Assembly (NCBI GenBank): GCA_964561145.1
Contig: CAZLNZ010000006.1
Coordinates: 1 to 64,000 of the forward strand
Direction of reading: 5' to 3'
From: an uncultured Christensenellaceae bacterium
GTDB taxonomy: Bacteria; Bacillota; Clostridia; Christensenellales; CAG-1252
Length of the DNA stretch: 64,000 nt
The notes beneath the pieces were generated by a model. That model had not been told where the DNA came from, did no database searches, and saw nothing but the letters and a program-made list of their open reading frames with translations. Positions 1 through 64,000 of the stretch are shown piece by piece. The position numbers were made by a program, and so were the translations under genes. Positions within the stretch are counted from its first letter, which is position 1. Each line of letters begins with the position of its first letter.

Positions 1-3000
1 AAATCAATCTGCGGATATCAAAGCTCACTTTGAAGATTATAAAGGCGAACAAGTTGAGATGGATATCTCTTACTCTGCTGAATTTATTAATGCTGGCTCT
101 TACACCTTGACCGCTAGGTACGGAAATACTAACTATATTTATAACGACAATGAAAATAATGTAACAATAGCACAAAAGACATTGACAATAAGTGCGGACA
201 ACAAGAGTATTTATTATGGTGATAGCGTTACATTCTCCTATAATACTATCGGATTAATTGAGGGTGATAAGATAGGAACTATCGGCTATACTTGTAGTTA
301 TAGCGTAGGCTCTGATATAGGAAGCTATTCAGTTACTCCTTATGGTGCAGAAAACTCCAACTATATTATAGGTTACACCGATGGAATGCTTACAGTCACT
401 GCAAAGGTTGTTCGAATTGTTTGGGAAAGTGATGACTCGTATGTATATAGCGGAGCTTCTCAACTTGAGAGCGTAAAAGCTTACTATTTGGCATATACAA
501 ATGATAAAGTGTACGGTTCCTTAAGCTTATCCGGAGATTTCTCCGAGTTTAAGAATGCAGGTTCTTATACCTTTACAGTAACCTTTGCAAGCGATGCAAA
601 CTATAACGTACAAGGAGGTACAACAAAGTCTATAAATATAGCTAAAGCAACCTACAGCGGAATTACCCATGCAGGCTTCAAGGGAACCTATGATCCCCAA
701 GCAACCCTGAACGGTAACTATAGCTTTGGAGAGAATTCTCCATATAACTGGGTTAGTGGTTCAACAAAACCTGTAGTAAATACTAAGGAATATGCTGCAA
801 TCTACAATGCCGATCCTGTCAATTACGAAAACTTCCCATTGAACGTAAAGGTGGATTTGGAAAAAGCGACTTATTCTGATAGTGAGATTCCTAGCATCTA
901 CACCACGGAATTTGAGCTTGGAACATATGATCCTACGAATACACTGAAAAAATTATCAACCGATGGAAAAGTCACGTTGGCTAGCGGTTACTATTGGGTT
1001 GACGATAGTTTAGTACCTTCTGTAAGTACTGATGGTAAGAGCTATTCTGCTTACTATAATGCCGACTCTTACAACTACCATAATAAGGATGTCTCTGTCA
1101 TCATTAAAGTTTTGAGTAAGCTACAATTAAAAGAAGCCGATATACCTAATACTAGTATCACGCAAGACTTCGATCCCGAGAAGAAGGTCTCAGACTACCT
1201 TAATGATCTTCCTAATTCAGGTGCCGGTTTCAGCTTTGCAAGTACCGTAACAGATGCACAAAAGAATACTATCCTCAATGCTCGTGAGGCAGCTCATACC
1301 TTCGCTGTAATCTATAATCCTGATTCAACTAACTATGATGATTACACAACAGAAATAAGTATAACCATCAATAAGGCAAGCAGGAATGCAGAAGATCTCA
1401 AGAAAACCATTGACGGCGGCATATATGTTAAAGGAAATACCCTTGCAAATTACACTCTGCCCGAAGGATACACTTGGACTACTCCCTCAACCCCTGCTTC
1501 TCGTGATAGTACAGATGACAATGTGTACCCTGTCTTTACAGCAATTTGGAATGCGGGCTCGGAAACCTATCCTAACTATAACGAGTGTACCGGTGTCGAA
1601 ATCACCCTTAAACTTACCAAGGCGATTGTAACACTGGATGAAAAGGTATATGTTGATTGTAAGAATACGGATATTAATAAGAATGATAACAAAGATGTAA
1701 CCGTTGTACCGGAAGCATATTACAACGGATCGAAACTAGACGATTCACTATATGAACTAAGTTATCATAATACGACTAACGTATTTTCTCAAGGTGGAAC
1801 ATATTCTATGACGGTTTCCTTAAAATCTGAAAACTTCATGTTGGCAACGGAAGCGGTTACTGTATTAGCAAAAGTAAGAAGTGTTGCACTAAAATCTGAT
1901 ATAGACACTCTCTTGGAAATTGAAGATGCTTTATCCTTAACCACCAGCGATACAATAATAGTTATGTACAATACCATACTTAATAATAGTGCAACAGTAA
2001 ATAGTGGTGTAACTTTATTAGTACCTTATGGCGACCCCTCCGACGAAAATTTCGATTATACGCTAGGTGCAACAACTACAACGTCCGCAGGTATAGGCTC
2101 TTCGTATGTAACCCTTACTATTGGCGATGGAAAGAGACTTGATGTAAATGGAACAATAAATGTTTCCGGTTTACAGTACGGTGCATCAACCCAATATACC
2201 GGCTATACAACAGGAAATTATGGACAAGTTTCAATGGAAGATGGTTCTATTATCTATGTAAACAAAGGTGCTAATATATATTCATTTGGTTATGTAGTAG
2301 GAAGCGGTGATGTTGTATTACTTGATGGAGCGAATGGATATGAGCCATTAGATATTAAAGATTGGCCTGGTGGAAAAGCTTCATACCAAGCAAGAAACAC
2401 GTATTTTCCATTTAGTCAATTCCGCATAGCCAACATAGAAGTTTCTTTACGTATTTCCTATGGTGCAGCACTAAATGCACAATATCATATTTATGCTGAT
2501 GATACCAGTTTTGTAAATAGCATACAATTTGTAGGTAGCAGTGGCTTATTTGCGATTACTTCAGATGGAAGTTATATTGAAAAAAAATTGGATACGGCAA
2601 CAGGAAAAATCGATTTAACTTTATCAGGTTATGTGCAAACAAATAATATGACTGTCTCAGTGAAAGTTAAAATTGGTGTTAGCATGAACGTTGAAATGAG
2701 TACCTCAGGGAAGGAGATTCCTATTTGTGGTTATTACAATATTGTTGTTGCTAAAGGTGAAGTAACTGCAAATTCCAAGTTTAAATTGATGCCAGGTTCT
2801 TCTTTTATCATAAAAAAGGGTGCAAAGGTCACGGTTGCTGCTGATAGCAAAGCAGGAGTAATTGCCTATAACGGAAGTTCTCATCCTGATGTTTTCACGG
2901 GATTAAATAGTGATGGTAAAGGCACACGCGTTTATGGCGGTGATTTGACAAAAAAGAATATAAGGTCTGGCATTGTAAATAGTGTTGTTTATACCGCAGC

Positions 3001-3316
3001 ACAGCCTGCTATTTTTAAAGTCAATGGAGAGCTAGAAATGCTAGGTTATTCCGAGACAACCACTAACTGGCTTGGGAAACAAGAGACCACTACATATGGT
3101 GGGGTGCTTGGTGGCAATATAACCACAGAGTATGACTCGTCAAGGATTATAATAAACAAGCATGCCAGCACATCGGGTTCTTATATAATTAGTGTAAAAG
3201 CTGGTTCCTTGTTATCCTTAGATGATAAAACCACTTATGAATTCGCCGCCACCTCAGGAAGCACCACCCTTACTGCCGGTACGACCTACACCGGCAATGG
3301 TTCGACATTTGAATAA
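1..3316 (+). CDS. Large secreted/surface repeat protein, 5' partial. The frame is open from window position 2, so the first ATG at 59 is not the true start. N-terminal repeated Ig-like modules of MBG type (e.g. YSVTPYGAENSNYIIGYTDGMLTVTAK); C-terminal Gly/Thr/Ser-rich region suggestive of a beta-helix.
   Basis: 3.2-kb uninterrupted ORF with no stop upstream of 59 in the same frame. Internal repeats of the T-x-YDG/YTY type are visible in the translation. Stop codon at 3314-3316. Confidence 0.8.
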   Translation, partial: NQSADIKAHFEDYKGEQVEMDISYSAEFINAGSYTLTARYGNTNYIYNDNENNVTIAQKTLTISADNKSIYYGDSVTFSYNTIGLIEGDKIGTIGYTCSYSVGSDIGSYSVTPYGAENSNYIIGYTDGMLTVTAKVVRIVWESDDSYVYSGASQLESVKAYYLAYTNDKVYGSLSLSGDFSEFKNAGSYTFTVTFASDANYNVQGGTTKSINIAKATYSGITHAGFKGTYDPQATLNGNYSFGENSPYNWVSGSTKPVVNTKEYAAIYNADPVNYENFPLNVKVDLEKATYSDSEIPSIYTTEFELGTYDPTNTLKKLSTDGKVTLASGYYWVDDSLVPSVSTDGKSYSAYYNADSYNYHNKDVSVIIKVLSKLQLKEADIPNTSITQDFDPEKKVSDYLNDLPNSGAGFSFASTVTDAQKNTILNAREAAHTFAVIYNPDSTNYDDYTTEISITINKASRNAEDLKKTIDGGIYVKGNTLANYTLPEGYTWTTPSTPASRDSTDDNVYPVFTAIWNAGSETYPNYNECTGVEITLKLTKAIVTLDEKVYVDCKNTDINKNDNKDVTVVPEAYYNGSKLDDSLYELSYHNTTNVFSQGGTYSMTVSLKSENFMLATEAVTVLAKVRSVALKSDIDTLLEIEDALSLTTSDTIIVMYNTILNNSATVNSGVTLLVPYGDPSDENFDYTLGATTTTSAGIGSSYVTLTIGDGKRLDVNGTINVSGLQYGASTQYTGYTTGNYGQVSMEDGSIIYVNKGANIYSFGYVVGSGDVVLLDGANGYEPLDIKDWPGGKASYQARNTYFPFSQFRIANIEVSLRISYGAALNAQYHIYADDTSFVNSIQFVGSSGLFAITSDGSYIEKKLDTATGKIDLTLSGYVQTNNMTVSVKVKIGVSMNVEMSTSGKEIPICGYYNIVVAKGEVTANSKFKLMPGSSFIIKKGAKVTVAADSKAGVIAYNGSSHPDVFTGLNSDGKGTRVYGGDLTKKNIRSGIVNSVVYTAAQPAIFKVNGELEMLGYSETTTNWLGKQETTTYGGVLGGNITTEYDSSRIIINKHASTSGSYIISVKAGSLLSLDDKTTYEFAATSGSTTLTAGTTYTGNGSTFE
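886..1391. repeat. ~506-bp core identical to 12326..12831 in inverted orientation. This is the candidate homologous-recombination substrate shared by the expressed gene and the silent cassette.
   Basis: 168/168 identical amino acids (IPSIYTTEF...INKASRNA). DNA matches at both ends and at every interior position spot-checked. Identity stops abruptly on both sides. Confidence 0.85.
2580..2587 (+). repeat. Poly-A tract (A8) inside the coding sequence of the surface-protein gene, encoding E-K-K.
   Basis: gaaaaaaaattgg read directly from the sequence. Confidence 0.6.
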
Positions 3317-3357
3317 TAAACATCATAACAAAAACTTATACCGTTGCTCGCACTTAA

Positions 3358-3397
3358 GAACAACAATTAACTACTTTGTGTAAATTTACACTTTACA
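3358..3397. repeat. 3'-flank homology box shared (inverted) with 10497..10537. Contains the palindrome GTGTAAATTTACAC.
   Basis: The reverse complement of 10497-10537 matches gaacaacaattaactacttTgtgtaaatttacactttaca with one or two mismatches. Confidence 0.75.
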
Positions 3398-3422
3398 CCC
3401 CCCCTTTGCAATATACAAAAAT

Positions 3423-3455
3423 GCCGTTTGATTTCCACAACAGAAATCAAACGGC
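3423..3455. other. 12-bp stem hairpin (gccgtttgattt / aaatcaaacggc). The T-run lies on the minus-strand side only.
   Basis: Perfect inverted repeat with a 9-nt loop. No U-tract on the plus strand, so it is not a canonical terminator for the upstream gene. Confidence 0.4.
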
Positions 3456-3609
3456 TGTGAAATAAAAATATGAACTTAAACAAGGTTATTTCGCAATCTT
3501 GCCATTTATCGAAATAGCAGCGGCAGATTTTGTGCCATAATTCAACCATATTCGCTCTAAAAATGTGCAAAACGTTATTTTATTCGCTCAAAAAAAGTGT
3601 CGTTTGCTA

Positions 3610-3636
3610 TTGACTTTAGTTTGAATGTGGTATAAT
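3610..3636 (+). promoter_or_regulatory. Promoter-like element TTGACT-N15-TGgTATAAT, carrying the conserved GAATGTGGTATAATA module.
   Basis: -35 at 3610-3615 and extended -10 TGgTATAAT at 3628-3636. The same module recurs in the type-1 repeats. Confidence 0.4.
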
Positions 3637-3721
3637 ATTTTCACAAAGTTTTCAAATGACATTTAGACATGATTGCATTTTCTACTAAAAAAATGAAAAA
3701 TACTGTAAAGTTTATATGTAA

Positions 3722-3757
3722 ATGTCATACTGAGCGAAAGGAATGTGGTGTAATAGA
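3722..3757 (+). repeat. Type-1 short repeat ATGTCATACTGAGCG(A/G)AAGGAATGTGGT(A/G)TAATA, copy 1. It contains an extended -10-like TGgT(A/G)TAAT.
   Basis: Five copies in the window: 3722, 6131 and 6413 on the plus strand, 8611 on the minus strand, plus the module alone at 3623. Confidence 0.8.
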
Positions 3758-3843
3758 ATACAAAATAATTCAAATGATGAAGTGACATTCAAAAAAATTA
3801 GATAGTAAAAAAAAATCAGATTATTACTAAAGAACTGTATAAA

Positions 3844-3930
3844 ATGTCATACTGAGCGGAAGAAATTGGTAACAATTTCAGCAGTCGAACCCCATAGGGG
3901 CGAGGTGCAACCTCGGTATCTCATCCGCAT
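3844..3930 (+). repeat. Type-2 structured repeat, copy A. Layout: ATGTCATACTGAGCGGAAG, a variable hairpin, GTCGAA, hairpin CCCCAT(A/C)GGGG, hairpin CGAGGTGCAACCTCG, then GTATCTCATCCGCAT.
   Basis: Five copies with conserved flanks and a variable central segment. Copy D carries compensatory substitutions in both conserved hairpins. Confidence 0.8.
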
Positions 3931-4030
3931 TATTCCTAGACAAGGATTCAAATCACCATTGCTTTTGATTGAGGAATCACTTTCTCATACTAATAATCAT
4001 TAAAGAATACAGCATTGCATGTTTTAGTAT

Positions 4031-4085
4031 CCCCTATTATACCCCTTGACAAAAGGGTATAATAGGGGTATAATGGGTATAACGA
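4031..4085 (+). promoter_or_regulatory. Perfect consensus sigma70 promoter (TTGACA 4046-4051, 17-nt spacer, TATAAT 4069-4074) embedded in a 14-bp-arm palindrome (cccctattataccc / gggtataatagggg). It is followed by a second GGGTATAAC copy and drives the ATPase gene at 4100.
   Basis: Read directly: ccccTTGACAaaagggtataataggggTATAATgggtataacg. An AAGGAG ribosome-binding site sits at 4087-4092 and the ATG at 4100. An inverted variant lies at 10336-10392. Confidence 0.7.
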
Positions 4086-4099
4086 AAAGGAGATGTAAT

Positions 4100-5911
4100 A
4101 TGGACACTATGAATATACAAAATCGAATTACAGAACTTGAAGCACGTATTGAAACTTTACCCAAAGGTTCTATAGCTAAAAAGAGTATAAACGGTAAAAC
4201 ATATTACTATCATCGATACAACGAAAGCGGAAAGAGAGTCGAAAAGTATATTGATCATGATTCAGTGGAAACTCTTCGTAATCAAATTGATGAGCGAAAG
4301 CTTTTGGAGGCAAGATTGAAGGAGTTGAAGAAAAAAATCGATGTACCACTGAGGAAAACGCAAAAGAAAGAAGTGTTTACCTTTAATTCATCGATTCTTA
4401 TAGGTGATAAACTGAAAAGATTTGTTGCCGAAGTGAAGGCTTATAAAAAGAGGGAATGTTTCTCACAGCTTCATAATTTTATATACAACGATGTCAAGGA
4501 TAGAGTATTTATTCTATATGGTTTGCGTCGTACCGGGAAAACTACAATGATTCGTCAGGCACTTGCCGATATGACCGAAAAGGAAATAGCTAAATCTGCA
4601 TTTATTCAAGTTTCACCTAAAGATACGCTCGGGGGTGTTAACAAAGATTTGATGCTTTTGGAACAAGGTGGCTATAAGTATATTTTCATTGACGAGGTCA
4701 CCTTTATGGCTGACTTCATCGAGGGTGCGGCACTTTTCTCTGATGTATTTGCTACATGTGGTATGAAAATCGTTCTTTCAGGAACCGACTCTCTGGGCTT
4801 TATGCTATCTAAAAGCGAGCAGCTCTATGATAGGTGTATTCTCCTTCATACAACCTTTATCCCCTACAGAGAGTTTGAAAAAGTACTCGGTATAAAAGGG
4901 ATAGACGAATTTATTCGCTATGGTGGCACCATGAGCCTTGGCGGTATCAATTACAATGAAGGTTTTTCATTCAGTAATACGAATACAGTAAACGCATATG
5001 TTGACAGTGCAATTGCAAAAAACATCCAACACTCCTTAAAGTATTATCAGGATGGCAGTCATTTTCGCAATCTAGCAGATCTTTACGAAAAAAACGAGCT
5101 AACCAATGCTATCAATCGTGTGGTAGAAGACATTAACCATCGCTTTACAAAAGAAGTAATTACTCGTGAGTTTAAATCAGGTGATTTGTCACGTTCGGCA
5201 AGAAATTTACGCAGAGATCGCTTTGCACCAAATACAATCCTTGACGATATCGATATTAAAGCCGTAACCGAAGAGCTCAAGAGTCTTCTTGAAATCCTTG
5301 ACGAAGAGGATCAAATGGTTAAGGTGGACGACATCCACGCTGCAGAGATTAAAGAATATCTTATTCTTCTTGATCTGATTTACGAAATTGACGTGCGAAG
5401 TTTCCCGAATGTGAATGACATCAAAAAGAACATAGTTGTATCACAGCCCGGAATGAGATATGCACAGGCAAAGGCACTTGTTGAAAGCTTACTCCTCGAT
5501 GAAAAAATTAATGGGCTGAGCTTGCATGAACGTATGCAAGTAATCGAGAGGCTTTTAAGCGAGATTAAGGGCAGAATGATGGAGGACATCGTCCTACTTG
5601 AAACCAAGTTAGCAAAGCCTCAAAAAGATGTCTTTAAACTTCAATTTGCCATTGGAGAGTTCGATATGGTAGTGTTTGATCCGGAAAAATTATCCTGTGA
5701 AATATTCGAGATAAAATATAGTACCCAGATAGTAGATCAACAATATCGACACCTTATTGATGAGCAGAAATGTGCACAAACCGAACACCGTTTCGGTACA
5801 ATTAAGAATAAATACGTTATCTACCGTGGATTAACCGAGATTGTTAACGGTATACATTATATAAATGTTGAAGAATACCTGAACAATTTGTGTAACGATA
5901 ATTCCCTATAA
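4100..5911 (+). CDS. AAA+ ATPase of the AAA_14/DUF4143 family (COG1373-like). It has an N-terminal ~100-aa extension with a coiled coil and a possible AP2/arm-type DNA-binding motif.
   Basis: Walker A motif GLRRTGKTT; DUF4143-like C-terminus (FEIKYSTQIVDQQYRHLIDEQ). The start is placed at 4100 rather than the ORF-track 4046 because the RBS and promoter lie within 4046-4099. Confidence 0.7.
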   Translation: MDTMNIQNRITELEARIETLPKGSIAKKSINGKTYYYHRYNESGKRVEKYIDHDSVETLRNQIDERKLLEARLKELKKKIDVPLRKTQKKEVFTFNSSILIGDKLKRFVAEVKAYKKRECFSQLHNFIYNDVKDRVFILYGLRRTGKTTMIRQALADMTEKEIAKSAFIQVSPKDTLGGVNKDLMLLEQGGYKYIFIDEVTFMADFIEGAALFSDVFATCGMKIVLSGTDSLGFMLSKSEQLYDRCILLHTTFIPYREFEKVLGIKGIDEFIRYGGTMSLGGINYNEGFSFSNTNTVNAYVDSAIAKNIQHSLKYYQDGSHFRNLADLYEKNELTNAINRVVEDINHRFTKEVITREFKSGDLSRSARNLRRDRFAPNTILDDIDIKAVTEELKSLLEILDEEDQMVKVDDIHAAEIKEYLILLDLIYEIDVRSFPNVNDIKKNIVVSQPGMRYAQAKALVESLLLDEKINGLSLHERMQVIERLLSEIKGRMMEDIVLLETKLAKPQKDVFKLQFAIGEFDMVVFDPEKLSCEIFEIKYSTQIVDQQYRHLIDEQKCAQTEHRFGTIKNKYVIYRGLTEIVNGIHYINVEEYLNNLCNDNSL

Positions 5912-5940
5912 CACGCATCTATAAAATCCATACATCGTAG

Positions 5941-5971
5941 GGCGGGGACTTGACTCCCGCCGAATCTTTTT
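5941..5971 (+). terminator. Rho-independent terminator after ATPase 1: GC stem gcggggA...Tcccgc followed by a T-run.
   Basis: ggcggggacttgactcccgccgaatcttttt. Confidence 0.55.
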
Positions 5972-6130
5972 ACACTACGGTGTTCCACACGCCTGCTATC
6001 CCTCAATCTCTAGGCTACGCCTTTCGACAGCCCCTTTTTCACAAGCAATGTGTTGGCTTAAGAAAACCTGTATAAACACAAGCAAAAGTGGTATTAAAAG
6101 GATATCGATTTACAGCAAAATCACATCTCA

Positions 6131-6165
6131 ATGTCATACTAAGCGGAAGGAATGTGGTATAATAA
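6131..6165 (+). repeat. Type-1 repeat, copy 2.
   Basis: atgtcatactaagcggaaggaatgtggtataataa. Confidence 0.8.
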
Positions 6166-6248
6166 ATTAAAAAAGTAAATGCCAAAGTACACTATAGAAT
6201 GCAAAAATCCTTCTAGAAAATCGAAAAGTATCGCAAAAGTATACATTA

Positions 6249-6410
6249 ATGTCATACTGAGCGGAAGGTGAAGCCTGGAGTCGAACCCCATCGGGGCGAG
6301 GTACAATCTCGGTATCTCATCCGCATTCACTCGCATTGCTTTACACAAGGCAGCCTTTTCCTATGGTGTGTTAATACAAAATTCTAAAATAATTGCCGGC
6401 AAATTATCTA
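6249..6410 (+). repeat. Type-2 repeat, copy B (6249-6326), plus a conserved 3' extension (tcactcgcattgctttacacaaggcagccttttcctatggtgtgttaatacaaaat..). The extension is shared with copy C.
   Basis: The extension at 6327-6400 is near-identical to 6621-6690. Confidence 0.8.
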
Positions 6411-6412
6411 AA

Positions 6413-6447
6413 ATGTCATACTGAGCTAAAGGAATGTGGTACAATAA
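6413..6447 (+). repeat. Type-1 repeat, copy 3.
   Basis: atgtcatactgagctaaaggaatgtggtacaataa. Confidence 0.75.
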
Positions 6448-6542
6448 TTTCAAAAAGAACTAAAATCACAAAAAACATGCAGAGAAATTGAAACGCTATA
6501 ATATAGTGCGAATATTGGCAATAATACCAGTAATCCATATAA

Positions 6543-6700
6543 ATGTCATACTGAGCGGAAAGCGAAGCTTGTAGTCGAACCCCATCGGGACGAGGTGCAA
6601 CCTCGGTATCTCATCCGCATTCACTCGCATTGCTTTACACAAGGCAGCCTTTTCCTATGGTGTATTAATGCAAAATCTTAAAATAATTATCAGTAAATTG
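6543..6700 (+). repeat. Type-2 repeat, copy C (6543-6620), plus the shared 3' extension. Together with 8449-8527 (minus strand) it forms a perfect ~80-bp inverted repeat with an identical variable segment (AGCGAAGCTTGTA).
   Basis: The reverse complement of 8449-8527 aligns base-for-base with 6543-6620 apart from about two mismatches. Confidence 0.85.
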
Positions 6701-6706
6701 TTTAAG

Positions 6707-6790
6707 ATGTCATACTGAGCGAAGGCGTAGCCGTAGTCGAACTCCGCAGGAGCGACACTCGGTGTCGGTATCTCATCCTTGTTAATCGGC
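6707..6790 (+). repeat. Type-2 repeat, copy D, divergent. Hairpin 2 changes from cccc-atc-gggg to ctcc-gca-ggag. Hairpin 3 changes from cgagg-tgcaa-cctcg to cgaca-ctcgg-tgtcg. Both changes are compensatory.
   Basis: Base pairing is preserved while the primary sequence changes on both strands of each stem. Confidence 0.75.
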
Positions 6791-6910
6791 ATCTCAATCC
6801 TTATAAAAAGGTCGCAGTGACATAAAAATGTACTGTATCATAAATTTAAATCCAAAATTAAGCCCTCCCTATGTTACTCTTGCAAAAATGTTTTGCTGTT
6901 TTACACAACA

Positions 6911-6993
6911 ATATTGAAAAGTCAACAAAATTAACCTTAAAAACTATTGAAAAGTCAATGAATATGTGTTAAAATAATATTGAAAAGTCAATG
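6911..6993 (+). repeat. Three direct repeats of (A)TATTGAAAAGTCAA(T/C), starting near 6911, 6944 and 6975, immediately upstream of and overlapping the start region of ATPase 2.
   Basis: Spacing of ~33 bp, which is about three helical turns. Confidence 0.7.
6947..6975 (+). promoter_or_regulatory. Promoter TTGAAA-N17-TGtTAAAAT for ATPase 2, overlapping the middle direct repeat.
   Basis: -35 at 6947-6952; extended -10 at 6967-6975; GGAGG at 6994-6998; ATG at 7003. Confidence 0.5.
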
Positions 6994-7002
6994 GAGGTGT
7001 CT

Positions 7003-8319
7003 ATGCTTTACAGAAAAATTGAAAAAGTTATTACTTCTCATCTAAAATCCGGCACTAACAAAATATTAATTGTAGATGGTGCAAGACAGGTTGGTAAGTC
7101 TTATATAATTAGATATATTGGAAAAAAGCTTTTTAAAAACTATGTTGAGATAAATCTCTTAGAGGATTCTTTAGGTAGGAAAGCCTTTGAAAATGTTAGA
7201 ACTGTTAAAGACTTTTACTTTCGTGTAAGTATGTTCGCAGGCAATAATATGGGTTCTAAGGAAGATACCATCATTTTTCTCGATGAAATACAAGTATACC
7301 CCCATTTGCTCACATTACTAAAATTTTTAAGGGAAGATGACAAGTATAACTATATCGCAAGCGGGTCTTTATTGGGCGTTACTCTTGCAAAAACCTCATC
7401 TATTCCTATGGGTAGTATTTCCGTGGTTCAAATGTACCCTTTGGATTTCGAAGAGTTTTTATATGCCAATGGCTTTAATGAATTTGCAATTACCTCAATG
7501 AAAGAGCATTTTCAAAATATGCAAAGCCTTGAACCGACTGTACATGACTCTATACTTGATTTGTTTAAGAAATATCTGTTAATTGGCGGACTGCCCGATG
7601 CCGTTAACACCTATTTAACCGGTTTTAATATAGTCGCTGTAAGGGAAATTCAAAAAGAAATCCACGAGTTTTATAGTGCTGATGCCTCTAAATACGATAC
7701 GGAAAACAAATTAAAAATACGTCGTATTTATGATATGATACCATCGACTTTGGAGAACAAAAAAAAGAGAGTGGTAATTAAGGATATCGAAAATATAAAA
7801 GGAAAAACCTATTCTCACTATCAGGATGAGTTTGACTATTTGATTTACTCGGGAATTGCATTAGACGTAAAAGCAATCTCAACGCCCACTTTTCCGTTAA
7901 TAGAGTCAAGCGAAAAAAACTTGCTTAAGCTTTATCTTAACGATGTCGGAATACTTACAAGCATTCTTTATAATAATAACATTCTTGCGGTTCTGGATAA
8001 CGAAAAGAGTGTTAATCTTGGCACGGTTTATGAAAGCGTTGTTGCAAGCGAATTGAAGGCACATGGTAAGAGTTTGTTTTATTATGACAATCGCAGTAAC
8101 GGAGAGGTGGATTTTTTAATAGATGATTACGATAATCTATCGGCACTGCCAATTGAGGTAAAGTCAGGCAAGGACTATACGATTCACAGCGCCCTAAATA
8201 GATTTGTAACCAATAGTGATTATAATGTAAAAAAAGGGTATGTTTTATCAAATGAAAGGGAAGTATTTACTAACGGAAAAATAACATATCTTCCTATTTA
8301 CTATGTAATGTTCCTTTAA
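7003..8319 (+). CDS. AAA+ ATPase of the AAA_14/DUF4143 family, paralogous to the gene at 4100..5911.
   Basis: Walker A motif GARQVGKSY; C-terminal DUF4143 motif (PIEVKSGKDYTIHSALNRF). The start is placed at 7003 (GGAGG RBS) rather than the ORF-track 6991. Confidence 0.7.
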   Translation: MLYRKIEKVITSHLKSGTNKILIVDGARQVGKSYIIRYIGKKLFKNYVEINLLEDSLGRKAFENVRTVKDFYFRVSMFAGNNMGSKEDTIIFLDEIQVYPHLLTLLKFLREDDKYNYIASGSLLGVTLAKTSSIPMGSISVVQMYPLDFEEFLYANGFNEFAITSMKEHFQNMQSLEPTVHDSILDLFKKYLLIGGLPDAVNTYLTGFNIVAVREIQKEIHEFYSADASKYDTENKLKIRRIYDMIPSTLENKKKRVVIKDIENIKGKTYSHYQDEFDYLIYSGIALDVKAISTPTFPLIESSEKNLLKLYLNDVGILTSILYNNNILAVLDNEKSVNLGTVYESVVASELKAHGKSLFYYDNRSNGEVDFLIDDYDNLSALPIEVKSGKDYTIHSALNRFVTNSDYNVKKGYVLSNEREVFTNGKITYLPIYYVMFL

Positions 8320-8448
8320 CTAAAATCCAACTTTATCTTCTCATTTTCAACCGAACGAATGAAATCCTCATAAATTTAGCAGCCAATTTCTTGAAGCGAG
8401 GCAAAATCCTAAAGAATGGCTCGAGTGCCGTAAAGAAAATTGCCTTTT

Positions 8449-8527
8449 ATGCGGATGAGATACCGAGGTTGCACCTCGCCCCGATGGGGTTCGACTACAA
8501 GCTTCGCTTTCCGCTCAGTATGACTTA
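8449..8527 (-). repeat. Type-2 repeat, copy E, in inverted orientation. It is the right-hand partner of copy C flanking ATPase 2.
   Basis: See the 6543 entry. Confidence 0.85.
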
Positions 8528-8610
8528 ATGTATAACTTTGTTATATTATCGATTTTTTAGAAGTATTCCTGTATTTTAGAGTGCTATTTTATCATTTACT
8601 TTTTCAATAT

Positions 8611-8644
8611 TATTATACCACATTCTTCCGCTCAGTATGACATT
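8611..8644 (-). repeat. Type-1 repeat, copy 4, in inverted orientation.
   Basis: The reverse complement reads atgtcatactgagcggaagaatgtggtataata. Confidence 0.75.
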
Positions 8645-8821
8645 TAGACAGTATTTTGCTTTATAGTTAAAATCTTATATCACTATTATTACTCGCACCT
8701 ATACATGTTTTCTTTATCCCTTGCATTGCATCTCACGACTGATGCCCTTGTCTTCGGCTAACAGTTCCTACTGCCAGCCTGTAGCGGACTTTCACCGCCA
8801 AGTTATTACGCGTGCCGAGTA

Positions 8822-8869
8822 CACAAGAAAAACCGCCGTTGGTTTTACTCAAAAGCGGTCAAATTTTAT
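8822..8869 (-). terminator. Rho-independent terminator for the minus-strand AlbA_2 gene.
   Basis: On the minus strand: accgcttttgagtaaaaccaacggcggt followed by tttttcttg. Confidence 0.5.
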
Positions 8870-8876
8870 ATGTTTA

Positions 8877-10211
8877 TTATTCTTGTATCTTCCAATGTCC
8901 ACCTTTAGCTGGGCCGACATGAATTATCACTTGACTTTTCTTTAATGCCCTACTAATAGTTGGCACAGATTTTCCTGTTTTCTCTGACATTTTAGCCTTT
9001 GAGATGTATGGGTTTTCTTTAATAAGATTGATTAGCATTTTTTCTGTATCATTTTCTGTATCATTTTCTGTATCACTTTTCCCAAGTAAACGTTCTTGTT
9101 TGCTTCTGTTTAATATGTTATAGGGCAGAATACATTGTATAAATGACGAGCCAAAATGATAGGCATCTTTACCATATTTCGACACTATAGTAGGCACACC
9201 TTTTCCTGATTGTTCCATATAGTGTAATTGCATGAAAATTTTTGCAAATTCTTCATTGACAGGTTTACTGATTCCATTAAAGAATTCTTCTTTTGTCATC
9301 CCTTCAGTTAAAAGTCCGTATGAGATAATTTCTAATCTATCATCAAAACCATATATTGCCGGAGGTGTTTGTTCTACCCATAAATTATGACATACTGCAT
9401 TAAACCAAGCCTCACGGAAGGACTCATTATCAAAATACGGCGTATCGACTCTATTCTTTCCAATAATATTTGTTTGAATTATATTGAGCACATTTAATGC
9501 ATAATCCAATGCATCTTCCATTTGCTTAAAAATACATCCTCTTTCAAATTCTTTTCGTGATAAAAATTCTGCTTTGGTTGTGCCATTAAACCGAACTACT
9601 TTTATTGATGTATCATTCTGATCTGATACCAGAAATGCGATATAGTTATATTTGCCTTCATTATTTCTCAAATTATAGTTTTGTTCAAACGTTGCACCAT
9701 TAAAATGTATACCTTTAAATGCAAGTATCGCTTGAAATTGAGCAAACGATAAATCTTGACGAGGGCTTAATTTTTGTTTCATTGATTGCTTAGGAATGGA
9801 CAGTTGTGCAATATATCTTTGTTCGATTTCCTCTTCAGTCATACTACGGCAGGTCGTACCAATACGGACATAACAGCCACTTGCACTACGACCATATTTC
9901 TTTATATAGAAAAGGCCATCACCCTTGCGGACCTTTATTTCAACAACATTTTTGCCTTCAACAAACTTTGTGCCGAGCTCAATATATTTTTGTGAATTCG
10001 GTAAAATTTGCGTAGTAATTATATCTGCGATTTTCTTTTGCGTTTCATCAAGATTGTTAATACCAACAACACTTCCGTCATCTTCCACGCCGATGTAAAT
10101 AACACCGTCAAAGCTATTAAGAAATGCCACGATTTCTTTTGAAAGAGAGTCGTTCATTATTCTTTTTAATTCTACCTTTTCGGTTTCTTGGAATATCATA
10201 AAAGCACCCAC
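8877..10211 (-). CDS. Schlafen-like AlbA_2 (divergent AAA_4) domain protein. It has a RecG-C-terminal-like ATPase-fold region and a C-terminal HTH, and is typically annotated as a putative DNA-binding protein or transcriptional regulator.
   Basis: N-terminal motif ELKRIMNDSLSKEIVAFLNSFDGVIYIGVEDDGSVVGI; C-terminal HTH-like region VPTISRALKKSQVI. Confidence 0.65.
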   Translation of the reverse strand: MGAFMIFQETEKVELKRIMNDSLSKEIVAFLNSFDGVIYIGVEDDGSVVGINNLDETQKKIADIITTQILPNSQKYIELGTKFVEGKNVVEIKVRKGDGLFYIKKYGRSASGCYVRIGTTCRSMTEEEIEQRYIAQLSIPKQSMKQKLSPRQDLSFAQFQAILAFKGIHFNGATFEQNYNLRNNEGKYNYIAFLVSDQNDTSIKVVRFNGTTKAEFLSRKEFERGCIFKQMEDALDYALNVLNIIQTNIIGKNRVDTPYFDNESFREAWFNAVCHNLWVEQTPPAIYGFDDRLEIISYGLLTEGMTKEEFFNGISKPVNEEFAKIFMQLHYMEQSGKGVPTIVSKYGKDAYHFGSSFIQCILPYNILNRSKQERLLGKSDTENDTENDTEKMLINLIKENPYISKAKMSEKTGKSVPTISRALKKSQVIIHVGPAKGGHWKIQE

Positions 10212-10335
10212 TTCACTTTAAGTTATTTTAATTATAACAAAAAAAATGGAAAAATTCAACACTTACCCGATAACAATTGACTATTTTTCCTTGAATCTAT
10301 TCACTAATGATTGTATTAATCTTTTGCGATGTTTT

Positions 10336-10392
10336 TGCTATACCCCTATTATACCCATTATACCCCTTTGTCAAGGGGTATAATGGGTATAA
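10336..10392 (-). promoter_or_regulatory. Inverted variant of the palindrome-embedded promoter element. A 13-bp-arm palindrome (cccattatacccc / ggggtataatggg) carries TTGACA in its loop on the minus strand, followed by TATAAT at a 15-nt spacing and further GGGTATAAT copies. It points toward the AlbA_2 gene.
   Basis: Minus strand reads ccccTTGACAaaggggtataatgggTATAATagggg. Same building blocks as 4031-4085. Confidence 0.6.
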
Positions 10393-10469
10393 TCAATGAG
10401 GTAACCAACTGCGGACGTTTTTTTGCTATGGGGTTTGTTTATGGTGAGGTAAAGTTTATTACAGAAAAT

Positions 10470-10497
10470 AGCGAGACTTTTGTCGGTCTCGCTATCC
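10470..10497. other. 10-bp perfect hairpin (atagcgagac / gtctcgctat) adjacent to the flank homology box.
   Basis: Perfect inverted repeat read directly from the sequence. Confidence 0.4.
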
Positions 10498-10537
10498 TGT
10501 AAAGTGTAAATTTACACGAAGTAGTTAATTGTTGTTC
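10497..10537. repeat. Inverted copy of the 3'-flank homology box at 3358..3397.
   Basis: See the 3358 entry. Confidence 0.75.
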
Positions 10538-10548
10538 ACAGAGTCAAA

Positions 10549-12831
10549 GACAAATGTGGTTCCGTTACCTTTATAGTTACTACCTTTGGCTAAAGTTGTA
10601 CTTCCGGAAGTGGCGGTGTAGGTATGGTTGGTGTCTGTTTCTGAAAAGGATATTCCACTGCTCAACAATTTTGCCATTTACCGTGGTATTGACATGGATT
10701 TTAATATATGGACCCTTTTTAGTTGTTATAGTACCACCTAAAACTCCTTTTCTTTCGGTTTTAAGGGTATCATCAACAATAAAATTAACGGACTTTTTAG
10801 CATAACCACCATCATATGTAGCATATGTACCCGTAATTGGTGTTGGTTGAGCAAAATCATCACCCGTTTTAAGTGCTATATACTATTCCAGCATATTCGC
10901 TATTTGCAATAGTCACTGCAGCACCCTCTTCAATGGTTAGAGATGCACCAGACATAATCTTTAGTTTCGAATTAACGGTTACATTTCCTTCAGCAACAAT
11001 AATATTATAATATTCACAAATTGGGATTTCAACACCTTTAGACGTGACCGTATAAATACTTATTTTTAGTGTTATATTATTTGTTGTAATATTTCCGTGA
11101 GATTCAATTTTGATTTTCCCATTATTATCAACACTCTTAATAATGTAACCATCTTCGATTGTAAATAATCCACCAGCTCCCATAAAAGTAACAGAATCAT
11201 TCGCCTCAAACCCGGTTCCTGTAATATAGTAATGTGCATATAAGGAAGCTCCGCTATTAATGCTTAAAACTGTTTCTATATTTGCTACACGGAATTGGCT
11301 AAATGGGAATGATTTAAATGTTTTTGGACCAACTAAATTCCATACATCATTAACAAGTTTTAGGGCGGCGGTACCGCCGGGCCAGTCTTCAATATCAAGA
11401 AGTTCATATACTTCCGCACCGGCATATGCAATTACAGTACCAGTTCCTTTTATATAGCCAAATGAATATAATTCACCATGAACATATATATAAGAATTAG
11501 TTTCCATGCTTATTTGCCCATAATCCCCGGAGGTATATCCGGAATGGGGTTGTCCAGAAGATTGTATGCCGGAAACATTTAATATCCCAGATTTGGATAC
11601 TGTTAATGATTTATCGTTGGCAATTGTGAGAGTTCTATGTGCTGAACCTGTTGAAACACCATTCTTAGCAGTGTTTATAGTGCTTATATAGGAGTAATTA
11701 TTGCTATATGGCACTAACAAAGTTACACCACTCTTTACTGTTGCACTATTATTAAGTATGGTATTGTACATAACGACTATTGTACCGCTAGTTGTTGAAG
11801 ATAAGGCGTCCTCGATTTCTAAAAGGGTTTTAGTGTCGGTACTTAATGCAACACTTCTAACCTTGACAGTAACAGTAACCGCTTCCGTTGCCAACATGAA
11901 GTTGTCAGATTTTAAGGAAACCGTCATAGAATATGTTCCACCTTGAGAGAAGAGGTTCGTAGTATTGCCATAACTCAAGGTATAAGATGAGGTATCTTCA
12001 ATAACTGAACCGTTGTAATAAACATTAGGAATAGCCTTAATCTGATCGCCGGTATAATCAACGTAAACAAGAGAATCAATCGTTACAACCGCCTTGGAAA
12101 TCTTAAGAGTTATCTCAACACCGGTACACTCGTTATAGTTACTATCATATTCAGAACCCTTATTCCAAATTGCTGTAAAGACAGGGTACTCGTCGTCCTT
12201 TATACTAGTACGAGAAGCAGTAAGAGAGGAGTCTGTCCAAGTGTATCCTTCGGGCAGAGTGTAATTTGCAAGGGTATTGCCGCGAACATATTCGCCTGCG
12301 TTCTCAATGGTGTACTTAAGGTCGCCTGCATTCCTGCTTGCCTTATTGATGGTTATACTTATTTCTGTTGTGTAATCATCATAGTTAGTTGAATCAGGAT
12401 TATAGATTACAGCGAAGGTATGAGCTGCCTCACGAGCATTGAGGATAGTATTCTTTTGTGCATCTGTTACGGTACTTGCAAAGCTGAAACCGGCACCTGA
12501 ATTAGGAAGATCATTAAGGTAGTCTGAGACCTTCTTCTCGGGATCGAAGTCTTGCGTGATACTAGTATTAGGTATATCGGCTTCTTTTAATTGTAGCTTA
12601 CTCAAAACTTTAATGATGACAGAGACATCCTTATTATGGTAGTTGTAAGAGTCGGCATTATAGTAAGCAGAATAGCTCTTACCATCAGTACTTACAGAAG
12701 GTACTAAACTATCGTCAACCCAATAGTAACCGCTAGCCAACGTGACTTTTCCATCGGTTGATAATTTTTTCAGTGTATTCGTAGGATCATATGTTCCAAG
12801 CTCAAATTCCGTGGTGTAGATGCTAGGAATC
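10549..12831 (-). pseudogene. Silent, 5'-truncated and 3'-frameshifted inverted paralog (cassette) of the surface-protein gene. Homology to 886..3357 of the expressed gene.
   Basis: No ATG: the ORF track begins at an internal TTG (12740), and an in-frame TAG lies eight codons upstream of where the homology starts. It is identical to the expressed gene over 12326-12831 and divergent (~65% aa) thereafter. After the TAA at 10869-10871, homology to the last ~150 aa of the expressed gene (GVLGG-ITT.., ATSGSTTL.., YKGNGTTF) continues in other reading frames down to 10549. Confidence 0.75.
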
Positions 12832-13041
12832 TTAGCATAATCTTTCTAGAACCACCTTTATGTTCGATATTTTCGTAAGGCGGAGGCAAGGCTTACACTG
12901 CTATATTATGCAATATTTGTACGCAAAGAAGTTGTAATGTGGATATTTATTTGACGGGACGGCATCAAAGATGCCTGCAATCCTTCAGTCAATTCGCTAT
13001 GCTCCTTGATAGTGCCTTTTATATCGGGCAGCTTTGTTTTA

Positions 13042-13065
13042 GGATGAGATGCCGATATCTCATCC
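13042..13065. repeat. Perfect palindrome GGATGAGAT-gccgat-ATCTCATCC. It shares the GGATGAGATA/TCTCATCC motif with the 3' ends of the type-2 repeats.
   Basis: Read directly; also resembles the 3' tail of copy D. Confidence 0.5.
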
Positions 13066-13215
13066 TCATTGTTACATTAACATAGAACAACTATAGGTCA
13101 TACTATAACATCGGTTTCTTTTCCTTATGAAAAGCCGTTATTCTATACAATGATTACTGTAACCTGTGTAGTTTGGGTTGGCGGTTTGGTTATCATAGGT
13201 TGATTAAAAAAAGAA

Positions 13216-13250
13216 CGTGGTACTGAAAAACAAGTACCACGCCTTTTTTC
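13216..13250 (-). terminator. Bidirectional rho-independent terminator. It mainly serves rtcB on the minus strand.
   Basis: cgtggtact-gaaaaaca-agtaccacg with T-runs on both strands. Confidence 0.6.
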
Positions 13251-13319
13251 CTGTTTCCCCCTGCCAGGAATATTACCAATATTACCTAGAGACAAGATTA
13301 GGTAATAGAATGGTTTAAA

Positions 13320-14519
13320 TCAATTAGCGGCTTTTAAGTTATATACGGGGTATATTCTACGCTCTATATCAACTGTATCCGCTATGTTTGCAATGAGGGT
13401 GTTTACGCTCTTATATGCATCGGGGCTTTCATCAAGCGTCCCTTTGCAAATGGAAGTGGAGTAGATGCCCTTCATTTGCTGCTCATACGTATCCATGGAT
13501 AAGGTTTGGAACGCCTTCGAGCGGCTCATAAGTCGTCCGGCTCCATGAGGAGCACTTTGGTTCCAGTCCTTATTTCCAAGTCCGATACATATCAAAGCAC
13601 CGTCACGCATATTGATGGGTATCAATAACCTTTCACCCAAACGAGCTGAAACAGCACCTTTACGTAATATATTATAGTCGATATCGATGTAATTGTGAAC
13701 CGTTGTAAAGGTATTTTTTATATTAATTTTCATTATTTTTTCTATTTCAGCCATCATTGCTTGTCTATTTAGCTCCGCGAAATGCTGTACGATTTTCATA
13801 TCGTGAATATAGTCCTCAAAATCTTTTCCTTCAACATACGCTAGTTCTTTTGGAATGTCGCATTTTTGCTTTTCAAGATCTCGGAGTTTCTTTTCTATCT
13901 GCTTTTCGTGTCCTTTTCTTTTTAGTGAATCGATAAGTGTATTAATTTGCTCCTGTTTCTTATCGGAAAAACGTCTATATGCAAGCTTTTGATAGTAGGA
14001 GGCGACCTCTACACCTAGGTGACGGCTTCCGGAGTGAATAACAACATAAAGATTTCCTTCATCATCCTTATCTACCTCTATAAAGTGATTTCCGCTACCT
14101 AGTGTACCTATGCTAAGCATGGCTCGATTATGGTCTATACTTTTATAGCAACGGAGCTCGGTAAGATCGATTTTTTCCGAATACGGGTGTGGCATTTTTC
14201 GTATACTATTACCTGTTGGAATGTTTTGACGTATGCCTTTGTCGAGATCGGGGAAAGAAAGCTCCTTTTCTTCGATTTGAGCAACCTCCATTCCACAACC
14301 GATATCTACGCCCACCATATTGGGAATCACTTTATCCGTTATTGTCATAGTCGTTCCTATCGTACAACCCGCACCCATGTGGACGTCGGGCATAATGCGT
14401 ATTTTACTTTTTTCGAATGGCTTGAAATCGCATAATGTTTTAATTTGTTCTATTGCACCCTGTTCTATTATGTCGGTATAAATCTTCGCACTGTTATGCT
14501 TACCTTTTATCGTCATCAT
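13320..14519 (-). CDS. rtcB: RNA ligase RtcB (release-factor-H-independent short form, ~399 aa).
   Basis: Motifs MPDVHMGAGCTIG, GSGNHFIE and APHGAGR. AAGGAGG RBS 8 nt upstream. Confidence 0.85.
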   Translation of the reverse strand: MMTIKGKHNSAKIYTDIIEQGAIEQIKTLCDFKPFEKSKIRIMPDVHMGAGCTIGTTMTITDKVIPNMVGVDIGCGMEVAQIEEKELSFPDLDKGIRQNIPTGNSIRKMPHPYSEKIDLTELRCYKSIDHNRAMLSIGTLGSGNHFIEVDKDDEGNLYVVIHSGSRHLGVEVASYYQKLAYRRFSDKKQEQINTLIDSLKRKGHEKQIEKKLRDLEKQKCDIPKELAYVEGKDFEDYIHDMKIVQHFAELNRQAMMAEIEKIMKINIKNTFTTVHNYIDIDYNILRKGAVSARLGERLLIPINMRDGALICIGLGNKDWNQSAPHGAGRLMSRSKAFQTLSMDTYEQQMKGIYSTSICKGTLDESPDAYKSVNTLIANIADTVDIERRIYPVYNLKAAN

Positions 14520-14760
14520 GTCTGATACCTCCTTCGTTTTATATTAATATTATATCAGTCTTTTTCGACTTTTAGTAGTACGCAGTTATTAATAAAAAAG
14601 TGCCCCCTTGTTTTTGCACCAAATGTGGCTTTGTTATAAGAAAAAATGATATAAATCGTGTCTTTACGTTTTATTGAATGGGGAATCTGTGTTTTTTAAT
14701 AAGGATATCACTTTACTTACGCCCCCTTTTTGTGGTACATTATATTCATAGGAGGTGGTT

Positions 14761-15777
14761 ATGACCTACGATAAAATCAAGATATACGTTACACCAAGGG
14801 TGGGCGACATACTTTCAAACGATGCCGACAGCTTTGAATTCTATAAGTCGGACGGTGTTACTCCAAATAAAAATGGATTGTTAACTAGACTTATAGTTAA
14901 CTATTCTCAAGAGTTTAACGAAAGACAGGAAAGGTTATATGATAGGATTAATTGTGAATTGAGAAAAGTGTTTATCGATGAACAAACCAGGGATAATCTT
15001 TGTAATGAAATTGCCAACAAGGTTAACAAAGAGCTTTCGTCGGATTCTACGGAAAAGTTTAATCGCTTGATTTCTCTAAAACCCACAAAAGAAACAGCAC
15101 CTTTGATAGAATATGCAGAGAATTATTTGTTGAAGGGTGCATCTTTGTCAGAGTATTATCGTAATATGTTTACGGCATATGCGAGCTTTACGCAAGATAA
15201 ACGTGAGGAGATTATTTTTAAAGAAAATTATGACTTGCTATCGAAGGCTATCAACGAGGGTAAAAAGGTCTTTATTACCACACGTGCTAAGGCTCGTTTT
15301 TACGAGCTTTCACCCTATGCTTTTGCTCGTTCAAAGGAGGAAATGCATGTGTATTTATTGACAGAAAACAGAAATCGCTGTCGCACTATAAGATTATCAA
15401 GAATAGAATCCGTTGTTATTCTTAAAAAGGCGGCGACTTTTACGGAAAAAGCGGTAGCAACCTTTAAAAAGATGCAAGAATACGGACCGCAATTTTATTA
15501 TCTTGCAAATGAAGAAGAAATTGTTATTAAACTGACAAAAGAAGGGGTTAATAGATATCGTAAAATATATGTACACAGACCTATCCCTAAACGCATCGAA
15601 GGTGATCTTTATTATTTCGATTGTTCTGCCAATCAAGTTGTAGAGTACTTTAAAAGGTTTGGTGATGAGGCATATGTGGTTTCTCCGCCCGGTGTTCGTG
15701 AGTCTATATTAAGCTTTCATTATCGTGCCGTAAAAGCATATAGAGGGAAGAGCAACTCTTCTCCGAATAATAAGTAG
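14761..15777 (+). CDS. WYL-domain protein with a WCX-like C-terminus and an N-terminal region of unknown function. It is divergent from rtcB.
   Basis: WYL core MHVYLLTENRNRCRTIRLSRIESVVIL. The C-terminus (GDEAYVVSPPGVRESI) resembles the WCX extension. AGGAGG RBS 5 nt before the ATG at 14761. Confidence 0.55.
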   Translation: MTYDKIKIYVTPRVGDILSNDADSFEFYKSDGVTPNKNGLLTRLIVNYSQEFNERQERLYDRINCELRKVFIDEQTRDNLCNEIANKVNKELSSDSTEKFNRLISLKPTKETAPLIEYAENYLLKGASLSEYYRNMFTAYASFTQDKREEIIFKENYDLLSKAINEGKKVFITTRAKARFYELSPYAFARSKEEMHVYLLTENRNRCRTIRLSRIESVVILKKAATFTEKAVATFKKMQEYGPQFYYLANEEEIVIKLTKEGVNRYRKIYVHRPIPKRIEGDLYYFDCSANQVVEYFKRFGDEAYVVSPPGVRESILSFHYRAVKAYRGKSNSSPNNK

Positions 15778-15834
15778 GCTAAATTGACAATAGTTGTTGC
15801 TGTATGCTAAAATAAAGAAAAAAGGAGATAAACT

Positions 15835-16080
15835 ATGAAATATGCATTAAGAGGTGTCTGTGCAAGACAAGTAGAGGTAGAGGTCGAAAACGATATTATT
15901 AAAAAGGTTTCTTTTTATGGTGGTTGCTCCGGCAATACACAGGGCGTTGCTCGACTATGCGAAAATCGTTCCGTTCAAGAGGTTATATCCTTGCTGGAGG
16001 GTATTTCCTGTGGTGGAAAGCCTACCAGTTGTCCCGACCAATTGGCAAGGGTATTGAAAGAGAATTATTTGAACAAATAA
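15835..16080 (+). CDS. Small standalone TSCPD-domain protein (TIGR03905-like, ~80 aa).
   Basis: Motif GKPTSCPDQLARVL and additional conserved Cys residues (CSGNTQG, C at 41). Good RBS AAAGGAGA. Confidence 0.6.
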   Translation: MKYALRGVCARQVEVEVENDIIKKVSFYGGCSGNTQGVARLCENRSVQEVISLLEGISCGGKPTSCPDQLARVLKENYLNK

Positions 16081-16207
16081 GAGATTATTATAAAGCCTTC
16101 TATCGGATTAAGACTTTTGAAATATTAAAAATGCACCACATAAATAATAAGGTGGTGCATTTTTATAGTAATTAGCAACAATGAAAAGTTGTTTTTAATG
16201 AATTAAG

Positions 16208-16645
16208 TTAATCCCTTACAGCGATAGAGCCGTCCTCTCTGATTTCTATCGTCATTCCGTCTTTTACATAAGCCAAGAATTCGTCACCCAATCCGTCTAT
16301 TGTGGGCATACTGTTTTTTGTCCATGCGTGTGCGAGTATCGCCCCTGCGGCGGCAAGAGAATCTATTGTTTTAGAGAAGAGTAAAGCTCCGGGATTACAG
16401 CCGATAACTGCGGCATTATATAAAACCATTCCGCCGGTTGTTGATCCTATTGTTTGAGGTAAGCACAATGCAACGCCTACGGTATTTTTTCCATATAAGT
16501 CTTTATTGTTTTGGTCCGTACAGATATTTTTTCCTTCTTTGCAATCCTTGAAGGATGCGAGTGTATTGAATCCCTCGTGAGAAACAAGGGCTTTTAGGGT
16601 TGCTGTTCCCGGTACTACTACACGACCTACAAATATTCTTTCCAT
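16208..16645 (-). CDS. Aconitase X swivel-domain subunit (DUF126/AcnX small subunit).
   Basis: ~145 aa, translationally coupled (ATGA overlap) to the DUF521-type large subunit. Gly-rich swivel region ALCLPQTIGSTTGGMVL. Confidence 0.6.
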   Translation of the reverse strand: MERIFVGRVVVPGTATLKALVSHEGFNTLASFKDCKEGKNICTDQNNKDLYGKNTVGVALCLPQTIGSTTGGMVLYNAAVIGCNPGALLFSKTIDSLAAAGAILAHAWTKNSMPTIDGLGDEFLAYVKDGMTIEIREDGSIAVRD

Positions 16646-17916
16646 TATTTTTTACCTCCTGTAATTTGATCTAAAATCTCATCGTCGGTATAGTAACGTG
16701 CCGATGTGTAGGTGCGAAGCTTGTTTGAATTAGTGATAACAGGCATAGAAGCACAAAGCGGGTTGTTCATATACATTAATGGACAGATGTAAGATAATAC
16801 AACCCCCATTTTTTTAAGTTTTACGGCATTTTCAGACTTGTTGAATTCTTCTATTACATCGGGAGCAGAAGTGAATACCGTTTTTATTGTAACCTTTTTT
16901 CTTCCTTTTTCGGCTAAGCGGTTGGCAAGTCTTTCCGTCCAAGCATTTAGCTGAGCTAATGTCATATGCGGACACCCCATAAAGCAAAGTTTTGGTTTGG
17001 CTTCTTTATTCTTCCAGATTACAGGGTAGCTCTGTTTAACTCTTTCGATCTCTGCATCATCGATTACATAAACTCTAGCACCCTCGTTAATAAGTGCTTC
17101 TCCTTGTTCTACAGCTTCGGGAGTTAGGTTTTCTATGTGGTATAAACCGACAGAACCGTTAGAGGCGGTTGCCGCACCGAAATCTTTTAGATAAGTCGTT
17201 GCATCGTCGTTAAGTTCTGTTCCGAGCCATTTATCTAGACCTTTGACATAGGGAACGTCTTCAAGGACCTTCATTCCTATTGCACTGCCTAGCAGCTGTG
17301 CTTCGGGGCGTTTTGATGTTTTAACCTCAATAATCCAAGACGCTTTTCTTCCTTCATCTGTAAGGAGACCGAAGTAAGGAACATAGCCGATAATGCTTCC
17401 GAACATTTCTATGATACCGGAGTTACGATTACATCTTGCACCTAAAACGGAATTGGCGTAGTTAACTGCACTTGATTCAGCCCAAGAGAGTATATCTCCC
17501 TTCTTAGGTCTGTTGCCTACCTCGGGGAAATAGCATGCGCAAGTGAAGGCTTTGTCGTTCAAAAGACCTATCTCTCTAAGTTGCTTTTCGTATCTTTTTT
17601 GAGGTCCGTACATTACCTTAAAGACGATATCTTGCAAAAGGTTTTTTGGAACGTTTTTATCTACAGGTCTGGGATCGGCAGAGAAGAGCTGTTTGCTCTT
17701 AACACCTGCGGCGAGAAGTTCGTCCATAAGATCGAAAACTCCTTGTATAACTATTACTCCGAAGCTTGTTACGATGTGACCATATGTTGAGGTTACGGGA
17801 ATCATTTTTGTAGCTCCGAAAGTTTCGCCGTACATGACGAGAGTTTTCATTATTTTAGCCATTACCTCCCCTTGGCTGCCTTCTAAAATTTGTTTTTGTT
17901 CAAGCGTTAGCTCCAT
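16645..17916 (-). CDS. Aconitase X catalytic subunit (DUF521/AcnX large subunit), a two-subunit type-IIa-like dehydratase.
   Basis: ~423 aa. The architecture and pairing with the DUF126 protein are characteristic of the family; in bacteria it is known as cis-3-hydroxy-L-proline dehydratase. Confidence 0.6.
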   Translation of the reverse strand: MELTLEQKQILEGSQGEVMAKIMKTLVMYGETFGATKMIPVTSTYGHIVTSFGVIVIQGVFDLMDELLAAGVKSKQLFSADPRPVDKNVPKNLLQDIVFKVMYGPQKRYEKQLREIGLLNDKAFTCACYFPEVGNRPKKGDILSWAESSAVNYANSVLGARCNRNSGIIEMFGSIIGYVPYFGLLTDEGRKASWIIEVKTSKRPEAQLLGSAIGMKVLEDVPYVKGLDKWLGTELNDDATTYLKDFGAATASNGSVGLYHIENLTPEAVEQGEALINEGARVYVIDDAEIERVKQSYPVIWKNKEAKPKLCFMGCPHMTLAQLNAWTERLANRLAEKGRKKVTIKTVFTSAPDVIEEFNKSENAVKLKKMGVVLSYICPLMYMNNPLCASMPVITNSNKLRTYTSARYYTDDEILDQITGGKK

Positions 17917-17932
17917 AGTGTATACCTCTTTA

Positions 17933-19978
17933 TTAAATCTTCATTGCAATATCCCAAGCACGCCAAATAACGGTGCGGAGGTTTCCGACTCCGTTGCAAT
18001 CACCTACAAGTTTGCCCTTGGTTAAAGGATCGGGGATATATCCGATTGACAATATTACAGAATCGCCCTCTATCGGGAAAACGTTGCCATTCTTGTCTTT
18101 AACAATTACACCCTTATCCGTAATTTCTTGAAGGGTGGTTTCGAGATATACTTCGGCTTGTTCCTTATGAAGAGCGAAGTAATCTCTTAGATATGAGGAG
18201 TTTGCAAGGCATACACCTTTAACGGCAATTAGGTCATTTTTCATTTCAATAATTGCGACCTTATGCCCTTTTTGACAAAGGTCAAGGGCTATTTCACAAC
18301 CGGTCAAGCCGCCGCCGATTACAATGACTTTTTCTCCGACCTCTCTTCCGTTAAGATATTCGCAAGCTTCCATTGCTTTTTCGGCACCCTTGACGTTTAG
18401 TCTGCGAGGAACGCTTCCGGTTGCTATTACAACTTCATCTGCATTCAATGATGAAATGTCCTTGATTTCTGTGTTAAGCATTATGGTAATATCAAGGTCT
18501 TTCATTTGCTTCTCATACCATTTCAGAAGCTCCTTATCCTTCTCTTTAAAGGAGGGGGCTGCTGCTGCAACGAATACTCCGCCCAAGTGATTGTCTTTTT
18601 CATAGATGGTAACCTTGTGTCCTCTTAATGCCAAAACCCTAGCAGTTTCCATACCACCTATTCCGCCACCTATAACGGCAATATTCTTAGATTTCTTAGC
18701 CTTTACAATCTTATATTTCTTAGATTGCATCGTTTGAGGGTTCAATGCACATCTTGCCATTCCTGCATTATCCGACAGTGCTTGATCATTGCCTACACCT
18801 TTATAGTGTGCCATATTGAAACAAGCATTATGGCAGCAGATACAAGGCATAATATCCTCCAATCTGTCCTCCATTAGTTTGGTTACCCACTCGGGGTCTG
18901 TGAGGAATTGTCTTGCAACTCCCATGGCATCGATTTTTCCTTCTGCTATTGCTTGCGAAGCAACCTTCGGAGTCATTCTTCCTGCCGCTACAACGGGAAT
19001 ATCAACGAATTTTTTAATATGTTCAACATCCTCTAGGTTACAGTTTAAAGGCATATACGGAGCCGGGTGTGCCCAATACCAAGCATCATAGGTTCCGTTG
19101 TCGCAGTTAAGCATATCGTATCCCGCATCTTGTAGATATTTTGCAGCCTTTTCGCTTTCTAGCATATCTCTTCCCACTTCGACATATTCTTCTCCGGGCA
19201 GAGCACCTTGTCCGAATCCCTTAGTTTTAGATAAAACAGAGTATCTTAATGAAACAGGAAAGTCCTTTCCGCATCTTGCTTTGATTGCCTTGACGATTTC
19301 AACGGGGAAACGATAGCGATTTTCAAAGGAGCCACCATATTCGTCTTCACGATTGTTTGTATATTTCATCGTGAATTGGTCAAGGAGGTATCCCTCGTGA
19401 ACTGCGTGGATTTCGACACCGTCAACACCTGCGTCCATACAAAGTTTTGCTGTTTTGGCAAAGGCTTCGACCATTTCCTCGATTTCTTCTACGGTCAAGG
19501 GGCGAGAAACACATTCATCATACCAGCGATTAGGTGTAGCACTTGCACTTGCTGTCAAATAACTAACGTCAAGAAAAGGTTTTAGGACACCGCCCAATGC
19601 CTTGTTTTTGAGTGCTTTAATCATTATATCATTGATTGCCAAGGATCTTCCGAAGCCGGCAGTTAACTGCACGAATAATTTGCAGCCGGTCTTATGGAAT
19701 TCTTCCATAAACTCCTTTAGTTTTTTAAACTTTCCCTTTCCTTGGTATAGCCATTTCCCCAGAAGAATATCTTTGATAGGAGCGATACCGGGAAGAATAA
19801 GTCCTACATTGTTTTTAGCTCTTTCTAAGAGGAAGTTGGCGGCTTCCTTGTCGTAATGATTGGGCTCCATCCAGCCGAAAATAGAGGTTCCGCCCATGGA
19901 TGTCATTACTATTCTATTTTTAATTTCGACATTGCCTATTTTCCAAGGCGTAAACAGCGATTTATAACACTCTTTCAT
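17933..19978 (-). CDS. FMN/FAD/[4Fe-4S] oxidoreductase of the 2,4-dienoyl-CoA reductase / enoate reductase type. It combines an N-terminal OYE-like TIM barrel with a C-terminal pyridine nucleotide-disulfide oxidoreductase domain.
   Basis: 681 aa; Cys cluster CICCHNACFNMAHYKGVGNDQALSDNAGMARC; Rossmann motif VIGGGIGG and a second motif GGGLTG. Confidence 0.7.
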   Translation of the reverse strand: MKECYKSLFTPWKIGNVEIKNRIVMTSMGGTSIFGWMEPNHYDKEAANFLLERAKNNVGLILPGIAPIKDILLGKWLYQGKGKFKKLKEFMEEFHKTGCKLFVQLTAGFGRSLAINDIMIKALKNKALGGVLKPFLDVSYLTASASATPNRWYDECVSRPLTVEEIEEMVEAFAKTAKLCMDAGVDGVEIHAVHEGYLLDQFTMKYTNNREDEYGGSFENRYRFPVEIVKAIKARCGKDFPVSLRYSVLSKTKGFGQGALPGEEYVEVGRDMLESEKAAKYLQDAGYDMLNCDNGTYDAWYWAHPAPYMPLNCNLEDVEHIKKFVDIPVVAAGRMTPKVASQAIAEGKIDAMGVARQFLTDPEWVTKLMEDRLEDIMPCICCHNACFNMAHYKGVGNDQALSDNAGMARCALNPQTMQSKKYKIVKAKKSKNIAVIGGGIGGMETARVLALRGHKVTIYEKDNHLGGVFVAAAAPSFKEKDKELLKWYEKQMKDLDITIMLNTEIKDISSLNADEVVIATGSVPRRLNVKGAEKAMEACEYLNGREVGEKVIVIGGGLTGCEIALDLCQKGHKVAIIEMKNDLIAVKGVCLANSSYLRDYFALHKEQAEVYLETTLQEITDKGVIVKDKNGNVFPIEGDSVILSIGYIPDPLTKGKLVGDCNGVGNLRTVIWRAWDIAMKI

Positions 19979-20091
19979 ATAATACCTCTTTATATAGTTT
20001 GTATTTTTATTAAATTATATACCAAAAAATATCCTTTTTTCAAGAGTTATTCTGCGAAAAAACTTTAAATATTATACTTTTATTTTATACG

Positions 20092-20112
20092 GGTATAACT
20101 ATAAGTTATACC
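20092..20112. promoter_or_regulatory. Perfect 9-3-9 palindrome GGTATAACT-ata-AGTTATACC in the divergent intergenic region upstream of the reductase/AcnX operon. Candidate operator.
   Basis: Read directly from the sequence. Confidence 0.45.
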
Positions 20113-20275
20113 TCGTCAACAAGGAATTTTCTGCTCGGGAACTACATTTGTAACTTTGGATTAATGTTTTTTTAATGGTCTGTTTCCATAATAGTGAAGA
20201 TTTATGTTGAATATTTACGCAGAACTAGCAGATATTCCTCTAAAATGTCGATATTTATAAAGTTTGTGTCGACAG

Positions 20276-20304
20276 TTGACTTCTGTGTTAATAAGATATA
20301 TAAT
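20276..20304 (+). promoter_or_regulatory. Consensus-like promoter TTGACT-N17-TATAAT for the membrane protein gene at 20360.
   Basis: -35 at 20276-20281 and -10 at 20299-20304. Confidence 0.55.
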
Positions 20305-20359
20305 GGTGAATCTTTAGAGCCAAAGGGTATACTAAAGAAAGAGAAAGAGAAGAGATAAA

Positions 20360-21859
20360 ATGAAGAAGAATGTGTTCCTTGAGTTTTTCACTCAGAATAA
20401 GCTCGAAAATTTTTTGTCGGGCAACTTGTTTCTTGCGATAATTTGGTTTATTGTCGTTTTCTTTTGGACTATAAAGCAAAGTGTAGCGGGGCTTGTAATA
20501 CTTCTTTCTTTATTCGCTTTAACTTTGGTGTTATCAAGAAGTACCCTATACTCGATGCCACTGTTCATCAGTATGTTTTTGGTGTTCAATCCGAATTTTT
20601 CCTCTTTGTCTGGCAACGAGTGGATTATCTCTTTTGCAACAATCCCTGTAATAGGACTTATTTTACACTGTGTTATTTATAAGCCTAAGCTCAAGATTAG
20701 GGGCTTTGGCTTAGCAATGCTTGCAACAACCGTTCCATGGGTTTTGCAGGGTCTAGGTAGGAGAATCAAGTATACTGTTACCGACTATTTCAATCCAACA
20801 TTTGTATGGGTCGCCTATCTTATCGTTGCTCTATTGGGACTTTTCTTCCTGTTTATTTACGTGCTTTACGATTCCACGATTCCCGATAAAGGCTTCAATA
20901 TGGCAGAATATATGACGAAGCAATTGGTTCTTATAGCCGGTATTGTTTTTGCACAATGTCTTATTGTTGTAATTAGACTCGTAAGGGCTAATAGTTTTGT
21001 ATATCTGATAGATTTATTGGCAACAGGAAATAAAGAGATATTTAAGCTTGGCTGGGGTGGTCCCAATAATATCAGTGCCTATTTATCGTTAACGGTACCT
21101 GCTACCGCTTATCTTGCTCTCAAGGGAAAGAGAAGTGCTACACCCTTGTATTTGTTTACCTATTTTCAATACTATTTGATTATGATTACCTTCTCCAGAG
21201 GACCGATGATATTCGTAACTATAGGTTTACCGTTTATAATGGTTTATTGTTTTATAAAGGGTGATAAGGCAAATAGATTAAGACATGTCATCGCATTGAT
21301 GGCGGCAGTAATATTCTTATTAATATTGATTTTCGGTTATACGGATAAATTTAAGCAAATAGTCGACATAATGATTAATCAAAGAGGCTTAGACGATAAC
21401 GGTAGATTTGATATTTATGGCGAGGCATTAAAGGTCTTCAAGGAATATCCGATTTTCGGTGGCGGAATGGATGTTTATTTTTCTCTTGTCGACAATGCAC
21501 CCTGGAAGAATATTCCCTATTTTAGAGTGGGTATTCCCTACTGGTTCCATTCTACAATAGCACAGATAGTCGGTTCCTTCGGTGTTATCGGAATTGTCAC
21601 CTATTTGTATCAATATTATGCGCGTTATTCCCTTGTTTTTAAGGGAAAAAACAAAACCGTTATAATGGCATTGGGCTTCTCGATGATTTTATTCGATTTA
21701 TACGGATTCATAGATACTAATTTTTTCTCGCCGCTAATGTATTTAACGGTAATGTTTATGACACTTGCCATAGAAAAGGAGGAACGTTACCTATATGTTC
21801 CTTTTAAAAAGAGCACTTATAACGGTGTGAAGGTTATAATCGATACACCAAAAAAATAA
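20360..21859 (+). CDS. Polytopic membrane protein of the O-antigen ligase/polymerase (Wzy_C) family.
   Basis: About 12 predicted TM segments, a central FSRGP motif, and a large loop. Confidence 0.5.
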   Translation: MKKNVFLEFFTQNKLENFLSGNLFLAIIWFIVVFFWTIKQSVAGLVILLSLFALTLVLSRSTLYSMPLFISMFLVFNPNFSSLSGNEWIISFATIPVIGLILHCVIYKPKLKIRGFGLAMLATTVPWVLQGLGRRIKYTVTDYFNPTFVWVAYLIVALLGLFFLFIYVLYDSTIPDKGFNMAEYMTKQLVLIAGIVFAQCLIVVIRLVRANSFVYLIDLLATGNKEIFKLGWGGPNNISAYLSLTVPATAYLALKGKRSATPLYLFTYFQYYLIMITFSRGPMIFVTIGLPFIMVYCFIKGDKANRLRHVIALMAAVIFLLILIFGYTDKFKQIVDIMINQRGLDDNGRFDIYGEALKVFKEYPIFGGGMDVYFSLVDNAPWKNIPYFRVGIPYWFHSTIAQIVGSFGVIGIVTYLYQYYARYSLVFKGKNKTVIMALGFSMILFDLYGFIDTNFFSPLMYLTVMFMTLAIEKEERYLYVPFKKSTYNGVKVIIDTPKK

Positions 21860-22165
21860 GGAGTACTTTTTAAATCACCTCGGTACATTGATTTACTTTA
21901 CTTAGGTTTTGGGTTGGAGTAATGCTTTCTGTTTATTGACGGTCGGTATTACTTTTTTTTATGTGCAGCAAAACAAAAAAGCACGGCAGACGCCATGCTT
22001 AATTGTCGTGACCGATTTCAATATAGTCACAATTTTCCCTCTTTCCATAAAGATTTGTCCGCAAATGTCTTTTATTCTCAAAGGCGAAAGGAGGAAGTGC
22101 CTATCTACAATGGTTATGAGTCAAAAAGACAATTTGCCGAAATGTGTCGACATATGACTGAGTTT

Positions 22166-22201
22166 GTATCATATGTCGCTAATATTGTATCATATATCGA
22201 C
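22166..22201 (+). promoter_or_regulatory. Two direct repeats GTATCATAT(G/A)TCG(C/A)C spaced 21 bp apart, plus a GTCGACATATGAC half-palindrome, upstream of the XRE regulator gene. Candidate operator.
   Basis: Read directly; about 55 bp upstream of the start at 22256. Confidence 0.4.
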
Positions 22202-22255
22202 CATCTAGTCAATACTAAAAACGATATAATTTTAAAAAATTGAGACGAGGTTAGT

Positions 22256-22498
22256 ATGGATACTTGTGCTGCAATTAGCCAAAGAATACTATCCCTTTGT
22301 TGCGAGGCTCATTGGTCTTTACATAAATTGGCAATGGAATCGGGAATATCACCGTCTACTATTAAGAGCATTGTTTATGGAAAAAGCCAGAACCCCGGGA
22401 TAGTAACGATTAAAATTATATGTGATGGCTTTGGTATTTCTCTGGTTGATTTTTTTAACTCAAAGGAATTCTATGATTTGGAACAAGAAATACGTTAA
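22256..22498 (+). CDS. XRE-family helix-turn-helix transcriptional regulator (80 aa).
   Basis: HTH region ISQRILSLCCEAHWSLHKLAMESGISPSTIKSIVYGKSQNP. Confidence 0.7.
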   Translation: MDTCAAISQRILSLCCEAHWSLHKLAMESGISPSTIKSIVYGKSQNPGIVTIKIICDGFGISLVDFFNSKEFYDLEQEIR

Positions 22499-22709
22499 AG
22501 ATTTATTTCAAAGCTACTATGGTATTTCTCGCATGCTTGATAAGGAAGTATGTGATTTTTTTCGTTCACCAATTTTCTTTTATTTTTTGTAACATTTGCG
22601 GATTATTGTTTGGAAAAACATATGTTTGCATTTTGACGTTTGCTAATTAATTAAAGAAATACCTAACTTTTATTTTTAAAAATCATTTTTACGTGTTATA
22701 ATAAGATTG

Positions 22710-23456
22710 ATGAAATTCTATGGTGACTATCATACACATACAACTTGGAGTGACGGCAAGGGTACTATTAAGCAAAACTTGCGTTTTGCGGAAATCGCCG
22801 GACTTGAGCAAATAGCTATTACGGAACACGGATTTAGAAATCCCTCCTATAGCAAGAAAAAGCTTTACATCGAGAAGGAAGAGATCGATTCTCTTCGTGA
22901 TTCTTCGAAAGTCAAGCTTCTCTTTGGTATCGAAGCGGACATAATTGATGAAAACGGAGAGATTGACATTGATGAAGAATCATTGAAAATGCTCGATCTA
23001 TTGATAGTTGGATTTCATATGTTTTCCCTTCCCGCTAGCTTTAGGGATTATCGTAGGTTTTACATTCCGTCAATCTTAAAGGCTGTGACAAAATCTAACG
23101 TGGTTTTCAAGGAGAGAAACACAGATGCCTTAATATCCTGTATCACCAATCATCCGGTTGATATGTTATCTCATCCGAATCATCGGCTTTTTGCCGACAT
23201 GAGGGCTGTAGCAAAGGCATGTTATGCTTGTGGAACTCTTATTGAACTAAACATAAAGCACTTGAATTCCGTTATCGATGTTCTTGATGATTTTGCACAA
23301 GAAAACGTGGAATTTATAGTAAATAGCGACGCACACTGTCCACAAGATATTGGTTGCTTTGAAAAGGCAGAGGCGATTATAAAAAAGTACGGTTTGGAGG
23401 ATAGAGTTGTAAATTTGAACAATCCCAATCCTATATTCCGTTCACAAAAGAAATAA
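22710..23456 (+). CDS. PHP-domain metal-dependent phosphoesterase.
   Basis: N-terminal motif YGDYHTHTTWSDG and distal His/Asp motifs (ITEHG, HPNH, NSDAH). The start at ATG 22710 lacks a strong SD. Confidence 0.65.
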   Translation: MKFYGDYHTHTTWSDGKGTIKQNLRFAEIAGLEQIAITEHGFRNPSYSKKKLYIEKEEIDSLRDSSKVKLLFGIEADIIDENGEIDIDEESLKMLDLLIVGFHMFSLPASFRDYRRFYIPSILKAVTKSNVVFKERNTDALISCITNHPVDMLSHPNHRLFADMRAVAKACYACGTLIELNIKHLNSVIDVLDDFAQENVEFIVNSDAHCPQDIGCFEKAEAIIKKYGLEDRVVNLNNPNPIFRSQKK

Positions 23457-23468
23457 AGGAGTAAATAA

Positions 23469-24263
23469 ATGGCAGGATATTTTATGCACGTCTATTTTGC
23501 AGATAGAATAGCACAGAAGCTACCTATTGGTAGTAGTTCTGTTATTGAGTTGTATCCGGATGCATATCGTTTGGGTGTATTAGGCTCTGACCTATTATTT
23601 CCTATTCAGCGTACCGAGGCAGAAATGGATATAGCAGATGCGTTTACTCTATTTGAAAACACCGCGGATTACATATTTGGAAGCGGAAGCAAGTGTCAAT
23701 TGTCCTATATGTTGGGAATGCTTGTTCATTATCTCTTGGATAGCAGAATCAATCCTTATCTTCATTATCTAGCAGAAAACGGAGTTCCTCACTATTATGA
23801 TTCAACAAGAACCTCGCTTGACTGTGAACAAATAGAAGATGGGCTCGATTATTATTATCTAAATGCATATTTGAGAGAAAGAAAAGCGGAGATATTGAGC
23901 TTTAAGCCTCGTAAAGAAGTAGCCCTTGATATTGCCAGCTTGTATTCTCATGTTATTTCAACGGTAATAGGTCATACTATTGACGAGGATAAGCTTATAG
24001 CATGTTTATCAAAGCCTTCCTTGAAAAACCTTGACTCTATCGATATGCTTACACTGGATATCGCAAATACGAAAAACAGAAGCTGGAAAACCGTTCGTAA
24101 CGGTGAATGGACTACAAATATGAGCGTGGCGGAACTTTTGGAAAAGATCGAACCCATCGCTATAAAGATGATTTCCGATTATATGGATAGGGCTAGAAGC
24201 GGAATAGAACTTAACAAAAAGGCATTTAGAATTAATACCTTAGGCGTACTTACAGACAAATAA
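23469..24263 (+). CDS. Hypothetical protein. It may belong to the zinc-dependent phospholipase-C-like family.
   Basis: N-terminal H-x-Y-F-A and G-S-D-L-L-F-P patterns. Good RBS AAAGGAG. Confidence 0.3.
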   Translation: MAGYFMHVYFADRIAQKLPIGSSSVIELYPDAYRLGVLGSDLLFPIQRTEAEMDIADAFTLFENTADYIFGSGSKCQLSYMLGMLVHYLLDSRINPYLHYLAENGVPHYYDSTRTSLDCEQIEDGLDYYYLNAYLRERKAEILSFKPRKEVALDIASLYSHVISTVIGHTIDEDKLIACLSKPSLKNLDSIDMLTLDIANTKNRSWKTVRNGEWTTNMSVAELLEKIEPIAIKMISDYMDRARSGIELNKKAFRINTLGVLTDK

Positions 24264-24268
24264 TATTT

Positions 24269-25036
24269 ATGTTAACCGATGCACATGCACATTTGAATGA
24301 CAAGGCTTACGAGGATTATGCCCTCTTTTCCGAGTTTTCTCAAAACGGAGTAGGAATTATAGTAAACGGTTCTTGGGATGTCGATTCATCCATTAGGGCT
24401 ATGAATTTAGCCGATCGTTATCCCGATTTTTATTTTACAGCAGGCATACACCCTCATAACGCAAAGGACGCAAAGGATGGTGATTTTGATACAATAATCA
24501 AGATCGCCTCACATGAGAAGTGCGTTGCCATAGGGGAAATAGGCTTAGATTATCACTACGATCTTTCTCCTCGTGATACGCAAAAGGATTTTTTTCAAAA
24601 GCAAATTGATTTGGCTTATGATCTAAAGCTCCCTGTAGTTTTTCATTTAAGAGAATGCTATCAAGATGCTAATGAAATAATTTTTGCAAACAAGGACAAG
24701 TTGATAAACGGAGTGCTGCTTCATTGCTATTCGGGCTCTATGGAGCTTGCTAGGGATTTTTACAACAAGCTTGGTTTCTATTATTCTTTTGGCGGTGCTA
24801 TAACCTTTAAAAATGCAAAAAAAGGAGATACCTTACGGGTGATTCCAAGGGATAGAATTATGCTCGAAACAGATTGTCCGTATATGACACCTGTACCCAA
24901 AAGAGGGCAGACCAATTCACCATTGAATTTGAATTTGATTTGTGACAAAATGGCGGAAGAATTGGGCATGACCTCTAAAGAGGTCGAGATATTGACAGAG
25001 AATAACTTGAAACAATTTTACAACATAAGGCGGTAG
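24269..25036 (+). CDS. tatD: TatD-family metal-dependent deoxyribonuclease/hydrolase.
   Basis: Motifs LTDAHAHL, FHLRE, EIGLDYHY and ETDCPYM. Confidence 0.85.
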   Translation: MLTDAHAHLNDKAYEDYALFSEFSQNGVGIIVNGSWDVDSSIRAMNLADRYPDFYFTAGIHPHNAKDAKDGDFDTIIKIASHEKCVAIGEIGLDYHYDLSPRDTQKDFFQKQIDLAYDLKLPVVFHLRECYQDANEIIFANKDKLINGVLLHCYSGSMELARDFYNKLGFYYSFGGAITFKNAKKGDTLRVIPRDRIMLETDCPYMTPVPKRGQTNSPLNLNLICDKMAEELGMTSKEVEILTENNLKQFYNIRR

Positions 25037-25038
25037 AG

Positions 25039-25860
25039 ATGAGCGTTAAGGATTTGTTGATAAAACACGGATTTCACTTTAATAAGGCTTATGGACAAAA
25101 CTTTATAAGCGATTTGAACCTTTTATCTGCTATAGTTGAGGACAGCGGAGTGGAAAGCGATGATATTGCTTTAGAGATCGGTTGCGGGGCAGGAACCTTG
25201 ACCTCTGTCTTAGCCGAAAAAGCTAAAAGGGTTGTTGGATATGAAATAGATGAGAGCCTACGTCCTATTTTATTCGAGGCACTTTTAGGCTATGATAATG
25301 CCGAGATCCGCTATAAAGATTTTCTAAGAGAGGATGTCAAGGTTCTTGACGAGCTGAAGGATGCTGTTGTTGTTGCCAATTTGCCTTATTATATTACCAC
25401 TCCCATTTTGATGAGATTATTGGAAAACGGCATTGGTAAGAGCGTAACCGTGATGGTTCAAAAGGAAGTTGCAGACAGACTTGTTGCCAGAGAGGGCACA
25501 AAGGACTATGGGGCTATAACCGTAAAGGTAGGACTCCTTGGCGGAGCTAAAATTACACGGATAGTATCAAGAAACATGTTTTATCCGGCACCAAACGTAG
25601 ACTCGGCGGTTGTTAGAATCGATAGGTTAAATAGGTACAGAGGAAAGGATCCTTATCTTACCGATGAATTGATAAAAAGTGCTTTTCTGATGAGGAGAAA
25701 AACCCTTCAAAACAATCTTTCAAAAGTATTGCCCAAAGTCGAACTTGTTAGAATACTTGAGGAAATGGGCTTAAGAGGAGATATAAGAGGAGAAACCTTA
25801 TCGGCAGAGCAATTTGTTCAACTATCCGATTTGATTTATGAATATAAAAGTAACAATTGA
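25039..25860 (+). CDS. rsmA: 16S rRNA (adenine1518/1519-N6)-dimethyltransferase.
   Basis: Motifs KAYGQNF, EIGCGAGTLT and NLPYYITTPIL. Confidence 0.9.
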   Translation: MSVKDLLIKHGFHFNKAYGQNFISDLNLLSAIVEDSGVESDDIALEIGCGAGTLTSVLAEKAKRVVGYEIDESLRPILFEALLGYDNAEIRYKDFLREDVKVLDELKDAVVVANLPYYITTPILMRLLENGIGKSVTVMVQKEVADRLVAREGTKDYGAITVKVGLLGGAKITRIVSRNMFYPAPNVDSAVVRIDRLNRYRGKDPYLTDELIKSAFLMRRKTLQNNLSKVLPKVELVRILEEMGLRGDIRGETLSAEQFVQLSDLIYEYKSNN

Positions 25861-25916
25861 TTGTTTTGCTGTTTGCTAACTATCGACAAGAGTTACAGAA
25901 ACCTGTTTATGCTGAA

Positions 25917-25940
25917 AGGGGCAAAAAATGCCCCTTTTTG
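25917..25940 (+). terminator. Rho-independent terminator after rsmA. The hairpin also lies just past the 3' end of the minus-strand collagen-like gene.
   Basis: aggggcaaaaaatgccccttttt. Confidence 0.65.
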
Positions 25941-25942
25941 TC

Positions 25943-26563
25943 TTAAGTGTTTAGAAGAGCAACCGTTATGCTTCCGTTTGTCAAGGAGCTTACAGTTGAT
26001 CCCAGATTTACCAGTCTAAGGGTTGCATTTTGTGTCGCATTGACCAGTATTGTTTTGCTTACATTCATAATGCTGGCATCGGTCGAGGTTTCGGTTATTG
26101 TGGAATTCGCAACCGGAGTGCCGTTTAGATATATGCCTACACTTAGTTCTGTCATTGTGTCGGTTGAGGTCGCAGAATAGGAAATAAGATAAGTGCCTGC
26201 AGTGGGAAGGGTTATTGTTCCACCCGAGTATGTTATATTTGTCTCGGAGGTACCTACAGAGCTTGTAAAGGTATAATAACCGCCTACAGCGACACCCTCT
26301 ATTGCTCCTGTTTCAACATACAATCCGTTTGCGATGCCTTGTGCACCCGTAGCCCCGGTAGCACCCGTAGCACCTGTTGCACCTGTTGCGCCTGTGGCTC
26401 CTTGAGGTCCCATTATTCCCCTTTCTCCTTGCGGACCTTGTGGTCCTTGAGGTCCCTGCGGACCCGGAATCACCACGATTCTTTCATCTCTCCTGTTTGG
26501 ACAACATATATCCTCTCTTCTGTTTGGACAACAGTTATTATTTCCGTTAAAAAAGTTACACAT
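25943..26563 (-). CDS. Collagen-like triple-helix repeat protein of the BclA/exosporium-glycoprotein type. It has a Cys-rich N-terminus with a duplicated CCPNRR(E)D motif, G-X-X repeats (GPQ x4, GAT x6), and a C-terminal globular domain.
   Basis: Sequence [51 protein letters not shown] upstream on the minus strand. Confidence 0.75.
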
Positions 26564-26686
26564 ATTTTTCCTCCGTAAAATTTGCGGCTATGCCTACTAT
26601 ATATTATGCAGTGTGTTTTTTGTAGGTGAACCGACGAATTGCTATCATAGTCATGAGAAACTCATTAATTATTTAAAAAAGTAAGG

Positions 26687-26718
26687 TTGACTTTTGTATG
26701 CTAACAAACTATTATAAT
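26687..26718 (+). promoter_or_regulatory. Promoter TTGACT-N17-TATTAT (or TATAAT at +3) for the nfeD-floT operon.
   Basis: -35 at 26687-26692 and -10 at 26710-26718. Confidence 0.5.
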
Positions 26719-26812
26719 ATTGAAGGGTAGAAACGAATACTTGCAATTCTCGGTTTAACTTGGTTTTAAGGAAAATATCGTATTCTATCTCATAATACAA
26801 AGGAGTTAATAT

Positions 26813-27409
26813 ATGGCTGCATTTTGGGAAGGCTTATCATTGTTCGGAAAAATACTGTTTTGTACCGCACTTGCCGGCACAACGGTTTTAGTGATTCAAA
26901 TCATAATGCTAATAATCGGCTTTGCAGCAGGATCACTCGGTGACGTAGACGGCTTTGACGGTGATATTGATGCCGACGGTGACGGAATACCTGACGGCGG
27001 AGAAGGAATAGGAATGTTTACCGTAAAAGGTATAGTTGCTTTTTTCTCAATCGGTGGTTGGGTAGGTTTGGCAATGGATATGGCAGACTGTCATCCTGCC
27101 GTTACAGCCGTTGTCGCCGTTGTTTCAGGTATAGTCGCACTAATCGGAGTCGGATTTTTGTATAAGGGCTTGTACAAGTTACAATCGAGCGGTAATGTCA
27201 ATATTAATAATGCTGTTGGGAAAACAGCAGAGGTTTATCTGACCATTCCTGCAAACGGAGAGAATACCGGAAAGGTCAGCGTTACCGTACAAGAAAGGTT
27301 GATTGAGGCTGAAGCTCGTACAATGGGCGATTCTATAGCGACAGGAACATTGGTAAAAGTGGTTGACGTTATCAATGATGTATTGATTGTCGAACCATTG
27401 AATAAGTGA
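26813..27409 (+). CDS. nfeD: NfeD-family membrane protein, the flotillin partner (YuaF-like), with a C-terminal OB-fold.
   Basis: N-terminal TM segments, an acidic GD-rich linker, and a C-terminal beta-barrel motif. It lies immediately upstream of the flotillin gene. Confidence 0.7.
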   Translation: MAAFWEGLSLFGKILFCTALAGTTVLVIQIIMLIIGFAAGSLGDVDGFDGDIDADGDGIPDGGEGIGMFTVKGIVAFFSIGGWVGLAMDMADCHPAVTAVVAVVSGIVALIGVGFLYKGLYKLQSSGNVNINNAVGKTAEVYLTIPANGENTGKVSVTVQERLIEAEARTMGDSIATGTLVKVVDVINDVLIVEPLNK

Positions 27410-27498
27410 AATTATAAAATACATAATCAACGCAGTATAAAACATAAACGTTTATTGCGTACTAATAATTGAACAAAAACATGGAGGTTTTTAATAAT

Positions 27499-28920
27499 AT
27501 GGCAACTTTAATGTCAATTTCAGGTGGAGCAATTGCCGGTATTGTAATTGCAATCGTACTGGTTTTAACATCGATTTTGTTGATGTTCTTAACCAGATAC
27601 AAGAAGTGTCCGTCGGATAAAATTATGGTTATTTACGGTAAAATCGGTAAGAATAGCGACGGAAGCTCTCGCTCTGCTAAATGTATTCACGGTGGTGCTG
27701 CATTTGTTATCCCCGTAATACAAGCTCACGCTTTTTTGGACTTAACTCCCATTTCCATTAGCGTTGACTTAAGAAACGCACTTTCAAAGCAGAACATAAG
27801 GGTAGACGTGCCCTCCAGATTTACAGTAGGTATTTCAACCGAGGGCGGCGTAATGCAAAACGCTGCCGAGAGATTGTTGGGATTAACTCTTAGTGAAATA
27901 CAAGAGCTTGCTAAGGATATTATCCTTGGTCAATTGCGTCTGGTTATCGCAACAATGGAAATCGAAGAAATCAATAACGACAGAGATAAATTCTTGGAGG
28001 CAGTATCCCGTAACGTTGAGACCGAGTTGAAAAAGATCGGTTTACGTTTGATCAACGTTAACGTAACCGATATTTCCGATGAATCGGGTTACATCAGTGC
28101 TTTAGGTAAGGAAGCAGCCGCTAAGGCAATCAACGCTGCTAAGATTTCTGTAGCTGAGGCTGATAAGGAAGGTTCGATCGGTGCTGCAAATGCTGTAAGA
28201 GAGCAAAGAATTATGGTAGCGGCTGCCGAAGCCGAGGCGATTAAGGGTGAAAATACCGCAAAAGCGGAAATCGCTGTTGCTCAAGCTGAGTTGAGAGAAA
28301 AGGAAGCCGAGGCAACCAAGGTCGCAACGGTTGCAGAAAAAACCAAGTCTGCCGAGGCGTTGGAGGAATCCTATTCTGCAGAAAAGGCAGCCGAATTGGC
28401 AAGAGCGCAACGCGAGCAAGCTACCTTGGAAGCGGACGTTATTGTTAAGAGTGATATCGAAAAGAGACGTAAGGAAATCGAAGCAGAAGCAGAGGCTGAG
28501 CAAATTCGTAGAAAGGCTCGTGGTGAAGCGGATGCAATCTATGCAAAGATGGAGGCACAGGCTCGTGGTATCAAGGCTATGCTCGATAACCAAGCTGCAG
28601 GTTATGCTGAAATCGTAAATGCTGCAGGCGGTAATCCCGATGCTGCTATGAGATTGATGATAACCGATAAGATTGAGAATATTGTTAGTACTCAAGTTGA
28701 AGCAATCAAGGGTGTTAAAATCGATAAAGTTACCGTATGGGACAGTGGTGCCAATCAAGATGGTAAAACTTCAACCGCAGGCTTTCTCTCCGGTTTACTA
28801 AAGAGTTTACCTCCTCTAAGTGATATTTTCGATATGGCTGGCTTAAAGCTCCCCGAAATTCTTGATGTCAACAAGACTGCGGAAAACAAAGTGGAGTCTA
28901 AGGAAGAGGAAACTGAATAG
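27499..28920 (+). CDS. floT: Flotillin-like SPFH/band-7 protein (FloT/YuaG-like) with a long E/A-rich coiled coil.
   Basis: N-terminal TM segment, SPFH domain, and the EA repeat region. GGAGG RBS; start placed at ATG 27499 rather than the TTG at 27469. Confidence 0.8.
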   Translation: MATLMSISGGAIAGIVIAIVLVLTSILLMFLTRYKKCPSDKIMVIYGKIGKNSDGSSRSAKCIHGGAAFVIPVIQAHAFLDLTPISISVDLRNALSKQNIRVDVPSRFTVGISTEGGVMQNAAERLLGLTLSEIQELAKDIILGQLRLVIATMEIEEINNDRDKFLEAVSRNVETELKKIGLRLINVNVTDISDESGYISALGKEAAAKAINAAKISVAEADKEGSIGAANAVREQRIMVAAAEAEAIKGENTAKAEIAVAQAELREKEAEATKVATVAEKTKSAEALEESYSAEKAAELARAQREQATLEADVIVKSDIEKRRKEIEAEAEAEQIRRKARGEADAIYAKMEAQARGIKAMLDNQAAGYAEIVNAAGGNPDAAMRLMITDKIENIVSTQVEAIKGVKIDKVTVWDSGANQDGKTSTAGFLSGLLKSLPPLSDIFDMAGLKLPEILDVNKTAENKVESKEEETE

Positions 28921-28946
28921 TTTTCTCATATTATGAATAAAAAACG

Positions 28947-28977
28947 AGAGCAGGGCATAGTCTTGCTCTTTTTTTTC
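28947..28977 (+). terminator. Rho-independent terminator after floT.
   Basis: agagca-gggcatagtct-tgctct followed by T8. Confidence 0.55.
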
Positions 28978-28984
28978 GATACAT

Positions 28985-29080
28985 TGCTTCGCAGTTATAT
29001 TCAGCTAACGCTGAGTTATATTCGACTACGTCGAGTTATATTGCTTCGCAGTTATATATTTGATCCGCAACTATATTTGC
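28985..29080. repeat. Five iteron-like direct repeats (C/T)G(C/A)AGTTATAT(T) at ~16-20-bp spacing with small hairpins interspersed. They are followed by two palindromes (TTTGACC-aga-GGTCAAA at 29103-29119 and TTCAG-cttga-CTGAA) and a long AT-rich tract (29180-29280).
   Basis: Read directly from the intergenic region between floT and the protease gene. Confidence 0.6.
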
Positions 29081-29407
29081 CTTGTGCAAATATAATATCA
29101 CTTTGACCAGAGGTCAAAATAACACTTTCAGCTTGACTGAAAATAACGCTGTTTCCAACGCAAACAATACAACTCATACATTTTTTAATGTAAGTCGAAC
29201 AAGTATAAAGAGTGTAACTTTTTACAATAAGTGTAAAAAAATTATTTTTTTAATTATTTTTTAAAGGGGTGCCATTATAATAAACTCATAATAGATAAAA
29301 GTTGGGTTCTGGTTTGGTTTAAATAACATTTGACAATGCTGTTAAAATCGAACAAAATGTATTATAATAGATAATAGGAAGTGAAAACACTTTTTGTCGG
29401 AGGATGT

Positions 29408-30877
29408 ATGAAAAAAATAAATTCGATAATATGTATTGTGCTTTTAGTAATATTGTCGGTTAGCCTATGTGCATGCGATACCGGTGAAATCGGGCTTAGT
29501 GCCTATGATATTGCGGTAAAGAATGGGTTCGTTGGAAGCGAGTCGGAGTGGCTGGCATCACTTCAAGGTAGCGATACCGGTAAATCCGCATACGAGATTG
29601 CCGTTAAGAACGGTTATGACGGCAGTGAGACCGAGTGGCTTGAATCTTTGAAGGGCAAGGACGGCTTGGATGGCGAGAACGGTAAGGACGCACCGGAGAT
29701 AACCATTACGGATATATACAATGCTATGGTGGAAAACGGTTACGAGGGTAGCTTTGTCGATTTCGTTTCAGAGTATATTGATAGTACCGTTCTTAATAAT
29801 ACTGCGGAAGCGTACGTTTCCAGAGCAGTTTTAAGTGCAGTAAGCATTTTTTCCGAGTTTAAACGTGACGTAATTACCGGCGGATGGGGTTGGAGCTATT
29901 CAAAAACCGAAGAAACCTATTACTCCGCAGGCTCGGGCGTTATTTATAAGCTTGACAAGGATGACGGTAGTGCGTATATCATTACAAATTATCACGTAGT
30001 GTACGATTCGGAAAGTAAGACAAAGAGCGGTGTCAGCGATAATATTCTCGTATACTTATACGGAAAGGAAATCGAATCGGGAGCAATGAAAGCAACCTAT
30101 GTCGGCGGTTCTCTAAATTATGACATTGCGGTACTAAGAATAGATAACAATGATATTTTGAAAAACAGTGATGCAGAAGCAGTTACTGTAGCCGACAGTA
30201 ATCATGTTGTAATCGGACAAACGGCTATAGCGATAGGAAACGCTGAAGGAGATGGCATCTCTGTAACTTCCGGTATCGTTAGCGTTGATAGTGAGAATTT
30301 ATCAATGACCGGTGCTGATGACGTGACACAAGTTACTTTTAGAGTAATGAGGGTAGACACTGCAGTAAATAGCGGTAACTCCGGAGGCGGATTATTCGAT
30401 GAGTACGGACAACTTATCGGAATAGTAAATGCAAAGATAATATCAAGTGATGTAGAGAATATCGGTTATGCAATTCCATCAAATGTTGCTATAAACGTAG
30501 CACAGAATATAATAGATAATTGTGACGGTGCAACCAATACTTGCGTAAAGAAGTGCTTGTTAGGAATTACTGTATCGATAATCGATAAGCGAGCGGAATA
30601 CGATAAAGAGGATCAACTGACCCATATCTACGACACCGTTCAGGTTCAAGAGGTTACAGCGGGATCGCTTGCTTCAGATTTGTTGAAATCAGGTGATATT
30701 TTAAAGAGCATTAGCATAAACGGTGTTAAGCATGATATCAATAGACAGTTTATAGTGGTCGATTTGATGTTAACGGCAAGAGAAGGTGATACCCTAACTC
30801 TGGTATTTGAAAGAGACGGTGTCGAGCTCAGCGGTAACTTAAAGATAACGTACTCATGCATAAGTGATGTACGCTAA
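29408..30877 (+). CDS. Trypsin-like serine protease (S1C/HtrA-like) lipoprotein. A tandem 24-aa repeat (SAY(D/E)IAVKNG..SE(S/T)EWL(A/E)SL(Q/K)G) follows the lipobox.
   Basis: Signal peptide with lipobox SLCAC. Catalytic-region motifs TNYHVV, D-I-A-V-L and GNSGGGLFD. Confidence 0.75.
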   Translation: MKKINSIICIVLLVILSVSLCACDTGEIGLSAYDIAVKNGFVGSESEWLASLQGSDTGKSAYEIAVKNGYDGSETEWLESLKGKDGLDGENGKDAPEITITDIYNAMVENGYEGSFVDFVSEYIDSTVLNNTAEAYVSRAVLSAVSIFSEFKRDVITGGWGWSYSKTEETYYSAGSGVIYKLDKDDGSAYIITNYHVVYDSESKTKSGVSDNILVYLYGKEIESGAMKATYVGGSLNYDIAVLRIDNNDILKNSDAEAVTVADSNHVVIGQTAIAIGNAEGDGISVTSGIVSVDSENLSMTGADDVTQVTFRVMRVDTAVNSGNSGGGLFDEYGQLIGIVNAKIISSDVENIGYAIPSNVAINVAQNIIDNCDGATNTCVKKCLLGITVSIIDKRAEYDKEDQLTHIYDTVQVQEVTAGSLASDLLKSGDILKSISINGVKHDINRQFIVVDLMLTAREGDTLTLVFERDGVELSGNLKITYSCISDVR

Positions 30878-30974
30878 AAGATACCCCCGTTTGTGTTTTT
30901 TTGGGAAAAACGATAGGCGTGTACTTTAAATCGATATGCGTTTATGGTCGAAATAAGAAAAAAAGAATGTCGGT

Positions 30975-31008
30975 TGAAGAAGTCTGAAAAATCAGGCTTC
31001 TTCTTTTT
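30975..31008 (+). terminator. Rho-independent terminator (12-bp stem with one G-U pair, followed by a T-run).
   Basis: gaagaagtctga-aaaa-tcaggcttcttc tttttg. Confidence 0.6.
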
Positions 31009-31251
31009 GCTCAATGTCAAATGTCGGGGCGGAGATATTTTACACTTGATCACACAGTTTAATCTTTTTAGCTAATAATACAAGCCGAAGATTTTATCGT
31101 TCGGACGAAATACTTTTTCAGTTAGGGATGCATATTGTGAATAATAATACACGAGCACCTCTTTTTTGCATAAAAAATGAATAAAAACCGATTCGTTTCG
31201 GAAAATAGCTCTAATTTTACTGTAAATTTTTACGCAAGCCCTTTTTGTTAG

Positions 31252-31281
31252 TTGACACGACTTTTAAGTATTATATATAAT
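31252..31281 (+). promoter_or_regulatory. Promoter TTGACA-N18-TATAAT for the lipoprotein gene at 31352.
   Basis: -35 at 31252-31257 and -10 at 31276-31281. Confidence 0.5.
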
Positions 31282-31351
31282 GTATTTTAGATATTTTTAT
31301 TTACGTATTATTTGTTCGTAGCTCAAACATATTCGAGCTATAGAGGAGCTT

Positions 31352-32527
31352 ATGAGAAAAAGTATTATTATTCTTTTTGTCCTAGCACTGCTTCTAACCC
31401 TTTCCGTTTTCTTTGTTGCTTGTAACGAGGATGTATCGGTCGAAGACCAAACCAAGGTTGTTTTTGAAATGGAAGGCGGGAGCTATAAGAATTGCGAAGG
31501 AAGCATTGTTTATTATTACCCTCTCAAGGAAGGAGAGGAACATCTTATTGTTGCTCCTAAAACCTTGACTGCAGGAAAGGATGATGTTACTAGAGAAGGC
31601 TTTGTGTTAAAGGGCTGGTTTAAGACGAAAGAAGAGGTTGACGGCAACGTTATTTATTCCGATGAATGGGATTTCGATAAGGATAAAATTGTTGCAGGTG
31701 AAGGGGTAACCTTGTATGCAAAATGGAAAAGCGTTGTTAGCTATACCTACAAGCTGTGTTATCGTGACGGAGATCAGGATATAGATTTGTGGTCGTATGA
31801 GGTAGAGGAGGGCGAGAGTTTCTCCGATTATTTAGATCATCGTAACGACAGAAGCGGCTATACATTTTTAAAATTTGTCGATCAAAACGGAACCGATTGG
31901 GACGAATCCTTTAAGCATCCAGGTGGAGATGAGGATGTGGAGATTAAGGTTTACGCAAGCTACATCGATGGTGAGTACGAGTTGGTTAAAACAGCTAAAG
32001 AGCTTAAGTCTGCCGCCACAAAGGGAAGAAATATCTATCTGTTGAATGATATTGATCTTGACGGTGCTTCTTTGAGTTTTAAGAAAGGATACAGTGGTAT
32101 ATTTGCAGGAAACGGATTTACCGTAAGTAACTTTGAACTAAGCTATAGTGACGGAAAATATGACCTAATAGAAGACTATGAAGATGATAGCAAGAATTCT
32201 CTTATGATTAGCCTATTTGGTGAAACTGAGAATGCAGTTATTTCTGATGTTAGCTTTGTCGATGTAAAACTTAACATTAGCACAACTAATAGCTTGATAT
32301 ACAAGATTTATGTTGCTCCTATTTCCGTAAAGGGAGGTGTATCATTGAATAATGTCAGCTTTGACGGTACTTACTCTATTAGCAAACTTCCCAAAGGATT
32401 TATTCAAGATGACGTGATAGATAGCGATAAGATAATTATTGCCGAAAATACCCCCTGGATTATAAAGGGTGATTCAAAATGTGAAAACGGCTCGTTCTCC
32501 TTTGTTTTGGAGAATGAGGAAGAATAA
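31352..32527 (+). CDS. Hypothetical lipoprotein (391 aa).
   Basis: Signal peptide plus lipobox FVAC. No recognised domain. Confidence 0.6.
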   Translation: MRKSIIILFVLALLLTLSVFFVACNEDVSVEDQTKVVFEMEGGSYKNCEGSIVYYYPLKEGEEHLIVAPKTLTAGKDDVTREGFVLKGWFKTKEEVDGNVIYSDEWDFDKDKIVAGEGVTLYAKWKSVVSYTYKLCYRDGDQDIDLWSYEVEEGESFSDYLDHRNDRSGYTFLKFVDQNGTDWDESFKHPGGDEDVEIKVYASYIDGEYELVKTAKELKSAATKGRNIYLLNDIDLDGASLSFKKGYSGIFAGNGFTVSNFELSYSDGKYDLIEDYEDDSKNSLMISLFGETENAVISDVSFVDVKLNISTTNSLIYKIYVAPISVKGGVSLNNVSFDGTYSISKLPKGFIQDDVIDSDKIIIAENTPWIIKGDSKCENGSFSFVLENEEE

Positions 32528-32560
32528 TTGATTTAAACAGAATTGTAAAGGAGATATAGT

Positions 32561-35173
32561 ATGAAAGGAAAAAGATTACACGTTGTTTTAGTAGCAATAG
32601 TAGCATTGGTAATCTTTGCTTCGGTTATTGTTTTAACCGCATGTAAGGATGTTAATACCGATAAAACCTATTTTGATAACGAAAACGATCCGTTGGTATT
32701 TTCAACTCAAGAGGTTGATAAGGTATTTAACCCATTCTTCTCAACTTCTGCTACCGATAGCAATGTGGTCGGAATGACCCAGATATCGATGCTTTCGAAT
32801 GATAAAGAGGGTGTTGTGGCATACGGTGATGACGAAGCTGTTGTTGTTAAAGATTTAGAAAAGGTGACCGAAGGAGAGGGCGAAGAACAAACCACGACCT
32901 ACAAATTTGTATTGAAAAACAATATCAAATTCTCTAACAATTCCCCTTTGACAATTAAGGACGTATTATTCAACCTATATGTCTATCTTGATCCCGCTTA
33001 TACCGGAAGCAGTACTATTTATTCAACAGATATCGTTGGATTGAAAGAGTACCGCACCCAAGAGTCCTCCGATGATGAGCAAGATAACTTTAAAAATCAA
33101 TTCAAAATCGAGGCAGAAGCACAGATAGATGCTCTTGTTTCTGCTTGTTCCGAGATACTCGATGAGGATAGCACAATAAGTGAAGAGGGTTTCCTTGAGG
33201 CACTTCAAGAGTATGTTTCCTTGAGCGATGTATATAAGGATGTCGTTGTAAACTATAATAAGGCAATCGAACTCTTTAAGGAGGAATTGAACAGCGATTA
33301 TTCTAATAGCATCGACTCTTATGAGGATATGACCTTTAAGGATAAAGAGGGCAATATTTATAAGAACCTACTAACTACCGATGTCGAAGTTTTCTTGTAC
33401 AACGAAGGCTATATTACTTGGAATAAAAAGGATGCTAAAATCGAATCGTCATTAACCACTCCCGGACAAGAGGCTTCCTTGAAAAACTGGACAAAGGAGC
33501 AAGCAATCGATATCGTGCTTAAGGATATGATTCCCGGCAAAATGGACCAAGTCATTTCATATTGGATGACAGGAACTTCTTTGAGCGAGTATCTTGAAAA
33601 CAAGGCAATGGAGGAGTACTTTAAGAACGCAGATAGAGCTTATCCGAACATTTCCGGTATTAAGTTTGCAAACAGAACCGAAGCTGTTACCGTAAACGAT
33701 GTTGTTTATGATGTTCCCACCTATGCAGAGGACGGCAGTGTTTCCCAAGGCAATGAGGTTTTGACAATTCAAATTCACAAGGTTGACCCTAAAGCAATTT
33801 GGAACTTTGCTTTTGCAGTAGCTCCTATGTATTACTATTCCGATGAAGCACATATCGCCGCCTTCGATTATGAAAGCAATTTCGGCGTAGAATATGCTTC
33901 TCAGAGCTTCATGAACAATGTTGTTAAAAATTCCGATAAGATAGGTGTCCCCGTTGGTGCAGGTCCCTATGCTGCCTCAAAGAGTTCCGGTGGAATAACC
34001 AATGTTGCGGCAGGTGACTTCTATGATAAGGGTGTTATTTATTTCGAGCGTAATCCTTATTATGTAATGGGTGCTGCAAAGATTAAAAAGGTACGTTTCC
34101 AAGTAGTATCTTCTACATCTATACTTAACTCTTTATATGTCGGCGAAATCGATTATGCAGAGCCTAATGCTAAACCTGAGACCATTGCCGAACTCAACGG
34201 AAAGCGTGATCAAGGAATCGGAAATAAGAGCATACGTACCTCCGGTTACGGATATATCGGAATCAATGCAGGTAAGGTTCCCAGTCTTGCTGTCAGAAAG
34301 GTTATTATGTACTGTATCAACACCCAAGAGTGTGTTGATTACTATAAGACAACCGCAAAGGCTATTTATCGTTCAATGAGTATGTCCAACTGGGCATATC
34401 CCGAGGGCTGTACCTCTTACTATCCTTATATCGCAGGAAAGATACCTACAAATCTTAATGTCGTTGATCCCGAATATAAGGCGTATGTAAATAAGCTCGG
34501 CAAGAAAGCAGGTGATTATTTGACAGAGGCTGAGCAAAAAGCGTTCCTTGTAGGAATGATTGAAGACGCAGGTTATACCCTTAATGCAAACGATATTTAT
34601 CAAAAGGGTAACAGCAAATTGGAGTACACCTTTACTATTGCGGGCGAGGAAACAGACCACCCTGCATACAATGCAATGGTTCATGCAGGCGAACTCCTCA
34701 ATAAGATTGGCTTTAACATTACAGTTAGCACCGATGCACAAGCATTAAAGAAGCTTTCAACGGGTAGCTTAACCGTATGGGCTGCGGCTTGGGGTTCAAC
34801 TATCGATCCCGATATGTATCAAGTATATCATAAGGATTCCAATGCGACCTCGGTACTTAACTGGGGATATAAGCAGATCTTAAGAGATGAAAATACATAT
34901 TCCGAAGAGATTGAGATTATCAATGAATTGTCCGAATTGATTGAAAAGGCACGTGAAACGGATGATCAAAAAACGAGAAAGAATTTGTATTCAAAGGCAC
35001 TGGATCTTGTAATGCAGCTTGCCGTGGAACTTCCCACCTATCAAAGAGATGACTTGTTTGCGTTCAATACAAACAAGATAGACGTATCTACCCTTACCCC
35101 GGACAGCGAAACCTCTCCTTATAAGGGCTTAACCAGCGATATGCACTTAATCTCTTTGAACGAAGAAAAATAA
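32561..35173 (+). CDS. oppA: Family-5 (Opp/Dpp-type) ABC transporter substrate-binding lipoprotein. At 870 aa it is unusually large.
   Basis: Lipobox LTAC and SBP_bac_5-like core (GVPVGAGPY, FERNPYY). RBS AAAGGAG. Confidence 0.7.
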   Translation: MKGKRLHVVLVAIVALVIFASVIVLTACKDVNTDKTYFDNENDPLVFSTQEVDKVFNPFFSTSATDSNVVGMTQISMLSNDKEGVVAYGDDEAVVVKDLEKVTEGEGEEQTTTYKFVLKNNIKFSNNSPLTIKDVLFNLYVYLDPAYTGSSTIYSTDIVGLKEYRTQESSDDEQDNFKNQFKIEAEAQIDALVSACSEILDEDSTISEEGFLEALQEYVSLSDVYKDVVVNYNKAIELFKEELNSDYSNSIDSYEDMTFKDKEGNIYKNLLTTDVEVFLYNEGYITWNKKDAKIESSLTTPGQEASLKNWTKEQAIDIVLKDMIPGKMDQVISYWMTGTSLSEYLENKAMEEYFKNADRAYPNISGIKFANRTEAVTVNDVVYDVPTYAEDGSVSQGNEVLTIQIHKVDPKAIWNFAFAVAPMYYYSDEAHIAAFDYESNFGVEYASQSFMNNVVKNSDKIGVPVGAGPYAASKSSGGITNVAAGDFYDKGVIYFERNPYYVMGAAKIKKVRFQVVSSTSILNSLYVGEIDYAEPNAKPETIAELNGKRDQGIGNKSIRTSGYGYIGINAGKVPSLAVRKVIMYCINTQECVDYYKTTAKAIYRSMSMSNWAYPEGCTSYYPYIAGKIPTNLNVVDPEYKAYVNKLGKKAGDYLTEAEQKAFLVGMIEDAGYTLNANDIYQKGNSKLEYTFTIAGEETDHPAYNAMVHAGELLNKIGFNITVSTDAQALKKLSTGSLTVWAAAWGSTIDPDMYQVYHKDSNATSVLNWGYKQILRDENTYSEEIEIINELSELIEKARETDDQKTRKNLYSKALDLVMQLAVELPTYQRDDLFAFNTNKIDVSTLTPDSETSPYKGLTSDMHLISLNEEK

Positions 35174-35246
35174 AGCTTTCAATTTTAATCTACAGATAAT
35201 TTACGCCCTTTCTCTGTTTTGAGAAGGGGCGAAAGGGTTTACAGCA

Positions 35247-36254
35247 ATGTTTAAATATATAGTTAAAAGAATACTGATATCCGTTATAGTATTGATAGGT
35301 GTATCTCTTATAATTTACACAATGGTAAGACTTATGCCTACAGACTATGTGGATACCAAATATGCAAGTCAGCTTCAAAACGGTTCCATGTCACAAGAGG
35401 ATGTTGATCATTTCAAGGAGCTATACGGAATAGGAGATAATTCCTTTAAAGGAATTGTCGGGGGCTACTTTAAGTGGTTCGGCAATATGTGCAAGGGTGA
35501 TCTAGGTTTGTCTTTTAAGTATGAGAAGCCGGTTGGTCAGGTTATAACGGAGAATATGTGGATATCCTTTGCGATAGCTTTTATTGCCACCATTCTTCAA
35601 TTTTTAATTGCGATTCCTTTGGGTATATCCTCTGCAACCCACCAATATTCGGCAAGAGATTATACTGTTACCGTATTTACAATGATCGGATTATCCCTTC
35701 CTACATATTTCTTTGCGGCAATAGTAATAAAGATATTTGCAGTCGATTTGGGAATACTTCCGTCAAACGGCTTAATTTCATCTACTGCGAACTATACGAA
35801 GGATTTCTTGGGTACTCTAACAAAGCTCGGAGATATGGCGGAGCACTTGGTTTTACCCATCTTCGTAAGTGTTATTTTGTCAATTGGCGGCTTGATGCGT
35901 TATACGAGAACTAATACCTTAGAGGTATTAAGTGCAGATTACATACGAACCGCAAGAGCAAAGGGTTTGTCTGAAAAAACAGTAATCTACAAGCATGCCT
36001 TTAGAAACACCTTGATTCCCTTGGCAACCCTTTTAGCGGGAACCCTACCTTCACTTTTCGGAGGAATGATGATAACTGAGGAGGTTTTTGCGATAGACGG
36101 TATAGGAAGACTTGCATATAAGGCACTAATGGAGGGAGATATTCCCTTTGTTATGGGTTATAATATGTTCCTTGCAATACTGACGGTAATAGGAACTTTG
36201 CTTTCGGATATAATGTATTCCATTGTAGATCCGAGGGTTAAGATAACGAAGTAG
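35247..36254 (+). CDS. oppB: Oligopeptide ABC transporter permease (OppB/DppB type).
   Basis: Classic N-terminus MFKYIVKRILISVIVLIGVSLIIY and an EAA-like motif region. Confidence 0.85.
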   Translation: MFKYIVKRILISVIVLIGVSLIIYTMVRLMPTDYVDTKYASQLQNGSMSQEDVDHFKELYGIGDNSFKGIVGGYFKWFGNMCKGDLGLSFKYEKPVGQVITENMWISFAIAFIATILQFLIAIPLGISSATHQYSARDYTVTVFTMIGLSLPTYFFAAIVIKIFAVDLGILPSNGLISSTANYTKDFLGTLTKLGDMAEHLVLPIFVSVILSIGGLMRYTRTNTLEVLSADYIRTARAKGLSEKTVIYKHAFRNTLIPLATLLAGTLPSLFGGMMITEEVFAIDGIGRLAYKALMEGDIPFVMGYNMFLAILTVIGTLLSDIMYSIVDPRVKITK

Positions 36255-36261
36255 GTGGATT

Positions 36262-37380
36262 ATGGAAGATAACAATAAAAATGTACAAATAAATGAGAAC
36301 ATCCTTCCCGACGAAGAAACCATTATCGAAAACAGCGTTTTAAAGGAAGAGGAACTTTCCACGCAAGTACCGATTGCAGGGCAAGAAGATGAAGAGGAAA
36401 AGGAAACATATCAGCAAATGAGTCCTGTAAGACTTGTTGCAAGAAGATTCTTTCGTTCAAAGCTTTCCATTGTAGGTATATGTATGGTAGTTTTTTTGTT
36501 CGCTTTTGCAATTTTAGGTCCTGTCATTTATACTCGATGGACAGAGGAGGAGGTTGACAGAACCACCGTTACCTCTGTAGTAAAGAACGTATACGAGTAT
36601 GAATTCGACGGGAAAACAATAACCATCAATGAAGAGGTTGTTCATCAGTCTGATATTAACGCTTATGCCGATCCTTCTTTGGATCACCTCTTAGGAACGG
36701 ACAACTTCGGACGAGATGTTTTCGTTCGCTTAATGTATGGTGGCAGAATTTCCTTGATGATAGGTTTCATTGTAGTAATTCTGGAAACCGTCATAGGCAT
36801 TATCCTAGGCGGACTGGCGGGATATTTTGGAAAATGGGTTGATCAGCTTATAATGCGTATAGTTGATATTTTTAACTGTATTCCTACATTGCCGATTTTA
36901 TTAATAGCATCCGCATTGATCGATTCTTGGAACATTACTGCAGATCAACGTATTTATCTATTAATGGCGATAATCACTCTCTTTAGTTGGAGCGGAGTTG
37001 CAAGAATGGTACGTGGTCAGATTTTGATGTTAAGAGAACAGGATTATATAACCGCAACCGAGGTAATGGGAATTCCTACTTGGAGAAAGATTTTTATGCA
37101 TCTTATTCCAAATGTAATGCCCCAATTGATAGTTAGCATGACCTTAGGTTTGGGTAGCGTAATACTCTACGAGTCTACCTTGAGTTATTTAGGTTTAGGC
37201 GTACAACTTCCCAAGGCGGCTTGGGGTACAATGATAGCAACCGCCAAGGATCCGCAGGTCTTGACCTACCATTTAAATATGTGGCTACCGGCAGGTATAT
37301 TGATTGTAATTGCGGTTTTGGGATTTAACTTCATAGGTGACGGACTGCGTGATGCTATGGACCCCAAGGCAAAGAAATAG
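36262..37380 (+). CDS. oppC: Oligopeptide ABC transporter permease (OppC/DppC type) with an acidic N-terminal extension.
   Basis: Six TM segments, permease signature, and conserved C-terminus DGLRDAMDPK. Confidence 0.85.
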   Translation: MEDNNKNVQINENILPDEETIIENSVLKEEELSTQVPIAGQEDEEEKETYQQMSPVRLVARRFFRSKLSIVGICMVVFLFAFAILGPVIYTRWTEEEVDRTTVTSVVKNVYEYEFDGKTITINEEVVHQSDINAYADPSLDHLLGTDNFGRDVFVRLMYGGRISLMIGFIVVILETVIGIILGGLAGYFGKWVDQLIMRIVDIFNCIPTLPILLIASALIDSWNITADQRIYLLMAIITLFSWSGVARMVRGQILMLREQDYITATEVMGIPTWRKIFMHLIPNVMPQLIVSMTLGLGSVILYESTLSYLGLGVQLPKAAWGTMIATAKDPQVLTYHLNMWLPAGILIVIAVLGFNFIGDGLRDAMDPKAKK

Positions 37381-37387
37381 GTGGCTT

Positions 37388-38590
37388 ATGAGTAAGATTA
37401 AAAAGGATAACAATTACATATCTATTAGAGATAGTAGAAAAATAATAAAAGCCAACATAAAGCAGATGAAGTATTACGAGGGCTTGAAAAGAAAAAAACT
37501 GGCACCCTCTGAATATACGAGTTGCATGAAAAACGAAGACAACATCGTTGAGATTGAAAACTTGAAAACTTGCTTTTTTACCGACAACGGAACCGTTATG
37601 TCCGTAAACGGTGTTTCCTTTAATATACCCAAGAGAAAGATAATAGGTGTCGTTGGAGAGTCGGGCTGTGGAAAAAGCGTAACATCGCTCTCGATTATGC
37701 AGCTGGTTCAAGCACCTCAAGGTCAAGTGGTTGAGGGAGAAATTCGCTTTAACTCCGATTCTTTGGGCTATGACGAAGATGGACATAAACTTGCTTACAA
37801 TATAGCAAAAATGCCTACAAAGGAAATGTACAAAGTTCGTGGTAAAGATATTACAATGATTTTCCAAGAGCCTATGACAAGCTTAAATCCCGTGTTTACA
37901 ATCGGATTTCAGCTTGATGAGGTTTCCTTTACTCATAATCCCGGAATAAGTGACGAAAAGGCAAAGGAGTGTAGCATCGAGATGCTAAAGAAGGTAGGAA
38001 TAGCTATGCCAGAGCATGTTTACAAGTCCTATCCTCACGAGCTATCCGGCGGAATGCGTCAGCGTGTTATGATTGCCATGGCACTTGTCGGCGATCCGAA
38101 ATTGATCATTGCCGATGAACCGACAACCGCATTAGACGTAACCATTCAAGCACAGATACTCGATTTACTTAAAAAGCTTCAACAAGAGCAGAACTGCTCG
38201 ATAATGCTTATTACTCACGATTTAGGAGTTATTGCGGAAATGGCAGATGAGGTTGTTGTTATGTACGCAGGACGTGTCATTGAGAAGGGTACGGCTAAGG
38301 AAATATTCCATAATCCTTTGCACCCTTATACGATTGGCTTGCAAAAGAGCAAACCCTTGATCACATCTTCTTCGACAGAACCCTTGTATTCAATACCCGG
38401 TCAGGTTCCCAATCCTATAAATTTACCTGATCATTGTTATTTTAAGAATCGTTGCTCGAAATGCATTGAAGGCTGTAACGGAAGCTATCCTCAGGAAATA
38501 AGGGTAAGTGAAACTCACTATGTTTCCTGTCATCTCTATGCAGAGCAAGCGATACAAGAGAATGTTGCTCAAGAGGGAGGACAAGAATGA
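37388..38590 (+). CDS. oppD: Oligopeptide ABC transporter ATP-binding protein (OppD type).
   Basis: Walker A motif GESGCGKS, signature LSGGMRQR, Walker B motif IIADEPTTALD, and an Opp C-terminal Cys-rich region. The start is placed at ATG 37388 (RBS AGGTGG) rather than the ORF-track 37337. Confidence 0.85.
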   Translation: MSKIKKDNNYISIRDSRKIIKANIKQMKYYEGLKRKKLAPSEYTSCMKNEDNIVEIENLKTCFFTDNGTVMSVNGVSFNIPKRKIIGVVGESGCGKSVTSLSIMQLVQAPQGQVVEGEIRFNSDSLGYDEDGHKLAYNIAKMPTKEMYKVRGKDITMIFQEPMTSLNPVFTIGFQLDEVSFTHNPGISDEKAKECSIEMLKKVGIAMPEHVYKSYPHELSGGMRQRVMIAMALVGDPKLIIADEPTTALDVTIQAQILDLLKKLQQEQNCSIMLITHDLGVIAEMADEVVVMYAGRVIEKGTAKEIFHNPLHPYTIGLQKSKPLITSSSTEPLYSIPGQVPNPINLPDHCYFKNRCSKCIEGCNGSYPQEIRVSETHYVSCHLYAEQAIQENVAQEGGQE

Positions 38591-39897
38591 AAAAGGATTT
38601 AAGCATTATTTTCAAACGCTTCGATGAAGAATGTCCGCAAATGCCGATTGAAATTGTCGACCCCGGAACAGAGTCGATTCTTCAAAAGGGACAAGCTCAA
38701 GCGGCGGAAAAGGGCAATGTTATTCTCGAGGTTAGGCACTTGAAAAAGCACTTTCCGATAAAGACCAACTTTTTCGGAAAACCGATAAAGTTTTTGAAAG
38801 CTGTCGACGATGTAAGTTTTTCCGTTCCCGAGGGAAGTACTTTGGGTATTGTCGGTGAATCGGGTTGCGGTAAAACCACGTTAGGTAGAACCATCTTAAA
38901 GCTTCACGATATAACGGGTGGCGAGATAATCTACGACGGTAACGATATTACAAATCTTTCAAGAGCGGAGATGACAAAATATCGCACACAGATACAGCTT
39001 GTTTTTCAGGATCCATATTCCAGTTTACCTCCTCGTATGACCATTGGAAGTATAATTAGTGAAGCGGTTAAGGTTCATAAGATTGTACCTAAGGATCAGG
39101 TCAATGATTATGTGTTGAATATAATGAAGCGTTGTGGCTTACAAACGCAGTATTATGACAGATACCCTCACGAGTTTTCGGGTGGTCAAAGGCAGCGTAT
39201 TTGTATTGCCAGAGCTTTAGCGGTTAATCCCAGACTTGTTATTTGTGACGAACCTGTTTCTGCACTCGACGTAAGTATTCAAGCACAAATAATAAACTTA
39301 TTGAAGGACCTTCAAAACAATCTTAAGCTCACGTATTTGTTTATTTCTCACGATCTTTCTGTAGTAAAGTATATCACCGATAGAATATTGGTAATGTACC
39401 TTGGAAATATGATGGAGATAGGCGATACGGATGATATTTTTGAAAATCCCCTTCACCCCTATACAAAGGCGCTGTTTTCCGCAGTACCGGTACCCGATCC
39501 CGATGTGAAGTCGAATAGGATTATTTTACAAGGAGATATTCCCTCTCCCGCAAATCCTCCAAAGGGTTGTAAATTCCATACACGTTGCGATTCTTGTATG
39601 AGCGTTTGTAAGCTTCGCAATCCAAAGTATATTGAGGCTTCACCCAATCATTTTGTTGCTTGTCACCTTTACGATAAGGAAGTAATGGAAAGAGTCGGAG
39701 AGTATGACGAAATTTATGATAAATATAAATTCGAGGTCGAGGAGTACGAGGAAAGAAAGCGAAACTTTGACAACGAAAGGAAAGAGGCTCTTGACGAAAT
39801 CAATATTTTCAAAAAACTTAAAAGATTTATAAAGAAGGAAAATCAAGAGGCATACTCCGGGGATAACTCTGATTCCGAAAAGAGCAATGAAGAATAA
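38587..39897 (+). CDS. oppF: Oligopeptide ABC transporter ATP-binding protein (OppF type) with an acidic/KE-rich C-terminal tail.
   Basis: Walker A motif GESGCGKTT, signature FSGGQRQR and Walker B motif ICDEPVSALD. Its start overlaps the oppD stop (ATGA). Confidence 0.85.
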   Translation: MKKDLSIIFKRFDEECPQMPIEIVDPGTESILQKGQAQAAEKGNVILEVRHLKKHFPIKTNFFGKPIKFLKAVDDVSFSVPEGSTLGIVGESGCGKTTLGRTILKLHDITGGEIIYDGNDITNLSRAEMTKYRTQIQLVFQDPYSSLPPRMTIGSIISEAVKVHKIVPKDQVNDYVLNIMKRCGLQTQYYDRYPHEFSGGQRQRICIARALAVNPRLVICDEPVSALDVSIQAQIINLLKDLQNNLKLTYLFISHDLSVVKYITDRILVMYLGNMMEIGDTDDIFENPLHPYTKALFSAVPVPDPDVKSNRIILQGDIPSPANPPKGCKFHTRCDSCMSVCKLRNPKYIEASPNHFVACHLYDKEVMERVGEYDEIYDKYKFEVEEYEERKRNFDNERKEALDEINIFKKLKRFIKKENQEAYSGDNSDSEKSNEE

Positions 39898-40150
39898 AAA
39901 GGATAAAAAAAGAAAAGCCGCATATCACGATGACGGACACACCGTATACAATATGGATAATGTCGTAAGACAAAATCCCTTCGGACCCGATGATATAGGC
40001 AATGATAGCAAAAAAGAAAATGTTGGCTTGAGCAGAAAAGAACGCTTCGCCGCAATTAGAGCGGCATTTCAGGTCTATTTCCCGGTATTACTCGGCGTAC
40101 TTATCTGCTTTGGCTTGACGGCTTTATTACTAGTTTTTTGGTTAAAATAA
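39887..40150 (+). CDS. Small hypothetical protein with a C-terminal TM helix. It overlaps the oppF stop and directly precedes the S8 protease gene.
   Basis: 87-aa ORF with a basic N-terminus and the C-terminal helix VYFPVLLGVLICFGLTALLLVFWLK. No strong RBS. Confidence 0.35.
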   Translation: MKNKKDKKRKAAYHDDGHTVYNMDNVVRQNPFGPDDIGNDSKKENVGLSRKERFAAIRAAFQVYFPVLLGVLICFGLTALLLVFWLK

Positions 40151-40160
40151 AGGAGACTGA

Positions 40161-43100
40161 ATGAAATCTACTAGAAGAACAAACAAACTTACCTTAATCG
40201 TTTGTGCCATTGTATTGGCAACGATGTGTATAACGTTGTTTGCTTGTAGCTCTCAGATTGTTACCCCCTCCGACTCTAATGGTGGGATAAAGAATGAAAA
40301 TCTGCAAGAGTTACAGATACTCAAAAGCGAGTTAAAGCTTACGCAAGAGCAAACAATGTCTCAAATAAAAGCAGATTATCTACTTGAGAACAACGGATAC
40401 AAGGACGATGATGAAATAGTAGTAATGGTATCCCTTCAGGAGGAAGCTTTACTAGATGCTTTTAACGATAGATATTATAGGGAATACAAGACGGTTGCGG
40501 AATTCGCTGAAAGTCAAGTGGGCATAGATATGCTTGCTAAGATTAAATCGGAGCAAAATTCTTTTGTCGACTCCTTAAAAAGAGCGGGCTATACTCTTGA
40601 GCTTGTGAATTCCTACAATACCATTATCAACGCCGTTGCGATAGAAATTCCCTATGGCAGTATGAAGTCTATAGAAGGACTTGGCGGTGTAAAGAACGTG
40701 ATAATGTCAGAAACCTATAATCGTCCGCAAGAAGCTAAAGGTGAGAGCTACAGTGCCGTTGAGAATATCGTTGATATCTACGAGACGGGTATTTATAAAT
40801 CCGACTGTGTTGATTTTAAGGGCAGAGGAACTTCTGTTGCTATCTTAGACTCCGGTTTCGATCTTGCGCACAGCGTATTCAGTGTAGATAATATTGACGA
40901 TATCTCCGAAGATCAATTAATGATAAAGGCTCAAGACATAAAGGACGTTTTAGCCTATACAAAGGCGGCTACATTTACTCAAGATTTAGATTTTTCCGAT
41001 GTTTATTATAGCACCAAAATCCCATTCTCCTATGACTATGCGGATAAGGATCCCGATGTTAACCCCTATGATTCAGAGCATGGGACTCACGTTGCGGGCA
41101 TAATTGCAGGAAAAGATGATGTTATCACGGGCATCGCTATAGAAACGCAGCTCGTATTACTGAAGGTATTCCCGGACCTCGATGATGGTGGAAAAACAGA
41201 GGATATAACAGCAGCACTGGAGGATGCAGTATTACTCGGTGTCGATGCTATTAATATGAGCTTAGGCTCCTCCTGCGGTTTTGCGAGAGAGGAAGACGGA
41301 AACGCTATCAATGATATTTATGATAAGATTAAGAAAGCAGGTATCAGTTTAATAACCGCTGCAAGCAATAGCTATAGCTCCGGTTACGGTGGAGACCAAG
41401 GCAACACTAACTTGGTAACCAATCCCGATTCTGCAACTGTAGGCTCTCCTTCGACCTATGAGGCAGCATTGTCGGTTGCATCCATTTCCGGAACGAAGAG
41501 CAAGTATCTCGTTGCAAACGGCTCTGAAGTTGTTTTCTTTAACGAGTCTAATGCTGTAACGGGTGATCCTAACGACTTTTTCCAAGAGCTGTTCGAGGAC
41601 TTGAACGTAACCAATCAAAAGGTTACTTTAAATTATGTTACGGTTCCCGGTGTAGGTAAGGCAATAAACTATAACGGAATCGACGTTAAGGGTAAGATTG
41701 CACTCGTTCGTCGTGGCGATAATACCTTTGAAGAAAAGGCGTTGAACGCAAAAGCGGCAGGAGCCATTGCTTGTATTATATACAATAACATAGATGGTGA
41801 CATTTTAATGAGTATGGGTAAAACCGACCATATTCCTACCATTTCAATCTCTAAGGATGACGGAAGTAAACTTGCAGAAAAGTCGGAAGGGACAATCGTT
41901 ATCGATATAGCCAATCAAGCGGGTCCCTTTATGTCCGATTTCTCTAGCTGGGGACCCTTGCCCTCATTGGAGCTTAAACCGGAGATTACCGCCCACGGCG
42001 GAAATATTAAATCCTCTGTGCCCAGCGGTGGCTATGACGAATTGTCGGGAACCTCTATGGCAACCCCAAACCTTTGCGGTATAGTTGTGTTAATAAGACA
42101 ATATCTAAAGGAGAAATATCCCGAAATATCTGCTCCTGAGCTATCAAAGCTAACGAATCAGATGCTAATGAGTACTGCAACTATTATTTTGAACGAAGAG
42201 GGTAATCCCTATTCTCCTCGTAAACAGGGTGCAGGACTTGCAAGTATTGCAAACGTTGTAAATACGAAGGCATATCTATCTGTAGACGGTATTGACAGAC
42301 CTAAGCTTGATCTTCTTGACGATCCTACTCGTACTGGTGTATATACAATGAAGTTTAACGTTCATAACATGGGCGATACTTCCGTTGTATATGATATTGA
42401 CCTAATTGGCATGACGGAAAGCGTGTCGGCATATGAAAAGACTCACGTTGCCGAAAAAGCTACAATTCTATCCAACAATTTCACTCTTAGCGTAGAAAAC
42501 GGCGAACTCAAAGGTAATACCTTGACCGTAAAAGGCGGAGAGACTGCAAAAATAACTTTGGTTTACACACTTACCGATGCGGATAAGAATATGATGGATG
42601 AGTTATTCCCATATGGGATGTATGTAGAAGGCTTTGTCAAGTTGATTGATAATAGCGAGGAGAGTGCGGTTAATCTCAATATCCCCTTCCTTGCATTCTA
42701 TGGTGATTGGACGCAAGCTCCCATGTTTGATAAGACATATTATGAGGTTGAAAGTGAAGCACACGATCAAGCAATCGATGATGATGACAAGATTAAAGCC
42801 GATTACTATGCAACGACCCCCTATGGTTCGTACTATTATAACTACATAATTCCTCTAGGAACATATTTATATGATGTAGATACTACCAAGTATGATGAAA
42901 TTCCCGCAACTGAAGAGCACATTGCTATTTCGAACGTACTTGGTACCATTGACGGAATATCTGCAGTATACGCAGGTCTTTTGCGTAATGCAAAGACAAT
43001 GACCTATTCTATAGTCGACACTGTTACGGGAGAGGTTGCATATGAAGAGGTGTTTTATAATGCAAGAAAAGCCTATTCTTACGGCGGCACTCCTATTCCC

Positions 43101-46100
43101 AATTACGAGTACCTAAAACTTAAATCAACAGAGCTTGGATTAATCAACAACAGAACCTACACCTTTAGCATGGTAGGAAGACTTGATTATGGTGATGGTG
43201 GCGAAGCTAACAATGTCAGAAGTGAATTCACCTTTGACTTCTATTTCGATGACGAGGCTCCTGTAATAAAGTCGGCGACCTATGAAAAGGTATATGATAA
43301 AACCCTGAAAAAGGATCGTTATTATATTAACTTGGTGGTTTATGATAATCATTATGTACAATCTATCACGCCTATAATATTTACTTCAAGCTCAAGCTAT
43401 ACCTTCTTGACGGAGAATCCTATTCCCGTATACAGCGAAAAGGGTGCCAATAACAAGGTTCGCTTCGAGATAACGGATTATTTGAACGATATTTATGCAG
43501 ATGCAATTATTACCAGCGGTCTAGCATTTTCTATTGACGATTATGCTTTGAACTCTAATATATATATTTGTCAGCTTCCCGGAACAAGGGGTGATTTTAA
43601 ATTTACAAGTGACGGAACCATGGATGGAGCCGATCTCATAATTCTCAGTGTAGAAGAGGGTGAGCTTGTAGACTTGACAAGATATCTTGCAACAAGCGAT
43701 AGTACCGTTGACGAGAATAAGGATTATCTTAAATATTTGGTTTGGACCTCCTCGAATGAAAAGGTTATTGAGGTTAAGGAGGGTATTCTTAAAGCTAATA
43801 AGGCTGGAAGAGCTACCGTTACCGTTCAAGAACAGATGGAGCTTAAGCAAGCCATATTGATTATCAACGTCAAGAGCAAGCAGGATGAAGTAGCAGAAGC
43901 CTCGGATGCTGTAATAGGTAATGTTGACGAGGGTAAAATAAAGGAAATTCGCTTTGCATATTTTGATACGCTCTTTGCCTATTCGAGGGCAGCACAAACC
44001 AGTGAAATCGGTCAAACAGGGGATAGGAAATTCATCTCTGCAATGAATGGAATCTCCTTCTACCCCGGTGAGAAGATACAGCTCTTCTATGATATAGAGC
44101 CGTGGTATGTTGCCGACAACTATAAAGTAAGTTTCGAGTCAACAAACCCGTTGGTTGCTACGGTAAATGAAGAGGGCGAAGTAACAGGGCTTAAAGAGGG
44201 CACAACCTCTATTGTCTTAAGAGTAGAGGGTTCTTCGTTGATGGCAAGGGTTAGAATTACCATCAAGAATGAGTTTGTAATTGAAAATCGTAGCCTTATT
44301 GCCTACAAGGGATTGGGTGGCGATGTTGTAATACCCGACGATGAAGGTATACTTTATATCGGTGCCTATGCCTTCTGTTTGTATACGACTGATAATACTA
44401 TAGAGCTTACAGAGGAGGACTATGATGCAAATAAAATACCTGCAACAAATACCTCTGTTACCTCAGTGGTCATTCCCAACGGTGTTGAGGATATTCAAAA
44501 ATACGCATTCTATAATTGCTCGGGTTTACGTTCTGTAGTTATTCCCGATACGGTTAAGTATATAAGGGAATGTGCATTCTATAATGATGTAAAACTTGAA
44601 GAAATAGATATTAAGAATGTTCAAGTCATAGGAAGGGAAGCCTTCAAGGGTTGTGTTAAGCTTGATAATGTAGATTTATCTAAGGTTTATGCAATAGGTT
44701 CAAAAGCCTTTGACGGTTGTTCCTCATTGTCTAAAGCAGACTTGTCATCATTGCGCAACACGGGCGATACCGCATTCCGCCATTGTACAAACTTGAAGGA
44801 ATTAATAATCAACGAGCATACAAAACTTGCACAAGCAATGTTTGTTGATATCGGAGTTGAAGAGGTTACAATTTATAATAAAGGAACCTATATTCCCGCT
44901 TTCTTATTTGCGAACTGTGTCAATTTGAAAAAAGTCATCCTAAAAAATGATCTCGAAGGTATTCAAAACGGTGCATTCTCGGGTTGCGAGGCATTGACAG
45001 ATTTTGCAATAGAGGGCGAGCTTAAGTCGATAGGTGAGCAAGCTTTTTATAATGATGTTGCCCTTAAAACTTTTATCCTTCCCGATTGTGATGTGAGTAT
45101 CGATGTTTATGCTTTTTATAAATGTGAAAGCCTAAGCGAGCTTGTATTTAAGGCAAATACCCACCTGTCCTCGACAAACGGCGCAATGTTCCAAGACACC
45201 GCATTGAGCAGCTTTACAGTAAGTGAAGACAATATGTGGTATTCCTCTTCCGACAACGGATTATTAATTTCCAAGGACGGCAAATCGATAATTCTTGCAT
45301 CCATTGGCATCGACTTCGGAGATCTTGTAATCGACGAGGGAGTAGAATATATTGAGGACGGAGCTTTCTCCGGTGCTACAATAAACAGTTTAACCATAAC
45401 TAATAATAAAACGATAATAGGCGATTATGCTTTTGCCAATTGTTTGACGTTAAGTAAAATAGTATTCCCCGACAAAAAGGGCGTAGAACTTGGTAAACAC
45501 TCCTTCAACGGTGCCGAAAAGCTTGTTGAGGTGGAGAATTCCGACAAGGTTCTTAAAATGGATGATTACGCTTTCGCAAACACTTCTCTTAAGGAAATAG
45601 TTCTGGGAGCAAACGGCGAATTCGGTGAAGGTGCTTTCTTCCAATCCTCCTTGGAACAAGTTACAATCGGAGCTAATTCCAAATTCGGAATGGGTGCCTT
45701 CCAAAAGTGCTTATCCTTAATAACTGTAAATATGCCGGAGCAAGGCGGAGTTAGGTTCGGTCAATCCTGTTTTGCAAACGATGCGAATCTTAAGAACATC
45801 GATCTGACAAAAATAAGCACTGTTATTTCCAATGAAGCTTTCTATGGTTGTTCTTCGTTGTATGAGGCAAATATTCCGCATGTAACAAAAATAGGCTCCT
45901 ATGCTTTTGCCGATTGCAGTTCTTTGACAAAAGTAACCCTTGAAAACGTACAAGTAATAGGTGAGGGTGCTTTCGGTCGTTATGAGCAGTATAGCCAAGC
46001 ACCGAGAATTGAGAAGATCGATCTTCCTGAAACCTTAACTTCTTTAGGTGACGGTGCCTTTATCGGCTGTTCTGCATTGCAAAGCGTTGTTGTTCCCGAT

Positions 46101-47624
46101 TCGGTTGTTGATTTCGGTGATTTCATGTTTACATACTGTGAAAGCCTTACCTCGGCAAAGCTGGGTTCGGGAATCAAAAATATAGGACAATATACTTTCT
46201 ATGGCTGTTCCCTGCTTTCGAAGGTTGAGTTTAGCGGAAAGGAAATCGGAGAGCTTGCCTTCTCTCAAACGAGCTCATTAACCTATGTTGATTTATCCAA
46301 TGTCGAAAAAATCGGGTGGGGTGCTTTTGAGTCGAGTGGATTAAGCGGTGATGTGATCGCCGATAAACTGACAGTGCTCGATGATTATGCCTTCCAAAAT
46401 GCTAATATTAAATCCTTTAGCGGAGCGAGCTTGGCATCTATCGGTGTATCTGCTTTCCAGAACAATGCGGAACTTTCGGATTTCACTTTCTCAAAGAATT
46501 TGGAAAGTATCGGAACAGAGGCATTTTTAGGATGCAAGTCCCTAAAGACTTTCTATACACCGGAGCATTCTGCAACCGGTACAATAAATGATTTTGCATA
46601 TCTGAACAACGGAGTACTGTATACAAAAATGAAGTCGGGATATATGCAATTGACCTCGGTTCCTGCAGGACGTGAAGCACAGACCTTGATTGTCGACGAA
46701 GGAACTTATCGTATAGATAGATATGCCGGTAACGAGAATGAATATATAAAGGTAATAACTCTTCCCGATAGCTTAAGACTTATCGGAAACTATGCTTTTT
46801 ATGGATACAGTAAACTGAGCACCGTCGAGTTTAAATCTGTTACAGCACCTGCCCTTGAGGATTACTATAATAGTAGCTCCGAACTTGCCGAAACCGATCC
46901 CGGTTATGATTTACTACATAATAGCTTCGACCTCTTCGGATTTGAATTATACTACTATAACTTTATTGATCTAGCAGGCAAGAAGGAACCAATTTCGATG
47001 GTATTGCCGTCTAATGCCGACATTACAGGCTACGATAGTATTGTGTACGAAGCTTATTTTGGTAGTGTTGATAAGGCAATGAGAAGCAATTATGTTGCAA
47101 TGGAGAAGAACATGATTAACTTTATTTCCTATGCAAAGAAGGTTCAAGCTCTAAATGTAATTGGTCTTACAAGTGAAAATCTTATCAATAATGCAGTGGC
47201 TTGCTATAAGGCATTAACTCAAGATCCGACGTCATATGGAATCGATCCCGAGCTTTGGGAAGGATATGTCGAGAGCGTAACAAACGCAAAAGCAACTCTT
47301 ACAAAGCTTAAGATTGAGGATGCCGGACAAAAGGTAATCGCTGTTCAAGAAAGAATCGATTCCCTTCCCACCGAGTTTAAGGTTGAGGATTTGGAGTTAT
47401 TGAGATCTGTTGCAGCGGACATCAATGCTTTACTTCCTAAGGATAAGGCACTGTTAGATACCTCGAGATACGATCTATTGATAGCTTCTTATGATAGTTA
47501 CAGAGAGAGCGTAGTGCAAGAGGTAAGACCGATAATCAATTCCTTCGATAACATCGTGGCGGGTATTGCCGTTATGGTTTCCGTACTGGCAATAGGACTT
47601 GCTTTTGCCATTAAGGCGATATAA
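40161..47624 (+). CDS. Giant (2487 aa) cell-envelope subtilisin-like S8 serine peptidase lipoprotein. Domain order: N-terminal inhibitor_I9-like region, S8 catalytic domain with an inserted PA domain, Fn/Ig-like and Big_2 domains, a ~800-aa BspA-type leucine-rich-repeat region, a coiled-coil segment, and a C-terminal TM anchor.
   Basis: Lipobox LFAC. Catalytic Asp (VAILDSGFD), His (HGTHVAGIIAG) and Ser (GTSMATPNLCG). PA-domain motif GKIALVRRGDNTFEEKALNAKAAGA. LRR units such as IPDTVKYIRECAFYNDVKLEEIDI. Terminal TM helix IVAGIAVMVSVLAIGLAFAIKAI. RBS AAAGGAGA. Confidence 0.85.
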   Translation: MKSTRRTNKLTLIVCAIVLATMCITLFACSSQIVTPSDSNGGIKNENLQELQILKSELKLTQEQTMSQIKADYLLENNGYKDDDEIVVMVSLQEEALLDAFNDRYYREYKTVAEFAESQVGIDMLAKIKSEQNSFVDSLKRAGYTLELVNSYNTIINAVAIEIPYGSMKSIEGLGGVKNVIMSETYNRPQEAKGESYSAVENIVDIYETGIYKSDCVDFKGRGTSVAILDSGFDLAHSVFSVDNIDDISEDQLMIKAQDIKDVLAYTKAATFTQDLDFSDVYYSTKIPFSYDYADKDPDVNPYDSEHGTHVAGIIAGKDDVITGIAIETQLVLLKVFPDLDDGGKTEDITAALEDAVLLGVDAINMSLGSSCGFAREEDGNAINDIYDKIKKAGISLITAASNSYSSGYGGDQGNTNLVTNPDSATVGSPSTYEAALSVASISGTKSKYLVANGSEVVFFNESNAVTGDPNDFFQELFEDLNVTNQKVTLNYVTVPGVGKAINYNGIDVKGKIALVRRGDNTFEEKALNAKAAGAIACIIYNNIDGDILMSMGKTDHIPTISISKDDGSKLAEKSEGTIVIDIANQAGPFMSDFSSWGPLPSLELKPEITAHGGNIKSSVPSGGYDELSGTSMATPNLCGIVVLIRQYLKEKYPEISAPELSKLTNQMLMSTATIILNEEGNPYSPRKQGAGLASIANVVNTKAYLSVDGIDRPKLDLLDDPTRTGVYTMKFNVHNMGDTSVVYDIDLIGMTESVSAYEKTHVAEKATILSNNFTLSVENGELKGNTLTVKGGETAKITLVYTLTDADKNMMDELFPYGMYVEGFVKLIDNSEESAVNLNIPFLAFYGDWTQAPMFDKTYYEVESEAHDQAIDDDDKIKADYYATTPYGSYYYNYIIPLGTYLYDVDTTKYDEIPATEEHIAISNVLGTIDGISAVYAGLLRNAKTMTYSIVDTVTGEVAYEEVFYNARKAYSYGGTPIPNYEYLKLKSTELGLINNRTYTFSMVGRLDYGDGGEANNVRSEFTFDFYFDDEAPVIKSATYEKVYDKTLKKDRYYINLVVYDNHYVQSITPIIFTSSSSYTFLTENPIPVYSEKGANNKVRFEITDYLNDIYADAIITSGLAFSIDDYALNSNIYICQLPGTRGDFKFTSDGTMDGADLIILSVEEGELVDLTRYLATSDSTVDENKDYLKYLVWTSSNEKVIEVKEGILKANKAGRATVTVQEQMELKQAILIINVKSKQDEVAEASDAVIGNVDEGKIKEIRFAYFDTLFAYSRAAQTSEIGQTGDRKFISAMNGISFYPGEKIQLFYDIEPWYVADNYKVSFESTNPLVATVNEEGEVTGLKEGTTSIVLRVEGSSLMARVRITIKNEFVIENRSLIAYKGLGGDVVIPDDEGILYIGAYAFCLYTTDNTIELTEEDYDANKIPATNTSVTSVVIPNGVEDIQKYAFYNCSGLRSVVIPDTVKYIRECAFYNDVKLEEIDIKNVQVIGREAFKGCVKLDNVDLSKVYAIGSKAFDGCSSLSKADLSSLRNTGDTAFRHCTNLKELIINEHTKLAQAMFVDIGVEEVTIYNKGTYIPAFLFANCVNLKKVILKNDLEGIQNGAFSGCEALTDFAIEGELKSIGEQAFYNDVALKTFILPDCDVSIDVYAFYKCESLSELVFKANTHLSSTNGAMFQDTALSSFTVSEDNMWYSSSDNGLLISKDGKSIILASIGIDFGDLVIDEGVEYIEDGAFSGATINSLTITNNKTIIGDYAFANCLTLSKIVFPDKKGVELGKHSFNGAEKLVEVENSDKVLKMDDYAFANTSLKEIVLGANGEFGEGAFFQSSLEQVTIGANSKFGMGAFQKCLSLITVNMPEQGGVRFGQSCFANDANLKNIDLTKISTVISNEAFYGCSSLYEANIPHVTKIGSYAFADCSSLTKVTLENVQVIGEGAFGRYEQYSQAPRIEKIDLPETLTSLGDGAFIGCSALQSVVVPDSVVDFGDFMFTYCESLTSAKLGSGIKNIGQYTFYGCSLLSKVEFSGKEIGELAFSQTSSLTYVDLSNVEKIGWGAFESSGLSGDVIADKLTVLDDYAFQNANIKSFSGASLASIGVSAFQNNAELSDFTFSKNLESIGTEAFLGCKSLKTFYTPEHSATGTINDFAYLNNGVLYTKMKSGYMQLTSVPAGREAQTLIVDEGTYRIDRYAGNENEYIKVITLPDSLRLIGNYAFYGYSKLSTVEFKSVTAPALEDYYNSSSELAETDPGYDLLHNSFDLFGFELYYYNFIDLAGKKEPISMVLPSNADITGYDSIVYEAYFGSVDKAMRSNYVAMEKNMINFISYAKKVQALNVIGLTSENLINNAVACYKALTQDPTSYGIDPELWEGYVESVTNAKATLTKLKIEDAGQKVIAVQERIDSLPTEFKVEDLELLRSVAADINALLPKDKALLDTSRYDLLIASYDSYRESVVQEVRPIINSFDNIVAGIAVMVSVLAIGLAFAIKAI

Positions 47625-47634
47625 GGAGTAGCGT

Positions 47635-48186
47635 ATGAAGAATAACATAAAGAATGCATGCGTAATAATATCATTAATATTGATACTCACCTTCCTTGTG
47701 GTTGTTTTTGGGGCCTGCAAGGAAAGCGAGAAGGATATTCTCGGAAACTCTATGAGCGACGTCAAAGCAGCGTCCTTTGATATTAGCGTTTTCGATAACG
47801 GAGTAAAGGTTTACGGCTATAAAAAGAGTGTTACCCTTCAAGAAACAAAAGCTGAAATCGCAACCGAAGAATCCAAGCTCAATTCCGGCTTTGTACTAGA
47901 GAGTAATACCACTTACGATAGTGTGGAAAATCCCGATTTATCCAAGCTTATTGTGCTCGACTTAAACGACGAGCTTATAGATAGCAAGGAACGGAAAAAC
48001 GACGTTTTAACCTTAAAAGTAAAAAAAGAAAATGCACCTAAGGTTTTAGGTATATACGATTACGGCTTTGCCGAGGATATCGTTGTACGGTGCGTGTTTA
48101 ATTCAAAGAGATTGGAAAGCGTTACGTCTGAATTCACCGCAGATAGCGGTAGAACGTTGGTTGTAACCTACACCTATTCTTATTAA
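47635..48186 (+). CDS. Hypothetical small lipoprotein (183 aa).
   Basis: Lipobox FGAC. Starts 11 nt after the protease stop. Confidence 0.6.
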   Translation: MKNNIKNACVIISLILILTFLVVVFGACKESEKDILGNSMSDVKAASFDISVFDNGVKVYGYKKSVTLQETKAEIATEESKLNSGFVLESNTTYDSVENPDLSKLIVLDLNDELIDSKERKNDVLTLKVKKENAPKVLGIYDYGFAEDIVVRCVFNSKRLESVTSEFTADSGRTLVVTYTYSY

Positions 48187-48196
48187 GGAGGGTGAA

Positions 48197-50548
48197 GTGA
48201 TGGAAAAAAGATCATTTATATTACTTATCTGTTTGGTATTGGCTTTGTCGCTTACAATGACTTTTGTTGCGTGCGATAATTCTACCGAAAAAGAAACACT
48301 TGCTGCACCAAAAGGATTAAAAGTTAGTGATACCGGCTTGATAACATGGAATGCCGTTGAAAATGCAAGCGGTTACATTGTTACCGTTAACGGTGTAAAG
48401 AATATCGTTTGCGAAACACAATATCAGGGAAATAGCGACGAGAGTTTTACCTTCTTCGTTATAGCAACGGCAGAGGGATATAATAATTCTCCCTCTACGA
48501 TGAGTTTGACCTATACGCCCTCTACAAAACCCGTAGAACCGGATGTGCCTGTCGTTCCGACACCTGATCTTAGCGGTGTCACTGTTGCAATTAAGGGCAC
48601 CTCTGAAGTTAGAAGCGGAAAGAGCGTTACGCTTACCGCGAATGTTAGTGGAGCAGAGGATACCTCTGTTGTGTGGGCTGTTACCGAGGGTGGTGAGTTT
48701 GCCGGTATCGATGAAAACGGTATAGTCACCGCTAAAGAGGTAAGCGGCGATAAGACTATAGTAATCACTGCGACAAGCGTTGCAAACAATGAAAAAAGTG
48801 CTACAAAGATTATGACAGTTGTAGCTCGCCCCGAGCTTACTCAAGCTATGCTCGATTATGTTGCGAATCAAGATAAGATAGGCTTTGAGGGATATATAAA
48901 CATTAGCGTGTATTCTATCGGACTTTTTGAAAAGCTAGAAACAAACTATTCAACCGTTATCAAGACTTCCTTAGACGGCACAAACTGGTATGCAGAATAT
49001 GAAAATGCTTCCGCAGGAGTGAAGAGTGCTCTTTACTATAAAAAGTACAATGATTTAGCTTGTCAAGTAAGTGTTAGCTTTATGAATGAGGAGAGTTACA
49101 CTCCAATGGTCGAGAATGACAATGAGGTTAAGTGGAAGGATTCCGGCTTATATAATAACTTTGTCGGATTGACTGTCGAGGATTTTATATTTGACGAGGA
49201 AATCTGGAGATACAAGTATGTTGGAAAAGACGAAACTCTTGTTCAAAGAATGGTGGCAAGTGCTAACCCTTATGATTTCAAGGCAAAGGAATTTTCTTTG
49301 ATTATTGATGACGGAGAAGTAGTAGGTATTTATGCTTTAAGCGGAGATCATTATGAAATACTTGAGGGTTACAGAGCTGTTCAGGAATTGTTTGTAGCGG
49401 TAGGAATAGGAGAAACTGTAGAGGTTCCCACGATAACAAAGTACTCTCACGAGGATATTCATGACGAGCTTAAGACCGCAATCGATAATATGCATGCATT
49501 AGATTCATATAAATTAACCTTTAAGGAGATAACAAAGTCCTATTTATCGACAACTTATACCGAAAAGGGCTTTACCGAATACATAACCAATGATCTGTAT
49601 TACTTCGTTCCGTTCAGTGTTAGCTATGATACCTATGGTAAAGAGGTTCATAACGATGACTTAACTAATACCTACGGATACAAAAGGATGTCGGATGGTC
49701 TGTACAACTCCTTCTATTCGATTGATGATGACAGATATTCGGCAAATCGTGCTTTCGATGGAGATCTAAGTGAAGCTAAACCAAGCTTTGCTTTCGCTGC
49801 CGAGCTTTTCCGCAAGTATTACAAGGATGAAGAGGATGGAAGCATTACATATTATGTTGACTCCGTTATGAGTTCTGTTGCATCAACTTTCTATTATAGT
49901 GTAGGAAACAGTGATGTTAATATGTATGGTATTTTCGCAACCGAGGGCTACACCTCAAGCACGGACAGCTTTACCCCATACGTTGTTGTAAAGGATGGTT
50001 ATATTCAAAGTGCCTGTTTCTATTATTATATGGGTTCCCTTTATGGAGTAGTTGAATTAACGTATAGCGATTTCAACGAAACCGAAATACCCGAAGGGGT
50101 TGAGGTTGAGTTCGATACGCGTAATGTACCTACTTCTTGGGAAGAGCTTACCATAGAGGTTTCAATAGATTCTTCCTCCACAAGTGAAGATGAAACTGTA
50201 AATGCCTTGGCTTATTTGAAAAAGTTCTTTGACGATGAAGATATTGCCGAGAATCTCCCCTTCTTTGGTAACGTTTTGGGAGATACGTATGGTTTTGGTA
50301 TGACATCTTATCGTATCCCGTATGGAACGACTAACGCCGAGCCCTCTATAATAATGTACTATGACGTTCCATTGGATTTAGACTATACCATAGACTCTTC
50401 ACTTAACGCAATCGGCAATTATTTGGAGTCCTTGGGCTTTGAAAAGAACGGTGGCGGCGAGTACATTTTAGGCGATGTATGCGTTCTTCCCATGGATAAT
50501 AGTCTGGATTTGATAATCTATGTTTGGAAAAATCCCAAGAGTGCATAA
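48197..50548 (+). CDS. Hypothetical lipoprotein (783 aa) with an N-terminal Fn3/Big_2-like Ig domain.
   Basis: Lipobox FVAC. Big_2-like segment VTLTANVSGAEDTSVVWAVTEGGEFAGIDENGIVTAKEV. Its C-terminal module is paralogous to the next gene. Confidence 0.65.
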   Translation: MMEKRSFILLICLVLALSLTMTFVACDNSTEKETLAAPKGLKVSDTGLITWNAVENASGYIVTVNGVKNIVCETQYQGNSDESFTFFVIATAEGYNNSPSTMSLTYTPSTKPVEPDVPVVPTPDLSGVTVAIKGTSEVRSGKSVTLTANVSGAEDTSVVWAVTEGGEFAGIDENGIVTAKEVSGDKTIVITATSVANNEKSATKIMTVVARPELTQAMLDYVANQDKIGFEGYINISVYSIGLFEKLETNYSTVIKTSLDGTNWYAEYENASAGVKSALYYKKYNDLACQVSVSFMNEESYTPMVENDNEVKWKDSGLYNNFVGLTVEDFIFDEEIWRYKYVGKDETLVQRMVASANPYDFKAKEFSLIIDDGEVVGIYALSGDHYEILEGYRAVQELFVAVGIGETVEVPTITKYSHEDIHDELKTAIDNMHALDSYKLTFKEITKSYLSTTYTEKGFTEYITNDLYYFVPFSVSYDTYGKEVHNDDLTNTYGYKRMSDGLYNSFYSIDDDRYSANRAFDGDLSEAKPSFAFAAELFRKYYKDEEDGSITYYVDSVMSSVASTFYYSVGNSDVNMYGIFATEGYTSSTDSFTPYVVVKDGYIQSACFYYYMGSLYGVVELTYSDFNETEIPEGVEVEFDTRNVPTSWEELTIEVSIDSSSTSEDETVNALAYLKKFFDDEDIAENLPFFGNVLGDTYGFGMTSYRIPYGTTNAEPSIIMYYDVPLDLDYTIDSSLNAIGNYLESLGFEKNGGGEYILGDVCVLPMDNSLDLIIYVWKNPKSA

Positions 50549-50771
50549 ACGTATAAAAAATACATATTGGTATTCTAAGGGTGTGATGTACCATTTTGTA
50601 AAAAAATCTTATAAAACAATACATTTTTTTCACAAAAGGGGTTAAAATCTTTTGGAAAACGGGTGTGCAATGTTTTATAATTAATTATCGCATAAATCGA
50701 ATGTATTTTTTATGCGATTAAAAATGAATAAATGTATATTTATTCGATAGATAATATTTTAGGAGAATAAT

Positions 50772-53444
50772 ATGAAAAAGAAAGGTCTATTAACAATTGC
50801 TATTTCCGTTATCGTAATCATGGCTGTTGCATTAACACTTGTTGCTTGCGATGATGTTAAGGATGTAGCCGAAACGATTTCAATAAGCGTTAGTTCTGCT
50901 GAAATCAGCGAAGGTGATTCAGTTAGCTTGAGCGTATCAACATCGAAGGGTAGCTCTTACCAAATAAGTGTATCTGAACCCGGCTTGATTTCCATTGATG
51001 CAGATGGCGGAATTAGCGTGATAGGCAAAACAGATCAAGATAAAAATGTTACAATAACAGCTTCTCTAGTGGAGAATCCTTCTATTTTTAATAGTGTAAG
51101 CATTTTGGTTAAAGCTAATTCAACTCCCAGCTTTACAATTACCGCTACCTCCAATGTTTCGATATTAACATCTGACGGAAGTGCTGTAATAACCGTAAAC
51201 GTATCTGACGGAAGCGGGTATGTACTATCTGTTAAGAACGATGATGAGACCGTTGAAATCAATGGTAGCACGGTTACAGTTAAGAATGTACCTAGCATTG
51301 ATAAGTATGTAACTATCGTTGCCACCTCTACGGTTGATTCTAATGTTACAGGAAGCGTTAATCTTTTGATAAAGGCAGACGTTATTCAAGGTCAAGTTGG
51401 AGAATTAACCTCTGATATGATTTCTGCATTGGGTAATGCTAGCATAACCATTTCGGGAACCGTAACAGATTATTACCAAGACTGTAATGACGGCTCGAAT
51501 AACACTAAACACGAGTATAAGACCTATATCGAGATGGAAGACGGAAAATGGAATGGTTCTTGGTATGCTCAAGAAAAGAATCAGAACGTTATCGAGTATT
51601 ACTATCGTAAGGGTAGCTCGATTGTAACCAATTCTGACGGTGTAAGCGGATCCTCCTTCGATAAGGTATATATCAACAAGGACAATGTTGCTACACAAAA
51701 GACTATAACCGACTATAACAGCATTTCTTCGGTATGGGATACCCAACATTTATGGAACCATCTCGGAAATCTTAATGTAAACAAGTTTAGCTATGATCCT
51801 AGCGAACCCGATACATATATTTACAACTTCGATGCAAATAGCATGGATGATCAATATTTGATGACCTATCTTGCGATTTGTATGACTCCTATGCTTGGAA
51901 ATTCTGATACTTTCTATACCTTTGCATTGATTGTTGAAGACGGTGTTATTACGAAGATTAAGGCACAAACCGAAGTTATCTATTATGAAGGAGGATATGA
52001 GATCGAGGATGCAAGCGAGCAGGATAATGCGGATACCATCACCTATACCGATGCTATATTTGAGATTTCAAATGTAGGTTGTACAAAGGTTGCCGATCCC
52101 GCTCCCTACGAGGAGACCAGATATGGCGATAAGCTTGCCGAGGCATTGGCAAAGATGAACAATGCAAAAAATTATACCTTTGATGTAACTGAAACATATA
52201 CCTATAAGCCTACAACCGATTCCGATGATTATAGCTATGCAGATGCAACTGACGTATCTAAGCCCGTTGACTATATTTCTGCAACAGGAAAGGAAGGTGT
52301 CAAGGGTTGGGTAACCGCGGAAGGTGCTTTATTCGCTACTACGGGTATGTACACATATACCTCTGACGGAAAACCTTACCATACTTCTCACAGCGGTTAT
52401 AAGCAATTTGATGGCTATTACGAGGAGTTTGTATTCAATGCTACTGCTTACGAGGTAGGCACACAGATAGACAATGACGGAAATGAGGTTAAGGTATACA
52501 GAACCGCAATGCAAGGTAAAAAGCATGTAGCAGGTTCTATGTTTGACAAACTTCCTACCTTCGATCTTTCTCCCAATATATTTAGATTTGCAGGTTCCAC
52601 TGAGGACGAGTACGGCAATATCTCTTATAAGTTTGTTTTAAGAGATTCTACAATTTCCCGTGAGGTTGCTTGTGAAATCGCACGTTATGACGAAGCAAAG
52701 AACGCAGAGGAGAGCATCAGCCAAAGCTTAACGATTGTCATCGACGGAAACGGAAACATTGTATCGACGTTAATTCCCTTCTCGATTACCTACGGAACCT
52801 ATACAGGTTATTATCAAACTTCATTCTCCGATGTAGGAAGCACAGAGCTTCCCGCAGGTACCTTTGAGGACTATGTTGAGCGTGAAATTCCCGATAGCTG
52901 GAACGAATTTACGCTTACCGACTACTACTATTTGCACACTAACGACCATACCAATAATTACGGATGCTATGACGGAACCGATTGGGATTGCTCCAAGGGT
53001 ACCCACGTTGCCGCTGCAGACTATGTATTCACTCAAATCTTCGGTGAGGATGCTGTTAAAAACGATTTAATCAGCCCTGCAGCCTTTGTTGAAATCTTCG
53101 GAGATAACACTCATGGTCCTTGGTATCACGATAGAGAGACTTCCGCTGAAAATGTATGGTTAGAGTATTTATCCATAACAACTCAAACCGACATCTATGA
53201 CGAGAATATGAAGGTTAATGACGAACTATTTGCAGACCTCTATAACAAGATGAAGGAAGTTATGGCAAAATACGGTTATACATTGTCTGAAGGCAATACC
53301 GATATTTCCGGTGGAAAATCAGGACAATCCGATCGTTATGTAACCTTTATTAAAGGTGATGTTCAAATCGTTATTCAAAACAATCACACCAAGAATTTCT
53401 GGATTTACTTCTATAAGACAGGTGATTGGACTTTAAGCAAATAA
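50772..53444 (+). CDS. Hypothetical lipoprotein (890 aa) with Ig-like N-terminal domains. Paralog of 48197..50548 in its C-terminal part.
   Basis: Lipobox LVAC. Shared motifs FSDVGSTELPAGTFEDYVEREIPDSWNEFTL and YSDFNETEIPEGVEVEFDTRNVPTSWEELTI. Confidence 0.65.
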   Translation: MKKKGLLTIAISVIVIMAVALTLVACDDVKDVAETISISVSSAEISEGDSVSLSVSTSKGSSYQISVSEPGLISIDADGGISVIGKTDQDKNVTITASLVENPSIFNSVSILVKANSTPSFTITATSNVSILTSDGSAVITVNVSDGSGYVLSVKNDDETVEINGSTVTVKNVPSIDKYVTIVATSTVDSNVTGSVNLLIKADVIQGQVGELTSDMISALGNASITISGTVTDYYQDCNDGSNNTKHEYKTYIEMEDGKWNGSWYAQEKNQNVIEYYYRKGSSIVTNSDGVSGSSFDKVYINKDNVATQKTITDYNSISSVWDTQHLWNHLGNLNVNKFSYDPSEPDTYIYNFDANSMDDQYLMTYLAICMTPMLGNSDTFYTFALIVEDGVITKIKAQTEVIYYEGGYEIEDASEQDNADTITYTDAIFEISNVGCTKVADPAPYEETRYGDKLAEALAKMNNAKNYTFDVTETYTYKPTTDSDDYSYADATDVSKPVDYISATGKEGVKGWVTAEGALFATTGMYTYTSDGKPYHTSHSGYKQFDGYYEEFVFNATAYEVGTQIDNDGNEVKVYRTAMQGKKHVAGSMFDKLPTFDLSPNIFRFAGSTEDEYGNISYKFVLRDSTISREVACEIARYDEAKNAEESISQSLTIVIDGNGNIVSTLIPFSITYGTYTGYYQTSFSDVGSTELPAGTFEDYVEREIPDSWNEFTLTDYYYLHTNDHTNNYGCYDGTDWDCSKGTHVAAADYVFTQIFGEDAVKNDLISPAAFVEIFGDNTHGPWYHDRETSAENVWLEYLSITTQTDIYDENMKVNDELFADLYNKMKEVMAKYGYTLSEGNTDISGGKSGQSDRYVTFIKGDVQIVIQNNHTKNFWIYFYKTGDWTLSK

Positions 53445-53532
53445 GATTTAACAATAAAAAACACCCTTCTAATAAGCATATTCCCCGAAAAGAAAGGGGA
53501 GTATGCTTATTGCAAATTATAAGGACCTATAT

Positions 53533-56500
53533 ATGAGAAAGTTTGCAAAAATCATTTTAATATTGACAATTACCATGATACTTGTTTTGGCAGTTGGCTG
53601 TAATAACGAGGGTAATAATCCCGAACCGATTAATCCCACCCCCGATATTCCTACTCCATCCGAAACGGTATACACACTTTCTCCTCTCCAAGACTCTGTG
53701 GAACTTATGGAGAAGGAAATCTTTTCTTATGATTTCACAAAGCTTTTTGAAATAAGAAGCGGTTCTCTTGTAAAGACCGTTTTACCTTCATATATAGACA
53801 TATCCAAGCTTCCCACAAAGGAAGGAGTGGGGACTGTTTCTTGTACCTATGAAGATCAAGTTGCAAGTGTCAAGGTTACGATTCTTCCCCCGGTATATGA
53901 TGTTGAACTGTTAGTTGACGAGGTTTCCCTTTTTGACGAAGAGGTAAAGGGATATGATTTTAACTCTCTTTTTAAGGTTACAAAAGACGGTGATTCAATA
54001 TCTGTTACCGAGAGTATGGTATCGACAAACCTATCCACGGTAAAGGGAGAGTATTTTTATACAGTGACAAAGGGAGGAAAGAGCAAGACCTTAAAGATAT
54101 TTGTAGATAGAAAGGCAACTTGTGTTATTTATAAAGCTTATCAAGAGCTTTCGATTCCTTTTGAAGTTGTAGATAATTATGACTATTTGTCTCTCTTTAA
54201 TTTATATGTTGACGGTGTAATAACTTCAAAGGAAAAGGGCATTCTGGATTCCTCGGAAAAGTCGGGAAAAACAATAGGCGATTCTTTTTATGTTACCTAT
54301 AAGTATACAATTTCCGAAGATGACTATACCGAATCTATAAAGATTAACGTTGTAGCCGAGCCCGATTATGAGGTTAACGCAAAGAGTGTTGTCGTATATC
54401 CTAATAGCGGTTATCTTGATTTGACAAGTCTATTTGAGATAACCAAGGCAGGAGAAATAATACCTGTCACAATCGATATGATATCGGGAGAGGTCGATTA
54501 TCAATCACTTGGCATAAATACAATTACCCTTTTGTTTAACGGAGTCGAATATAAAGCTACTGTCGAAGTTAAGCGTGGGGTATTGATAGAAACGCCGAAA
54601 AGTGTCGTTACGATAAGAAAAGGTACCGATAAGCAAACTTATGCTTTTGCCGATGACTTTCTTTTACAGATAAACGGAGTACGCTTTGAGGCAATAGATA
54701 AGTATGTCGATTGCGAGTCTGTAAACTTTGACGAGGTTGGAGAGTATATCGCAACCTTGACGGTAAAATATAACGAAAACACCTTTTCACTTACAAAGCC
54801 TGTTGCCTTTGAAGAGTATTCAAAGAGTATCACATATATCGTGGTCGAGAATGAATATGAGGCAAGCGTTAAAGAGGAAAGCGTGGTTTTGGTAGAGGGA
54901 ACCGAAAGCTATAATATTTATAGCAATCTTAGTGTTACTATAAACGGGAAGAAACAAGCTTTCGTCGAGAATCCGAATTCTGTTGACGTTATTTCCTGTT
55001 ATGTTAAATGTATCTCCGAGCCCGTCGATTTTACGAATCCTGCGGAGCAAGAAGTAATCATTGAAGTTTATGTAAACGGTGTAAATGCAGCACCTATAGA
55101 GCTTAAGTATAACATAAGGATACAATCGACAATAGATATAGAAACACAGGATATAGTGGCGTTTACAGGAGACAACGTATATCCTTATGATATGTTTAAA
55201 GTTTTTTCAAACGGAATTGCCGTAGACTATGATAAGTCCTGTGTAAGCGGAGTATATTCTCTGGATGTAGCGGGAGTATATACCCTCGAGATTGAATACG
55301 AGCGTATAAAGAAGAGTGCAACTTTAACTGTTTTAGATCGTGATGTTTTAGGAATATACGAAACAGCATTGAGAACTATAGCCGTTGAAGAGGAAATAGA
55401 CGATGAAGGATATGTATCTACAGATGCAGTCAGCTCTAAAAAGATAGGTAATATGGAATTCCTGTCCTTTGATTCCTTGAAAATTGCGGGAGTTAACGTT
55501 ACCGAGCTAAAAGCACTTGAAAACGGCAATTTATATCTTAAGTTATCGAATTGGGAATATGAGGCTACATTCTCTGACGGAATAGCCTTTATTAATCCGA
55601 TAAATAAAAACAACTTCAATTTCAGTGATAGCTATCGCCCCTTCTTGTATATCAATAAGTCGGTTTGGTCTATAGATCAAAGATTGATTATCAATGAAAA
55701 GAAATCTTATGTTTTAGAATATGATTATGCACCCTGTTATTCTATTGATGCCTTTAAGCTTACCAGAGTAGACGGAAGTGAAACCAAGTGGATTGCGATG
55801 AAGACAGACTTTTTGTCGCACATGAATAATGACTATATTTACTCTGCAACCTATGGCGAATGTGAACTTGCCGATGGTACATCGTTTATCGCAGGAAGCG
55901 AAAGCTATCTTGTTTATGAGGATAAGACCTATTTCTTTGAGCTTTCAAGGAAAACCGAAGGGCAGGTAACCGACTCGGAGAATGTAAACAAAAACAGTGA
56001 GATATTCGGAAAGACCTTTGAGGGAGTCGTTGATGGTAAATCCGCAACCCTTAGAGTGTCCTCGATCGGTCGCATTTCATATATTGTCGGTAGCTCCGTT
56101 TGGGTATCCGAGGTGGATATAGGGGCGATGAAAAACGGTGGTTTCAATTCTTCTGAAAGCACTCTGTTGATTTATGATTATAGTGGAAATGAGGGTAATT
56201 TTTATTCCTATAAATATTTGCTTGACTTGACGAATTCCACTTTTGTACCATTAAATAAAGATGTGGTTTTCGGAAAATTCGTTTTAGATAGTGTATACTA
56301 TTTCTTCGATGGTTATGGAACGGGTGTTGTGTGCTTCGATTCTAGTAGTTATACTACGTATTCCTTTGAATATACTGTTTTCGGAAGTCAAATTGACCTT
56401 TCTTATAAGACAGCAATTGCAAAGGAGGTCGAGGACGGGATATCTTCATTCTTCCTTGACGATTTCGGGAATGTAATAACGGAAAAAAACGATAATAATT

Positions 56501-57300
56501 CGGGACAAGTGTTTGAAAATGCATTTATTACAGATGGAGCCATTGTAATTATTGGTGATAACATGGTAGGTGCAGGTAGTTCCGCAACTGCCAAAAATGA
56601 ACTTCTTAACTCGATTAAGATAGTAACAAAAGATGGCGAATTGACCATTGAACAAAAGAAAAGTGTTGTTAAAACTAATACCATAAAGTTTAGCGAGGAA
56701 GGCTTTTATCAATATTCCATAACTTTGCCTGTCGGTGATAAAGAAGTGACTTCATATTACGCAGTGAGGATAATACCTAAGTACGAGGGCATCGAAGATA
56801 TTATCGGACGTTATTCTCCAACCTCCACAGCGGGTGCATACCTTATTATCGATGAGTACGGAAGGGTAAAGCTAACAGCCGATGGTGTGGAATATATCGG
56901 ATTTGTTACAAGAACACAAAACGGTTTTATTTCCGTTGCTACAAATAACGGTAAGAAGGCGATCATACAAGGTACGTTGATATCCGATGGCTTATTCAGA
57001 ATAAGTGTTCAAGGAGATGCAAGACTTACGGATTTCTTTACAAGAGGAACAATAAAAGCAATAGGTTGCGAAGAGCTGTTGTTAAGAGAGTATATCAACG
57101 GTGATTTGAAGACTTATGCTATCTTTAATATGGGAAGCTTTGGTGAGCTTTGTGAAGTGGTTGTCTTGAACGACATGGAGATTAGCGAGAAGGGTGCAAT
57201 ACTCAAAATACTCTTTAGCGGAAAATCGGTATTTGTAAAGGTCAACGCTTGGGGCGATCTTGAAGAAGGACTTACTGTTTTGTGGGACTATATAGAGTAG
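53533..57300 (+). CDS. Hypothetical large lipoprotein (~1255 aa).
   Basis: Lipobox AVGC. The start is placed at ATG 53533 (MRKFAKIILIL..) rather than the ORF-track 53503. No recognised catalytic motif. Confidence 0.6.
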   Translation: MRKFAKIILILTITMILVLAVGCNNEGNNPEPINPTPDIPTPSETVYTLSPLQDSVELMEKEIFSYDFTKLFEIRSGSLVKTVLPSYIDISKLPTKEGVGTVSCTYEDQVASVKVTILPPVYDVELLVDEVSLFDEEVKGYDFNSLFKVTKDGDSISVTESMVSTNLSTVKGEYFYTVTKGGKSKTLKIFVDRKATCVIYKAYQELSIPFEVVDNYDYLSLFNLYVDGVITSKEKGILDSSEKSGKTIGDSFYVTYKYTISEDDYTESIKINVVAEPDYEVNAKSVVVYPNSGYLDLTSLFEITKAGEIIPVTIDMISGEVDYQSLGINTITLLFNGVEYKATVEVKRGVLIETPKSVVTIRKGTDKQTYAFADDFLLQINGVRFEAIDKYVDCESVNFDEVGEYIATLTVKYNENTFSLTKPVAFEEYSKSITYIVVENEYEASVKEESVVLVEGTESYNIYSNLSVTINGKKQAFVENPNSVDVISCYVKCISEPVDFTNPAEQEVIIEVYVNGVNAAPIELKYNIRIQSTIDIETQDIVAFTGDNVYPYDMFKVFSNGIAVDYDKSCVSGVYSLDVAGVYTLEIEYERIKKSATLTVLDRDVLGIYETALRTIAVEEEIDDEGYVSTDAVSSKKIGNMEFLSFDSLKIAGVNVTELKALENGNLYLKLSNWEYEATFSDGIAFINPINKNNFNFSDSYRPFLYINKSVWSIDQRLIINEKKSYVLEYDYAPCYSIDAFKLTRVDGSETKWIAMKTDFLSHMNNDYIYSATYGECELADGTSFIAGSESYLVYEDKTYFFELSRKTEGQVTDSENVNKNSEIFGKTFEGVVDGKSATLRVSSIGRISYIVGSSVWVSEVDIGAMKNGGFNSSESTLLIYDYSGNEGNFYSYKYLLDLTNSTFVPLNKDVVFGKFVLDSVYYFFDGYGTGVVCFDSSSYTTYSFEYTVFGSQIDLSYKTAIAKEVEDGISSFFLDDFGNVITEKNDNNSGQVFENAFITDGAIVIIGDNMVGAGSSATAKNELLNSIKIVTKDGELTIEQKKSVVKTNTIKFSEEGFYQYSITLPVGDKEVTSYYAVRIIPKYEGIEDIIGRYSPTSTAGAYLIIDEYGRVKLTADGVEYIGFVTRTQNGFISVATNNGKKAIIQGTLISDGLFRISVQGDARLTDFFTRGTIKAIGCEELLLREYINGDLKTYAIFNMGSFGELCEVVVLNDMEISEKGAILKILFSGKSVFVKVNAWGDLEEGLTVLWDYIE

Positions 57301-57444
57301 TTTAGGTCAATGTACCTATTCATTGTAATAAAAAAAGATGAATTATATTGGATAATATAATCAACTGATAACGGTTTTAAGTAAGGCTTGAGCCGTATTT
57401 GAGTTTAATATGCTCAATAAAAAATAATAAAAGGAGATGTAACT

Positions 57445-60400
57445 ATGAGAAAGAAAGTGACACTGATATTGGTATCTCTCATATTGGTATTATGCTCATT
57501 GTCATTGTTAGTTGCTTGTAACCATACTCATACATTTGGTGATTGGACAATAACAGTGACTCCGGAAGCAAATAAACAGGGAGTTGCCGAGAGGGTATGT
57601 ACTGACTGTGGCGAAAAAGAAAGTGTTAGTATTCCTAGTCTCACTGATGACAAAGTATGGACCGTGAACATCGTGGATGCTACAGAGTCTGCCGATGGAA
57701 AAGAGATCTATACTTCGGAATATGGTACAGTGGAGATAAAAATTCCTGCAACCGGACATATCTGGAGAGAATTGGTTTCAGACGAATATCTTGCAAGTGC
57801 TGCAACCTGTACGGAGTCTGCTACATATTACAAAAGCTGTGCTTGCGGTGAAAAGAGCAGTGAGGTATTCTCTCACGGAGATCCGTTAGATCACGACTTT
57901 AGCGAACTTCATGCAAAGGTTGATGCTAACTGTATTGCTGACGGACATGTTGAGTATAAGACCTGCTCAAGATGTGAAAAGAATTTTTCTGCAGATGGAA
58001 AGGAATTGGATAGTATAGTTATTGCAACGGATTCTTCCGCACATAGCTTTGGCACTTGGGTTGACGAAGTGTCTGCAACCTGTTCGGCAGAAGGTGTTAA
58101 GGCACATAAGGATTGTACATTGTGCGGAAAGTATTTCGATAACGACGGAATAGAAATAGTAGACCTAGTTATTGCAAAAAATGCCTCTGCACACAGTTTC
58201 GGTGCTTGGGTTGATGAGGTTTCCTCTAGCTGTAGCAAAGAGGGTGTTAAAGGGCATAAGGACTGTTCTCTTTGCGGAAAACATTTTGATGCAGATAACG
58301 TTGAAATTGCCGATTTATCAATTGCAAAGCTTAACCATACATTTGCTGAAATCGTGAGTGATGATACCCTATCAAGCGGTGCAAATTGTCAAAGCCCTGC
58401 AGTTTATTATAAATCCTGTTCCGTATGTCACGTTAAGAGTGAAGAAACCTTCACTTGTGGCGAAATTGGCACGCACACTGATGAGAACGGAGTATGTACA
58501 ATTTGTAATAAGATCAAGGTTGCTATTGACAAAAACGACGGAAGTGATGCAACCATTTTCCATGTTGAGGCTAACTCTTTATTGGATGAAGCATTACTTT
58601 CTGCTCCTACTCTAGAAAATAATAGATTTTTGGGTTGGTTAGTAGAGGGCAATGCATTTGCTGCTAACACTCCTATTACCTCTTCTATAACGATAAAGGC
58701 AGGTTGGGCAGATTATTCAGGCTTCGCTAACAAAAATTATCGTTATGCTTATACAACCAATGGCGGTGTAGCACTCAATTATTCTACCGTTGATTATAAC
58801 ATCGCAACCAATGATGAGGGTATAGCAATTGTTGTTGGCGGAAATACATCTGCACCCGTTTATCCCGGTAGTACACTTTCTTTTGCTTGGTTGGATAAGG
58901 CAAAAGGCTTAGCGTACATTGTAGAAAGCTATAGCTATACTTCTGACAGTAGTTCTGACGATGACGACGAAGGTTGGGGTTCATCATCTTCTTCGACAAC
59001 TTCGGGTGTAAGATACTATTTAGCTCTTGTTGATAGCGAAAGCGGAATTATCTTAAGAGCACAGTATTCCTTAACAGAAATGCCTGACGCAACTGCTAGC
59101 TTCAAGGTTGGAGCAAGTGCCTTTATGCTAGTACCTACAGAGGCAAATGTTGAGGCAGTAAGCTCCGATGATTATAAAGGCAGTAAGCTTGATTCCCAAG
59201 CAGGATGGATATTTGTAATTTCCTATAAGGGTACAACCATTTATATATCGGATAATAATGTTTACTTTGGTGTTAGCGTTTGTGACTTAAGCGGCAACGC
59301 TCTCAGTGCAGATTCTGTAAATAATTCTGATTCAGTCATTATTTCAAAGGGTGACGAGGTTATCGCACGTTTTGGAAAGGTTGAAAAGAAGTTCGCTTCT
59401 CTTGACCAATACGCAGGATATTATACACAAGGAGATAATACTCTTGTTGTTTCAGGTTTAGGAACCTTTGTATTAGGCGACAAGATAGGTAACTACACCG
59501 TGGCACTCGGTGATTACACCTTAGATGCTTATGTCGTTGTAGATGGGGTAAATGTAGAATATGCACAAATCACACTCAACGGAGCAAGCTATACTATTGT
59601 ATATCCTACTGCACGTATTATCTTTGTATCAAACGAGGATGGTACAACGGCACCTGATGCGGGCGACTATAATATCAATATCGTTCCCAGCCTTCCTGTA
59701 ATGGATAATACAATGACAAAGACATTTAAGGGTTGGGCATTAGCAGACGGAACCATTGTTTCTTCTTCATATGTTGTTACAGAGGATATCACGGTTACTG
59801 CTGTTTGGGCAGATAAGGTTGTTGTAAACATTATCAATAGTTATGGTAACGTATCCGTTATTTACCTCGGAGAGGGGGATGCAATCGGTGATTATCTTGA
59901 AGCTTGTATCGGTGAAAGCGATGAATATTATTTCATTGGCTGGTATATCGATATGAATGCTAACGGTATGATTGACGAAGGCGACATTATTGTTGATGAT
60001 GAAGCAATTATTAGTGCCGAAGATACCGGACTTACGGTTATTGCAAAGTGGGAACGCATTCCTGCGTATGTAGGTAGTTATACAGGAAGTTTCTTAAGGA
60101 ATGCAGGATATTGCTACGGCTCCTCTAAGAGTTTAACCATTTCTGTTAATGGTGAGATTAGCGGCACTTACAGCGGAAACGTTGTTTCCTATGCTGACGG
60201 AAAACTACTATGGATTGATAGTAGCTCTAAACAACATACCTTCCTCTTTGACGAAGGCGGGGAAATAATCGTTTACCTTATAAGCGAAAGCGGATACGAC
60301 TATGCTGTATTTGGCAAGGATCTGGCTAAAGACGGAAAGGTTACCCTACAAAAGGGCGTAAATGCTCCTTTGCAGGGAAATGAAAGTACTGTAAAAAACT

Positions 60401-63400
60401 GTGCTCAATTTATAACAATGACTACAGCCTATGGCGAGAATACTACCATATTCTATTATGGCGATATACTTTTAGTAAATGCTGTATTTAAGAATGCAAA
60501 GGGAGAAGAGTTAAGTGTTTCCGATGTTCCTGATTCCGATAGCGTTGTGGTTTACAACGGTAGTGGAGATAAGGTGTTTGCGTTAGTTGCACCCAAGACA
60601 GTTGCTTCGTTAGCAAAAACAGATACTTACGGTGCAAAAGCACCTATGATTCCCGATGAGTTTTTCGGAATATATTCTCTTGACGGAGAATCTGCCCTTG
60701 TTATCAAGGGTAACGGCGTCTTTGTATGGGGAGATAAGAGTGGTAACTATACTGCAATCGACGATTCTTCTGTTGAAGCATACGTTGTCGTAGACGATGT
60801 TAACACAGAGTATTACATTTTCACATTATCGGATGGCGGATTTACCTATAATAAAGTTTCGGTAAATGTAAGTTTCTCTTCAAGCGTAGTTCCCGATGAC
60901 GGGGTTCCTTCCGATATTCAAGCAAATAAAAATGTTAATACCGTATTACCTGTTCTTACAGCTGATAACCATGTATTCCGTGGTTGGAAACTAGAAGGCG
61001 ATGATACTATTTATACAGAGTATACCTTTACCGAAGACGTATCTCTTATCGCTTACTGGGATGTTGAGGTTACTTTAACAGTAGTATACGGCAATGGTTT
61101 AGATACAGTTGTTCTTTACTATGGTGCAGGGGATACAACAGCACCTGTTGAGCCGGAGCTTGAGAACGGAAAAGTGTTTGATTACTGGTACTTGTCAAAT
61201 GACGATGGTGCAACCGTAAGCGAGGAATACACTCCTTCTGTTATCACAGAAAATACGGTTATTTATGTAGCTTGGACAAATCCTCCCATTTACATGGGTT
61301 CATATTATGGTGCAAGATTCTATGGATATTCAACATCTCCGAACACACTTTCCGGCAGTGCTTTGACCTTTGACAGAAAGGGGATCGCGACACCTGACGG
61401 AACTGTATTTGCCTCTTATTCAAGCTATAAAAATGCTACTGTAAAATTGAATGTATTGGATTCTGATAGTGGCAAGATTTCTTTAGTATATTCCTATGAA
61501 AGCTCTTCTGAATTGACGACCAAGACGCATTACGGATATATTGATTTTGAATCGGGTATTATTGTAATCAATACTTCCTCGGATAGCGAAAGCTATACAA
61601 GCGTTTGGTTCTTAATTCCTTCCGAGTCACGGTTTACGAACTCTAACTTTAAGACATTAGCGGCTTGGAATAGCAATAAGACTAAGCCTATCTTATATGT
61701 AAACGGTGATGAGGAATACGGTATATTCTACAACAATGATGTAGTGTATATGAACGTATCTTTCTATAACCAAAGCAATGAAAAGTTTGACTTCTCAACA
61801 ACCGGTTTGACAAGACTTACCGTTAAAGATGCAGATGGTGATATTATTGCAGAATATGGTTATGACGGAAGTAAATTTGTCGATCTTGACGGCTATCATG
61901 GAACATATACAGGTACTATTGACGGTGCTAATCACAGCATAGAGTTTAACGGTGTTGGCAGTTTTACCTGTGACGATTGTTCATTGCACGGAACATATGC
62001 TAAAGCCGGTGATACCTTTGATGTATATACCTTAGATGACAATTCTAACAAGGTTAACTACTATGTATTTACGTTGGACGGAAGTTCATTCACCGCTGAA
62101 AAGCCTATGGTTAACGTTAGCTTCGAAACAGATTATGATAATGCTGTTGGCGGAAGCTTCAATAAGAACATTAAAATTGAATTACCTAGTGGTTTAGTCG
62201 ATGATACCCATTATTTCATGGGATGGTTTGTTCAAGGTGACGAGTCTGAAACTTTTGTTTCCGAGTATACGCCTATAAGCGATATAACATTTGTTGCAAA
62301 GTGGCTTGATAAAGTATCCTTAACCATTGTATACGGAAATGAGATTTCCAGTGAAACTCATGTATTCTATGCAGGTGCACATGTATCATTAGATGACTAC
62401 AAGATAATGTATGCAAACGGAAAACTTTTCCAAGGATGGTTTGCCGATGAAGCTTTAGAAACCTCGGTAGATATGACCACTATTGATAGTGACACAACTA
62501 TTTATGCTAAGTACGTTGAGCATGAGCCTTACACAATTACCGATTCATCCACATATCCTTGGGATAGAACCGGCGATGTATGGACAAGCGGAAATTACAA
62601 CAAATCAAGCAGTGAATCCACGATTACAATTGAGGTTTACACCGAAATGGTGATTTCCTTCCAATACGCTTGTGAGTCCGAAAAAGCAACACAATGGGAC
62701 TACTTCAGCATTTCTATCAACGGCTCTACCAAAGCTACAGCTGGTGGTAGCGATAACGGTATTGATTACTTCTTCTCCTATAGTGAAACCTTAAATGCAG
62801 GTGATGTAATCGTATTGAAGTATCAAAAGGACTCCTCTACCAATACGGGTGCCGATATGGCTATTATTAAAAACTTCCTAATTTATGAAGCAAATCATAC
62901 TCATAATTATGAAGCTGTAGTTGCAGACGGATTTATTGCAACCGCTGCAACTTGTAGCGCATACGCAACCTACTATAAGTCTTGTTCGATTTGTCACAAG
63001 GCAGGAACAGACACATTTAGCGGTACCGAATACGGTCCTCACAGTTATGTAGATCACGTTTGTACCGTTTGTAATGGAGATCAACCCTACTATGTAGTAA
63101 CCGTAATGACAAATAACGGAGATGCTCAGTCTTATAACGCTTACGAGGGAATTATCAATATTGACGACTTGAACGCTTTTATTACAGACAAGGATGGTTA
63201 TTACTTCGACGGTTGGTATCTTGACTCAGCATTCACATCTGTACTCGGAGATACAGTTGACAGCAATACAACGGTATATGCAAAGTGGTCTGTAAATTTA
63301 TCCTTATCAGGGCTTGTATTTACCGGTAAGTATTACAATTCTTACGATGAAGCAGATCATAATTTAACCTTAACTTTCGGTGATGATGACACAGCTGTTC

Positions 63401-64000
63401 TTTGGGAAGGTGGCTCGTCTTGGTATTTTAATACCACTTGTGTTGTAAATGGTACCGATATGGTATTTACAATTACAAGTGCAATTTCTGGTAGATCCGA
63501 TATAGGAAAAACATTCCTTGGAAGTATATCCGGAAATACAATAACCTTTGCTAAGGGAACATTCTTTAGCTCTAATGTATATACATTCTACAATGGTGCG
63601 ACAGTATCTTGTGAAAACTTTGTTGCTCCTCACAGCTGTGTATTCAGCGAAGAAGTTGTAGCTGATAAATATCTTGCTAACTCTGCAACCTGTATTTCAA
63701 AGGCAACATATTACAAATCTTGCCCCGATTGCGGTGCCATGGGAAGTGAAACCTTTGAGGTTGGCGAGTATGGCAGTCATAATTATGTAGAAGGATTCTG
63801 TTCCGTTTGTAACGAACCCAAGCCAAAAGATATTTATCAAATAACATTTGTTTTAGGAAACGGTGAAGATGACATAATTGTAAATGCTATAGAAGCAGAG
63901 GCAATAGGCGACCTATTGCCCGCTTCTCCTACAAGAGGTGGCCATTCCTTTATCGGTTGGTTTATCGGTGACGTAGAGGTTACAGCCGATTATATAGTAA
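57445..64000 (+). CDS. Giant surface lipoprotein, 3' partial (more than 2185 aa, open to the window end). It contains repeated Cys-rich ~40-aa modules (H-x-F/W..W..ATC....Y(Y)K.C..CG......G) and many InlB-B / Listeria-Bacteroides-type repeats (F.GW....-10 to 20 aa-...V.AKW).
   Basis: Not in the ORF track because no stop occurs before position 64000. Manual translation from ATG 57445 (RBS AAAGGAGA) gives MRKKVTLILVSLILVLCSLSLLVACNH.. with no stop. At least 7 Cys modules and at least 8 F-x-GW...AKW repeats are visible. Confidence 0.75.
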   Translation, partial: MRKKVTLILVSLILVLCSLSLLVACNHTHTFGDWTITVTPEANKQGVAERVCTDCGEKESVSIPSLTDDKVWTVNIVDATESADGKEIYTSEYGTVEIKIPATGHIWRELVSDEYLASAATCTESATYYKSCACGEKSSEVFSHGDPLDHDFSELHAKVDANCIADGHVEYKTCSRCEKNFSADGKELDSIVIATDSSAHSFGTWVDEVSATCSAEGVKAHKDCTLCGKYFDNDGIEIVDLVIAKNASAHSFGAWVDEVSSSCSKEGVKGHKDCSLCGKHFDADNVEIADLSIAKLNHTFAEIVSDDTLSSGANCQSPAVYYKSCSVCHVKSEETFTCGEIGTHTDENGVCTICNKIKVAIDKNDGSDATIFHVEANSLLDEALLSAPTLENNRFLGWLVEGNAFAANTPITSSITIKAGWADYSGFANKNYRYAYTTNGGVALNYSTVDYNIATNDEGIAIVVGGNTSAPVYPGSTLSFAWLDKAKGLAYIVESYSYTSDSSSDDDDEGWGSSSSSTTSGVRYYLALVDSESGIILRAQYSLTEMPDATASFKVGASAFMLVPTEANVEAVSSDDYKGSKLDSQAGWIFVISYKGTTIYISDNNVYFGVSVCDLSGNALSADSVNNSDSVIISKGDEVIARFGKVEKKFASLDQYAGYYTQGDNTLVVSGLGTFVLGDKIGNYTVALGDYTLDAYVVVDGVNVEYAQITLNGASYTIVYPTARIIFVSNEDGTTAPDAGDYNINIVPSLPVMDNTMTKTFKGWALADGTIVSSSYVVTEDITVTAVWADKVVVNIINSYGNVSVIYLGEGDAIGDYLEACIGESDEYYFIGWYIDMNANGMIDEGDIIVDDEAIISAEDTGLTVIAKWERIPAYVGSYTGSFLRNAGYCYGSSKSLTISVNGEISGTYSGNVVSYADGKLLWIDSSSKQHTFLFDEGGEIIVYLISESGYDYAVFGKDLAKDGKVTLQKGVNAPLQGNESTVKNCAQFITMTTAYGENTTIFYYGDILLVNAVFKNAKGEELSVSDVPDSDSVVVYNGSGDKVFALVAPKTVASLAKTDTYGAKAPMIPDEFFGIYSLDGESALVIKGNGVFVWGDKSGNYTAIDDSSVEAYVVVDDVNTEYYIFTLSDGGFTYNKVSVNVSFSSSVVPDDGVPSDIQANKNVNTVLPVLTADNHVFRGWKLEGDDTIYTEYTFTEDVSLIAYWDVEVTLTVVYGNGLDTVVLYYGAGDTTAPVEPELENGKVFDYWYLSNDDGATVSEEYTPSVITENTVIYVAWTNPPIYMGSYYGARFYGYSTSPNTLSGSALTFDRKGIATPDGTVFASYSSYKNATVKLNVLDSDSGKISLVYSYESSSELTTKTHYGYIDFESGIIVINTSSDSESYTSVWFLIPSESRFTNSNFKTLAAWNSNKTKPILYVNGDEEYGIFYNNDVVYMNVSFYNQSNEKFDFSTTGLTRLTVKDADGDIIAEYGYDGSKFVDLDGYHGTYTGTIDGANHSIEFNGVGSFTCDDCSLHGTYAKAGDTFDVYTLDDNSNKVNYYVFTLDGSSFTAEKPMVNVSFETDYDNAVGGSFNKNIKIELPSGLVDDTHYFMGWFVQGDESETFVSEYTPISDITFVAKWLDKVSLTIVYGNEISSETHVFYAGAHVSLDDYKIMYANGKLFQGWFADEALETSVDMTTIDSDTTIYAKYVEHEPYTITDSSTYPWDRTGDVWTSGNYNKSSSESTITIEVYTEMVISFQYACESEKATQWDYFSISINGSTKATAGGSDNGIDYFFSYSETLNAGDVIVLKYQKDSSTNTGADMAIIKNFLIYEANHTHNYEAVVADGFIATAATCSAYATYYKSCSICHKAGTDTFSGTEYGPHSYVDHVCTVCNGDQPYYVVTVMTNNGDAQSYNAYEGIINIDDLNAFITDKDGYYFDGWYLDSAFTSVLGDTVDSNTTVYAKWSVNLSLSGLVFTGKYYNSYDEADHNLTLTFGDDDTAVLWEGGSSWYFNTTCVVNGTDMVFTITSAISGRSDIGKTFLGSISGNTITFAKGTFFSSNVYTFYNGATVSCENFVAPHSCVFSEEVVADKYLANSATCISKATYYKSCPDCGAMGSETFEVGEYGSHNYVEGFCSVCNEPKPKDIYQITFVLGNGEDDIIVNAIEAEAIGDLLPASPTRGGHSFIGWFIGDVEVTADYIV

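Follow-up and report, generated by a model that had tools for sequence, protein, structure and literature searches.

An inverted, 5'-truncated copy of a giant adhesin gene in an uncultured gut Clostridia bacterium forms a plausible locus for recombinational tip variation

The 64-kb stretch of DNA analysed here (the window) begins with a locus that is a large imperfect palindrome, its arms running from 885 to ~4088 and from 12832 to ~10332. The left arm consists of the 3' two-thirds of a giant adhesin gene (gene 1) and its downstream flank. The right arm is an inverted, 5'-truncated copy (the cassette), which carries an alternative adhesin tip and a like flank and lacks a recognisable promoter or start. 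The features of the locus are the following:

2..3316, plus strand: gene 1, visible 3' 1104 codons; frame open from nt 2, stop at 3314-3316
885..1391, plus strand: identical core, left arm, 507 bp, encoding two KATY-type modules
1392..3316, plus strand: variable part of gene 1, with the last KATY module, an Ig-like segment and a predicted C-terminal right-handed beta-helix
3358..3397, plus strand: left 3' flank box, 40 nt, with the 14-nt perfect palindrome GTGTAAATTTACAC at 3378-3391
4033..4088, plus strand: palindromic box with a perfect TTGACA-17-TATAAT promoter, ahead of the first ATPase gene
4046..10211, no strand: unique centre between the arms, with three genes and REP-like repeats
4046-5911 and 6991-8319, plus strand: two AAA_14/DUF4143 ATPase genes (Pfam)
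8877-10211, minus strand: AlbA_2/HATPase_c_4/HTH gene (Pfam)
10332..10387, minus strand: second copy of the palindromic promoter box, ahead of the AlbA_2 gene
10498..10537, minus strand: right 3' flank box, overlapping the final codons of the cassette and its stop
10525..10882, minus strand: 3' remainder of the cassette, frameshifted into two other frames; stop at 10527-10525
10872..12845, minus strand: main open frame of the putative silent cassette, 658 codons, with the core in frame; upstream in-frame stop at 12848-12846
12326..12832, minus strand: identical core, right arm, forming the 5' end of the truncated copy; 0 mismatches against 885-1391
13214..13243, minus strand: terminator-like hairpin between the RtcB gene (13320-14519, minus strand) and the cassette

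Judged from its domain match and its homologues, the predicted product of gene 1 is a giant MBG-repeat surface (lipo)protein or adhesin. The visible part contains an MBG_2 domain (Pfam, E 9e-13) and shares 36% identity over 907 aligned positions, C-terminus included, with P0121. This protein (2388 aa) and P0133 (2318 aa) are full-length homologues with Flg_new and MBG_2 repeats, ~75-aa 'KATY..GTYDP..YNAD..NY' modules and a C-terminal domain homologous to that of gene 1, which itself models as an adhesin-like beta-helix. A lipoprotein signal peptide is present in P0121, P0133 and P0009; the window does not reach the N-terminus of gene 1. The original prediction had taken 1..3316 as the gene, and the stop at 3316 was correctly placed, but the reading frame is already open at nt 2 and the gene continues past the 5' end of the window. 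Hence its promoter and expression are not visible; that gene 1 is expressed is a presumption.

The two palindromic promoter boxes mark the inner ends of the arms, with the unique centre between them. One of the ATPase genes (6991-8319) matches PDC-S01 (PADLOC, E 3e-175), and REP-like repeats occur both in the centre and at 3656-3931. The core repeats are 10.9 kb apart. The coding sequences are separated by ~7.5 kb (3316 to 10869; 7.2 kb if measured to the frameshifted end at 10525), with the three unrelated genes between them.

A repeat search of the window returned an inverted repeat of 529 nt with 99% identity (885-1413 / 12304-12832). Base-by-base global alignment revealed that 885-1391 on the plus strand and 12832-12326 on the minus strand are identical over 507 bp, and that this core is in frame within both copies. 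The identical block had thus been recognised, but its earlier limits (886-1391 / 12326-12831) were one base short. Scattered mismatches within the block had been named as evidence against recent conversion, and there are none. A similarity of ~65% on either side of the block was also predicted, which does not describe the locus: homology to gene 1 ends abruptly at 12832/12833, and upstream of 885 / 12832 there is none because the copy ends there. Downstream of the core the copies form a mosaic, with 77-88% similarity in the first ~220 bp, short patches of 93-98% and about 30-67% beyond. The shared 3' flank box is real. The 40-nt sequences at 3358-3397 and 10537-10498 differ by one mismatch (97.5% identical), in comparison to about 55-60% identity in the adjoining coding sequence, and within the 64 kb the palindrome GTGTAAATTTACAC is found only at these two sites. 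Box and adjoining coding sequence form a layout of conserved flank and variable middle.

The truncated copy extends from 10525 to 12845, rather than from 10549 to 12831 as first described, and its upstream stop lies ~5 codons ahead of the identity block, where eight codons before the homology had been expected. The predicted lack of a start codon holds for a usable start: at the 5' end of the copy no in-frame start is accompanied by a ribosome-binding site, and a stop at 12848-12846 closes the frame just upstream. A signal peptide is likewise missing. Compared with aa 294-954 of gene 1, the cassette is 65.6% identical at the amino acid level. The 3' frameshifts that had been noted are two in number, near 10885-10870 and 10680-10660, each at a short A4 run, and the frameshifted remainder is homologous to the C-terminal ~115 aa of gene 1. 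Since both frameshifts fall within the last ~350 nt, the cassette may be decaying. The terminator-like hairpin upstream argues against transcription reading through into it.

The first possible start in the cassette is a TTG at 12740, which corresponds to the database protein P0001 (623 aa). P0001 could be a separate expressed gene, or the whole arrangement an artefact of a mis-threaded repeat or strain chimera, both of which we consider very improbable. The assembly is a draft (92,088-bp contig), and short reads alone cannot orient an exact inverted repeat of 507 bp. The protein database contains P0001 and not the product of gene 1, which suggests a cut at the contig end or annotation as a pseudogene. 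In addition, the cassettes of relatives (see below) all begin at a TTG with GGTGG ahead of it. Against an artefact, the outer flanks differ (the 5' part of the gene on one side, the RtcB terminator on the other) and the inner flanks have diverged; the arms are thus paralogous and not allelic. Both repeat copies also lie on one contig. A beta-helix tip that has neither signal peptide nor anchor would hardly function by itself, and the GGTGG is a coding remnant rather than a ribosome-binding site, since it reads WWKN in the cassette frame and is homologous to a module of the full-length proteins.

Outside the core, the copies diverge under purifying selection, with a dN/dS of 0.31, and the cassette is selected as coding sequence. 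When neutral change was simulated, the frame 1391-2866 survived without a stop in 2% of trials with 5% substitutions and in none with 17% (0/3000). As the cassette is open and constrained in this way, yet has no usable start or signal peptide and lies behind the hairpin, selection can only have acted on it within a longer gene. Synonymous divergence rises stepwise with distance from the core (dS 0, 0.50, 0.83, 1.50 and 2.1). The absence of mismatches in the core next to sequence with a dS of 0.50 indicates that the last exchange was very recent. Beyond the core the copies also share exact tracts of 44, 44, 41 and 32 nt, of which the 32-nt tract and the second 44-nt tract are parted by one mismatch; each of the three longest was reached in 0-7 of 5000 codon shuffles. 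The gradient and the additional tracts point to repeated conversion with tracts of variable length. Recombination or gene conversion between the copies has therefore been both recent and repeated. The earlier reading of the sharp boundary as a sign of ongoing conversion holds for recent, repeated exchange, which boundary, gradient and patches all indicate; that exchange continues today, at a useful frequency, is a further step which we infer.

We propose that the truncated copy serves, or served until recently, as a silent donor cassette for variation of the adhesin tip, and put the probability of this at about 0.5. The locus would then be a plausible recombinational tip-variation locus with a mechanism of a known kind. 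General homologous recombination between the arms would transfer sequence between the cassette and the expressed gene, either in patches by gene conversion or, by a crossover in the core, through inversion of the 10.9-kb segment, which could swap the whole tip. Such exchange may alter adhesion or antigenicity. An inversion fusing the 5' end of gene 1 to an alternative C-terminus had been predicted, and the shared in-frame core would allow it. However, the predicted product of a single crossover is truncated by the two cassette frameshifts; it stops at 10871-10869 and lacks about the last 150 residues of the beta-helix. Patchy conversion is hence favoured over simple inversion, given the frameshifted 3' end of the cassette. 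The comparison with pilin and Vsp/Vlp variation had also been drawn through inversion, but those systems use gene conversion, which fits the locus at least equally well.

An alternative is a programmed, shufflon-type inversion, in which a site-specific recombinase encoded elsewhere flips the 10.9 kb and the 40-nt box may serve as a second site. We compared the locus with the attributes of gene-altering inversions given by Milman, Yelin and Kishony 2023 (PMC9881135), namely a repeat of at least 44 bp, asymmetry of at least 0.87, a CDS distance of at most 2588 bp and orientation matching of at least 0.58. Two of these four sequence attributes agree. The inverted repeats lie inside two oppositely oriented coding sequences and are exact over 507 bp, and the gene/pseudogene asymmetry is at least 0.98, because the cassette is open for 0-13 nt upstream of the repeat and gene 1 for at least 883 nt, leaving one partner without a region upstream of the first repeat. 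By contrast, the CDS distance is about 7.5 kb, and orientation matching is estimated at 0.44 with the 884 visible upstream nt or ~0.53 if the gene, whose 5' end lies outside the window, is ~7.2 kb long like that of P0121. The 10.9-kb repeat spacing and the ~7.5-kb CDS spacing exceed what is usual for programmed gene-altering inversions (PMC9881135). The 34 largest ORFs of the window (all those of at least 120 aa not nested antisense in a larger ORF) gave no Pfam match to an integrase, resolvase or invertase, although some known invertible regions have no recombinase gene nearby (PMC9881135). The restriction of the perfect palindrome to two symmetric positions, and a common ~28-nt junction motif in cassettes of relatives, would suit a programmed system. 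The exact 507-bp repeat with graded identity is instead the trace of homologous recombination, unlike a short recombinase site, and inversion would yield a truncated product. Overall, programmed inversion is improbable. Of the inversion-ready architecture originally proposed, the inverted truncated copy, the core and the box remain; the missing recombinase in 64 kb, the 10.9-kb spacing and the single cassette speak against it.

In Clostridia MAGs, 31 loci of the gene 1 family were confirmed by tblastn. Neither a second tip copy nor an inverted repeat of at least 150 bp was present within +/-10 kb at any of these loci from other Clostridia species (0/31), nor at L002. A single assembly covers the source lineage, and no further genome of it was found in protein, genome and metagenome collections. 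In a few related assemblies, 5'-truncated tip ORFs without signal peptide do recur: six further ORFs of 600-706 aa have tip-only matches, no signal peptide and one conserved junction motif at their start. In one case the same flank joins two different cassettes, and L034 and L037 agree at all but one position of nt 1-1803 but show no relation beyond that point. L035 carries two tip cassettes arranged tail-to-tail, and its contig ends form an inverted repeat. The junction motif of these cassettes is absent from the 64-kb window, so they are analogous to the cassette described here and not the same system.

These observations also bear on a non-adaptive account, in which an old inverted duplication left a truncated pseudogene, one end of which is kept identical by occasional ectopic conversion. 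A decaying paralogue of this kind is possible, if rather unlikely. It would accommodate the missing 5' end and the two 3' frameshifts, the single copy and the lack of a recombinase in the window, the wide 7-kb spacer with its defence-like ATPase genes and REP-like repeats, and the absence of the architecture from 32 other family loci. It is harder to reconcile with a 658-codon frame that is open at a dN/dS of 0.31, with a dS gradient and multiple patches that imply many exchanges rather than one, and with the recurrence in relatives of intact 5'-truncated cassettes, including different cassettes behind the same flank.

A silent donor cassette has parallels in Neisseria pilE/pilS, Borrelia hermsii vmp, which has upstream and downstream homology sequences, Borrelia burgdorferi vlsE and the 'functional pseudogenes' of Anaplasma msp2 (PMC4534519, PMC6011951, PMC11499132). 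As in those systems, the donor is open though it has no usable start or recognisable promoter, a stretch of coding sequence with about 30-88% identity lies between conserved blocks (here the 507-bp core and the 40-nt box), and patches of identity form a mosaic between donor and gene 1. Unlike them, the 64-kb window shows a single donor copy and no repertoire. They are found in pathogens, comprise many cassettes and were shown experimentally, whereas the present case is one partly degenerate cassette for the tip of a ~2300-aa adhesin in an uncultured gut Clostridia genome, known from sequence. In the vls locus of B. burgdorferi B31 the donor is also close by and in inverted orientation.

Surveyed gene-altering inversions include hsdS of Streptococcus pneumoniae and Mycoplasma, PilV and the Bacteroides SusC/SusD shufflons (PMC9881135). 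The locus resembles these in its long repeat, its strong gene/pseudogene asymmetry and its pairing of a gene with an inverted, 5'-truncated partial copy through an in-frame repeat, so that inversion would join the 5' part to an alternative 3' specificity domain. It differs in having no recombinase nearby, a 507-bp repeat with graded homology in place of a short site, three unrelated genes in the ~7.5 kb between the coding sequences, and a single, 3'-frameshifted cassette. In Campylobacter fetus sap, RecA-dependent inversion takes place between ~600-bp conserved 5' regions of oppositely oriented homologues. Both loci have long identical inverted coding repeats, on which homologous recombination acts in sap and could act here, inverting several kb and changing the expressed variable part. 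The two differ in that sap has its promoter within the segment that flips, its conserved block at the start of the gene and complete homologues, whereas at the present locus the promoter would remain external to the inverted DNA, the shared block falls in the middle of the gene and the partner has lost its 5' part. The Ureaplasma MBA / UU172 inversions make chimeric surface proteins, linking, as an inversion here would, a conserved N-terminal lipoprotein part to alternative C-termini at inverted repeats, but they use short specific repeats and site-specific recombination, and switching was shown experimentally (PMC3047005).

If exchange is active, the locus would let uncultured gut Clostridia switch the tip of a very large adhesin by recombination; if inactive, it is still a clean case of inverted paralogues evolving in concert, with a conversion gradient that can be measured. 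In this group, the phase and antigenic variation mapped to date consists mostly of small promoter invertons rather than exchange of coding-sequence cassettes. More tentatively, giant adhesins of a clade of uncultured gut Clostridia might exchange their beta-helix tip with promoterless tip cassettes near AAA-type ATPase or defence-like genes, through homologous recombination independent of a recombinase. The window would then hold the first cis-linked example of an expression gene plus inverted cassette, L034-L038 and L035 would be other states of such a system, and a commensal Gram-positive bacterium would show antigenic or adhesive variation of a surface protein by a route like that of pilS or sap, so far undescribed in this family. 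Active exchange would also explain the same stalk with unrelated tips among strains of related species. Swapping of the tip domain between strains is supported by sequence comparison in the relatives; in one group of homologues, alleles are ~100% identical over aa 500-1250 and their tips 17-45% identical.

The adhesin gene that enters the window at its 5' end (gene 1) and its minus-strand, 5'-truncated tip copy (the cassette) share an identical inverted core, and on this point the original prediction was correct. In a global alignment 885-1391 matched 12832-12326 over 507 bp with 0 mismatches. A repeat search of the window returned inverted arms of 529 nt at 99% identity (885-1413 and 12304-12832), together with further, weaker collinear arms. 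BLASTN joined 885-2032 and 12832-11703 in a single collinear match (85.7%), followed by weaker blocks up to the 3' ends. The global alignment revealed no homology between the arms upstream of the core. Downstream, identity was mosaic, 77-88% across the first ~220 bp, with patches of 98% at 1789-1848 and 93% at 1969-2028 and values of ~30-67% thereafter. Only two copies were found in the 64 kb searched, and scans of genome and metagenome contig collections with the protein returned neither the source genome nor another strain. A strain-chimera bubble in the metagenome assembly was ruled out because the two arms differ in both their outer and inner flanks. The inverted rather than direct orientation of the repeats ruled out an integrative element bringing a replacement 3' end.

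From nt 2 to a stop at 3314-3316 the reading frame of gene 1 is uninterrupted, and the 5' end of the gene hence lies outside the window. Its sole Pfam domain is MBG_2. Full-length homologues (P0121 and P0133) comprise about 2300-2400 aa, P0121 being roughly 36% identical to gene 1, and carry, in this order, a lipoprotein signal peptide, repeats of the Listeria-Bacteroides and MBG types, consecutive modules of ~75 aa and then the C-terminal domain of gene 1. The MAGs that encode family members belong to uncultured gut Clostridia, among them Christensenellaceae, Acutalibacteraceae and Oscillospiraceae. The cassette hence carries an alternative adhesin tip. Two alleles from one homologue group, P0018 and P0102, share about 100% identity at aa 500-1250 but only 17-45% in the tip, and tip replacement at a sharp boundary is thus a habit of this adhesin family. 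A homologous giant gene on a 2.6-Mb contig of an Anaerovoracaceae MAG (L005, 3568-9623) carries tandem repeats with a ~570-bp period and identity of up to 98% across 2.1 kb. Repeats of this type would break short-read assemblies, which may be why the gene 1 product is absent from the protein database.

The cassette shares the reading frame of the core and stays open for 658 codons on the minus strand (12845 to 10872); an in-frame stop at 12848-12846 bounds it at the 5' end. An ATG at 12838 has a good ribosome-binding site but is out of the cassette frame; the earliest possible start is a TTG at 12740, and the mechanical ORF beginning there is the protein-database entry P0001 (623 aa, from a 92,088-bp NCBI contig). 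The main frame stops at 10871-10869. Beyond it, similarity to the gene 1 C-terminus (the final ~115 residues) runs to 10525 in two other frames, which indicates two frameshifts, each at a short A4 run.

Several measures bear on the history of the two copies. Outside the core, dN/dS between gene 1 and the cassette is 0.31 (dS about 1.1), hence both evolved as coding DNA. dS climbs stepwise away from the core (0, 0.50, 0.83, 1.50, 2.1). Four tracts beyond the core also match exactly (44, 44, 41 and 32 nt), a single mismatch separating the second 44-nt tract from the 32-nt tract. Each of the three longest tracts was matched by chance in 0-7 of 5000 codon shuffles. When neutral substitution was simulated on 1391-2866, the frame survived in 2% of the trials with 5% substitutions and in none of those with 17%. 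Together, these results indicate that the copies recombined repeatedly, the most recent event being very recent, and that the cassette was selected. Since it has neither a start nor a signal peptide of its own, this selection acted on it as part of a longer gene.

To place the cassette among relatives, tip domains were also searched elsewhere. No second tip copy or long inverted repeat was present within +/-10 kb at 31 related loci and at L002, a further family locus. Tip-domain searches yielded six ORFs (600-706 aa) whose match is confined to the tip and which lack a signal peptide. In a scan of 1.84 billion representatives these six begin at match residue 1-4; among the close hits, the only other tip-only ORF of comparable size is P0001. 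All six are preceded by a conserved motif, TGGTGGAAAAAT..TTGACACCAA, which in the cassette frame reads WWKNxxLTP and shows homology to the final module in the full-length proteins. Two contigs from sibling samples (L034 and L037) are identical over nt 1-1803 bar one mismatch, a stretch comprising an ATPase_2/AAA_14/DUF234 gene and leader, and are unrelated beyond nt 1803. Two different cassettes thus follow one and the same flank. L035, a contig of 4343 bp from an NCBI MAG, holds two cassettes tail-to-tail, and its ends form inverted repeats with the first 54 nt identical. L034 and L037 also match over 30 nt at their 3' ends, which was considered as a tail-to-tail link between two cassettes and rejected, since a REP-like repeat at which contigs break coincides with or adjoins this match. 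The junction motif of the relatives had 0 hits in JGI metagenomes and 0 in the window; given its absence from the window, their cassettes are parallel cases and a different element from that of the window.

Outside the coding parts, the arms have only two islands in common, which are listed here with the hairpin on the far side of the cassette:

3358-3397 and 10498-10537: 40-nt 3' box, containing the palindrome GTGTAAATTTACAC
4033-4088 and 10332-10387: palindromic box with a perfect sigma-70 consensus promoter
13243-13214: terminator-like hairpin between the cassette and the upstream RtcB gene

In the 64 kb searched, GTGTAAATTTACAC is confined to the two 40-nt boxes. The promoter, a perfect TTGACA-17-TATAAT, sits inside a 27-nt palindrome at 4037-4063 (plus) and 10357-10383 (minus), the only two such symmetric sites in the 64 kb. 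One copy precedes an AAA_14 ATPase gene and the other an AlbA_2 gene, and the palindrome may serve as a shared operator and promoter. Rfam searches of the spacer repeats and boxes gave nothing credible. With its collinear coding arms and two flank islands, the locus is an imperfect palindrome, 2.5-3.2-kb arms surrounding a 6.2-kb centre that contains two AAA_14/DUF4143 ATPase genes, the AlbA_2 gene and REP-like repeats.

A crossover within the core would create an in-frame fusion ending at 10871-10869, the product lacking roughly the last 150 residues of helix. Programmed gene-altering inversions have been described by four sequence attributes (PMC9881135). The locus resembles them in repeat length and asymmetry, but its CDS distance is about 7.5 kb against a threshold of 2588 bp; orientation matching, calculated at about 0.44-0.53 for a gene 1 whose 5' end lies beyond the window, would fall below the threshold of 0.58 (PMC9881135). 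A Pfam scan of ORFs found no recombinase gene in the 64-kb window. This absence, and the MBG repeats of the encoded protein, ruled out a shufflon of the SusC/SusD type with a tyrosine recombinase. As in silent-cassette gene conversion (pilE/pilS, vmp UHS/DHS, msp2; PMC4534519, PMC6011951), a variable middle lies between a conserved block upstream and a conserved box downstream, and the donor has no recognisable promoter. Unlike those systems, the window has one cassette, which is partly degenerate. If active, the mechanism belongs to a known kind; one systematic survey contains no instance of it in this adhesin family of gut Clostridia. The predicted inversion-ready antigenic-variation architecture is thus partly supported: the sequence demonstrates recombination between the copies, and the relatives lend support to the cassette idea. 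Both the frameshifts and the large distance between the copies speak against a switch by simple inversion, and continuing inversion, gene 1 expression and any programmed character are putative.

Several genes of the window form a defence-island-like cluster (4046-5911, 6991-8319, 8877-10211, 13320-14519, 14755-15777). Of its two AAA_14/DUF4143 ATPases, the one at 6991-8319 was assigned by PADLOC to the candidate system PDC-S01 (E 3e-175). The cluster also encodes a Schlafen/AlbA_2-HATPase_c_4-HTH protein and a divergent pair of RtcB RNA ligase and WYL-domain regulator. In L034, L036 and L037, the tip cassettes are likewise directly 3' of an ATPase_2/AAA_14/DUF234 gene. REP/MITE-like intergenic repeats of ~200-300 bp occur at 3656-3931, 6060-6429, 6411-6723, 6735-6783 and 8449-8714 (minus), the unit consisting of two AATGTCATACTGAGCGGAAGG copies and a conserved 49-mer, AGTCGAACCCCATCGGGGCGAGGTGCAACCTCGGTATCTCATCCGCATT. 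Similar motifs are present in L035 (~2000-2040) and at the 3' ends of L034, L036 and L037, which suggests that these cassette-bearing organisms are related.

Further genes were observed in the window. At 40161-47624 (plus) a 2487-aa protein combines subtilase S8, PA, Fn3-like and Big_2 domains with nine BspA-type leucine-rich-repeat stretches; the three large ORFs that follow (48197-50548, 50772-53444, 53503-57300) show little or no Pfam signal. A second giant lipoprotein gene (57445-64000, plus; signal peptide MRKKVTLILVSLILVLCSLSLLVAC) leaves the window at its 3' end after >2190 open codons and is unrelated to gene 1 by tblastn. A small collagen-triple-helix/BclA C-terminal-domain protein of the exosporium-filament type is encoded at 25943-26563 (minus), which fits a Firmicutes origin.

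Follow-up and report, generated by a model that had tools for sequence, protein, structure and literature searches.

The window analysed here, 64,000 nucleotides (nt) of contig CAZLNZ010000006.1 (GCA_964561145.1; positions 1–64,000, forward strand), contains two kinds of short repeat, type-1 and type-2, which raise the question of what they are and whether they belong together. A sequence-only reading had described type-1 as a portable 35-bp promoter module set at a fixed distance in front of type-2, and had offered either a promoter plus a structured RNA or a MITE-like module as its identity. The observation behind that reading is confirmed and its interpretation is in part supported. We hold with about even confidence that type-1 and type-2 make up, as its two conserved modules, a single composite repeat that is non-coding, dispersed, and approximately 200–215 bp long. 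The repeat occurs only in a small clade of uncultured Clostridia; it is modular, is predicted to carry its own promoter, and is probably transcribed into a structured RNA.

Type-1 consists of a 19-mer followed by GAATGTGGTATAATA, and each of its four copies lies upstream of a co-oriented type-2 (Table 1). With up to three mismatches, the 34-nt type-1 sequence is found on the plus strand at 3722, 6131, and 6413, where 100 shuffles give none, and the 19-mer has nine matches, all within 3722–8643, where shuffles give 0.01. The 19-mers start at 3722, 3844, 6131, 6249, 6413, 6543, and 6707 on the plus strand and occupy 8508–8526 and 8625–8643 on the minus strand. The repeats are thus real: chance similarity or an assembly artefact, for which nothing speaks but the general AT-richness of the region, is refuted by the shuffles and by the recurrence of the sequences in Logan assemblies made independently from three read sets (SRR10277277, SRR10277276, and SRR33036520).

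As had been proposed, type-1 precedes type-2 in all three plus-strand pairs, with gaps of 88, 84, and 96 nt. The mirrored order on the minus strand also holds, with a gap of 84 nt, but the positions given for that pair (8644 and 8527) are both one nucleotide too high because of a 1-nt deletion in its type-1 copy. Measured from start to start, the four distances are 122, 118, 130, and 117 nt. A fifth type-2 (6707), which is divergent, is not preceded by a type-1. There is also a fifth GAATGTGGTATAATA, at 3623, which lacks the 19-mer and lies 118 nt before the next promoter half, so that the promoter-plus-spacer module is tandemly doubled there.

Table 1. Positions of the repeat modules and related features in the window.
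Feature	Position	Strand	Remarks
Extra promoter-like module without 19-mer	3611–3637	+	TTGACT, 15 nt, TATAAT inside GAATGTGGTATAATA; first of two tandem promoter-plus-spacer modules
Type-1, unit A	3722–3755	+	19-mer plus GAATGTGGTGTAATA; -10 altered to TGTAAT
Spacer, unit A	3756–3843	+	A-rich, 88 nt; GTGACATT inside, complementary to 19-mer start
Type-2, unit A	3844–3930	+	P2 GAAATTG-GTAA-CAATTTC, then P3, P4, and tail GGTATCTCATCCGCAT
Type-1, unit B	6131–6164	+	TGTGGTATAAT intact
Spacer, unit B	6165–6248	+	84 nt; subfamily common to unit E spacer
Type-2, unit B	6249–6326	+	P2 GGT-GAA-GCC; then 86-nt tail, ~90% identical to unit C tail
Type-1, unit C	6413–6446	+	-10 is TACAAT
Spacer, unit C	6447–6542	+	96 nt; homologous to spacer of the L030 unit (other species)
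Type-2, unit C	6543–6620	+	76 nt 99% complementary to minus-strand copy 8449–8524
Divergent type-2, unit D, without type-1	6707–6800	+	Compensatory changes in P2, P3, and P4
Type-2, unit E	8449–8526	-	
Spacer, unit E	8527–8610	-	84 nt, B-type
Type-1, unit E	8611–8643	-	1-nt deletion; TGTGGTATAAT intact; faces 3' end of DUF4143 gene
Decayed family debris, downstream of RtcB	13043–13110		AGGATGAGAT-gccgat-ATCTCATCCT plus GGTCATACT

Further copies were sought within the window and beyond it. A covariance model of the five type-2 copies detects no others in the 64 kb, and local alignment of the flanks at 5912–6130, 8320–8448, 10212–10868, and 12741–13320 against shuffles finds no degenerate ones. 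The sole yield of the flank alignment is a palindromic promoter repeat unrelated to this family. Exact-core pattern scans of IMG/VR, the GTDB species representatives, and JGI metagenomes return only chance matches in coding DNA, and blastn of the units against plasmid and phage records returns either no match or merely chance matches of 22–27 nt. A six-frame peptide chimera of all type-2 open frames, searched against 5.8 billion proteins at E up to 10, finds nothing; a protein-coding remnant was thus rejected, and the repeats are evidently not called as genes elsewhere. A small spacer ORF starting at the conserved ATGA was likewise discarded, as the frames stop after 3–30 codons, are unconserved, and have no ribosome-binding site.

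The first module is a predicted sigma-A extended -10 promoter without a usable -35. TGTGGTATAAT comprises TGn and a TATAAT-like hexamer (3626, 6153, and 8622 on the minus strand), which is the sigma-A extended -10 pattern, and the Firmicute-type form TRTGnTATAAT is matched exactly at all three sites. The extended -10 that had been read into type-1 is therefore complete, and its architecture recurs ahead of RtcB, Schlafen, and PHP: TGnTATAAT occurs only nine times in 128 kb of both strands, three times in type-1 modules and three times directly upstream of these genes, where it is -35-less like the module. Promoter-like hexamers easily arise in AT-rich DNA (40 sites in a scan versus 21 expected). 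The motif AAATGAYAAAA is conserved behind the promoter-like sequence, and the 19-mer usually precedes it. The module copy of a related organism reads GGAATGTGGTATAATT.

The hexamer is altered in three of seven module copies. TACAAT (6440) keeps A2 and T6; TGTAAT (3749) loses A2, the critical second position; and TACAGC, in the related contig L030, is destroyed. The -10 is thus kept no better than its flanks. The proposal of a promoter followed by a structured RNA is borne out in the order of its parts, their co-orientation, and the covariation of the hairpins (discussed below), but not in any special protection of the -10. Nor is portability of the 35-bp module supported, as it is never found alone in front of a gene. 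A requirement for the 19-mer is not supported either, since it is absent at 3623 and in the related contig L024.

In six of six units (the four in the window and those of L030 and L024), the predicted promoter points the same way as type-2 or its 19-mer start. If the promoter fires, it would give an RNA of approximately 170–200 nt with the structured module as its 3' part. No terminator-like site was seen on the same strand after any type-2, so transcription could run into downstream sequence.

Type-2 is an uncatalogued structured motif with covariation and a candidate for RNA and repeat libraries. The 19-mer is followed by three short hairpins (P2, P3, and P4) that carry compensatory changes: P2 is variable, with GNRA or GNA loops that read GUAA, GAAA, GAA, and GUA on the promoter strand, and P3 and P4 follow, the hairpins being joined by the invariant single-stranded linkers GTAGTCGAAC and GTATCTCATCC. 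In a sample of five full copies and a few truncated ones from three related organisms, both sides have changed in 7 of 19 pairs and 94.6% of cells are paired; the covariation score is reached by none of 500 shuffles, and sliding the partners cuts pairing to 33–50%. The closing helix P1 (5 bp) lacks covariation and is disrupted in the divergent copy. Single-sequence fold energies are ordinary (z of -3.0 in one copy and -1.1 to +0.7 in the others), and wobble pairs give no clear choice of strand. Rfam 15, whose families include hammerhead, twister, twister-sister, pistol, hatchet, and group II D5-D6, has no match in the whole window at the gathering score and none to the individual type-1 and type-2 copies with E allowed up to 10.

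An arrangement of three hairpins whose junction nucleotides are invariant is typical of small ribozymes, and RtcB lies approximately 5 kb away, with units or debris downstream of it in all three organisms. Type-2 could accordingly be imagined as a new self-cleaving ribozyme or processing signal at which the A-rich leader is trimmed at the 19-mer, RtcB acting on the products. We regard this as very improbable: Rfam yields no ribozyme family even at E up to 10, the hammerhead core (CUGANGA...GAAA) could not be fitted by eye, and the link to RtcB may only mirror the region sampled.

Other identities were rejected. GTCGAAC resembles a reversed T-loop, but ARAGORN predicts 0 genes across the window, the stems fail to fit, and the hairpin loops have 3 nt; a tRNA or tmRNA origin was rejected. 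An integron attC site would be one long imperfect palindrome (R''-L''...L'-R') with an integron integrase close by, rather than three separate hairpins, and there is no recombinase among the scanned ORFs. Group II intron D5/D6 has no RF00029 match, and by eye the motif is unlike D5 of an Enterococcus faecium intron.

Conservation between units is concentrated in the modules. Type-1 has a mean identity of 0.90, the 19-mer one of 0.94, and the core one of 0.85; the spacers reach 0.62 (shuffled mean 0.54, maximum 0.61). The non-module tails of tandem units B and C are closely similar and their central spacers are unrelated; unit E is a mosaic of a B-type spacer and a C-type type-2; and all parts of the L030 unit are C-type. 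From these combinations, the predicted promoter/spacer and type-2 modules appear to recombine independently.

Two relatives were compared, Logan contigs L030 and L024, whose RtcB proteins are 81% and 85% identical to that of the window. In L030, type-1, a 94-nt spacer, and type-2 lie downstream of RtcB. In L024, a promoter-like module without 19-mer is followed after 138 nt by a 19-mer, adjoining an Oxidored_FMN gene; a type-2 tail lies at the other end of the contig, approximately 600 nt from the RtcB stop and in the opposite orientation. Downstream of RtcB there is thus a unit in L030 and a type-2 tail in L024, and in the window no more than debris. The two-part arrangement that had been called fixed therefore recurs in its order at other loci of two relatives, but its spacing is not kept. 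Element locations differ between related species, and truncation or decay has affected several copies. No elements are present around DUF4143 homologues from other organisms at 69–80% identity (L014–L022 and L032) or around an RtcB relative at 75% (L025–L028), indicating that the element is not tied to the gene family.

These differences in presence and absence among the window, L030, and L024 are dispersal of the MITE type, and to that extent the MITE-like alternative holds. The ends do not fit it: ATG is all that the left end ATGTCATACTGAGCGG has in common with the reverse complement of the right end ATGCGGATGAGATACC, no unit is bounded by an inverted pair, and direct duplications are absent on either side of the five type-2 copies and the four composites. 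Without terminal inverted repeats or target-site duplications, the repeat is not a classical MITE.

The same lack is seen in REP and IS200/IS605-derived elements, and the present repeat has short subterminal hairpins; a DNA-level element deserves consideration. The hairpins and linkers would be sites for a trans-acting transposase or recombinase (for example, Y1 of the IS200/IS605 or RAYT type, acting on single-stranded DNA), the 19-mer would be the recombination core, and the resemblance to a promoter would be a by-product of AT-richness. Mosaic copies do break at the 19-mer, the -10 has decayed in some module copies as described above, and the compensatory changes are just as expected of DNA hairpins. 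The tail motif GGTATCTCA forms direct repeats 21–22 nt apart (in unit D, GGTATCTCATCC is followed 21 nt on by GGCATCTCAATCC) and a perfect 10-6-10 inverted site at 13043–13068, both of which resemble protein-binding sites and may be such. However, the 26 ORFs scanned in the window include no transposase or recombinase, both the GNRA-type P2 loops and the promoter orientation favour a plus-strand RNA, and the promoter module is conserved like type-2 and has the architecture of host promoters. On this evidence we judge a DNA-level element fairly unlikely.

In the composite that we prefer, the first module is the predicted extended -10 promoter, usually with a 19-mer in front and AAATGAYAAAA behind; the middle is an A-rich spacer of 84–96 nt, or 138 nt in one relative, with little conservation from one subfamily to another; and the second module is the 19-mer again and the three hairpins. 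Copies may multiply, relocate, and swap modules by recombination, for which the shared 19-mer is a plausible crossover point, and they would pile up in a defence-gene island and behind terminators.

Whether the host benefits is a separate matter. Units A and B–D face the two PDC-S01-type AAA_14 genes, a D-type element stands ahead of a DUF4143 gene both in the window and in L023, the modules are conserved versus a free spacer, and no terminator separates type-2 from the downstream gene. The unit could then be either a small RNA gene in multiple copies, each under its own promoter, or a leader that acts in cis, as a transcript stabiliser or processive antiterminator, and drives adjacent defence-type genes. 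Yet both genes have strong predicted promoters of their own (TTGACA-17-TATAAT at 4046–4074 and TTGAAA-17-TAAAAT at 6947–6975), unit E is antisense to its neighbour, and the L030 and L024 copies adjoin unrelated genes. The element-free DUF4143 homologues, the shifting locations, and the truncated or decayed copies also count against a host function, which we consider unlikely. A self-propagating "promoter plus RNA" gene is distinctly unlikely as well: type-2 would be a new functional structured RNA (a ribozyme, processive antiterminator, or protein scaffold) selected apart from its neighbours, and the 19-mer would act at once as the 5' element of the RNA and as a recombination joint for module reassortment.

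The element seems to resemble other small bacterial repeats, among them BOX and Correia elements, and no catalogued RNA family matches it. BOX of Streptococcus pneumoniae is a small, non-coding, modular interspersed repeat of a narrow clade with variable module number; it has extensive predicted secondary structure, is co-transcribed with its neighbours, and is judged likelier parasitic than host-specialised (PMC3049150). Compared by description rather than by sequence, the present repeat is like BOX (boxA-boxB(n)-boxC) in being small, non-coding, modular, and restricted to a narrow clade, and the number and combination of its modules vary (the promoter-like module doubled at 3611–3755, type-2 alone at 6707, and the mosaics). 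It also has extensive predicted secondary structure, may be co-transcribed with its neighbours, and is likewise judged a parasite rather than a host-specialised element on balance of probability. The BOX ends, boxA and boxC, are partly inverted and are not known to carry a consensus promoter, whereas here there are no inverted ends, the predicted extended -10 is internal and complete, and the 19-mer is duplicated within the unit. Correia repeat-enclosed elements of Neisseria are dispersed, ~100–200 bp in length, and supply promoters, and their RNA is processed or structured; they are bounded by inverted repeats, with promoters formed at the ends, and their locations vary between strains and species (PMC2649163). 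The present repeat is likewise small and dispersed, varies in location, may supply promoters to its neighbours, and is probably structured as RNA. Correia elements have 26-bp repeats and a TA target duplication; the repeat described here has neither inverted ends nor a duplication, and its predicted promoter is internal and complete.

REP/REPIN and IS200/IS605-derived elements likewise have short, conserved hairpins that carry compensatory changes, and lie between genes, often behind terminators. They differ in needing a Y1 transposase or RAYT, none of which was seen in this window, and in consisting of single or paired hairpins of ~20–40 nt rather than a composite of promoter and three hairpins. 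Multi-copy small RNA genes, such as Listeria LhrC1-5 and the pneumococcal csRNAs, have their own promoters, a structured part, intrinsic terminators, and conserved loci. The likeness lies in tandem and dispersed copies, each with a (here predicted) promoter and a conserved structured part; in the present case no terminator follows, the loci vary between relatives, and many copies are truncated.

Promoter-carrying interspersed repeats can rewire the expression of neighbouring genes, and here they surround candidate anti-phage genes encoding PDC-S01-type AAA_14/DUF4143 ATPases and a Schlafen/AlbA_2 protein; unit E, if transcribed, would give an RNA antisense to such a gene. There is otherwise no pointer so far to a generally important function. 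The element also fragments short-read assemblies of this Clostridia clade, which is poorly sampled: Logan contigs L010, L011, L023, L024, and L030 all have ends inside the repeat.

Matches to the 34-nt type-1 module, which joins a 19-mer (ATGTCATACTGAGCGGAAG) to an extended -10 half, begin units A, B and C on the plus strand (1-3 mismatches; 0 in 100 shuffles) and, with a 1-nt deletion, unit E on the minus strand. The 19-mer has nine matches with at most 3 mismatches, all within 3722-8643 (0.01 in shuffles), and chance or artefact is a negligible explanation. As the sequence-only reading had described, a co-oriented type-2 element (the 19-mer plus hairpins) follows each of these type-1 copies, with start-to-start distances of 122, 118, 130 and 117 nt and gaps of 84-96 nt. 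That reading had overlooked two copies: a fifth, divergent type-2 (D) without a preceding type-1, and a fifth promoter half without a 19-mer. This half precedes the next by one period (118 nt), so the promoter and spacer module is tandemly doubled there. A type-2 covariance model found no additional copies in the whole 64-kb window. Our preferred interpretation, with moderate confidence, is a single composite repeat, modular and dispersed, with an extended -10 promoter of its own; most likely, its transcription yields a structured RNA. The repeats themselves, their hairpins, the promoter consensus, the dispersal and the mosaicism are direct observations, from which transcription, the strand that functions and the mode of spread are inferred.

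Coordinates of the repeat units and associated features (window positions unless a contig from another organism is named)
Feature	Position	Strand	Detail
Unit A	3722-3930	+	type-1 from 3722
Unit B	6131-6326	+	type-1 from 6131
Unit C	6413-6620	+	type-1 from 6413
Unit D	6707-6800	+	type-2 only
Unit E	8449-8643	-	type-1 at 8611-8643
Promoter half	3623		no 19-mer
AAATGAYAAAA	3650-3662, 3768-3790, 6176-6186, 6462-6472, 8592-8582(-)
AAATGAYAAAA, relatives	L030 4938-4948; L024 ~128-118(-)
L030 unit	type-1 at 4892; type-2 from 5019		type-1 degenerate
Island	4100-5911, 7003-8319, 8877-10211(-), 13320-15777
Group IIC intron 5' fragment	8732-8832, extending to about 8826-8700	-
TATACCCnTTATACCCCTTGACAAAGGGGTATAATGGGTATAAT repeat	4022-4088	+	4046-4074 is a perfect TTGACA-17-TATAAT
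TATACCCnTTATACCCCTTGACAAAGGGGTATAATGGGTATAAT repeat	10330-10400	-
AATATTGAAAAGTCAA repeats	6907-6991; L023 90-175; L032 2950-3000		three direct repeats
TTTTCTGTATCA repeats	9040-9079		three tandem copies
Repeat-family debris	13043-13110
DUF4143 homologue locus	L032 2660-2750, 4800-5070		GCA_964621265.1

In type-2, the 19-mer is followed by three short hairpins, which the invariant linkers GTAGTCGAAC and GTATCTCATCC(GCAT) join. Both the length and the sequence of P2 are variable (GAAATTG-GTAA-CAATTTC, AAGC-GAA-GCTT, GGT-GAA-GCC, GGC-GTA-GCC); P3 is CCCC-ATC-GGGG and P4 is CGAGGT-GCA-ACCTCG (CTCC-GCA-GGAG and CGACAC-TCG-GTGTCG in the divergent copy). Both partners are changed in seven of the 19 predicted pairs, and pairing holds in 94.6% of cells. 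None of 500 shuffles reached the covariation score, and sliding the hairpin partners lowers pairing to 33-50%. Support is limited to these three hairpins, since P1, a 5-bp closing helix, shows no covariation and is disrupted in the divergent type-2. The GNRA/GNA loops of P2 on the promoter strand weakly favour an RNA from that strand, and wobble pairs do not decide the strand of type-2. The element has no match among Rfam families (even at E up to 10), searches excluded a tRNA or tmRNA, and its reading frames resemble no known proteins.

The sequence TGTGGTATAAT is the complete Firmicute TRTGnTATAAT extended -10 consensus. The two strands of the window together contain only nine TGnTATAAT sites. 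Three of these are type-1 modules, and another three stand directly in front of the Schlafen/AlbA_2, RtcB and PHP genes, likewise without a good -35; the module thus shares the organism's own promoter architecture. In four module copies, three of them from the window and the fourth from L024, the hexamer is TATAAT; TACAAT, TGTAAT (critical A lost) and TACAGC (L030) are each seen in one copy. L023, with merely a loosely similar TTGTATAAT ~40 nt upstream of its type-2, was left out of this count. The GGAATGTGG flank and the downstream AAATGAYAAAA are conserved at least as well as the hexamer, and the copies argue against special selection on it. The 19-mer is not obligatory in the module, TTTAGTT... 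preceding it instead at 3623 and in L024. The promoter and the structured element belong to one unit, as had been suggested, and a portable 35-bp promoter was not borne out. Every promoter module, those of the relatives included, has AAATGAYAAAA ~20 nt past its -10; this motif is complementary to the 19-mer start in some copies (ATGACATTTA at 3656), and short ORFs starting at it are not conserved.

Between the four window units, mean identity is 0.90 for type-1, 0.94 for the 19-mer and 0.85 for the type-2 core (0.90-0.97 leaving out unit A's different P2), against 0.62 for the spacer (shuffled mean 0.54, maximum 0.61). The tandem pair B/C shares 86-nt post-type-2 tails (~90% identical) that are absent from other copies, and its spacer centres are unrelated. 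Spacer subfamilies span species (unit C resembles L030; unit B resembles unit E), and unit E combines a B-type spacer with a C-type type-2 that over 76 nt is 99% complementary to its counterpart in unit C. Hence the copies are mosaics in which promoter/spacer and type-2 parts reassort, with the 19-mer as the obvious candidate joint. Such mosaicism would also suit an element that recombines or transposes at the DNA level and resembles a promoter only incidentally, an alternative that we consider unlikely.

Scanning IMG/VR, GTDB representatives and JGI metagenomes for the exact core yielded chance matches only. The window is part of a 92-kb NCBI contig. For the proteins encoded there, relatives of at least 90% identity come from one sister read set only, and the closest RtcB proteins are 85, 81 and 75% identical, the next ~62% (Clostridia), indicating a poorly sampled lineage. 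Protein-anchored look-ups found the repeat family in two related organisms. The Logan contig L030 (SRR10277276, RtcB 81% identical) carries a unit with a degenerate type-1, its type-2 downstream of the RtcB terminator. L024 (SRR33036520, RtcB 85% identical) is 7667 nt long, as are the longest contigs of all its cluster members across read sets; it starts within a 19-mer, 138 nt downstream of CGCAAGGAATGTGGTATAATT, and ends within an inverted type-2 tail. For the organism of the window itself, Logan contigs likewise end inside the repeats. With spacers of 94 nt in L030 and 138 nt in L024, the proposed fixed spacing does not hold. In L023 (SRR10277276), a DUF4143 gene, whose protein is at least 90% identical to that of the window, has a D-type element tail upstream, as in the window, and an A-type type-2 downstream. 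No elements surround DUF4143 homologues of 69-80% identity in other organisms or the 75%-identical RtcB relative.

A ribozyme linked to RtcB is very improbable. Downstream of RtcB the three organisms differ, with a unit in L030, an opposite-orientation type-2 tail in L024 and debris only in the window. This debris contains a perfect 10-bp inverted pair, AGGATGAGAT-gccgat-ATCTCATCCT, made of two type-2 tails and similar in appearance to a recombinase-type core site. Close by is a remnant of GGTCATACT.

By its described features, the composite repeat works most like the BOX elements of pneumococci, modular and structured sequences that are restricted to a clade and co-transcribed (PMC3049150). 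It also resembles the Correia elements of neisseriae, which occur dispersed and supply promoters (PMC2649163). Since it has neither terminal inverted repeats nor target duplication, it lacks the defining features of MITEs and Correia elements; of the MITE-like alternative raised earlier, only dispersal stands. A family of small RNAs or leaders that benefits the host is a still fainter prospect than a DNA-level element. Unlike known multi-copy small RNA genes, the repeat has no terminators or fixed loci, and none of the type-2 copies is followed by a terminator-like site on its strand. Each of the two ATPase genes has a strong promoter of its own, and unit E is directed antisense into the DUF4143 gene.

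The units sit in a 7-kb island flanked by core genes, with two AAA_14 ATPases matching the PADLOC candidate PDC-S01 (one also with DUF4143), a Schlafen/AlbA_2-HTH gene and a group IIC intron fragment; it has the appearance of a defence or stress locus. The Schlafen/AlbA_2 protein has the order Schlafen/AlbA_2-HATPase_c_4-HTH, and RtcB adjoins a WYL-domain protein. That the DUF4143 protein is at least 90% identical between two organisms, against 81% for RtcB, suggests lateral exchange of the cassette. A tRNA gene cluster is a typical integration hot spot, and in L032, a contig from another organism, a DUF4143 homologue lies within a minus-strand one; there are no type-1/type-2 elements at that locus. 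Directly after the Schlafen/AlbA_2 terminator, this 5' intron fragment, with a GTGTAC start, shares ~80% identity with the stretch that lies 340-440 nt upstream of ltrA in plasmids of Enterococcus and Staphylococcus (only 13.5 bits against Rfam group-II-D1D4-4); it lacks an RT gene and is cut off ~50 nt before the type-1 at 8643. A second shared repeat, the palindromic promoter/operator TATACCCnTTATACCCCTTGACAAAGGGGTATAATGGGTATAAT, lies in front of the 603-aa AAA_14 gene and again before the Schlafen/AlbA_2 gene, whose coding region contains the 12-nt TTTTCTGTATCA repeats. Three AATATTGAAAAGTCAA repeats at 33-nt spacing overlap the DUF4143 gene promoter and are probably an operator or iteron array of the gene cassette; the sister organism has kept them, and a homologue elsewhere, 69% identical, retains them in part.

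Follow-up and report, generated by a model that had tools for sequence, protein, structure and literature searches.

The window analyzed here, a 64,000-nucleotide stretch of bacterial DNA, contains an array of hairpin repeats that surrounds two candidate phage-defense ATPase genes. The larger repeats, termed type-2, are probably not a new RNA gene, but rather an elaborated local form of a widespread REP-like, "TGTC-tagged" intergenic hairpin repeat. We lean modestly toward the view that they are strand-specific long-form REP-like hairpin repeats that act as substrates for recombination or mobility in a defense island.

Five type-2 copies of ~80 nt are present exactly where the initial annotation had placed them: copies A (3844..3930), B (6249..6326), C (6543..6620) and the divergent D (6707..6784) on the plus strand, and the inverted copy E (8449..8526) on the minus strand. 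R1, a covariance model built only from these copies, scores them at 94, 105, 106, 87 and 107 bits, respectively, and with filters off it detects no additional full copy across the 64 kb. The 5′ motif TGTCATACTGAGCG, with two or fewer mismatches, occurs nine times in the window, always within 3723-8642, compared with 0.24 occurrences in shuffled sequence. Nine units, five of type-2 and four of a shorter type-1, form one cluster inside 5 kb, and a single weak remnant is located outside it at about 13040-13105. Most REP families are dispersed, and this tight clustering counts against our preferred explanation.

The layout originally described (5′ motif, palindromic variable segment, GTCGAA, hairpin 2, hairpin 3 and GGTATCTCATCC) holds overall, with small departures in copy D, which contains GAGCGAAGG and has the 3′ end CATCCTTGT, and in copy E, which begins AAGTCAT. 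Hairpin 1 of copy A is AAATTG-GTAA-CAATTT, and in copy B both hairpin 1 and hairpin 3 contain G-T wobbles. A feature absent from the earlier description is a closing stem (ATAC/GTAT) that surrounds all three hairpins. Each unit is composed of an unpaired (T)GTC tag, a short closing stem starting A-T, T-A, a conserved, purine-rich core (GAGCG ... AGTCGAA) and an unpaired CTCA tail, with the loop in this lineage expanded into three small hairpins.

The type-1 units, also absent from the earlier description, carry the type-2 5′ motif and are short degenerate forms of the type-2 hairpin. The first (3722..3754, plus strand) reads GTC-ATACT-GAGCGAAAGGAATGT-GGTGT-AAT, with tag and stem as in type-2, and is a weak match to R1. 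The 3′ half of the second (6131..6163, plus) is TGTGGTATAAT, an extended -10-like box. The third (6413..6445, plus) is a GGTACAAT variant found by 5′ motif scanning and repeat comparison, and the fourth (8613..8643, minus) is inverted and scores 16.9 bits with R1. All type-2 copies except D have a type-1 unit 117-130 nt upstream.

Units and spacers together bear signs of recombination. A 294-nt unit consisting of a spacer end, a type-2 copy, an 85-nt spacer and the next 5′ motif is present as two tandem copies with 84% identity (6216..6723, plus; repeat comparison), such that the type-1 unit at 6413..6445 occupies the place of copy D in the next repeat. Over 76 nt, copy C matches copy E in inverted orientation with 99% identity, and the inverted type-1 unit plus copy E mirrors the 6413-6620 block. 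The AT-rich spacer between type-1 and type-2 at 6164..6248 (plus) has 80% identity to the inverted spacer at 8527-8612, and equivalent spacers are found at 3755-3843 and 6446-6542, producing a wave in GC content between hairpin units (0.58-0.65) and spacers (0.20-0.30). The units are mosaic, in that spacers pair U2 (copy B) with U4 (copy E) and hairpins pair U3 (copy C) with U4. Repeat comparison also reveals a rearranged remnant at 3610..3670, in which a type-1 3′ half (GAATGTGGTATAAT, plus orientation) lies behind TTGACT and precedes the 5′ flank and tag in an inverted copy (AAATGACATTTAGACA). Finally, the truncated 5′ part of a group II intron (8725..8824, minus) adjoins the inverted block immediately after the terminator of the gene at 8877-10211, and marks a rearrangement border. 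The inversion event itself is deduced from the arrangement of the sequence; neither an inversion nor a polymorphic or empty site was directly seen, which counts against our preferred explanation.

The two genes in this array encode an AAA_14 ATPase (4100..5911, plus), which weakly matches PDC-S01, a candidate defense family in PADLOC, and an ATPase with AAA_14 and DUF4143 domains (7003..8319, plus), which matches the same family with an E value of 3e-175. The second gene is bracketed by the inverted blocks, with copies C and E on either side, and copy E is situated between it and the convergent gene at 8877-10211 (minus). Homology of this gene to other genomes is confined to 6911-8319; its relatives there lack the repeats, and homology ends at the gene unit.

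The compensatory changes claimed for copy D are precisely as reported, with hairpin 2 changing from CCCC-ATC-GGGG to CTCC-GCA-GGAG and hairpin 3 from CGAGG-TGCAA-CCTCG to CGACA-CTCGG-TGTCG. In the five-copy alignment, standard pairs make up 95.2% of cells and five pairs are altered on both sides, a level of covariation matched by one of 500 shuffles; slid controls are 26-46% paired. When two foreign long forms are added, pairing reaches 98% and 11 of 17 pairs are altered on both sides, a result matched by none of 500 shuffles with an alignment that was fitted to the model. The case for structure is made by covariation and not by thermodynamics, because folding energies of single copies are mostly no better than those of shuffles (z of -0.1 to -2.7 as RNA and -0.3 to -3.1 as DNA). 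G-T wobbles favor the tagged strand by ~7:1, and this strand folds about 1 kcal/mol better than the other in all five copies. The most reasonable reading is a one-strand-specific fold that is recognized as single-stranded nucleic acid.

Relatives in other DNA show that the type-2 repeats, although proposed to be a new family, belong by architecture to a widespread superfamily of hairpin repeats, as one of its long forms. The common core is (T)GTC, a 5-bp stem A-N-N-C-T, GAGCG, one or more variable hairpins, AGTCGAA, the second half of the stem and CTCA, and it is found in unrelated DNA of 34-63% GC that includes prophages, Hymenobacter and Planktothrix plasmids and an 833-kb metagenome contig. 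A pattern search in which the closing stem was left free recovered units at nine viral or prophage loci, again of 34-63% GC. Of 10 distinct units, nine have four to five standard pairs in the closing stem, where the middle pairs are TT/AA, TC/GA or CC/GG, whereas control matches without AGTCGAA have one to three such pairs, with a single exception that has four. R1 matches long forms at locus L051 (54 bits, E 2e-14) and on metagenome contig L046 (37 bits, E 6e-9). Contig L046 holds further units, and its long form has a single hairpin in place of hairpins 2 and 3; the counterpart of hairpin 2 in L051 is precluded by a loop that would measure 1 nt. The smallest members of the superfamily are 29-nt hairpins.

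Units in the window are mostly direct repeats, which counts against our preferred explanation, whereas relatives elsewhere are usually arranged as inverted doublets, including a perfect one on the Hymenobacter plasmid (stem ATGCT/AGCAT); tandem doublets occur on the Planktothrix plasmid, and doublets are also present within prophage intergenic regions. The stems are indeed maintained by compensatory changes, but this covariation does not point specifically to an RNA gene, since the long forms of L046 and L051 are antisense to both neighboring genes and the short forms consist of a hairpin alone, mostly arranged in inverted doublets.

A recombination or mobility substrate of this kind might operate as follows. 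The tagged strand would fold while the DNA is single-stranded, and a recombinase or transposase whose gene lies elsewhere would recognize the tag, stem base and core. A scan of window ORFs at 1-39.9 kb and 47.6-53.4 kb revealed no such enzyme, which counts against our preferred explanation. Events targeted to the hairpins, combined with normal homologous exchange among near-identical units, could duplicate units, invert segments and swap neighboring genes. Selection on the fold, aided by correction within each palindrome, would keep the stems paired as their sequences drift. The active form would be DNA rather than RNA, and the units would have a role in gene exchange.

An improbable alternative is that the array is neutral palindromic DNA. 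Copies would arise from local duplication and gene conversion, and template switching during replication would copy one palindrome arm onto the other, such that apparent compensatory changes appear without structural selection or a dedicated protein. Correction of hairpins by template switching is established as a mutational process. The clustering, tandem duplication and mosaic structure of the copies, the near identity of C and E, the unexceptional folding energies and the minimal loops (3-5 nt), which are expected from arm-to-arm copying, are all consistent with this reading. However, it leaves unexplained the cross-phylum identity of the unpaired tag, core and tail despite differing stems, the covariation of a long-range closing stem whose halves are ~65 nt apart in nine of 10 independent units, and the wobble bias toward one strand.

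We also regard it as improbable that the repeats encode a structured RNA, whether a small RNA or one acting in cis, with transcription from the type-1 TGTGGTATAAT box. Such an RNA would be new because it has no Rfam match, and may form a multi-way junction of the closing stem and three hairpins, perhaps catalytic or protein-binding, with conserved junction residues CUGAGCG, AGUCGAA and CUCA. Every stem covaries, G-U wobbles lie mainly on one strand, and unpaired junction sequences are identical between this 38% GC genome and contigs of 48-52% GC. Moreover, the type-1 3′ half is TGNTATAAT in three type-1 units, the extended -10 box precedes four of the five type-2 copies, and all five are sense-oriented relative to an upstream gene or box. 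Nonetheless, the foreign long forms lack a type-1 box and run antisense to both flanking genes, minimal members are only 29-nt hairpins, and, as noted above, neither hairpins 2 and 3 in L046 nor the hairpin-2 counterpart in L051 is retained. Copy D lacks a box, two of the boxes are degenerate (TGTAAT and TACAAT), a search for a terminator after the unit found none, and folding z-scores are mostly insignificant. The cross-phylum conservation of the unpaired core and the -10 boxes are also compatible with RNA and count against our preferred explanation. Known RNAs are rejected, as no Rfam family is matched, hammerhead included, and the initial annotation correctly set aside a hammerhead ribozyme, a tRNA (the unit has no tRNA similarity) and a CRISPR repeat (spacing is irregular and orientation mixed).

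A quite unlikely source of the units is an IS200/IS605-type element, as the initial annotation suggested, with the units as its ends or derivatives, or REPINs mobilized by a RAYT-type Y1 transposase, in which single-strand hairpins are cut beside a guide tetranucleotide before moving by copy-out or paste. Imperfect hairpins with an unpaired 5′ tag at the base, and inverted doublets among relatives, have the expected form, in which GTAG REPs are bound by TnpA-REP (PMC3479197), and some RAYT groups are present in Clostridia and Cyanobacteria (PMC5581495). The folded strand is the plus strand in four of five type-2 copies, which cumulative GC skew weakly suggests is the lagging-strand template. 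However, the tag is GTC rather than GT[AG]G, the units are clustered and not dispersed, and a conserved target tetranucleotide was sought 5′ of the units and not found. No IS200/IS605, Y1 transposase or TnpB gene is present among the ORFs scanned (1-39.9 kb and 47.6-53.4 kb), and the published survey, in its account of CGTC-type repeats, likewise found no tyrosine transposase gene flanked by them (PMC3733652).

Integron attC sites conserve structure, not sequence. Integron-like attC sites, or attachment-site duplicates from tandem cassette or island integration, would bracket single defense-island genes with structured repeats as seen here, but this very remote reading is rejected because RYYYAAC/GTTRRRY boxes are absent, no integrase is found in the ORFs scanned (1-39.9 kb and 47.6-53.4 kb), the unit has several small hairpins instead of one long bulged hairpin and lacks tRNA or tmRNA similarity, orientation is mixed with as many as three units between two genes, and relatives occur as doublets in prophage intergenic regions.

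Among known systems, the superfamily fits, on described features only, the CGTC/TGTC-tagged REPs of Di Nocera, De Gregorio and Rocco (2013), which include Neisseria dRS3 and Rickettsia RPE-4 and RPE-6 (PMC3733652). As characterized in the survey's description of the class, these have an unpaired CGTC (often TGTC) tag, A/T at the first two stem positions, 8-9-bp stems, 4-5-nt loops and a 3-nt tail (CCA), and they form head-to-head dimers in several phyla with no dedicated transposase. The repeats described here share the unpaired (C/T)GTC end tag, first stem pairs A-T, T-A and a short unpaired 3′ tail; they are extragenic, multicopy and found in several phyla with no transposase gene nearby, and their relatives are head-to-head doublets with tags outward. 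Unlike CGTC REPs, the window units have a stem of 4-5 Watson-Crick pairs, a loop of 49-58 nt with three covarying hairpins, a conserved GAGCG...AGTCGAA core and a CTC(A) tail. They are also clustered rather than dispersed, and they seem to come from a Firmicute host, whose phylum is outside those reported for the class in that description. The differences in stem, loop, tail and phylum count against our preferred explanation.

The local array layout resembles, by analogy, Neisseria NIME arrays, in which dRS3 hairpins flank RS spacers and which have been linked both to the end-points of recombination and to the integration of phage into dRS3 (PMC1797815). In both cases, GC-rich hairpin units alternate in a GC wave with lower-GC spacers of 50-150 nt that form repeat families, the array adjoins variable genes, and signs of recombination lie inside it. 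The window differs in genus and phylum, as NIME arrays are described as unseen outside Neisseria (PMC1797815), in having only one array, in a hairpin unit of ~80 nt rather than 20 bp, and in that no phage or recombinase is known to target its unit. GTAG REPs, REPINs and BIMEs are similarly built on a hairpin whose unpaired 5′ tetranucleotide is conserved, and form inverted doublets as do the relatives found here; the recognition of one strand in single-stranded form by RAYT (TnpA-REP) parallels what we propose for the window units. These differ in their GTC tag, expanded loop and clustering, and in that the scanned ORFs contain no RAYT gene. Like the small MITE-type repeats found in Firmicutes and other bacteria (BOX, RUP, Correia and bcr1), the units are short, non-coding, structured, intergenic and multicopy, and may carry promoter-like boxes. 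They differ from MITE-type repeats in lacking bounding terminal inverted repeats and target-site duplications, and comparison with the phage and plasmid collections gave no sequence similarity.

Direct reading, repeat finding and alignment place a 78–87-nt type-2 unit at 3844-3930 (copy A), 6249-6326 (copy B), 6543-6620 (copy C) and 6707-6784 (copy D) on the plus strand, and at 8449-8526 (copy E) on the minus strand, such that all five copies listed in the initial annotation were recovered. The 5' motif of these units, TGTCATACTGAGCG, occurs nine times in the window when up to two mismatches are permitted, always within 3723-8642, compared with 0.24 occurrences in shuffled sequences. Four of the nine occurrences are accounted for by a shorter type-1 unit with the organization GTC-ATACT-GAGCGGAAGGAATGT-GGTAT-AAT. 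Each type-1 unit resides 117–130 nt upstream of a type-2 copy, and the AT-rich spacers between them are mutually related. Copy D has no type-1 partner; in a 294-nt tandem duplication (6216-6723), it sits where the previous repeat carries a type-1 unit. The spacers in the window are 85–130 nt in length with a GC content of 0.20–0.30, and form families that are 64–80% alike. The hairpin units, all of which are intergenic, have a GC content of 0.58–0.65. The stem is preceded by TGTC in eight of the nine units (AGTC in copy E), the closing stem begins with A-T and T-A pairs in every unit, and a conserved unpaired 3' tail reads CTC(A). In type-2 units, the closing stem consists of four to five standard pairs and encloses 49–58 nt that include three hairpins.

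The structural proposal of the initial annotation, that the stems are kept paired by compensatory changes, is borne out by the alignment of the five copies, including the described changes in the hairpins of copy D. On a structure composed of the closing stem ATAC/GTAT and the three hairpins, standard pairs occupy 95.2% of cells, and in five pairs both partners have changed. This pairing score was reached by 1 of 500 shuffles, and structures slid by one to three columns are 26–46% paired. The folding energies of single copies are mostly not better than those of shuffled sequences, whether computed as RNA (z of −0.1 to −2.7) or as DNA, and therefore the evidence for structure comes from covariation and not from stability. 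The energy model prefers another stem, GCGGA/TCCGC, but copy D disrupts it and relatives do not retain it; it was rejected in favour of ATAC/GTAT, for which covariation extends across the superfamily.

Exact and gapped DNA patterns gave no matches in a 185,579-species genome collection lacking the source lineage, and a metagenome scan produced a single match (L046) on an 833-kb contig of ∼52% GC. This unit reads GTCATACTGAGCG-AAA-[CCCCG...CGGGG]-TGCAGTCGAA-[TGCCTGCC...GGCAGGCA]-GGTATCTCA, and is adjoined by an inverted short relative, GTCACCCTGAGCGACCGCTAGGGAGTCGAATGGGTCTCA. On the basis of the L046 match, we proposed a general core in which GTC, one 5-nt half of a stem and GAGCG are followed by a variable segment, AGTCGAA, the second half of the stem and CTCA. 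A scan of viral contigs for this core, with the stem left free, identified nine loci with GC contents of 34–63%. Nine of ten distinct units have stem halves that can pair, with middle pairs TT/AA, TC/GA or CC/GG, and the remaining unit reflects a register artefact. Matches to a pattern without AGTCGAA, which served as the negative control, have one to three stem pairs (four in one exception) and are due to chance except for L051 and L054. Likewise, the 15-mer 5' motif alone gives 35 matches in viral contigs, all by chance except L021.

The relatives carry a TGTC or CGTC tag and enclose a segment of 12–40 nt. Those with stems ATTCT, ATCCT, ATGCT and ATACT all begin with A-T and T-A pairs, and ACCCT variants retain the first pair only. 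The minimal member of the superfamily is a 29-nt hairpin, GTCACCCTGAGCGAAGTCGAAGGGTCTCA. Many units are inverted doublets with the GTC tags outside, as seen at four of the fetched loci (L046, L049, L071 and L072), and a frequent partner in these doublets is a second hairpin type, GTC-ATGCT-GACGATAGGA-AGCAT-CTC. A BLAST search of plasmids with a canonical short form revealed that Hymenobacter carries a perfect inverted doublet, with the stem ATGCT/AGCAT, and that Planktothrix has doublets in tandem. In a Planktothrix agardhii plasmid (AP017994.1, locus L071), an unannotated region at 2300-2600 repeats in tandem every 98 nt, and each repeat holds an inverted doublet of two superfamily hairpins with stems ATTCT and ATCCT. 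A prophage with a terminase and a HipA-like kinase (IMGVR_UViG_2844336043_000002, loci L048 and L049) carries at least 13 intergenic superfamily hairpin units; those of L049 are paired as tags-outside doublets, and the GAGCG-type units share their strand with the phage genes that were examined. Together with the window, whose ATPases have homologues named from Clostridia and Bacilli assemblies, these examples give the family a range that includes at least Bacteroidota, Cyanobacteriota, prophages and the source genome. BLAST searches of phage and plasmid collections with the composite unit (type-1, spacer and type-2) gave chance matches only, spurious ORFs translated from the repeats had no candidates in a 5.8-billion-protein set, and motif strings and pseudo-peptides matched only unrelated primers in full-text literature.

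A covariance model built from the five type-2 copies, as the initial annotation had recommended, recovers only these copies and weak type-1 matches in the 64 kb with filters off. Among the fetched loci, it matches two foreign long forms, L051 (54 bits, E 2e-14) and L046 (37 bits, E 6e-9). The L051 unit, UGUCAUCCUGAGCG-UA-[GGGCG AA CGCCC]-GCAGUCGAA-CCUCAGG-[CGCGC GCAA GCGCG]-GGAUCUCAUC, is identical to the window copies in its unpaired tag, core and tail, but differs from them in all stems. For the seven sequences combined, in an alignment fitted to the structure, 98% of cells are paired and 11 of 17 pairs are changed on both sides, a score that no shuffle reached and for which slid controls give 25–46%. 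The segment after AGTCGAA varies, with two hairpins in the window and one long hairpin in L046; in L051, the first “hairpin” after this motif is unable to form. Thus, the constant part consists of the tag, the closing stem, GAGCG...AGTCGAA and the tail, and the hairpins are lineage-specific expansions. The repeat family announced by the initial annotation is real and its structure is kept, but it is not a new kind of element. The element is best read as an expanded, clustered variant of TGTC-tagged REP-like hairpin repeats.

The non-Watson-Crick pairs in these structures are G-T on the tagged strand, with the one exception of a C-A pair in hairpin 2 of copy C. G-T pairs occur in the closing stems of all window copies, L046, L051 and one L049 unit, and further examples are found in hairpins 1 and 3 of copy B and in the type-1 unit at 3722. 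In each of the five copies, folding of the tagged strand is also more favourable than that of its complement, by ∼1 kcal/mol. These wobble pairs and the better fold imply that one strand is relevant, and speak against simple duplex recognition. Sense-direction transcription is possible for every window copy. The long forms of L046 and L051 are antisense to both flanking genes, with that of L051 located inside a 100-nt gap. Loops are mostly GNA-type triloops, and copies C and E carry the motif d(GCGAAGC), which is unusually stable in DNA and gives a hint of a DNA form. Based on the strand evidence, the antisense foreign long forms and the loop type, we favour single-stranded DNA rather than RNA as the active form.

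That the element is instead a new structured RNA would fit the conservation of its unpaired core and the −10 box in the type-1 unit, but seems unlikely given the antisense placement of the foreign long forms and a superfamily whose units are often hairpin doublets. We also consider it improbable that the long form is itself a functional folded nucleic acid, either a new widespread RNA or a single-stranded DNA site recognised by an as yet undescribed recombinase through which defence genes are shuffled. The closing stem and hairpins around invariant CUGAGCG, AGUCGAA and CUCA are common to the Firmicute-like source genome and two unrelated contigs, and an RNA of this type could be catalytic or protein-binding and expressed from the extended −10 box of type-1. 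If the RNA or the recombinase-site version were true, 'orphan' CGTC/TGTC-tagged repeats would gain their missing partner.

Known identities can be dismissed, in agreement with the initial annotation for tRNAs, hammerhead ribozymes and CRISPR repeats. ARAGORN detects no tRNA or tmRNA in the window, and a tRNA-like cloverleaf was rejected for its junction strands of 8–9 nt. The hammerhead core CUGANGA...GAAA...UH is absent from both strands on direct reading. Rfam 15, whose families include hammerhead, twister, pistol, hatchet, HEARO and riboswitches, gives no match at gathering score in the whole window and nine related loci, and no relevant match at E up to 10; at this threshold, region 3500-8900 yields only chance microRNA-type matches on an unrelated palindrome. 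A CRISPR array is excluded by the irregular start-to-start spacings (2396, 294 and 162 nt) and one inverted copy; moreover, the spacers are themselves repeated. Integron attC sites were rejected because RYYYAAC...GTTRRRY boxes are missing, orientations are mixed and no integrase occurs among the scanned window ORFs. The sole frame open across the units is shifted in copy D relative to copy C, and therefore the type-2 unit is not coding. IS200/IS605 ends or derived palindromic elements are unlikely, in that the 5' flanks vary (AAAT, TAAT, AGAT and TTAA in the window; GTTT or CACT in relatives), with no fixed tetranucleotide. No recombinase or transposase, including TnpA, TnpB, RAYT and integrase, was found among the window ORFs scanned (1–39.9 kb and 47.6–53.4 kb).

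The array surrounds two ATPase genes. The product of gene 2 (7003-8319) matches the PADLOC candidate defence family PDC-S01 with an E value of 3e-175, and that of gene 1 (4100-5911) matches this family weakly. The region 4100-15777 resembles a defence island, with two PDC-S01-type AAA ATPases, a Schlafen/AlbA_2-HATPase_c_4-HTH protein, RtcB, a WYL-domain protein and an unannotated 623-aa protein. Just upstream of gene 1, at 4022-4088, a perfect sigma-70-type promoter (TTGACA, 17 nt, TATAAT; 12/12) is located inside a 38-nt palindrome, CCCCTATTATACCCCTTGACAAAAGGGTATAATAGGGG, which looks like an operator overlapping its own promoter. Upstream of gene 2, three direct copies of a ATATTGAAAAGTCAA-type box span 6911-6993. 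Unrelated genomes (L038, L042 and L045) have this region conserved, also with internal repeats, ahead of their orthologous DUF4143 ATPase genes. An association of the repeats with the DUF4143 ATPase family was rejected, since relatives of gene 2 with 69–80% identity in other genomes carry no repeats and their homology, spanning 6911-8319 only, ends at the gene unit.

Indirect signs of recombination are the mosaic make-up of the array, a near-identical pair in inverted orientation and the truncated intron at the array border. The composite units are mosaic, such that the type-1-plus-spacer parts pair U2 with U4 (80%) and the type-2 parts pair U3 with U4 (95%). Copies C and E, the only inverted pair in the window, are 99% complementary over 76 nt, 1.8 kb apart, and bracket gene 2. 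A truncated 5' fragment of a group II intron (∼100 nt; 8725-8824, minus strand), which starts GTGTACTCGG, directly follows the terminator hairpin and T-run of the gene at 8877-10211 and ends ∼80 nt before the inverted type-1 unit. Intron 5' regions that precede ltrA on Enterococcus and Staphylococcus plasmids are 75–82% identical to this fragment, which is unmatched in Rfam even at E up to 10. A rearranged remnant at 3610-3670, in which a type-1 3' half behind a TTGACT box is followed by an inverted 5' flank and tag, resembles the scar that an inversion or recombination within a type-1 unit would leave. At ∼13040-13105, ∼4.4 kb outside the cluster, ATCTCATCC and then GTCATACT appear in permuted order; here a palindrome, GGATGAGATGCC/GATATCTCATCC, with the type-2 tail motif is followed 36 nt on by GGTCATACT, the type-2 tag and stem. 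Matches of the covariance model to this site are weak (E 0.5–5), and the order of the parts, with the tail ahead of the head, suggests that they are what remains of a degenerate or permuted repeat of this family. Short-read contigs from the same strain (L001 and L002, Logan SRR10277277) end exactly inside type-2 units, and thus the repeats break assembly.

REPs have been sorted into GTAG- and CGTC-tagged superfamilies by Di Nocera et al. (PMC3733652). In their description, CGTC REPs are hairpins with an unpaired tag at one end (CGTC, but frequently TGTC or CCTC), an 8–9-bp stem, complementary A/T at the first two positions, a 4–5-nt loop and a 3-nt unpaired tail, mostly CCA. They are mostly head-to-head dimers, extragenic and described as having no associated transposase gene, and Neisseria dRS3 is a member of family CGTC-1 (PMC3733652). 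By these described features, the superfamily resembles CGTC REPs in its tag and the A-T/T-A base of the stem. A tail is present but reads CTC(A), dimers are seen among the relatives more than in the window, and no transposase was found among the window ORFs scanned. The two groups are set apart by how long the stem and how large the loop is, by the tail sequence and by the purine-rich core conserved in the present superfamily; the window units have neither the 8–9-bp stem nor the 4–5-nt loop of CGTC REPs.

GTAG REPs, in contrast, have GT[AG]G 5' at the hairpin foot where the window units have (T)GTC followed by A. TnpA-REP recognises their tag and hairpin in single-stranded DNA, and needs GTAG for binding and cleavage alike (PMC3479197). 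RAYT groups are present in Clostridia and Cyanobacteria (PMC5581495). By analogy, and given the anatomy of the units, an enzyme encoded at another site might recognise the strand-specific hairpin. Bacteria commonly carry CGTC/TGTC-tagged hairpin repeats, for which, in contrast to GTAG REPs, no enzyme or function is known. To these repeats the window adds a multi-hairpin version whose stems covary and whose unpaired core is fixed across phyla, evidence for one particular strand as the folded one, and an array of NIME type that encloses candidate anti-phage genes in a genome other than Neisseria. If such arrays do promote exchange or inversion of defence genes, the conserved core would also point to a protein or RNA activity that reads the repeats; otherwise, the window offers a clean case of a “classic signature of RNA structure” belonging to an already published repeat class.

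NIME arrays consist of dRS3 hairpins flanking 50–150-bp spacers of lower GC content, which produces a GC wave, with variable genes adjoining (Bentley et al., PMC1797815). They are linked to recombination end-points and to filamentous phage integration into dRS3, and according to the same study had not been seen outside Neisseria. Homologous exchange between units may likewise take place in the window, as anatomy and analogy would suggest, and if such arrays promote the exchange or inversion of defence genes, they would provide a cheap, general way to vary the immune repertoire. By this analogy, the array around the defence genes is arranged like NIME: hairpin units alternate with lower-GC spacers that form repeat families, the same GC wave results, and the array flanks variable genes, with the PDC-S01 genes absent from this context elsewhere.

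Follow-up and report, generated by a model that had tools for sequence, protein, structure and literature searches.

The inverted repeats that bracket an ATPase gene in the defence-gene island of an uncultured Christensenellaceae bacterium are, with a probability of roughly 60%, a by-product of repeat-driven shuffling rather than the ends of a moving unit, the arms being copies of a hairpin repeat and the ATPase an independent cassette. In other words, the inverted repeat does not appear to define a mobile element with cargo, which is a deflating outcome for the initial annotation of this locus. The arrangement of the island differs between sister strains at short hairpin repeats, as would fit a shuffling of defence cassettes driven by repeats. 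The repeat family behind the arms is widespread, is absent from Rfam and covaries very cleanly. Throughout the text, the window denotes the whole stretch of 64,000 nucleotides that was analysed.

Anatomy of the inverted pair

The arms belong to an element of about 80 nt, here called type-2, which has five copies (A-E) within 5 kb, located in the spacers of the defence-gene island (Table 1). A covariance model of the element finds no copies in the 64 kb other than these five. Copies C and E form an inverted repeat with arms at 6545-6620 (plus strand) and 8449-8524 (minus strand), which are 76 nt long, match at 75 of 76 bases (99% complementary) and are separated by 1828 nt; both heads point outward. 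This inverted repeat is genuine and lies far outside what chance would produce. For the 15-nt head ATGTCATACTGAGCG there are nine occurrences at up to three mismatches against 1.08 expected, all of them within 3722-8643.

The initial annotation had described the pair as perfect inverted repeats, nested inside inverted type-1 copies at 6413 and 8644 and bracketing the ATPase gene with its upstream repeats. The pair exists, but it is imperfect: besides the sole core mismatch (GGGACG in C versus GGGGCG in E), the arms diverge at the first head bases (AATGTC versus TAAGTC) and directly 3' of TCCGCAT, so that the full type-2 modules agree at 76 of 79 positions. The sameness of C and E in the otherwise variable central segment was described correctly, AGCGAAGCTTGTA being identical in both arms. 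The two type-1 copies are also there, but they are weak partners, with 67% identity overall and only about 46 nt reaching 85%; the type-1 module of E is nearest to that of B at 6131 (82%). As to the bracketed content, the three upstream repeats at 6907-6991 are confirmed, whereas a third type-2 copy inside the C-E bracket, the directly oriented copy D, had gone unmentioned.

Table 1. Features around the bracketed ATPase gene, in window coordinates
Feature	Position	Strand	Remark
Outermost inverted repeat, left arm	885..1413	+	529 nt long; complementarity of 99% with 12304-12832
Promoter-like box (TTGACT-17-TAATAT with TGTGGTATAAT), head-less, type-1-like	3610..3640	+	
Short inverted fragment of pre-head/head sequence, after the head-less box	~3654-3690		
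Type-1 module copy A: truncated head GTCATACTGAGCG, then weaker promoter-like box TGTGGTGTAAT	3722..3843	+	
Type-2 hairpin element copy A, upstream of ATPase1 palindromic promoter	3844..3931	+	z = -4.2
ATPase1 palindromic promoter/operator (CCCCTATTATACCCC TTGACA ... TATAAT AGGGG)	4031..4088	+	12/12 promoter match
ATPase1, AAA_14 ATPase	4046..5911	+	PDC-S01 matches weak
Unit B: ~80-nt pre-head, type-1 (6131-6248, TGTGGTATAAT at 6153), type-2 (6249-6327)	6048..6327	+	
Tail of B	6328..6412	+	87% identity to tail of C (6622-6706)
Unit C, left arm: type-1 (6413-6542, TGTGGTACAAT), type-2 (6543-6621)	6413..6621	+	
Type-2 copy D, divergent	6707..6785	+	70-73% identity to other copies
PDC-S01 ATPase cassette	6883..8327	+	Iterons 6907-6991; CDS 7003-8319 (AAA_14 + DUF4143)
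Type-2 copy E, right arm	8448..8526	-	75/76 versus C, 92% versus B
E type-1 module (TGTGGTATAAT at 8612-8622) and ~80-nt pre-head homologous to 6048-6130	8527..8726	-	
Group II intron 5' fragment (~95-100 nt)	8732..8826	-	Directly after AlbA_2 terminator hairpin
SLFN_AlbA_2 + HATPase_c_4 + HTH protein gene	8877..10211	-	Promoter palindrome 10332-10387
Outermost inverted repeat, right arm	12304..12832	-	

Nested symmetry and mosaicism

The C/E pair is the innermost layer of a nested inverted symmetry that reaches 885-12832. Inverted repeats centred on the ATPase measure 529 nt (99%), 40 nt (98%), 56 nt (82%) and 274 nt (80%). The left arm of the outermost one sits within a full-length MBG-domain surface-protein gene (59-3316) and the right arm is located at the 5' end of a paralogous gene for a surface protein (10869-12740) that is truncated on its 5' side. 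The palindromic promoter of ATPase1, a gene whose true start is likely the ATG at 4101, recurs inverted at 10332-10387, upstream of the AlbA_2 gene. Alignment of 3316-4100 with 10300-10640 in the large symmetry arms, as filled versus empty site, gave no clean boundaries.

Units B and E are inverted partners over their full length, with homology extending over 274 nt (6052-6326 versus 8722-8449), and the identity between the tails of B and C marks a 294-bp tandem duplication from B to C. Copy E has a mosaic make-up: in the type-1 module it shares 82% identity with B and 67% with C, and in the type-2 element 96-99% with C and 90-92% with B. Since the promoter half thus resembles B and the hairpin half C, this identity pattern among just five copies suggests gene conversion as the origin of the mosaic.

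At its outer edge, E adjoins a truncated group II intron, and this edge is a junction. Homology to the intron stops at 8732 and unit E begins at 8722-8726. The intron fragment is 79-82% identical to Enterococcus and Staphylococcus plasmid sequences, and its E. faecium counterpart lies about 340 nt upstream of ltrA, directly after a terminator. Both the 5'-end homology and the post-terminator position are those of group II introns inserted after terminators, but a reverse transcriptase ORF and domains V/VI were not found. Given the end of homology at 8732 and the lack of any Intron_gpII match in the window, we regard the fragment as a truncated remnant.

The hairpin element

Four of the five type-2 copies are preceded by a type-1 module, in which no more than the opening ~19 nt of the motif are joined to a TGTGGTATAAT promoter-like box of the extended -10 type. 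Exact matches to TRTGnTATAAT number three in the window, all of them in type-1 modules or in the head-less box at 3610-3640. Taken singly, type-2 copies lack terminal inverted repeats. The window version has A and T at the complementary positions N and N' of the family motif given below, and 26 extra bases that form two hairpins between TCGAA and GTATC; hairpin a of copy A reads GAAATTG-GTAA-CAATTTC. Four pairs in hairpins b and c are changed on both sides, and copy D carries compensatory changes in both of them. Across the window copies 96% of the cells are paired, compared with 36-52% when the partners are slid. RNAalifold of the window copies arrives at the same four-way junction, and for copies A, C and E this junction is also the fold of minimum energy.

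By querying protein collections with spurious ORFs that span the repeat, we found two more copies. One of them (P0243), located elsewhere and known as protein only, necessarily has C-G in place of a G-C pair of hairpin c. In the other (P0123), a spurious ORF on another contig, the order and spacing of type-1 and type-2 recur. Exact-pattern scans for the window-type element returned four matches in the genome collection, all of them chance hits in GC-rich coding sequence, one chance match in the metagenome collection and none in viral contigs. Rfam gave no match at gathering score for the whole window and nothing relevant at E values up to 10 for 3400-9000; a tRNA/tmRNA scan found none. A hammerhead core was considered by eye for the CUGAGCG/GUCGAAC boxes and rejected, G8 and A9 being absent.

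A widespread repeat family

The type-2 element is a lineage-specific variant of a widespread hairpin-repeat family with the motif GTCAT-N-CTGAGCG-[RAG-hairpin-GNAG]-TCGAAG-N'-ATC. A BLAST search of the repeat regions against plasmids and phages yielded nothing beyond a Hymenobacter plasmid carrying GTCATGCTGAGCGAAGGCGTAGCCGCAGTCGAAGCATCTC, which is 94% identical to the 5' half of D. The family is common in Hymenobacter plasmids and is present in about a hundred viral or metagenomic contigs. In viral contigs the general motif occurs in 101 stretches, against about one estimated by chance. Among its 152 matches in the loci analysed, N and N' are complementary in 148. The variable inserts fold better than shuffled ones (-5.1 versus -2.6 kcal/mol), and of 93 unique sequences 73 have the better fold on the plus strand, where G-U pairs number 44 versus 19. 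Head-out doublets with spacers of 15-48 nt predominate. The initial annotation was right in treating the arms as members of a miniature repeat family, members elsewhere typically forming head-out inverted doublets with the topology of C/E.

Rfam returned no match for five loci with 32 copies of the family. No description of the family was found, and a literature search with sequence strings retrieved primers only. In the viral-contig loci, 276 unique ORFs lie no further than 700 nt from a family copy; one of these ORFs has an HUH-like motif, and it has no Pfam match. A single-copy transposase gene elsewhere in a genome would escape such a neighbourhood search. Such repeats may accompany small GIY-YIG genes; a crude regular-expression test did not bear this link out in the viral-contig loci.

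The ATPase cassette and its relatives

The enclosed ATPase, in which Pfam recognises AAA_14 and DUF4143, matches the PADLOC model PDLC04792 of PDC-S01 along its entire length (residues 1-438, E = 3.2e-175). PDC-S01 is a PADLOC phage-defence candidate in which an AAA+ ATPase is fused to a PD-(D/E)XK domain (COG1373/DUF4143), and the likeness concerns the enclosed gene, not the repeats. The PDC-S01 family is very common and without experimental validation (PMC12988326). Upstream of the coding sequence, the iteron TTGAAAAGTCAA is repeated three times with 33-nt spacing. The same iterons are present in four other genomic contexts, next to ATPase homologues of 72-80% identity, so that the exact 33-nt period is kept in five contexts; at none of the four homologue loci was the hairpin repeat found. 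The ATPase is an independent PDC-S01 cassette, spanning 6883-8327. For the ATPase gene, the iterons most likely serve as operator sites and as a repeated -35 box. No mention of an upstream iteron array with a 33-nt period was found for PDC-S01 in the literature examined, and the TTGAAAAGTCAA array offers a testable handle on the regulation of PDC-S01 or on the DNA that it binds.

The comparison of strains covers one related strain, the sister strain L131 from a sister sample. It shares 6883-8327 only, at 93.6% identity. Upstream of the cassette it has a D-like copy at the same position as D, and downstream an A-like type-2 copy, which is direct and not inverted; the contig ends inside this downstream repeat. 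The initial annotation had proposed to look in related strains for the presence or absence of 6413-8644 as a whole. When this was done, the idea of an all-or-nothing unit failed, as L131 shares the inner cassette and copy D only. The single other assembly of the source strain (L001) lies wholly between the arms. Exact-protein look-up with the window ATPase and RtcB retrieved only short contigs of the same strain, and with the AlbA_2 protein no record. In relatives identified through RtcB (75-85% identity), the contigs end or diverge before the island and carry no repeat copies.

Origin of the bracket

The claim of a composite MITE-flanked cargo unit fares poorly against these data. According to it, the inverted type-2 copies, together with type-1, are the ends of a composite or foldback element that carries the ATPase and its iterons. 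It is easy to see the appeal of this idea: C and E are head-out and differ at one base in 76, the wider family makes head-out doublets, so that a doublet with the exact C-E topology that gained an inserted gene is conceivable, and defence genes often travel on mobile elements. Nevertheless, we consider a composite unit very improbable, and the sister strain largely refutes it, sharing only the inner cassette with the upstream copy and having its downstream copy in direct orientation. The homologous cassette occurs in four other contexts without the repeats. In the wider family, no more than 100 nt separate the members of 47 of 50 head-out neighbour pairs, so that spacers large enough for cargo are atypical. 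The supposed unit contains a direct third copy (D), its inverted symmetry runs far outside 6413-8644, with the outer edge of E being the intron junction, and no second copy of it turned up in any collection searched. We found no transposase or recombinase domain among ORFs of at least 150 aa in the 64 kb. A target-site duplication was not seen either: no direct repeat adjoins the type-2 or type-1 heads, and the flanking similarity is inverted and part of the longer B/E homology. However, repeats that move as single-stranded DNA, for example REP elements and the IS200/IS605 family, do not duplicate their target site, and the lack of a duplication is therefore weak evidence. Another way to read the arms is as an invertible switch, in which recombination between them, either homologous or by an invertase encoded elsewhere, would flip the ATPase relative to the promoter-like boxes and alter its expression. 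Homologous inversion could work on a near-perfect 76-bp inverted repeat whose arms are 1.8 kb apart, promoter-like boxes face inward from both sides, and the larger enclosing structure with its 529-bp, 99% inverted repeat looks built for inversion. Yet the layout is nearly symmetrical: an inverted gene would again have inward promoters upstream and downstream and would keep its own iteron promoter, so that the expected change in expression is small. Together with the missing recombinase domain and with an L001 assembly that is silent on orientation, this makes a switch improbable.

Two further possibilities concern the repeat itself. Type-1 and type-2 together might encode a small structured RNA, or might be a 5' leader: an extended -10 promoter would give rise to a four-way-junction RNA of about 80 nt that accompanies the neighbouring defence genes or regulates them, and the inverted pair would amount to two such genes. 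This is possible, if doubtful. It is in line with the restriction of the TGTGGTATAAT box to these modules in the window, with the minimum-energy junction of A, C and E and its compensatory changes, with G-U pairs on the plus strand in B and D, with the plus-strand bias of the wider family and with the recurrence of the type-1/type-2 arrangement in the contig of P0123. On the other side, Rfam has no match, the element has no terminator after it and is missing from the loci of close ATPase homologues, E faces a gene's 3' end, D has a broken closing helix and the fold z-scores of B, C and D are unremarkable. Moreover, the covariation of the hairpins is equally expected if the repeat is recognised as single-stranded DNA. 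It is tempting to go further and to speculate that the hairpin repeat represents an unrecognised class of functional nucleic-acid element: either a structured, conceivably catalytic RNA whose internal loop is conserved, or a new repeat moved as single-stranded DNA by an enzyme yet to be recognised. The window version would in that case be a transcribed derivative with two extra hairpins and a promoter-like box. We regard this as an unlikely, tentative proposal.

Repeat-driven shuffling accommodates the bracket differently. Type-2 copies would have been multiplied and rearranged locally by segmental events. One of these would be the 294-bp tandem duplication from B to C. Another may have been a large nested inverted duplication, by which B and E came to hold equivalent positions, each about 140-150 nt past a defence-gene stop codon. 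The hairpin module of E would then have reached near identity with C through copying or through gene conversion, which we infer from the mosaic. Likely consequences of such an arrangement are further recombination between copies, possibly inverting the 1.8-kb segment, and antisense transcription from the putative promoter-like box of E into the 3' end of the ATPase gene.

Relation to known systems

Several known systems resemble parts of this locus. An invertible switch likewise has inverted repeats that flank a gene or promoter, but no invertase or recombinase accompanies them among window ORFs of at least 150 aa. With MITEs and composite transposons the elements share their small size, non-coding nature and multiple copies, as well as inverted copies flanking a gene. 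Unlike them, a single type-2 copy has no terminal inverted repeats, target-site duplication and transposase are missing, and the flanked segment is not kept as a unit in the nearest relative. Putative mobile promoters have reportedly been described in bacteria, and the Correia elements of Neisseria are promoter-bearing repeats. The near-identical promoter-like TGTGGTATAAT region is similar to both in being repeated, within a repeat unit, upstream of or alongside unrelated genes. It differs in that all copies in the window lie in one 5-kb region and in that the predicted promoter-like part is joined to a truncated hairpin repeat.

The REP, BIME and REPIN elements of proteobacteria are short palindromic repeats mobilised by RAYT tyrosine transposases. 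In contrast to REP/REPIN, the window copies are single, the only inverted pair being 1828 nt apart, and they have two extra hairpins and a link to a promoter-like module. The head is (T)GTCAT-N-CTGAGCG and not GTAG; a GNAG box is present just before TCGAAG, that is, in another position. We know of no REP/REPIN counterpart of the conserved internal loop (CUGAGCG/GUCGAAG), and an HUH/Y1 transposase was not seen in the window or near the 101 loci with the family. Nonetheless, the likeness to REP/REPIN extends to several properties: a short imperfect palindrome whose hairpin is kept by compensatory change (N/N' in 148 of 152), a conserved 5' head, many intergenic copies without target-site duplication and, in the wider family, head-out inverted doublets with a short spacer.

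The inverted pair and its modules

The inverted pair formed by the type-2 copies C and E does exist, with its arms spaced 1828 nt apart and sharing an identical central 'variable' segment, AGCGAAGCTTGTA. In this respect the initial annotation was essentially right, as it was about the iteron-like repeats upstream of the ATPase gene, of which there are three, spaced at 33 nt. However, the pair it described as perfect is near-perfect (76/79 over the whole module): the core has a single mismatch, GGGACG in C and GGGGCG in E, and the copies also differ at the first bases of the head and directly after TCCGCAT. The inverted type-1 pair 6413/8644, within which C and E were said to be nested, is present but weak, with 67% identity overall, and the type-1 module of E is instead B-like. 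The bracket 6413-8644 also contains the type-2 copy D in direct orientation.

Both modules carry a common 15-nt head, ATGTCATACTGAGCG, which occurs nine times at up to three mismatches compared with 1.08 expected, and all nine occurrences lie within 3722-8643. Sensitive self-comparison showed that the repeated unit is larger than these two types. The alignment of units B and E begins about 80 nt ahead of the type-1 head, and B and C represent a 294-bp tandem duplication consisting of type-1, type-2 and an 85-nt tail, the tails being 87% identical. Copy D is type-2 only and is located after the tail of C. Every type-2 copy ends abruptly at its 3' edge (…TCCGCAT), past which A, B/C, D and E are unrelated. 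Copy E is a mosaic, its type-1 module being closer to B and its type-2 module closer to C, a pattern expected if neighbouring copies exchanged sequence by gene conversion or were copied module by module. The same process would account for the agreement of C and E extending into the variable segment.

The exact TRTGnTATAAT motif, the Firmicute-type extended -10 consensus, has only three matches in the 64 kb, all of them in these modules; its versions in type-1 modules of A and C are one base off consensus each. By this consensus, the type-1 box is a putative promoter. Type-1 and type-2 recur in this order and at this spacing in another contig, where they were detected through the spurious ORF P0123. 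Separately, the spacer adjoining RtcB contains a 9-bp hairpin with perfect pairing, GGATGAGAT-GCCGAT-ATCTCATCC, whose ATCTCATCC(T) box is also present at the 3' end of the type-2 copies; boxes of similar sequence (ATCTCAATCC) occur after copy D and twice in the sister strain.

Features of the repeat region and of related loci (window coordinates unless a locus is named)
Feature	Position	Size, identity	Description
Outermost layer	885-1413 / 12304-12832	529 nt, 99%	paralogous MBG-domain surface-protein genes, full length / 5'-truncated
Second layer	1413-2032 / 11703-12301	78-83%	same MBG-domain gene pair
Third layer	3358-3397 / 10498-10537	40 nt, 98%	sequence after each surface-protein gene; contains its own palindrome TGTAAATTTACA
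Fourth layer	4033-4088 / 10332-10387	56 nt, 82%	palindromic promoter/operator of ATPase1 (AAA_14) and AlbA_2 gene
Fifth layer	B unit 6052-6326 / E unit 8722-8449	274 nt, ~80%	repeat units
Innermost layer	C 6545-6620 (+) / E 8449-8524 (-)	76 nt, 99%	complementary type-2 modules
Units B and E, self-comparison	6048-6327 / 8726-8448 (reversed)	~274 nt, 80%	
Type-1 modules	3722+, 6131+, 6413+, 8643-		head, then GAATGTGGTATAATA, then ~90 AT-rich bases
Type-2 modules	A 3844+, B 6249+, C 6543+, D 6707+, E 8526-		head, then GC-richer body of ~65 nt
Copy E, type-1 module		B 82%, C 67%	identity to B and C
Copy E, type-2 module		B 90-92%, C 96-99%	identity to B and C
Extended -10, exact	3626, 6153, 8612-		
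Extended -10, one base off	A 3741, C 6432		
Full-length MBG gene	59-3316 (+)		
Truncated MBG paralogue	10869-12740 (-)		without promoter
Palindromic promoter copies	4031-4088, 10332-10387		TTGACA-17-TATAAT within CCCCTATTATACCCC...GGGTATAATAGGGG
Group II intron remnant	8732-8826 (-)	~95-100 nt	first part of intron
AlbA_2 tandem repeats	9040-9079	three of 12 nt	TTTTCTGTATCA
ATPase CDS	7003-8319		AAA_14 + DUF4143
TTGAAAAGTCAA array	window 6907-6991; L007 4841-4985; L013 4876-4955; L020, L026 upstream of 3001		
Match to sister strain L131	6883-8327	93.6%	the only DNA match
RtcB	13320-14519 (-)		
340-aa protein	14755-15777 (+)		weak WYL-domain match, E = 0.0012
9-bp hairpin	13040-13068		
Hymenobacter repeat	L029 1420-1660		Hymenobacter volaticus plasmid

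A variant of a widespread hairpin family

A BLAST search against plasmids matched the 5' half of D, at 94% identity, to an intergenic repeat of Hymenobacter, TGTCATGCTGAGCGAAGGCGTAGCCGCAGTCGAAGCATCTC, several copies of which occur there in both orientations. The generalised motif, GTCAT-N-CTGAGCG-N(3-33)-TCGAAG-N-ATC, matched 101 stretches in viral contigs (about one estimated by chance) and 152 sites in the loci analysed, a single locus having as many as 13 (within 14 kb). In 148 of these 152 copies one N is the complement of the other (C-G 97, T-A 45, G-C 6), and therefore the helix AT-N-C(T) / (A)G-N'-AT is well supported. The variable insert, bounded by RAG and GNAG, folds better than shuffled sequence (-5.1 vs -2.6 kcal/mol). 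The family form on the Hymenobacter plasmid and in the IMG/VR viral contigs (L029, L030-L130) is (T)GTCAT-N-CTGAGCG-[RAG hairpin GNAG]-TCGAAG-N'-ATC, with a highly conserved internal loop. Without the 26 nt CCCCATCGGGGCGAGGTGCAACCTCG that make up hairpins b and c, the window copy reads GTCAT-A-CTGAGCG-GAA[AGCGAAGCT]TGTAG-TCGAAG-T-ATC, a sequence that agrees with the family consensus at N=A and N'=T. This makes type-2 a family variant carrying an insertion of two hairpins. Type-1 heads, in which the motif breaks off after its first ~19 nt, are truncated family copies fused to other sequence. Of the 93 unique family sequences, 73 fold better as the plus strand (G-U pairs 44 vs 19), a bias that fits the action of a single strand of one polarity, be it RNA or single-stranded DNA.

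The wider family is absent from Rfam, and we found no published description of it in the literature. The window variant was not found in 185,579 species-representative genomes, the four matches there being due to chance, nor in JGI metagenomes or viral contigs. A covariance model of type-2 detected only the five copies in the window and none in related loci, and protein collections yielded only two further window-type copies, both as spurious ORFs (P0123 and P0243).

The five window copies fold as a four-way junction, in which the closing helix GCGGA/TCCGC surrounds hairpins a, b and c. Copies A, C and E have it as their minimum-energy fold, B nearly so, and RNAalifold returns it as the consensus. 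Hairpin a differs in sequence between A, B, C/E and D and is a hairpin in each. Hairpins b and c include four pairs with both sides changed, all in copy D, and paired cells amount to 96% vs 36-52% with partners slid. In P0243 (AEEIPTLCVAPMGFDYRLRLSLSMT), R-to-T (ACN) and L-to-V (GTN) changes imply a G-C to C-G swap at one hairpin c pair. Since the family helix (ATAC/GTAT) and the window closing helix are mutually exclusive as nested pairs, the four-way junction is a predicted rather than a settled fold of the window variant.

The enclosed ATPase gene and the sister strain

The ATPase is a full-length match to the PADLOC candidate PDC-S01 (E = 3e-175), which is among the commonest predicted defences and represents an ATPase fused to a PD-(D/E)XK domain, without experimental validation (PMC12988326). 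Its homologues (72-80% identity) occur in four unrelated contexts (L007, L013, L020 and L026), in each of which TTGAAAAGTCAA recurs two to five times at an exact spacing of 33 nt; no hairpin repeat of either the window or the general form was found in these four loci. The enclosed gene is an independent cassette. The array of TTGAAAAGTCAA, a TTGA-N4-TCAA half-palindrome, is thus found in five independent genomic contexts, the window included, and in most of them the last copy adjoins the ribosome-binding site. In several copies TTGAAA has a TATAAT-like hexamer 17 nt downstream, so that the repeats resemble reiterated -35 boxes or operators. The array therefore looks like the gene's own putative operator/promoter array, and it is possibly a binding site of the ATPase itself.

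In the variant strain L131 from the sister sample SRR10277276, the sequence upstream of the matching DNA contains a diverged copy of the 3' end of D together with the sequence next to it, and D is therefore orthologous. Downstream there follow unrelated sequence, a remnant of a type-2 3' end, a promoter-like box and, at the contig end, a type-2 copy in direct orientation that is closest to A (79.5% over 78 nt). What the two strains have in common is limited to the inner cassette and the left-hand repeat, the right-hand inverted arm being particular to the window strain. By comparison with this one relative, 6413-8644 is not a fixed segment, nor is it one that is present or missing as a whole. 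For RtcB, identity is 75-85% to the closest homologues and ~62% to those that come next, indicating an isolated Clostridia-like lineage as the source and thus limited comparative power. RtcB itself is back to back with a 340-aa protein that has a weak WYL-domain match and may be a regulator paired with the ligase; the pair (13320-15777) is syntenic in relatives L015-L017.

Nested symmetry of the neighbourhood

Inverted symmetry around the ATPase is nested in several layers, of which the C/E pair is the innermost; B and E occupy equivalent positions in it, each beginning ~140-150 nt past the stop codon of a defence-type gene. In the outer layers, the 529-nt repeat is followed by a further ~870 nt at 78-83% (885-2032 / 11703-12832). 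The first ~140 residues of the truncated MBG paralogue are identical to the full-length protein (64% overall at the protein level). This pair looks like a set-up for a C-terminal swap of the surface protein via inversion or gene conversion, in which case the whole defence island would be a passenger. The consensus promoters of the fourth layer lie inside a near-perfect palindrome, and its copies are inverted upstream of two unrelated defence-type genes, AAA_14 ATPase and Schlafen/AlbA_2. Within the latter gene are tandem repeats that translate into a recurring DTEN motif close to the C-terminal HTH domain.

The AlbA_2 terminator hairpin is immediately followed by the start of a group II intron, which shares ~80% identity with introns carried by Enterococcus, Staphylococcus, Pseudomonas and other plasmids; in the Enterococcus and Staphylococcus plasmids the matching introns lie ~340 nt upstream of ltrA. 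Neither a reverse-transcriptase ORF nor domains V/VI remain in the remnant. The intron homology ends 6-10 nt short of the start of unit E, the outer edge of which is a rearrangement junction.

Origin of the arrangement

The segment 6413-8644 had been interpreted as a composite MITE-flanked mobile unit with the ATPase as cargo. The arms are indeed miniature repeats, but the rest of this interpretation did not hold, the segment not being shared as a block with L131. No target-site duplication abuts the heads, which is weak evidence because elements moving as single-stranded DNA leave none. Terminal inverted repeats are lacking from individual type-2 copies, the window ORFs of at least 150 aa yielded no transposase or recombinase domain, and a search around family copies elsewhere revealed no ORF of HUH type. 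Inversion of the segment, an alternative raised on account of the inverted arms, is conceivable but unsupported. The same applies to the type-1 + type-2 unit as a promoter plus structured RNA. The promoter-like box in A, B and C is directed at the following type-2 copy and then the ATPase gene, that in E is directed into the 3' end of the ATPase gene, and no intrinsic terminator was found after type-2.

The best-supported account is a different one. The hairpin repeat, in a variant specific to this lineage of a widespread REP/REPIN-like family, was probably multiplied and shuffled locally in a defence-gene island, gene conversion would then have partly homogenised the copies, and the C/E pair now brackets the independent PDC-S01 cassette by happenstance. 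In the wider family, 47 of 50 head-out inverted neighbours are at most 100 nt apart, mostly 15-41 nt; tail-out pairs are this close in 5 of 35 cases and tandem pairs in 10 of 61. In this habit of forming head-out doublets, usually 15-48 nt apart, the family is similar to REPIN/BIME.
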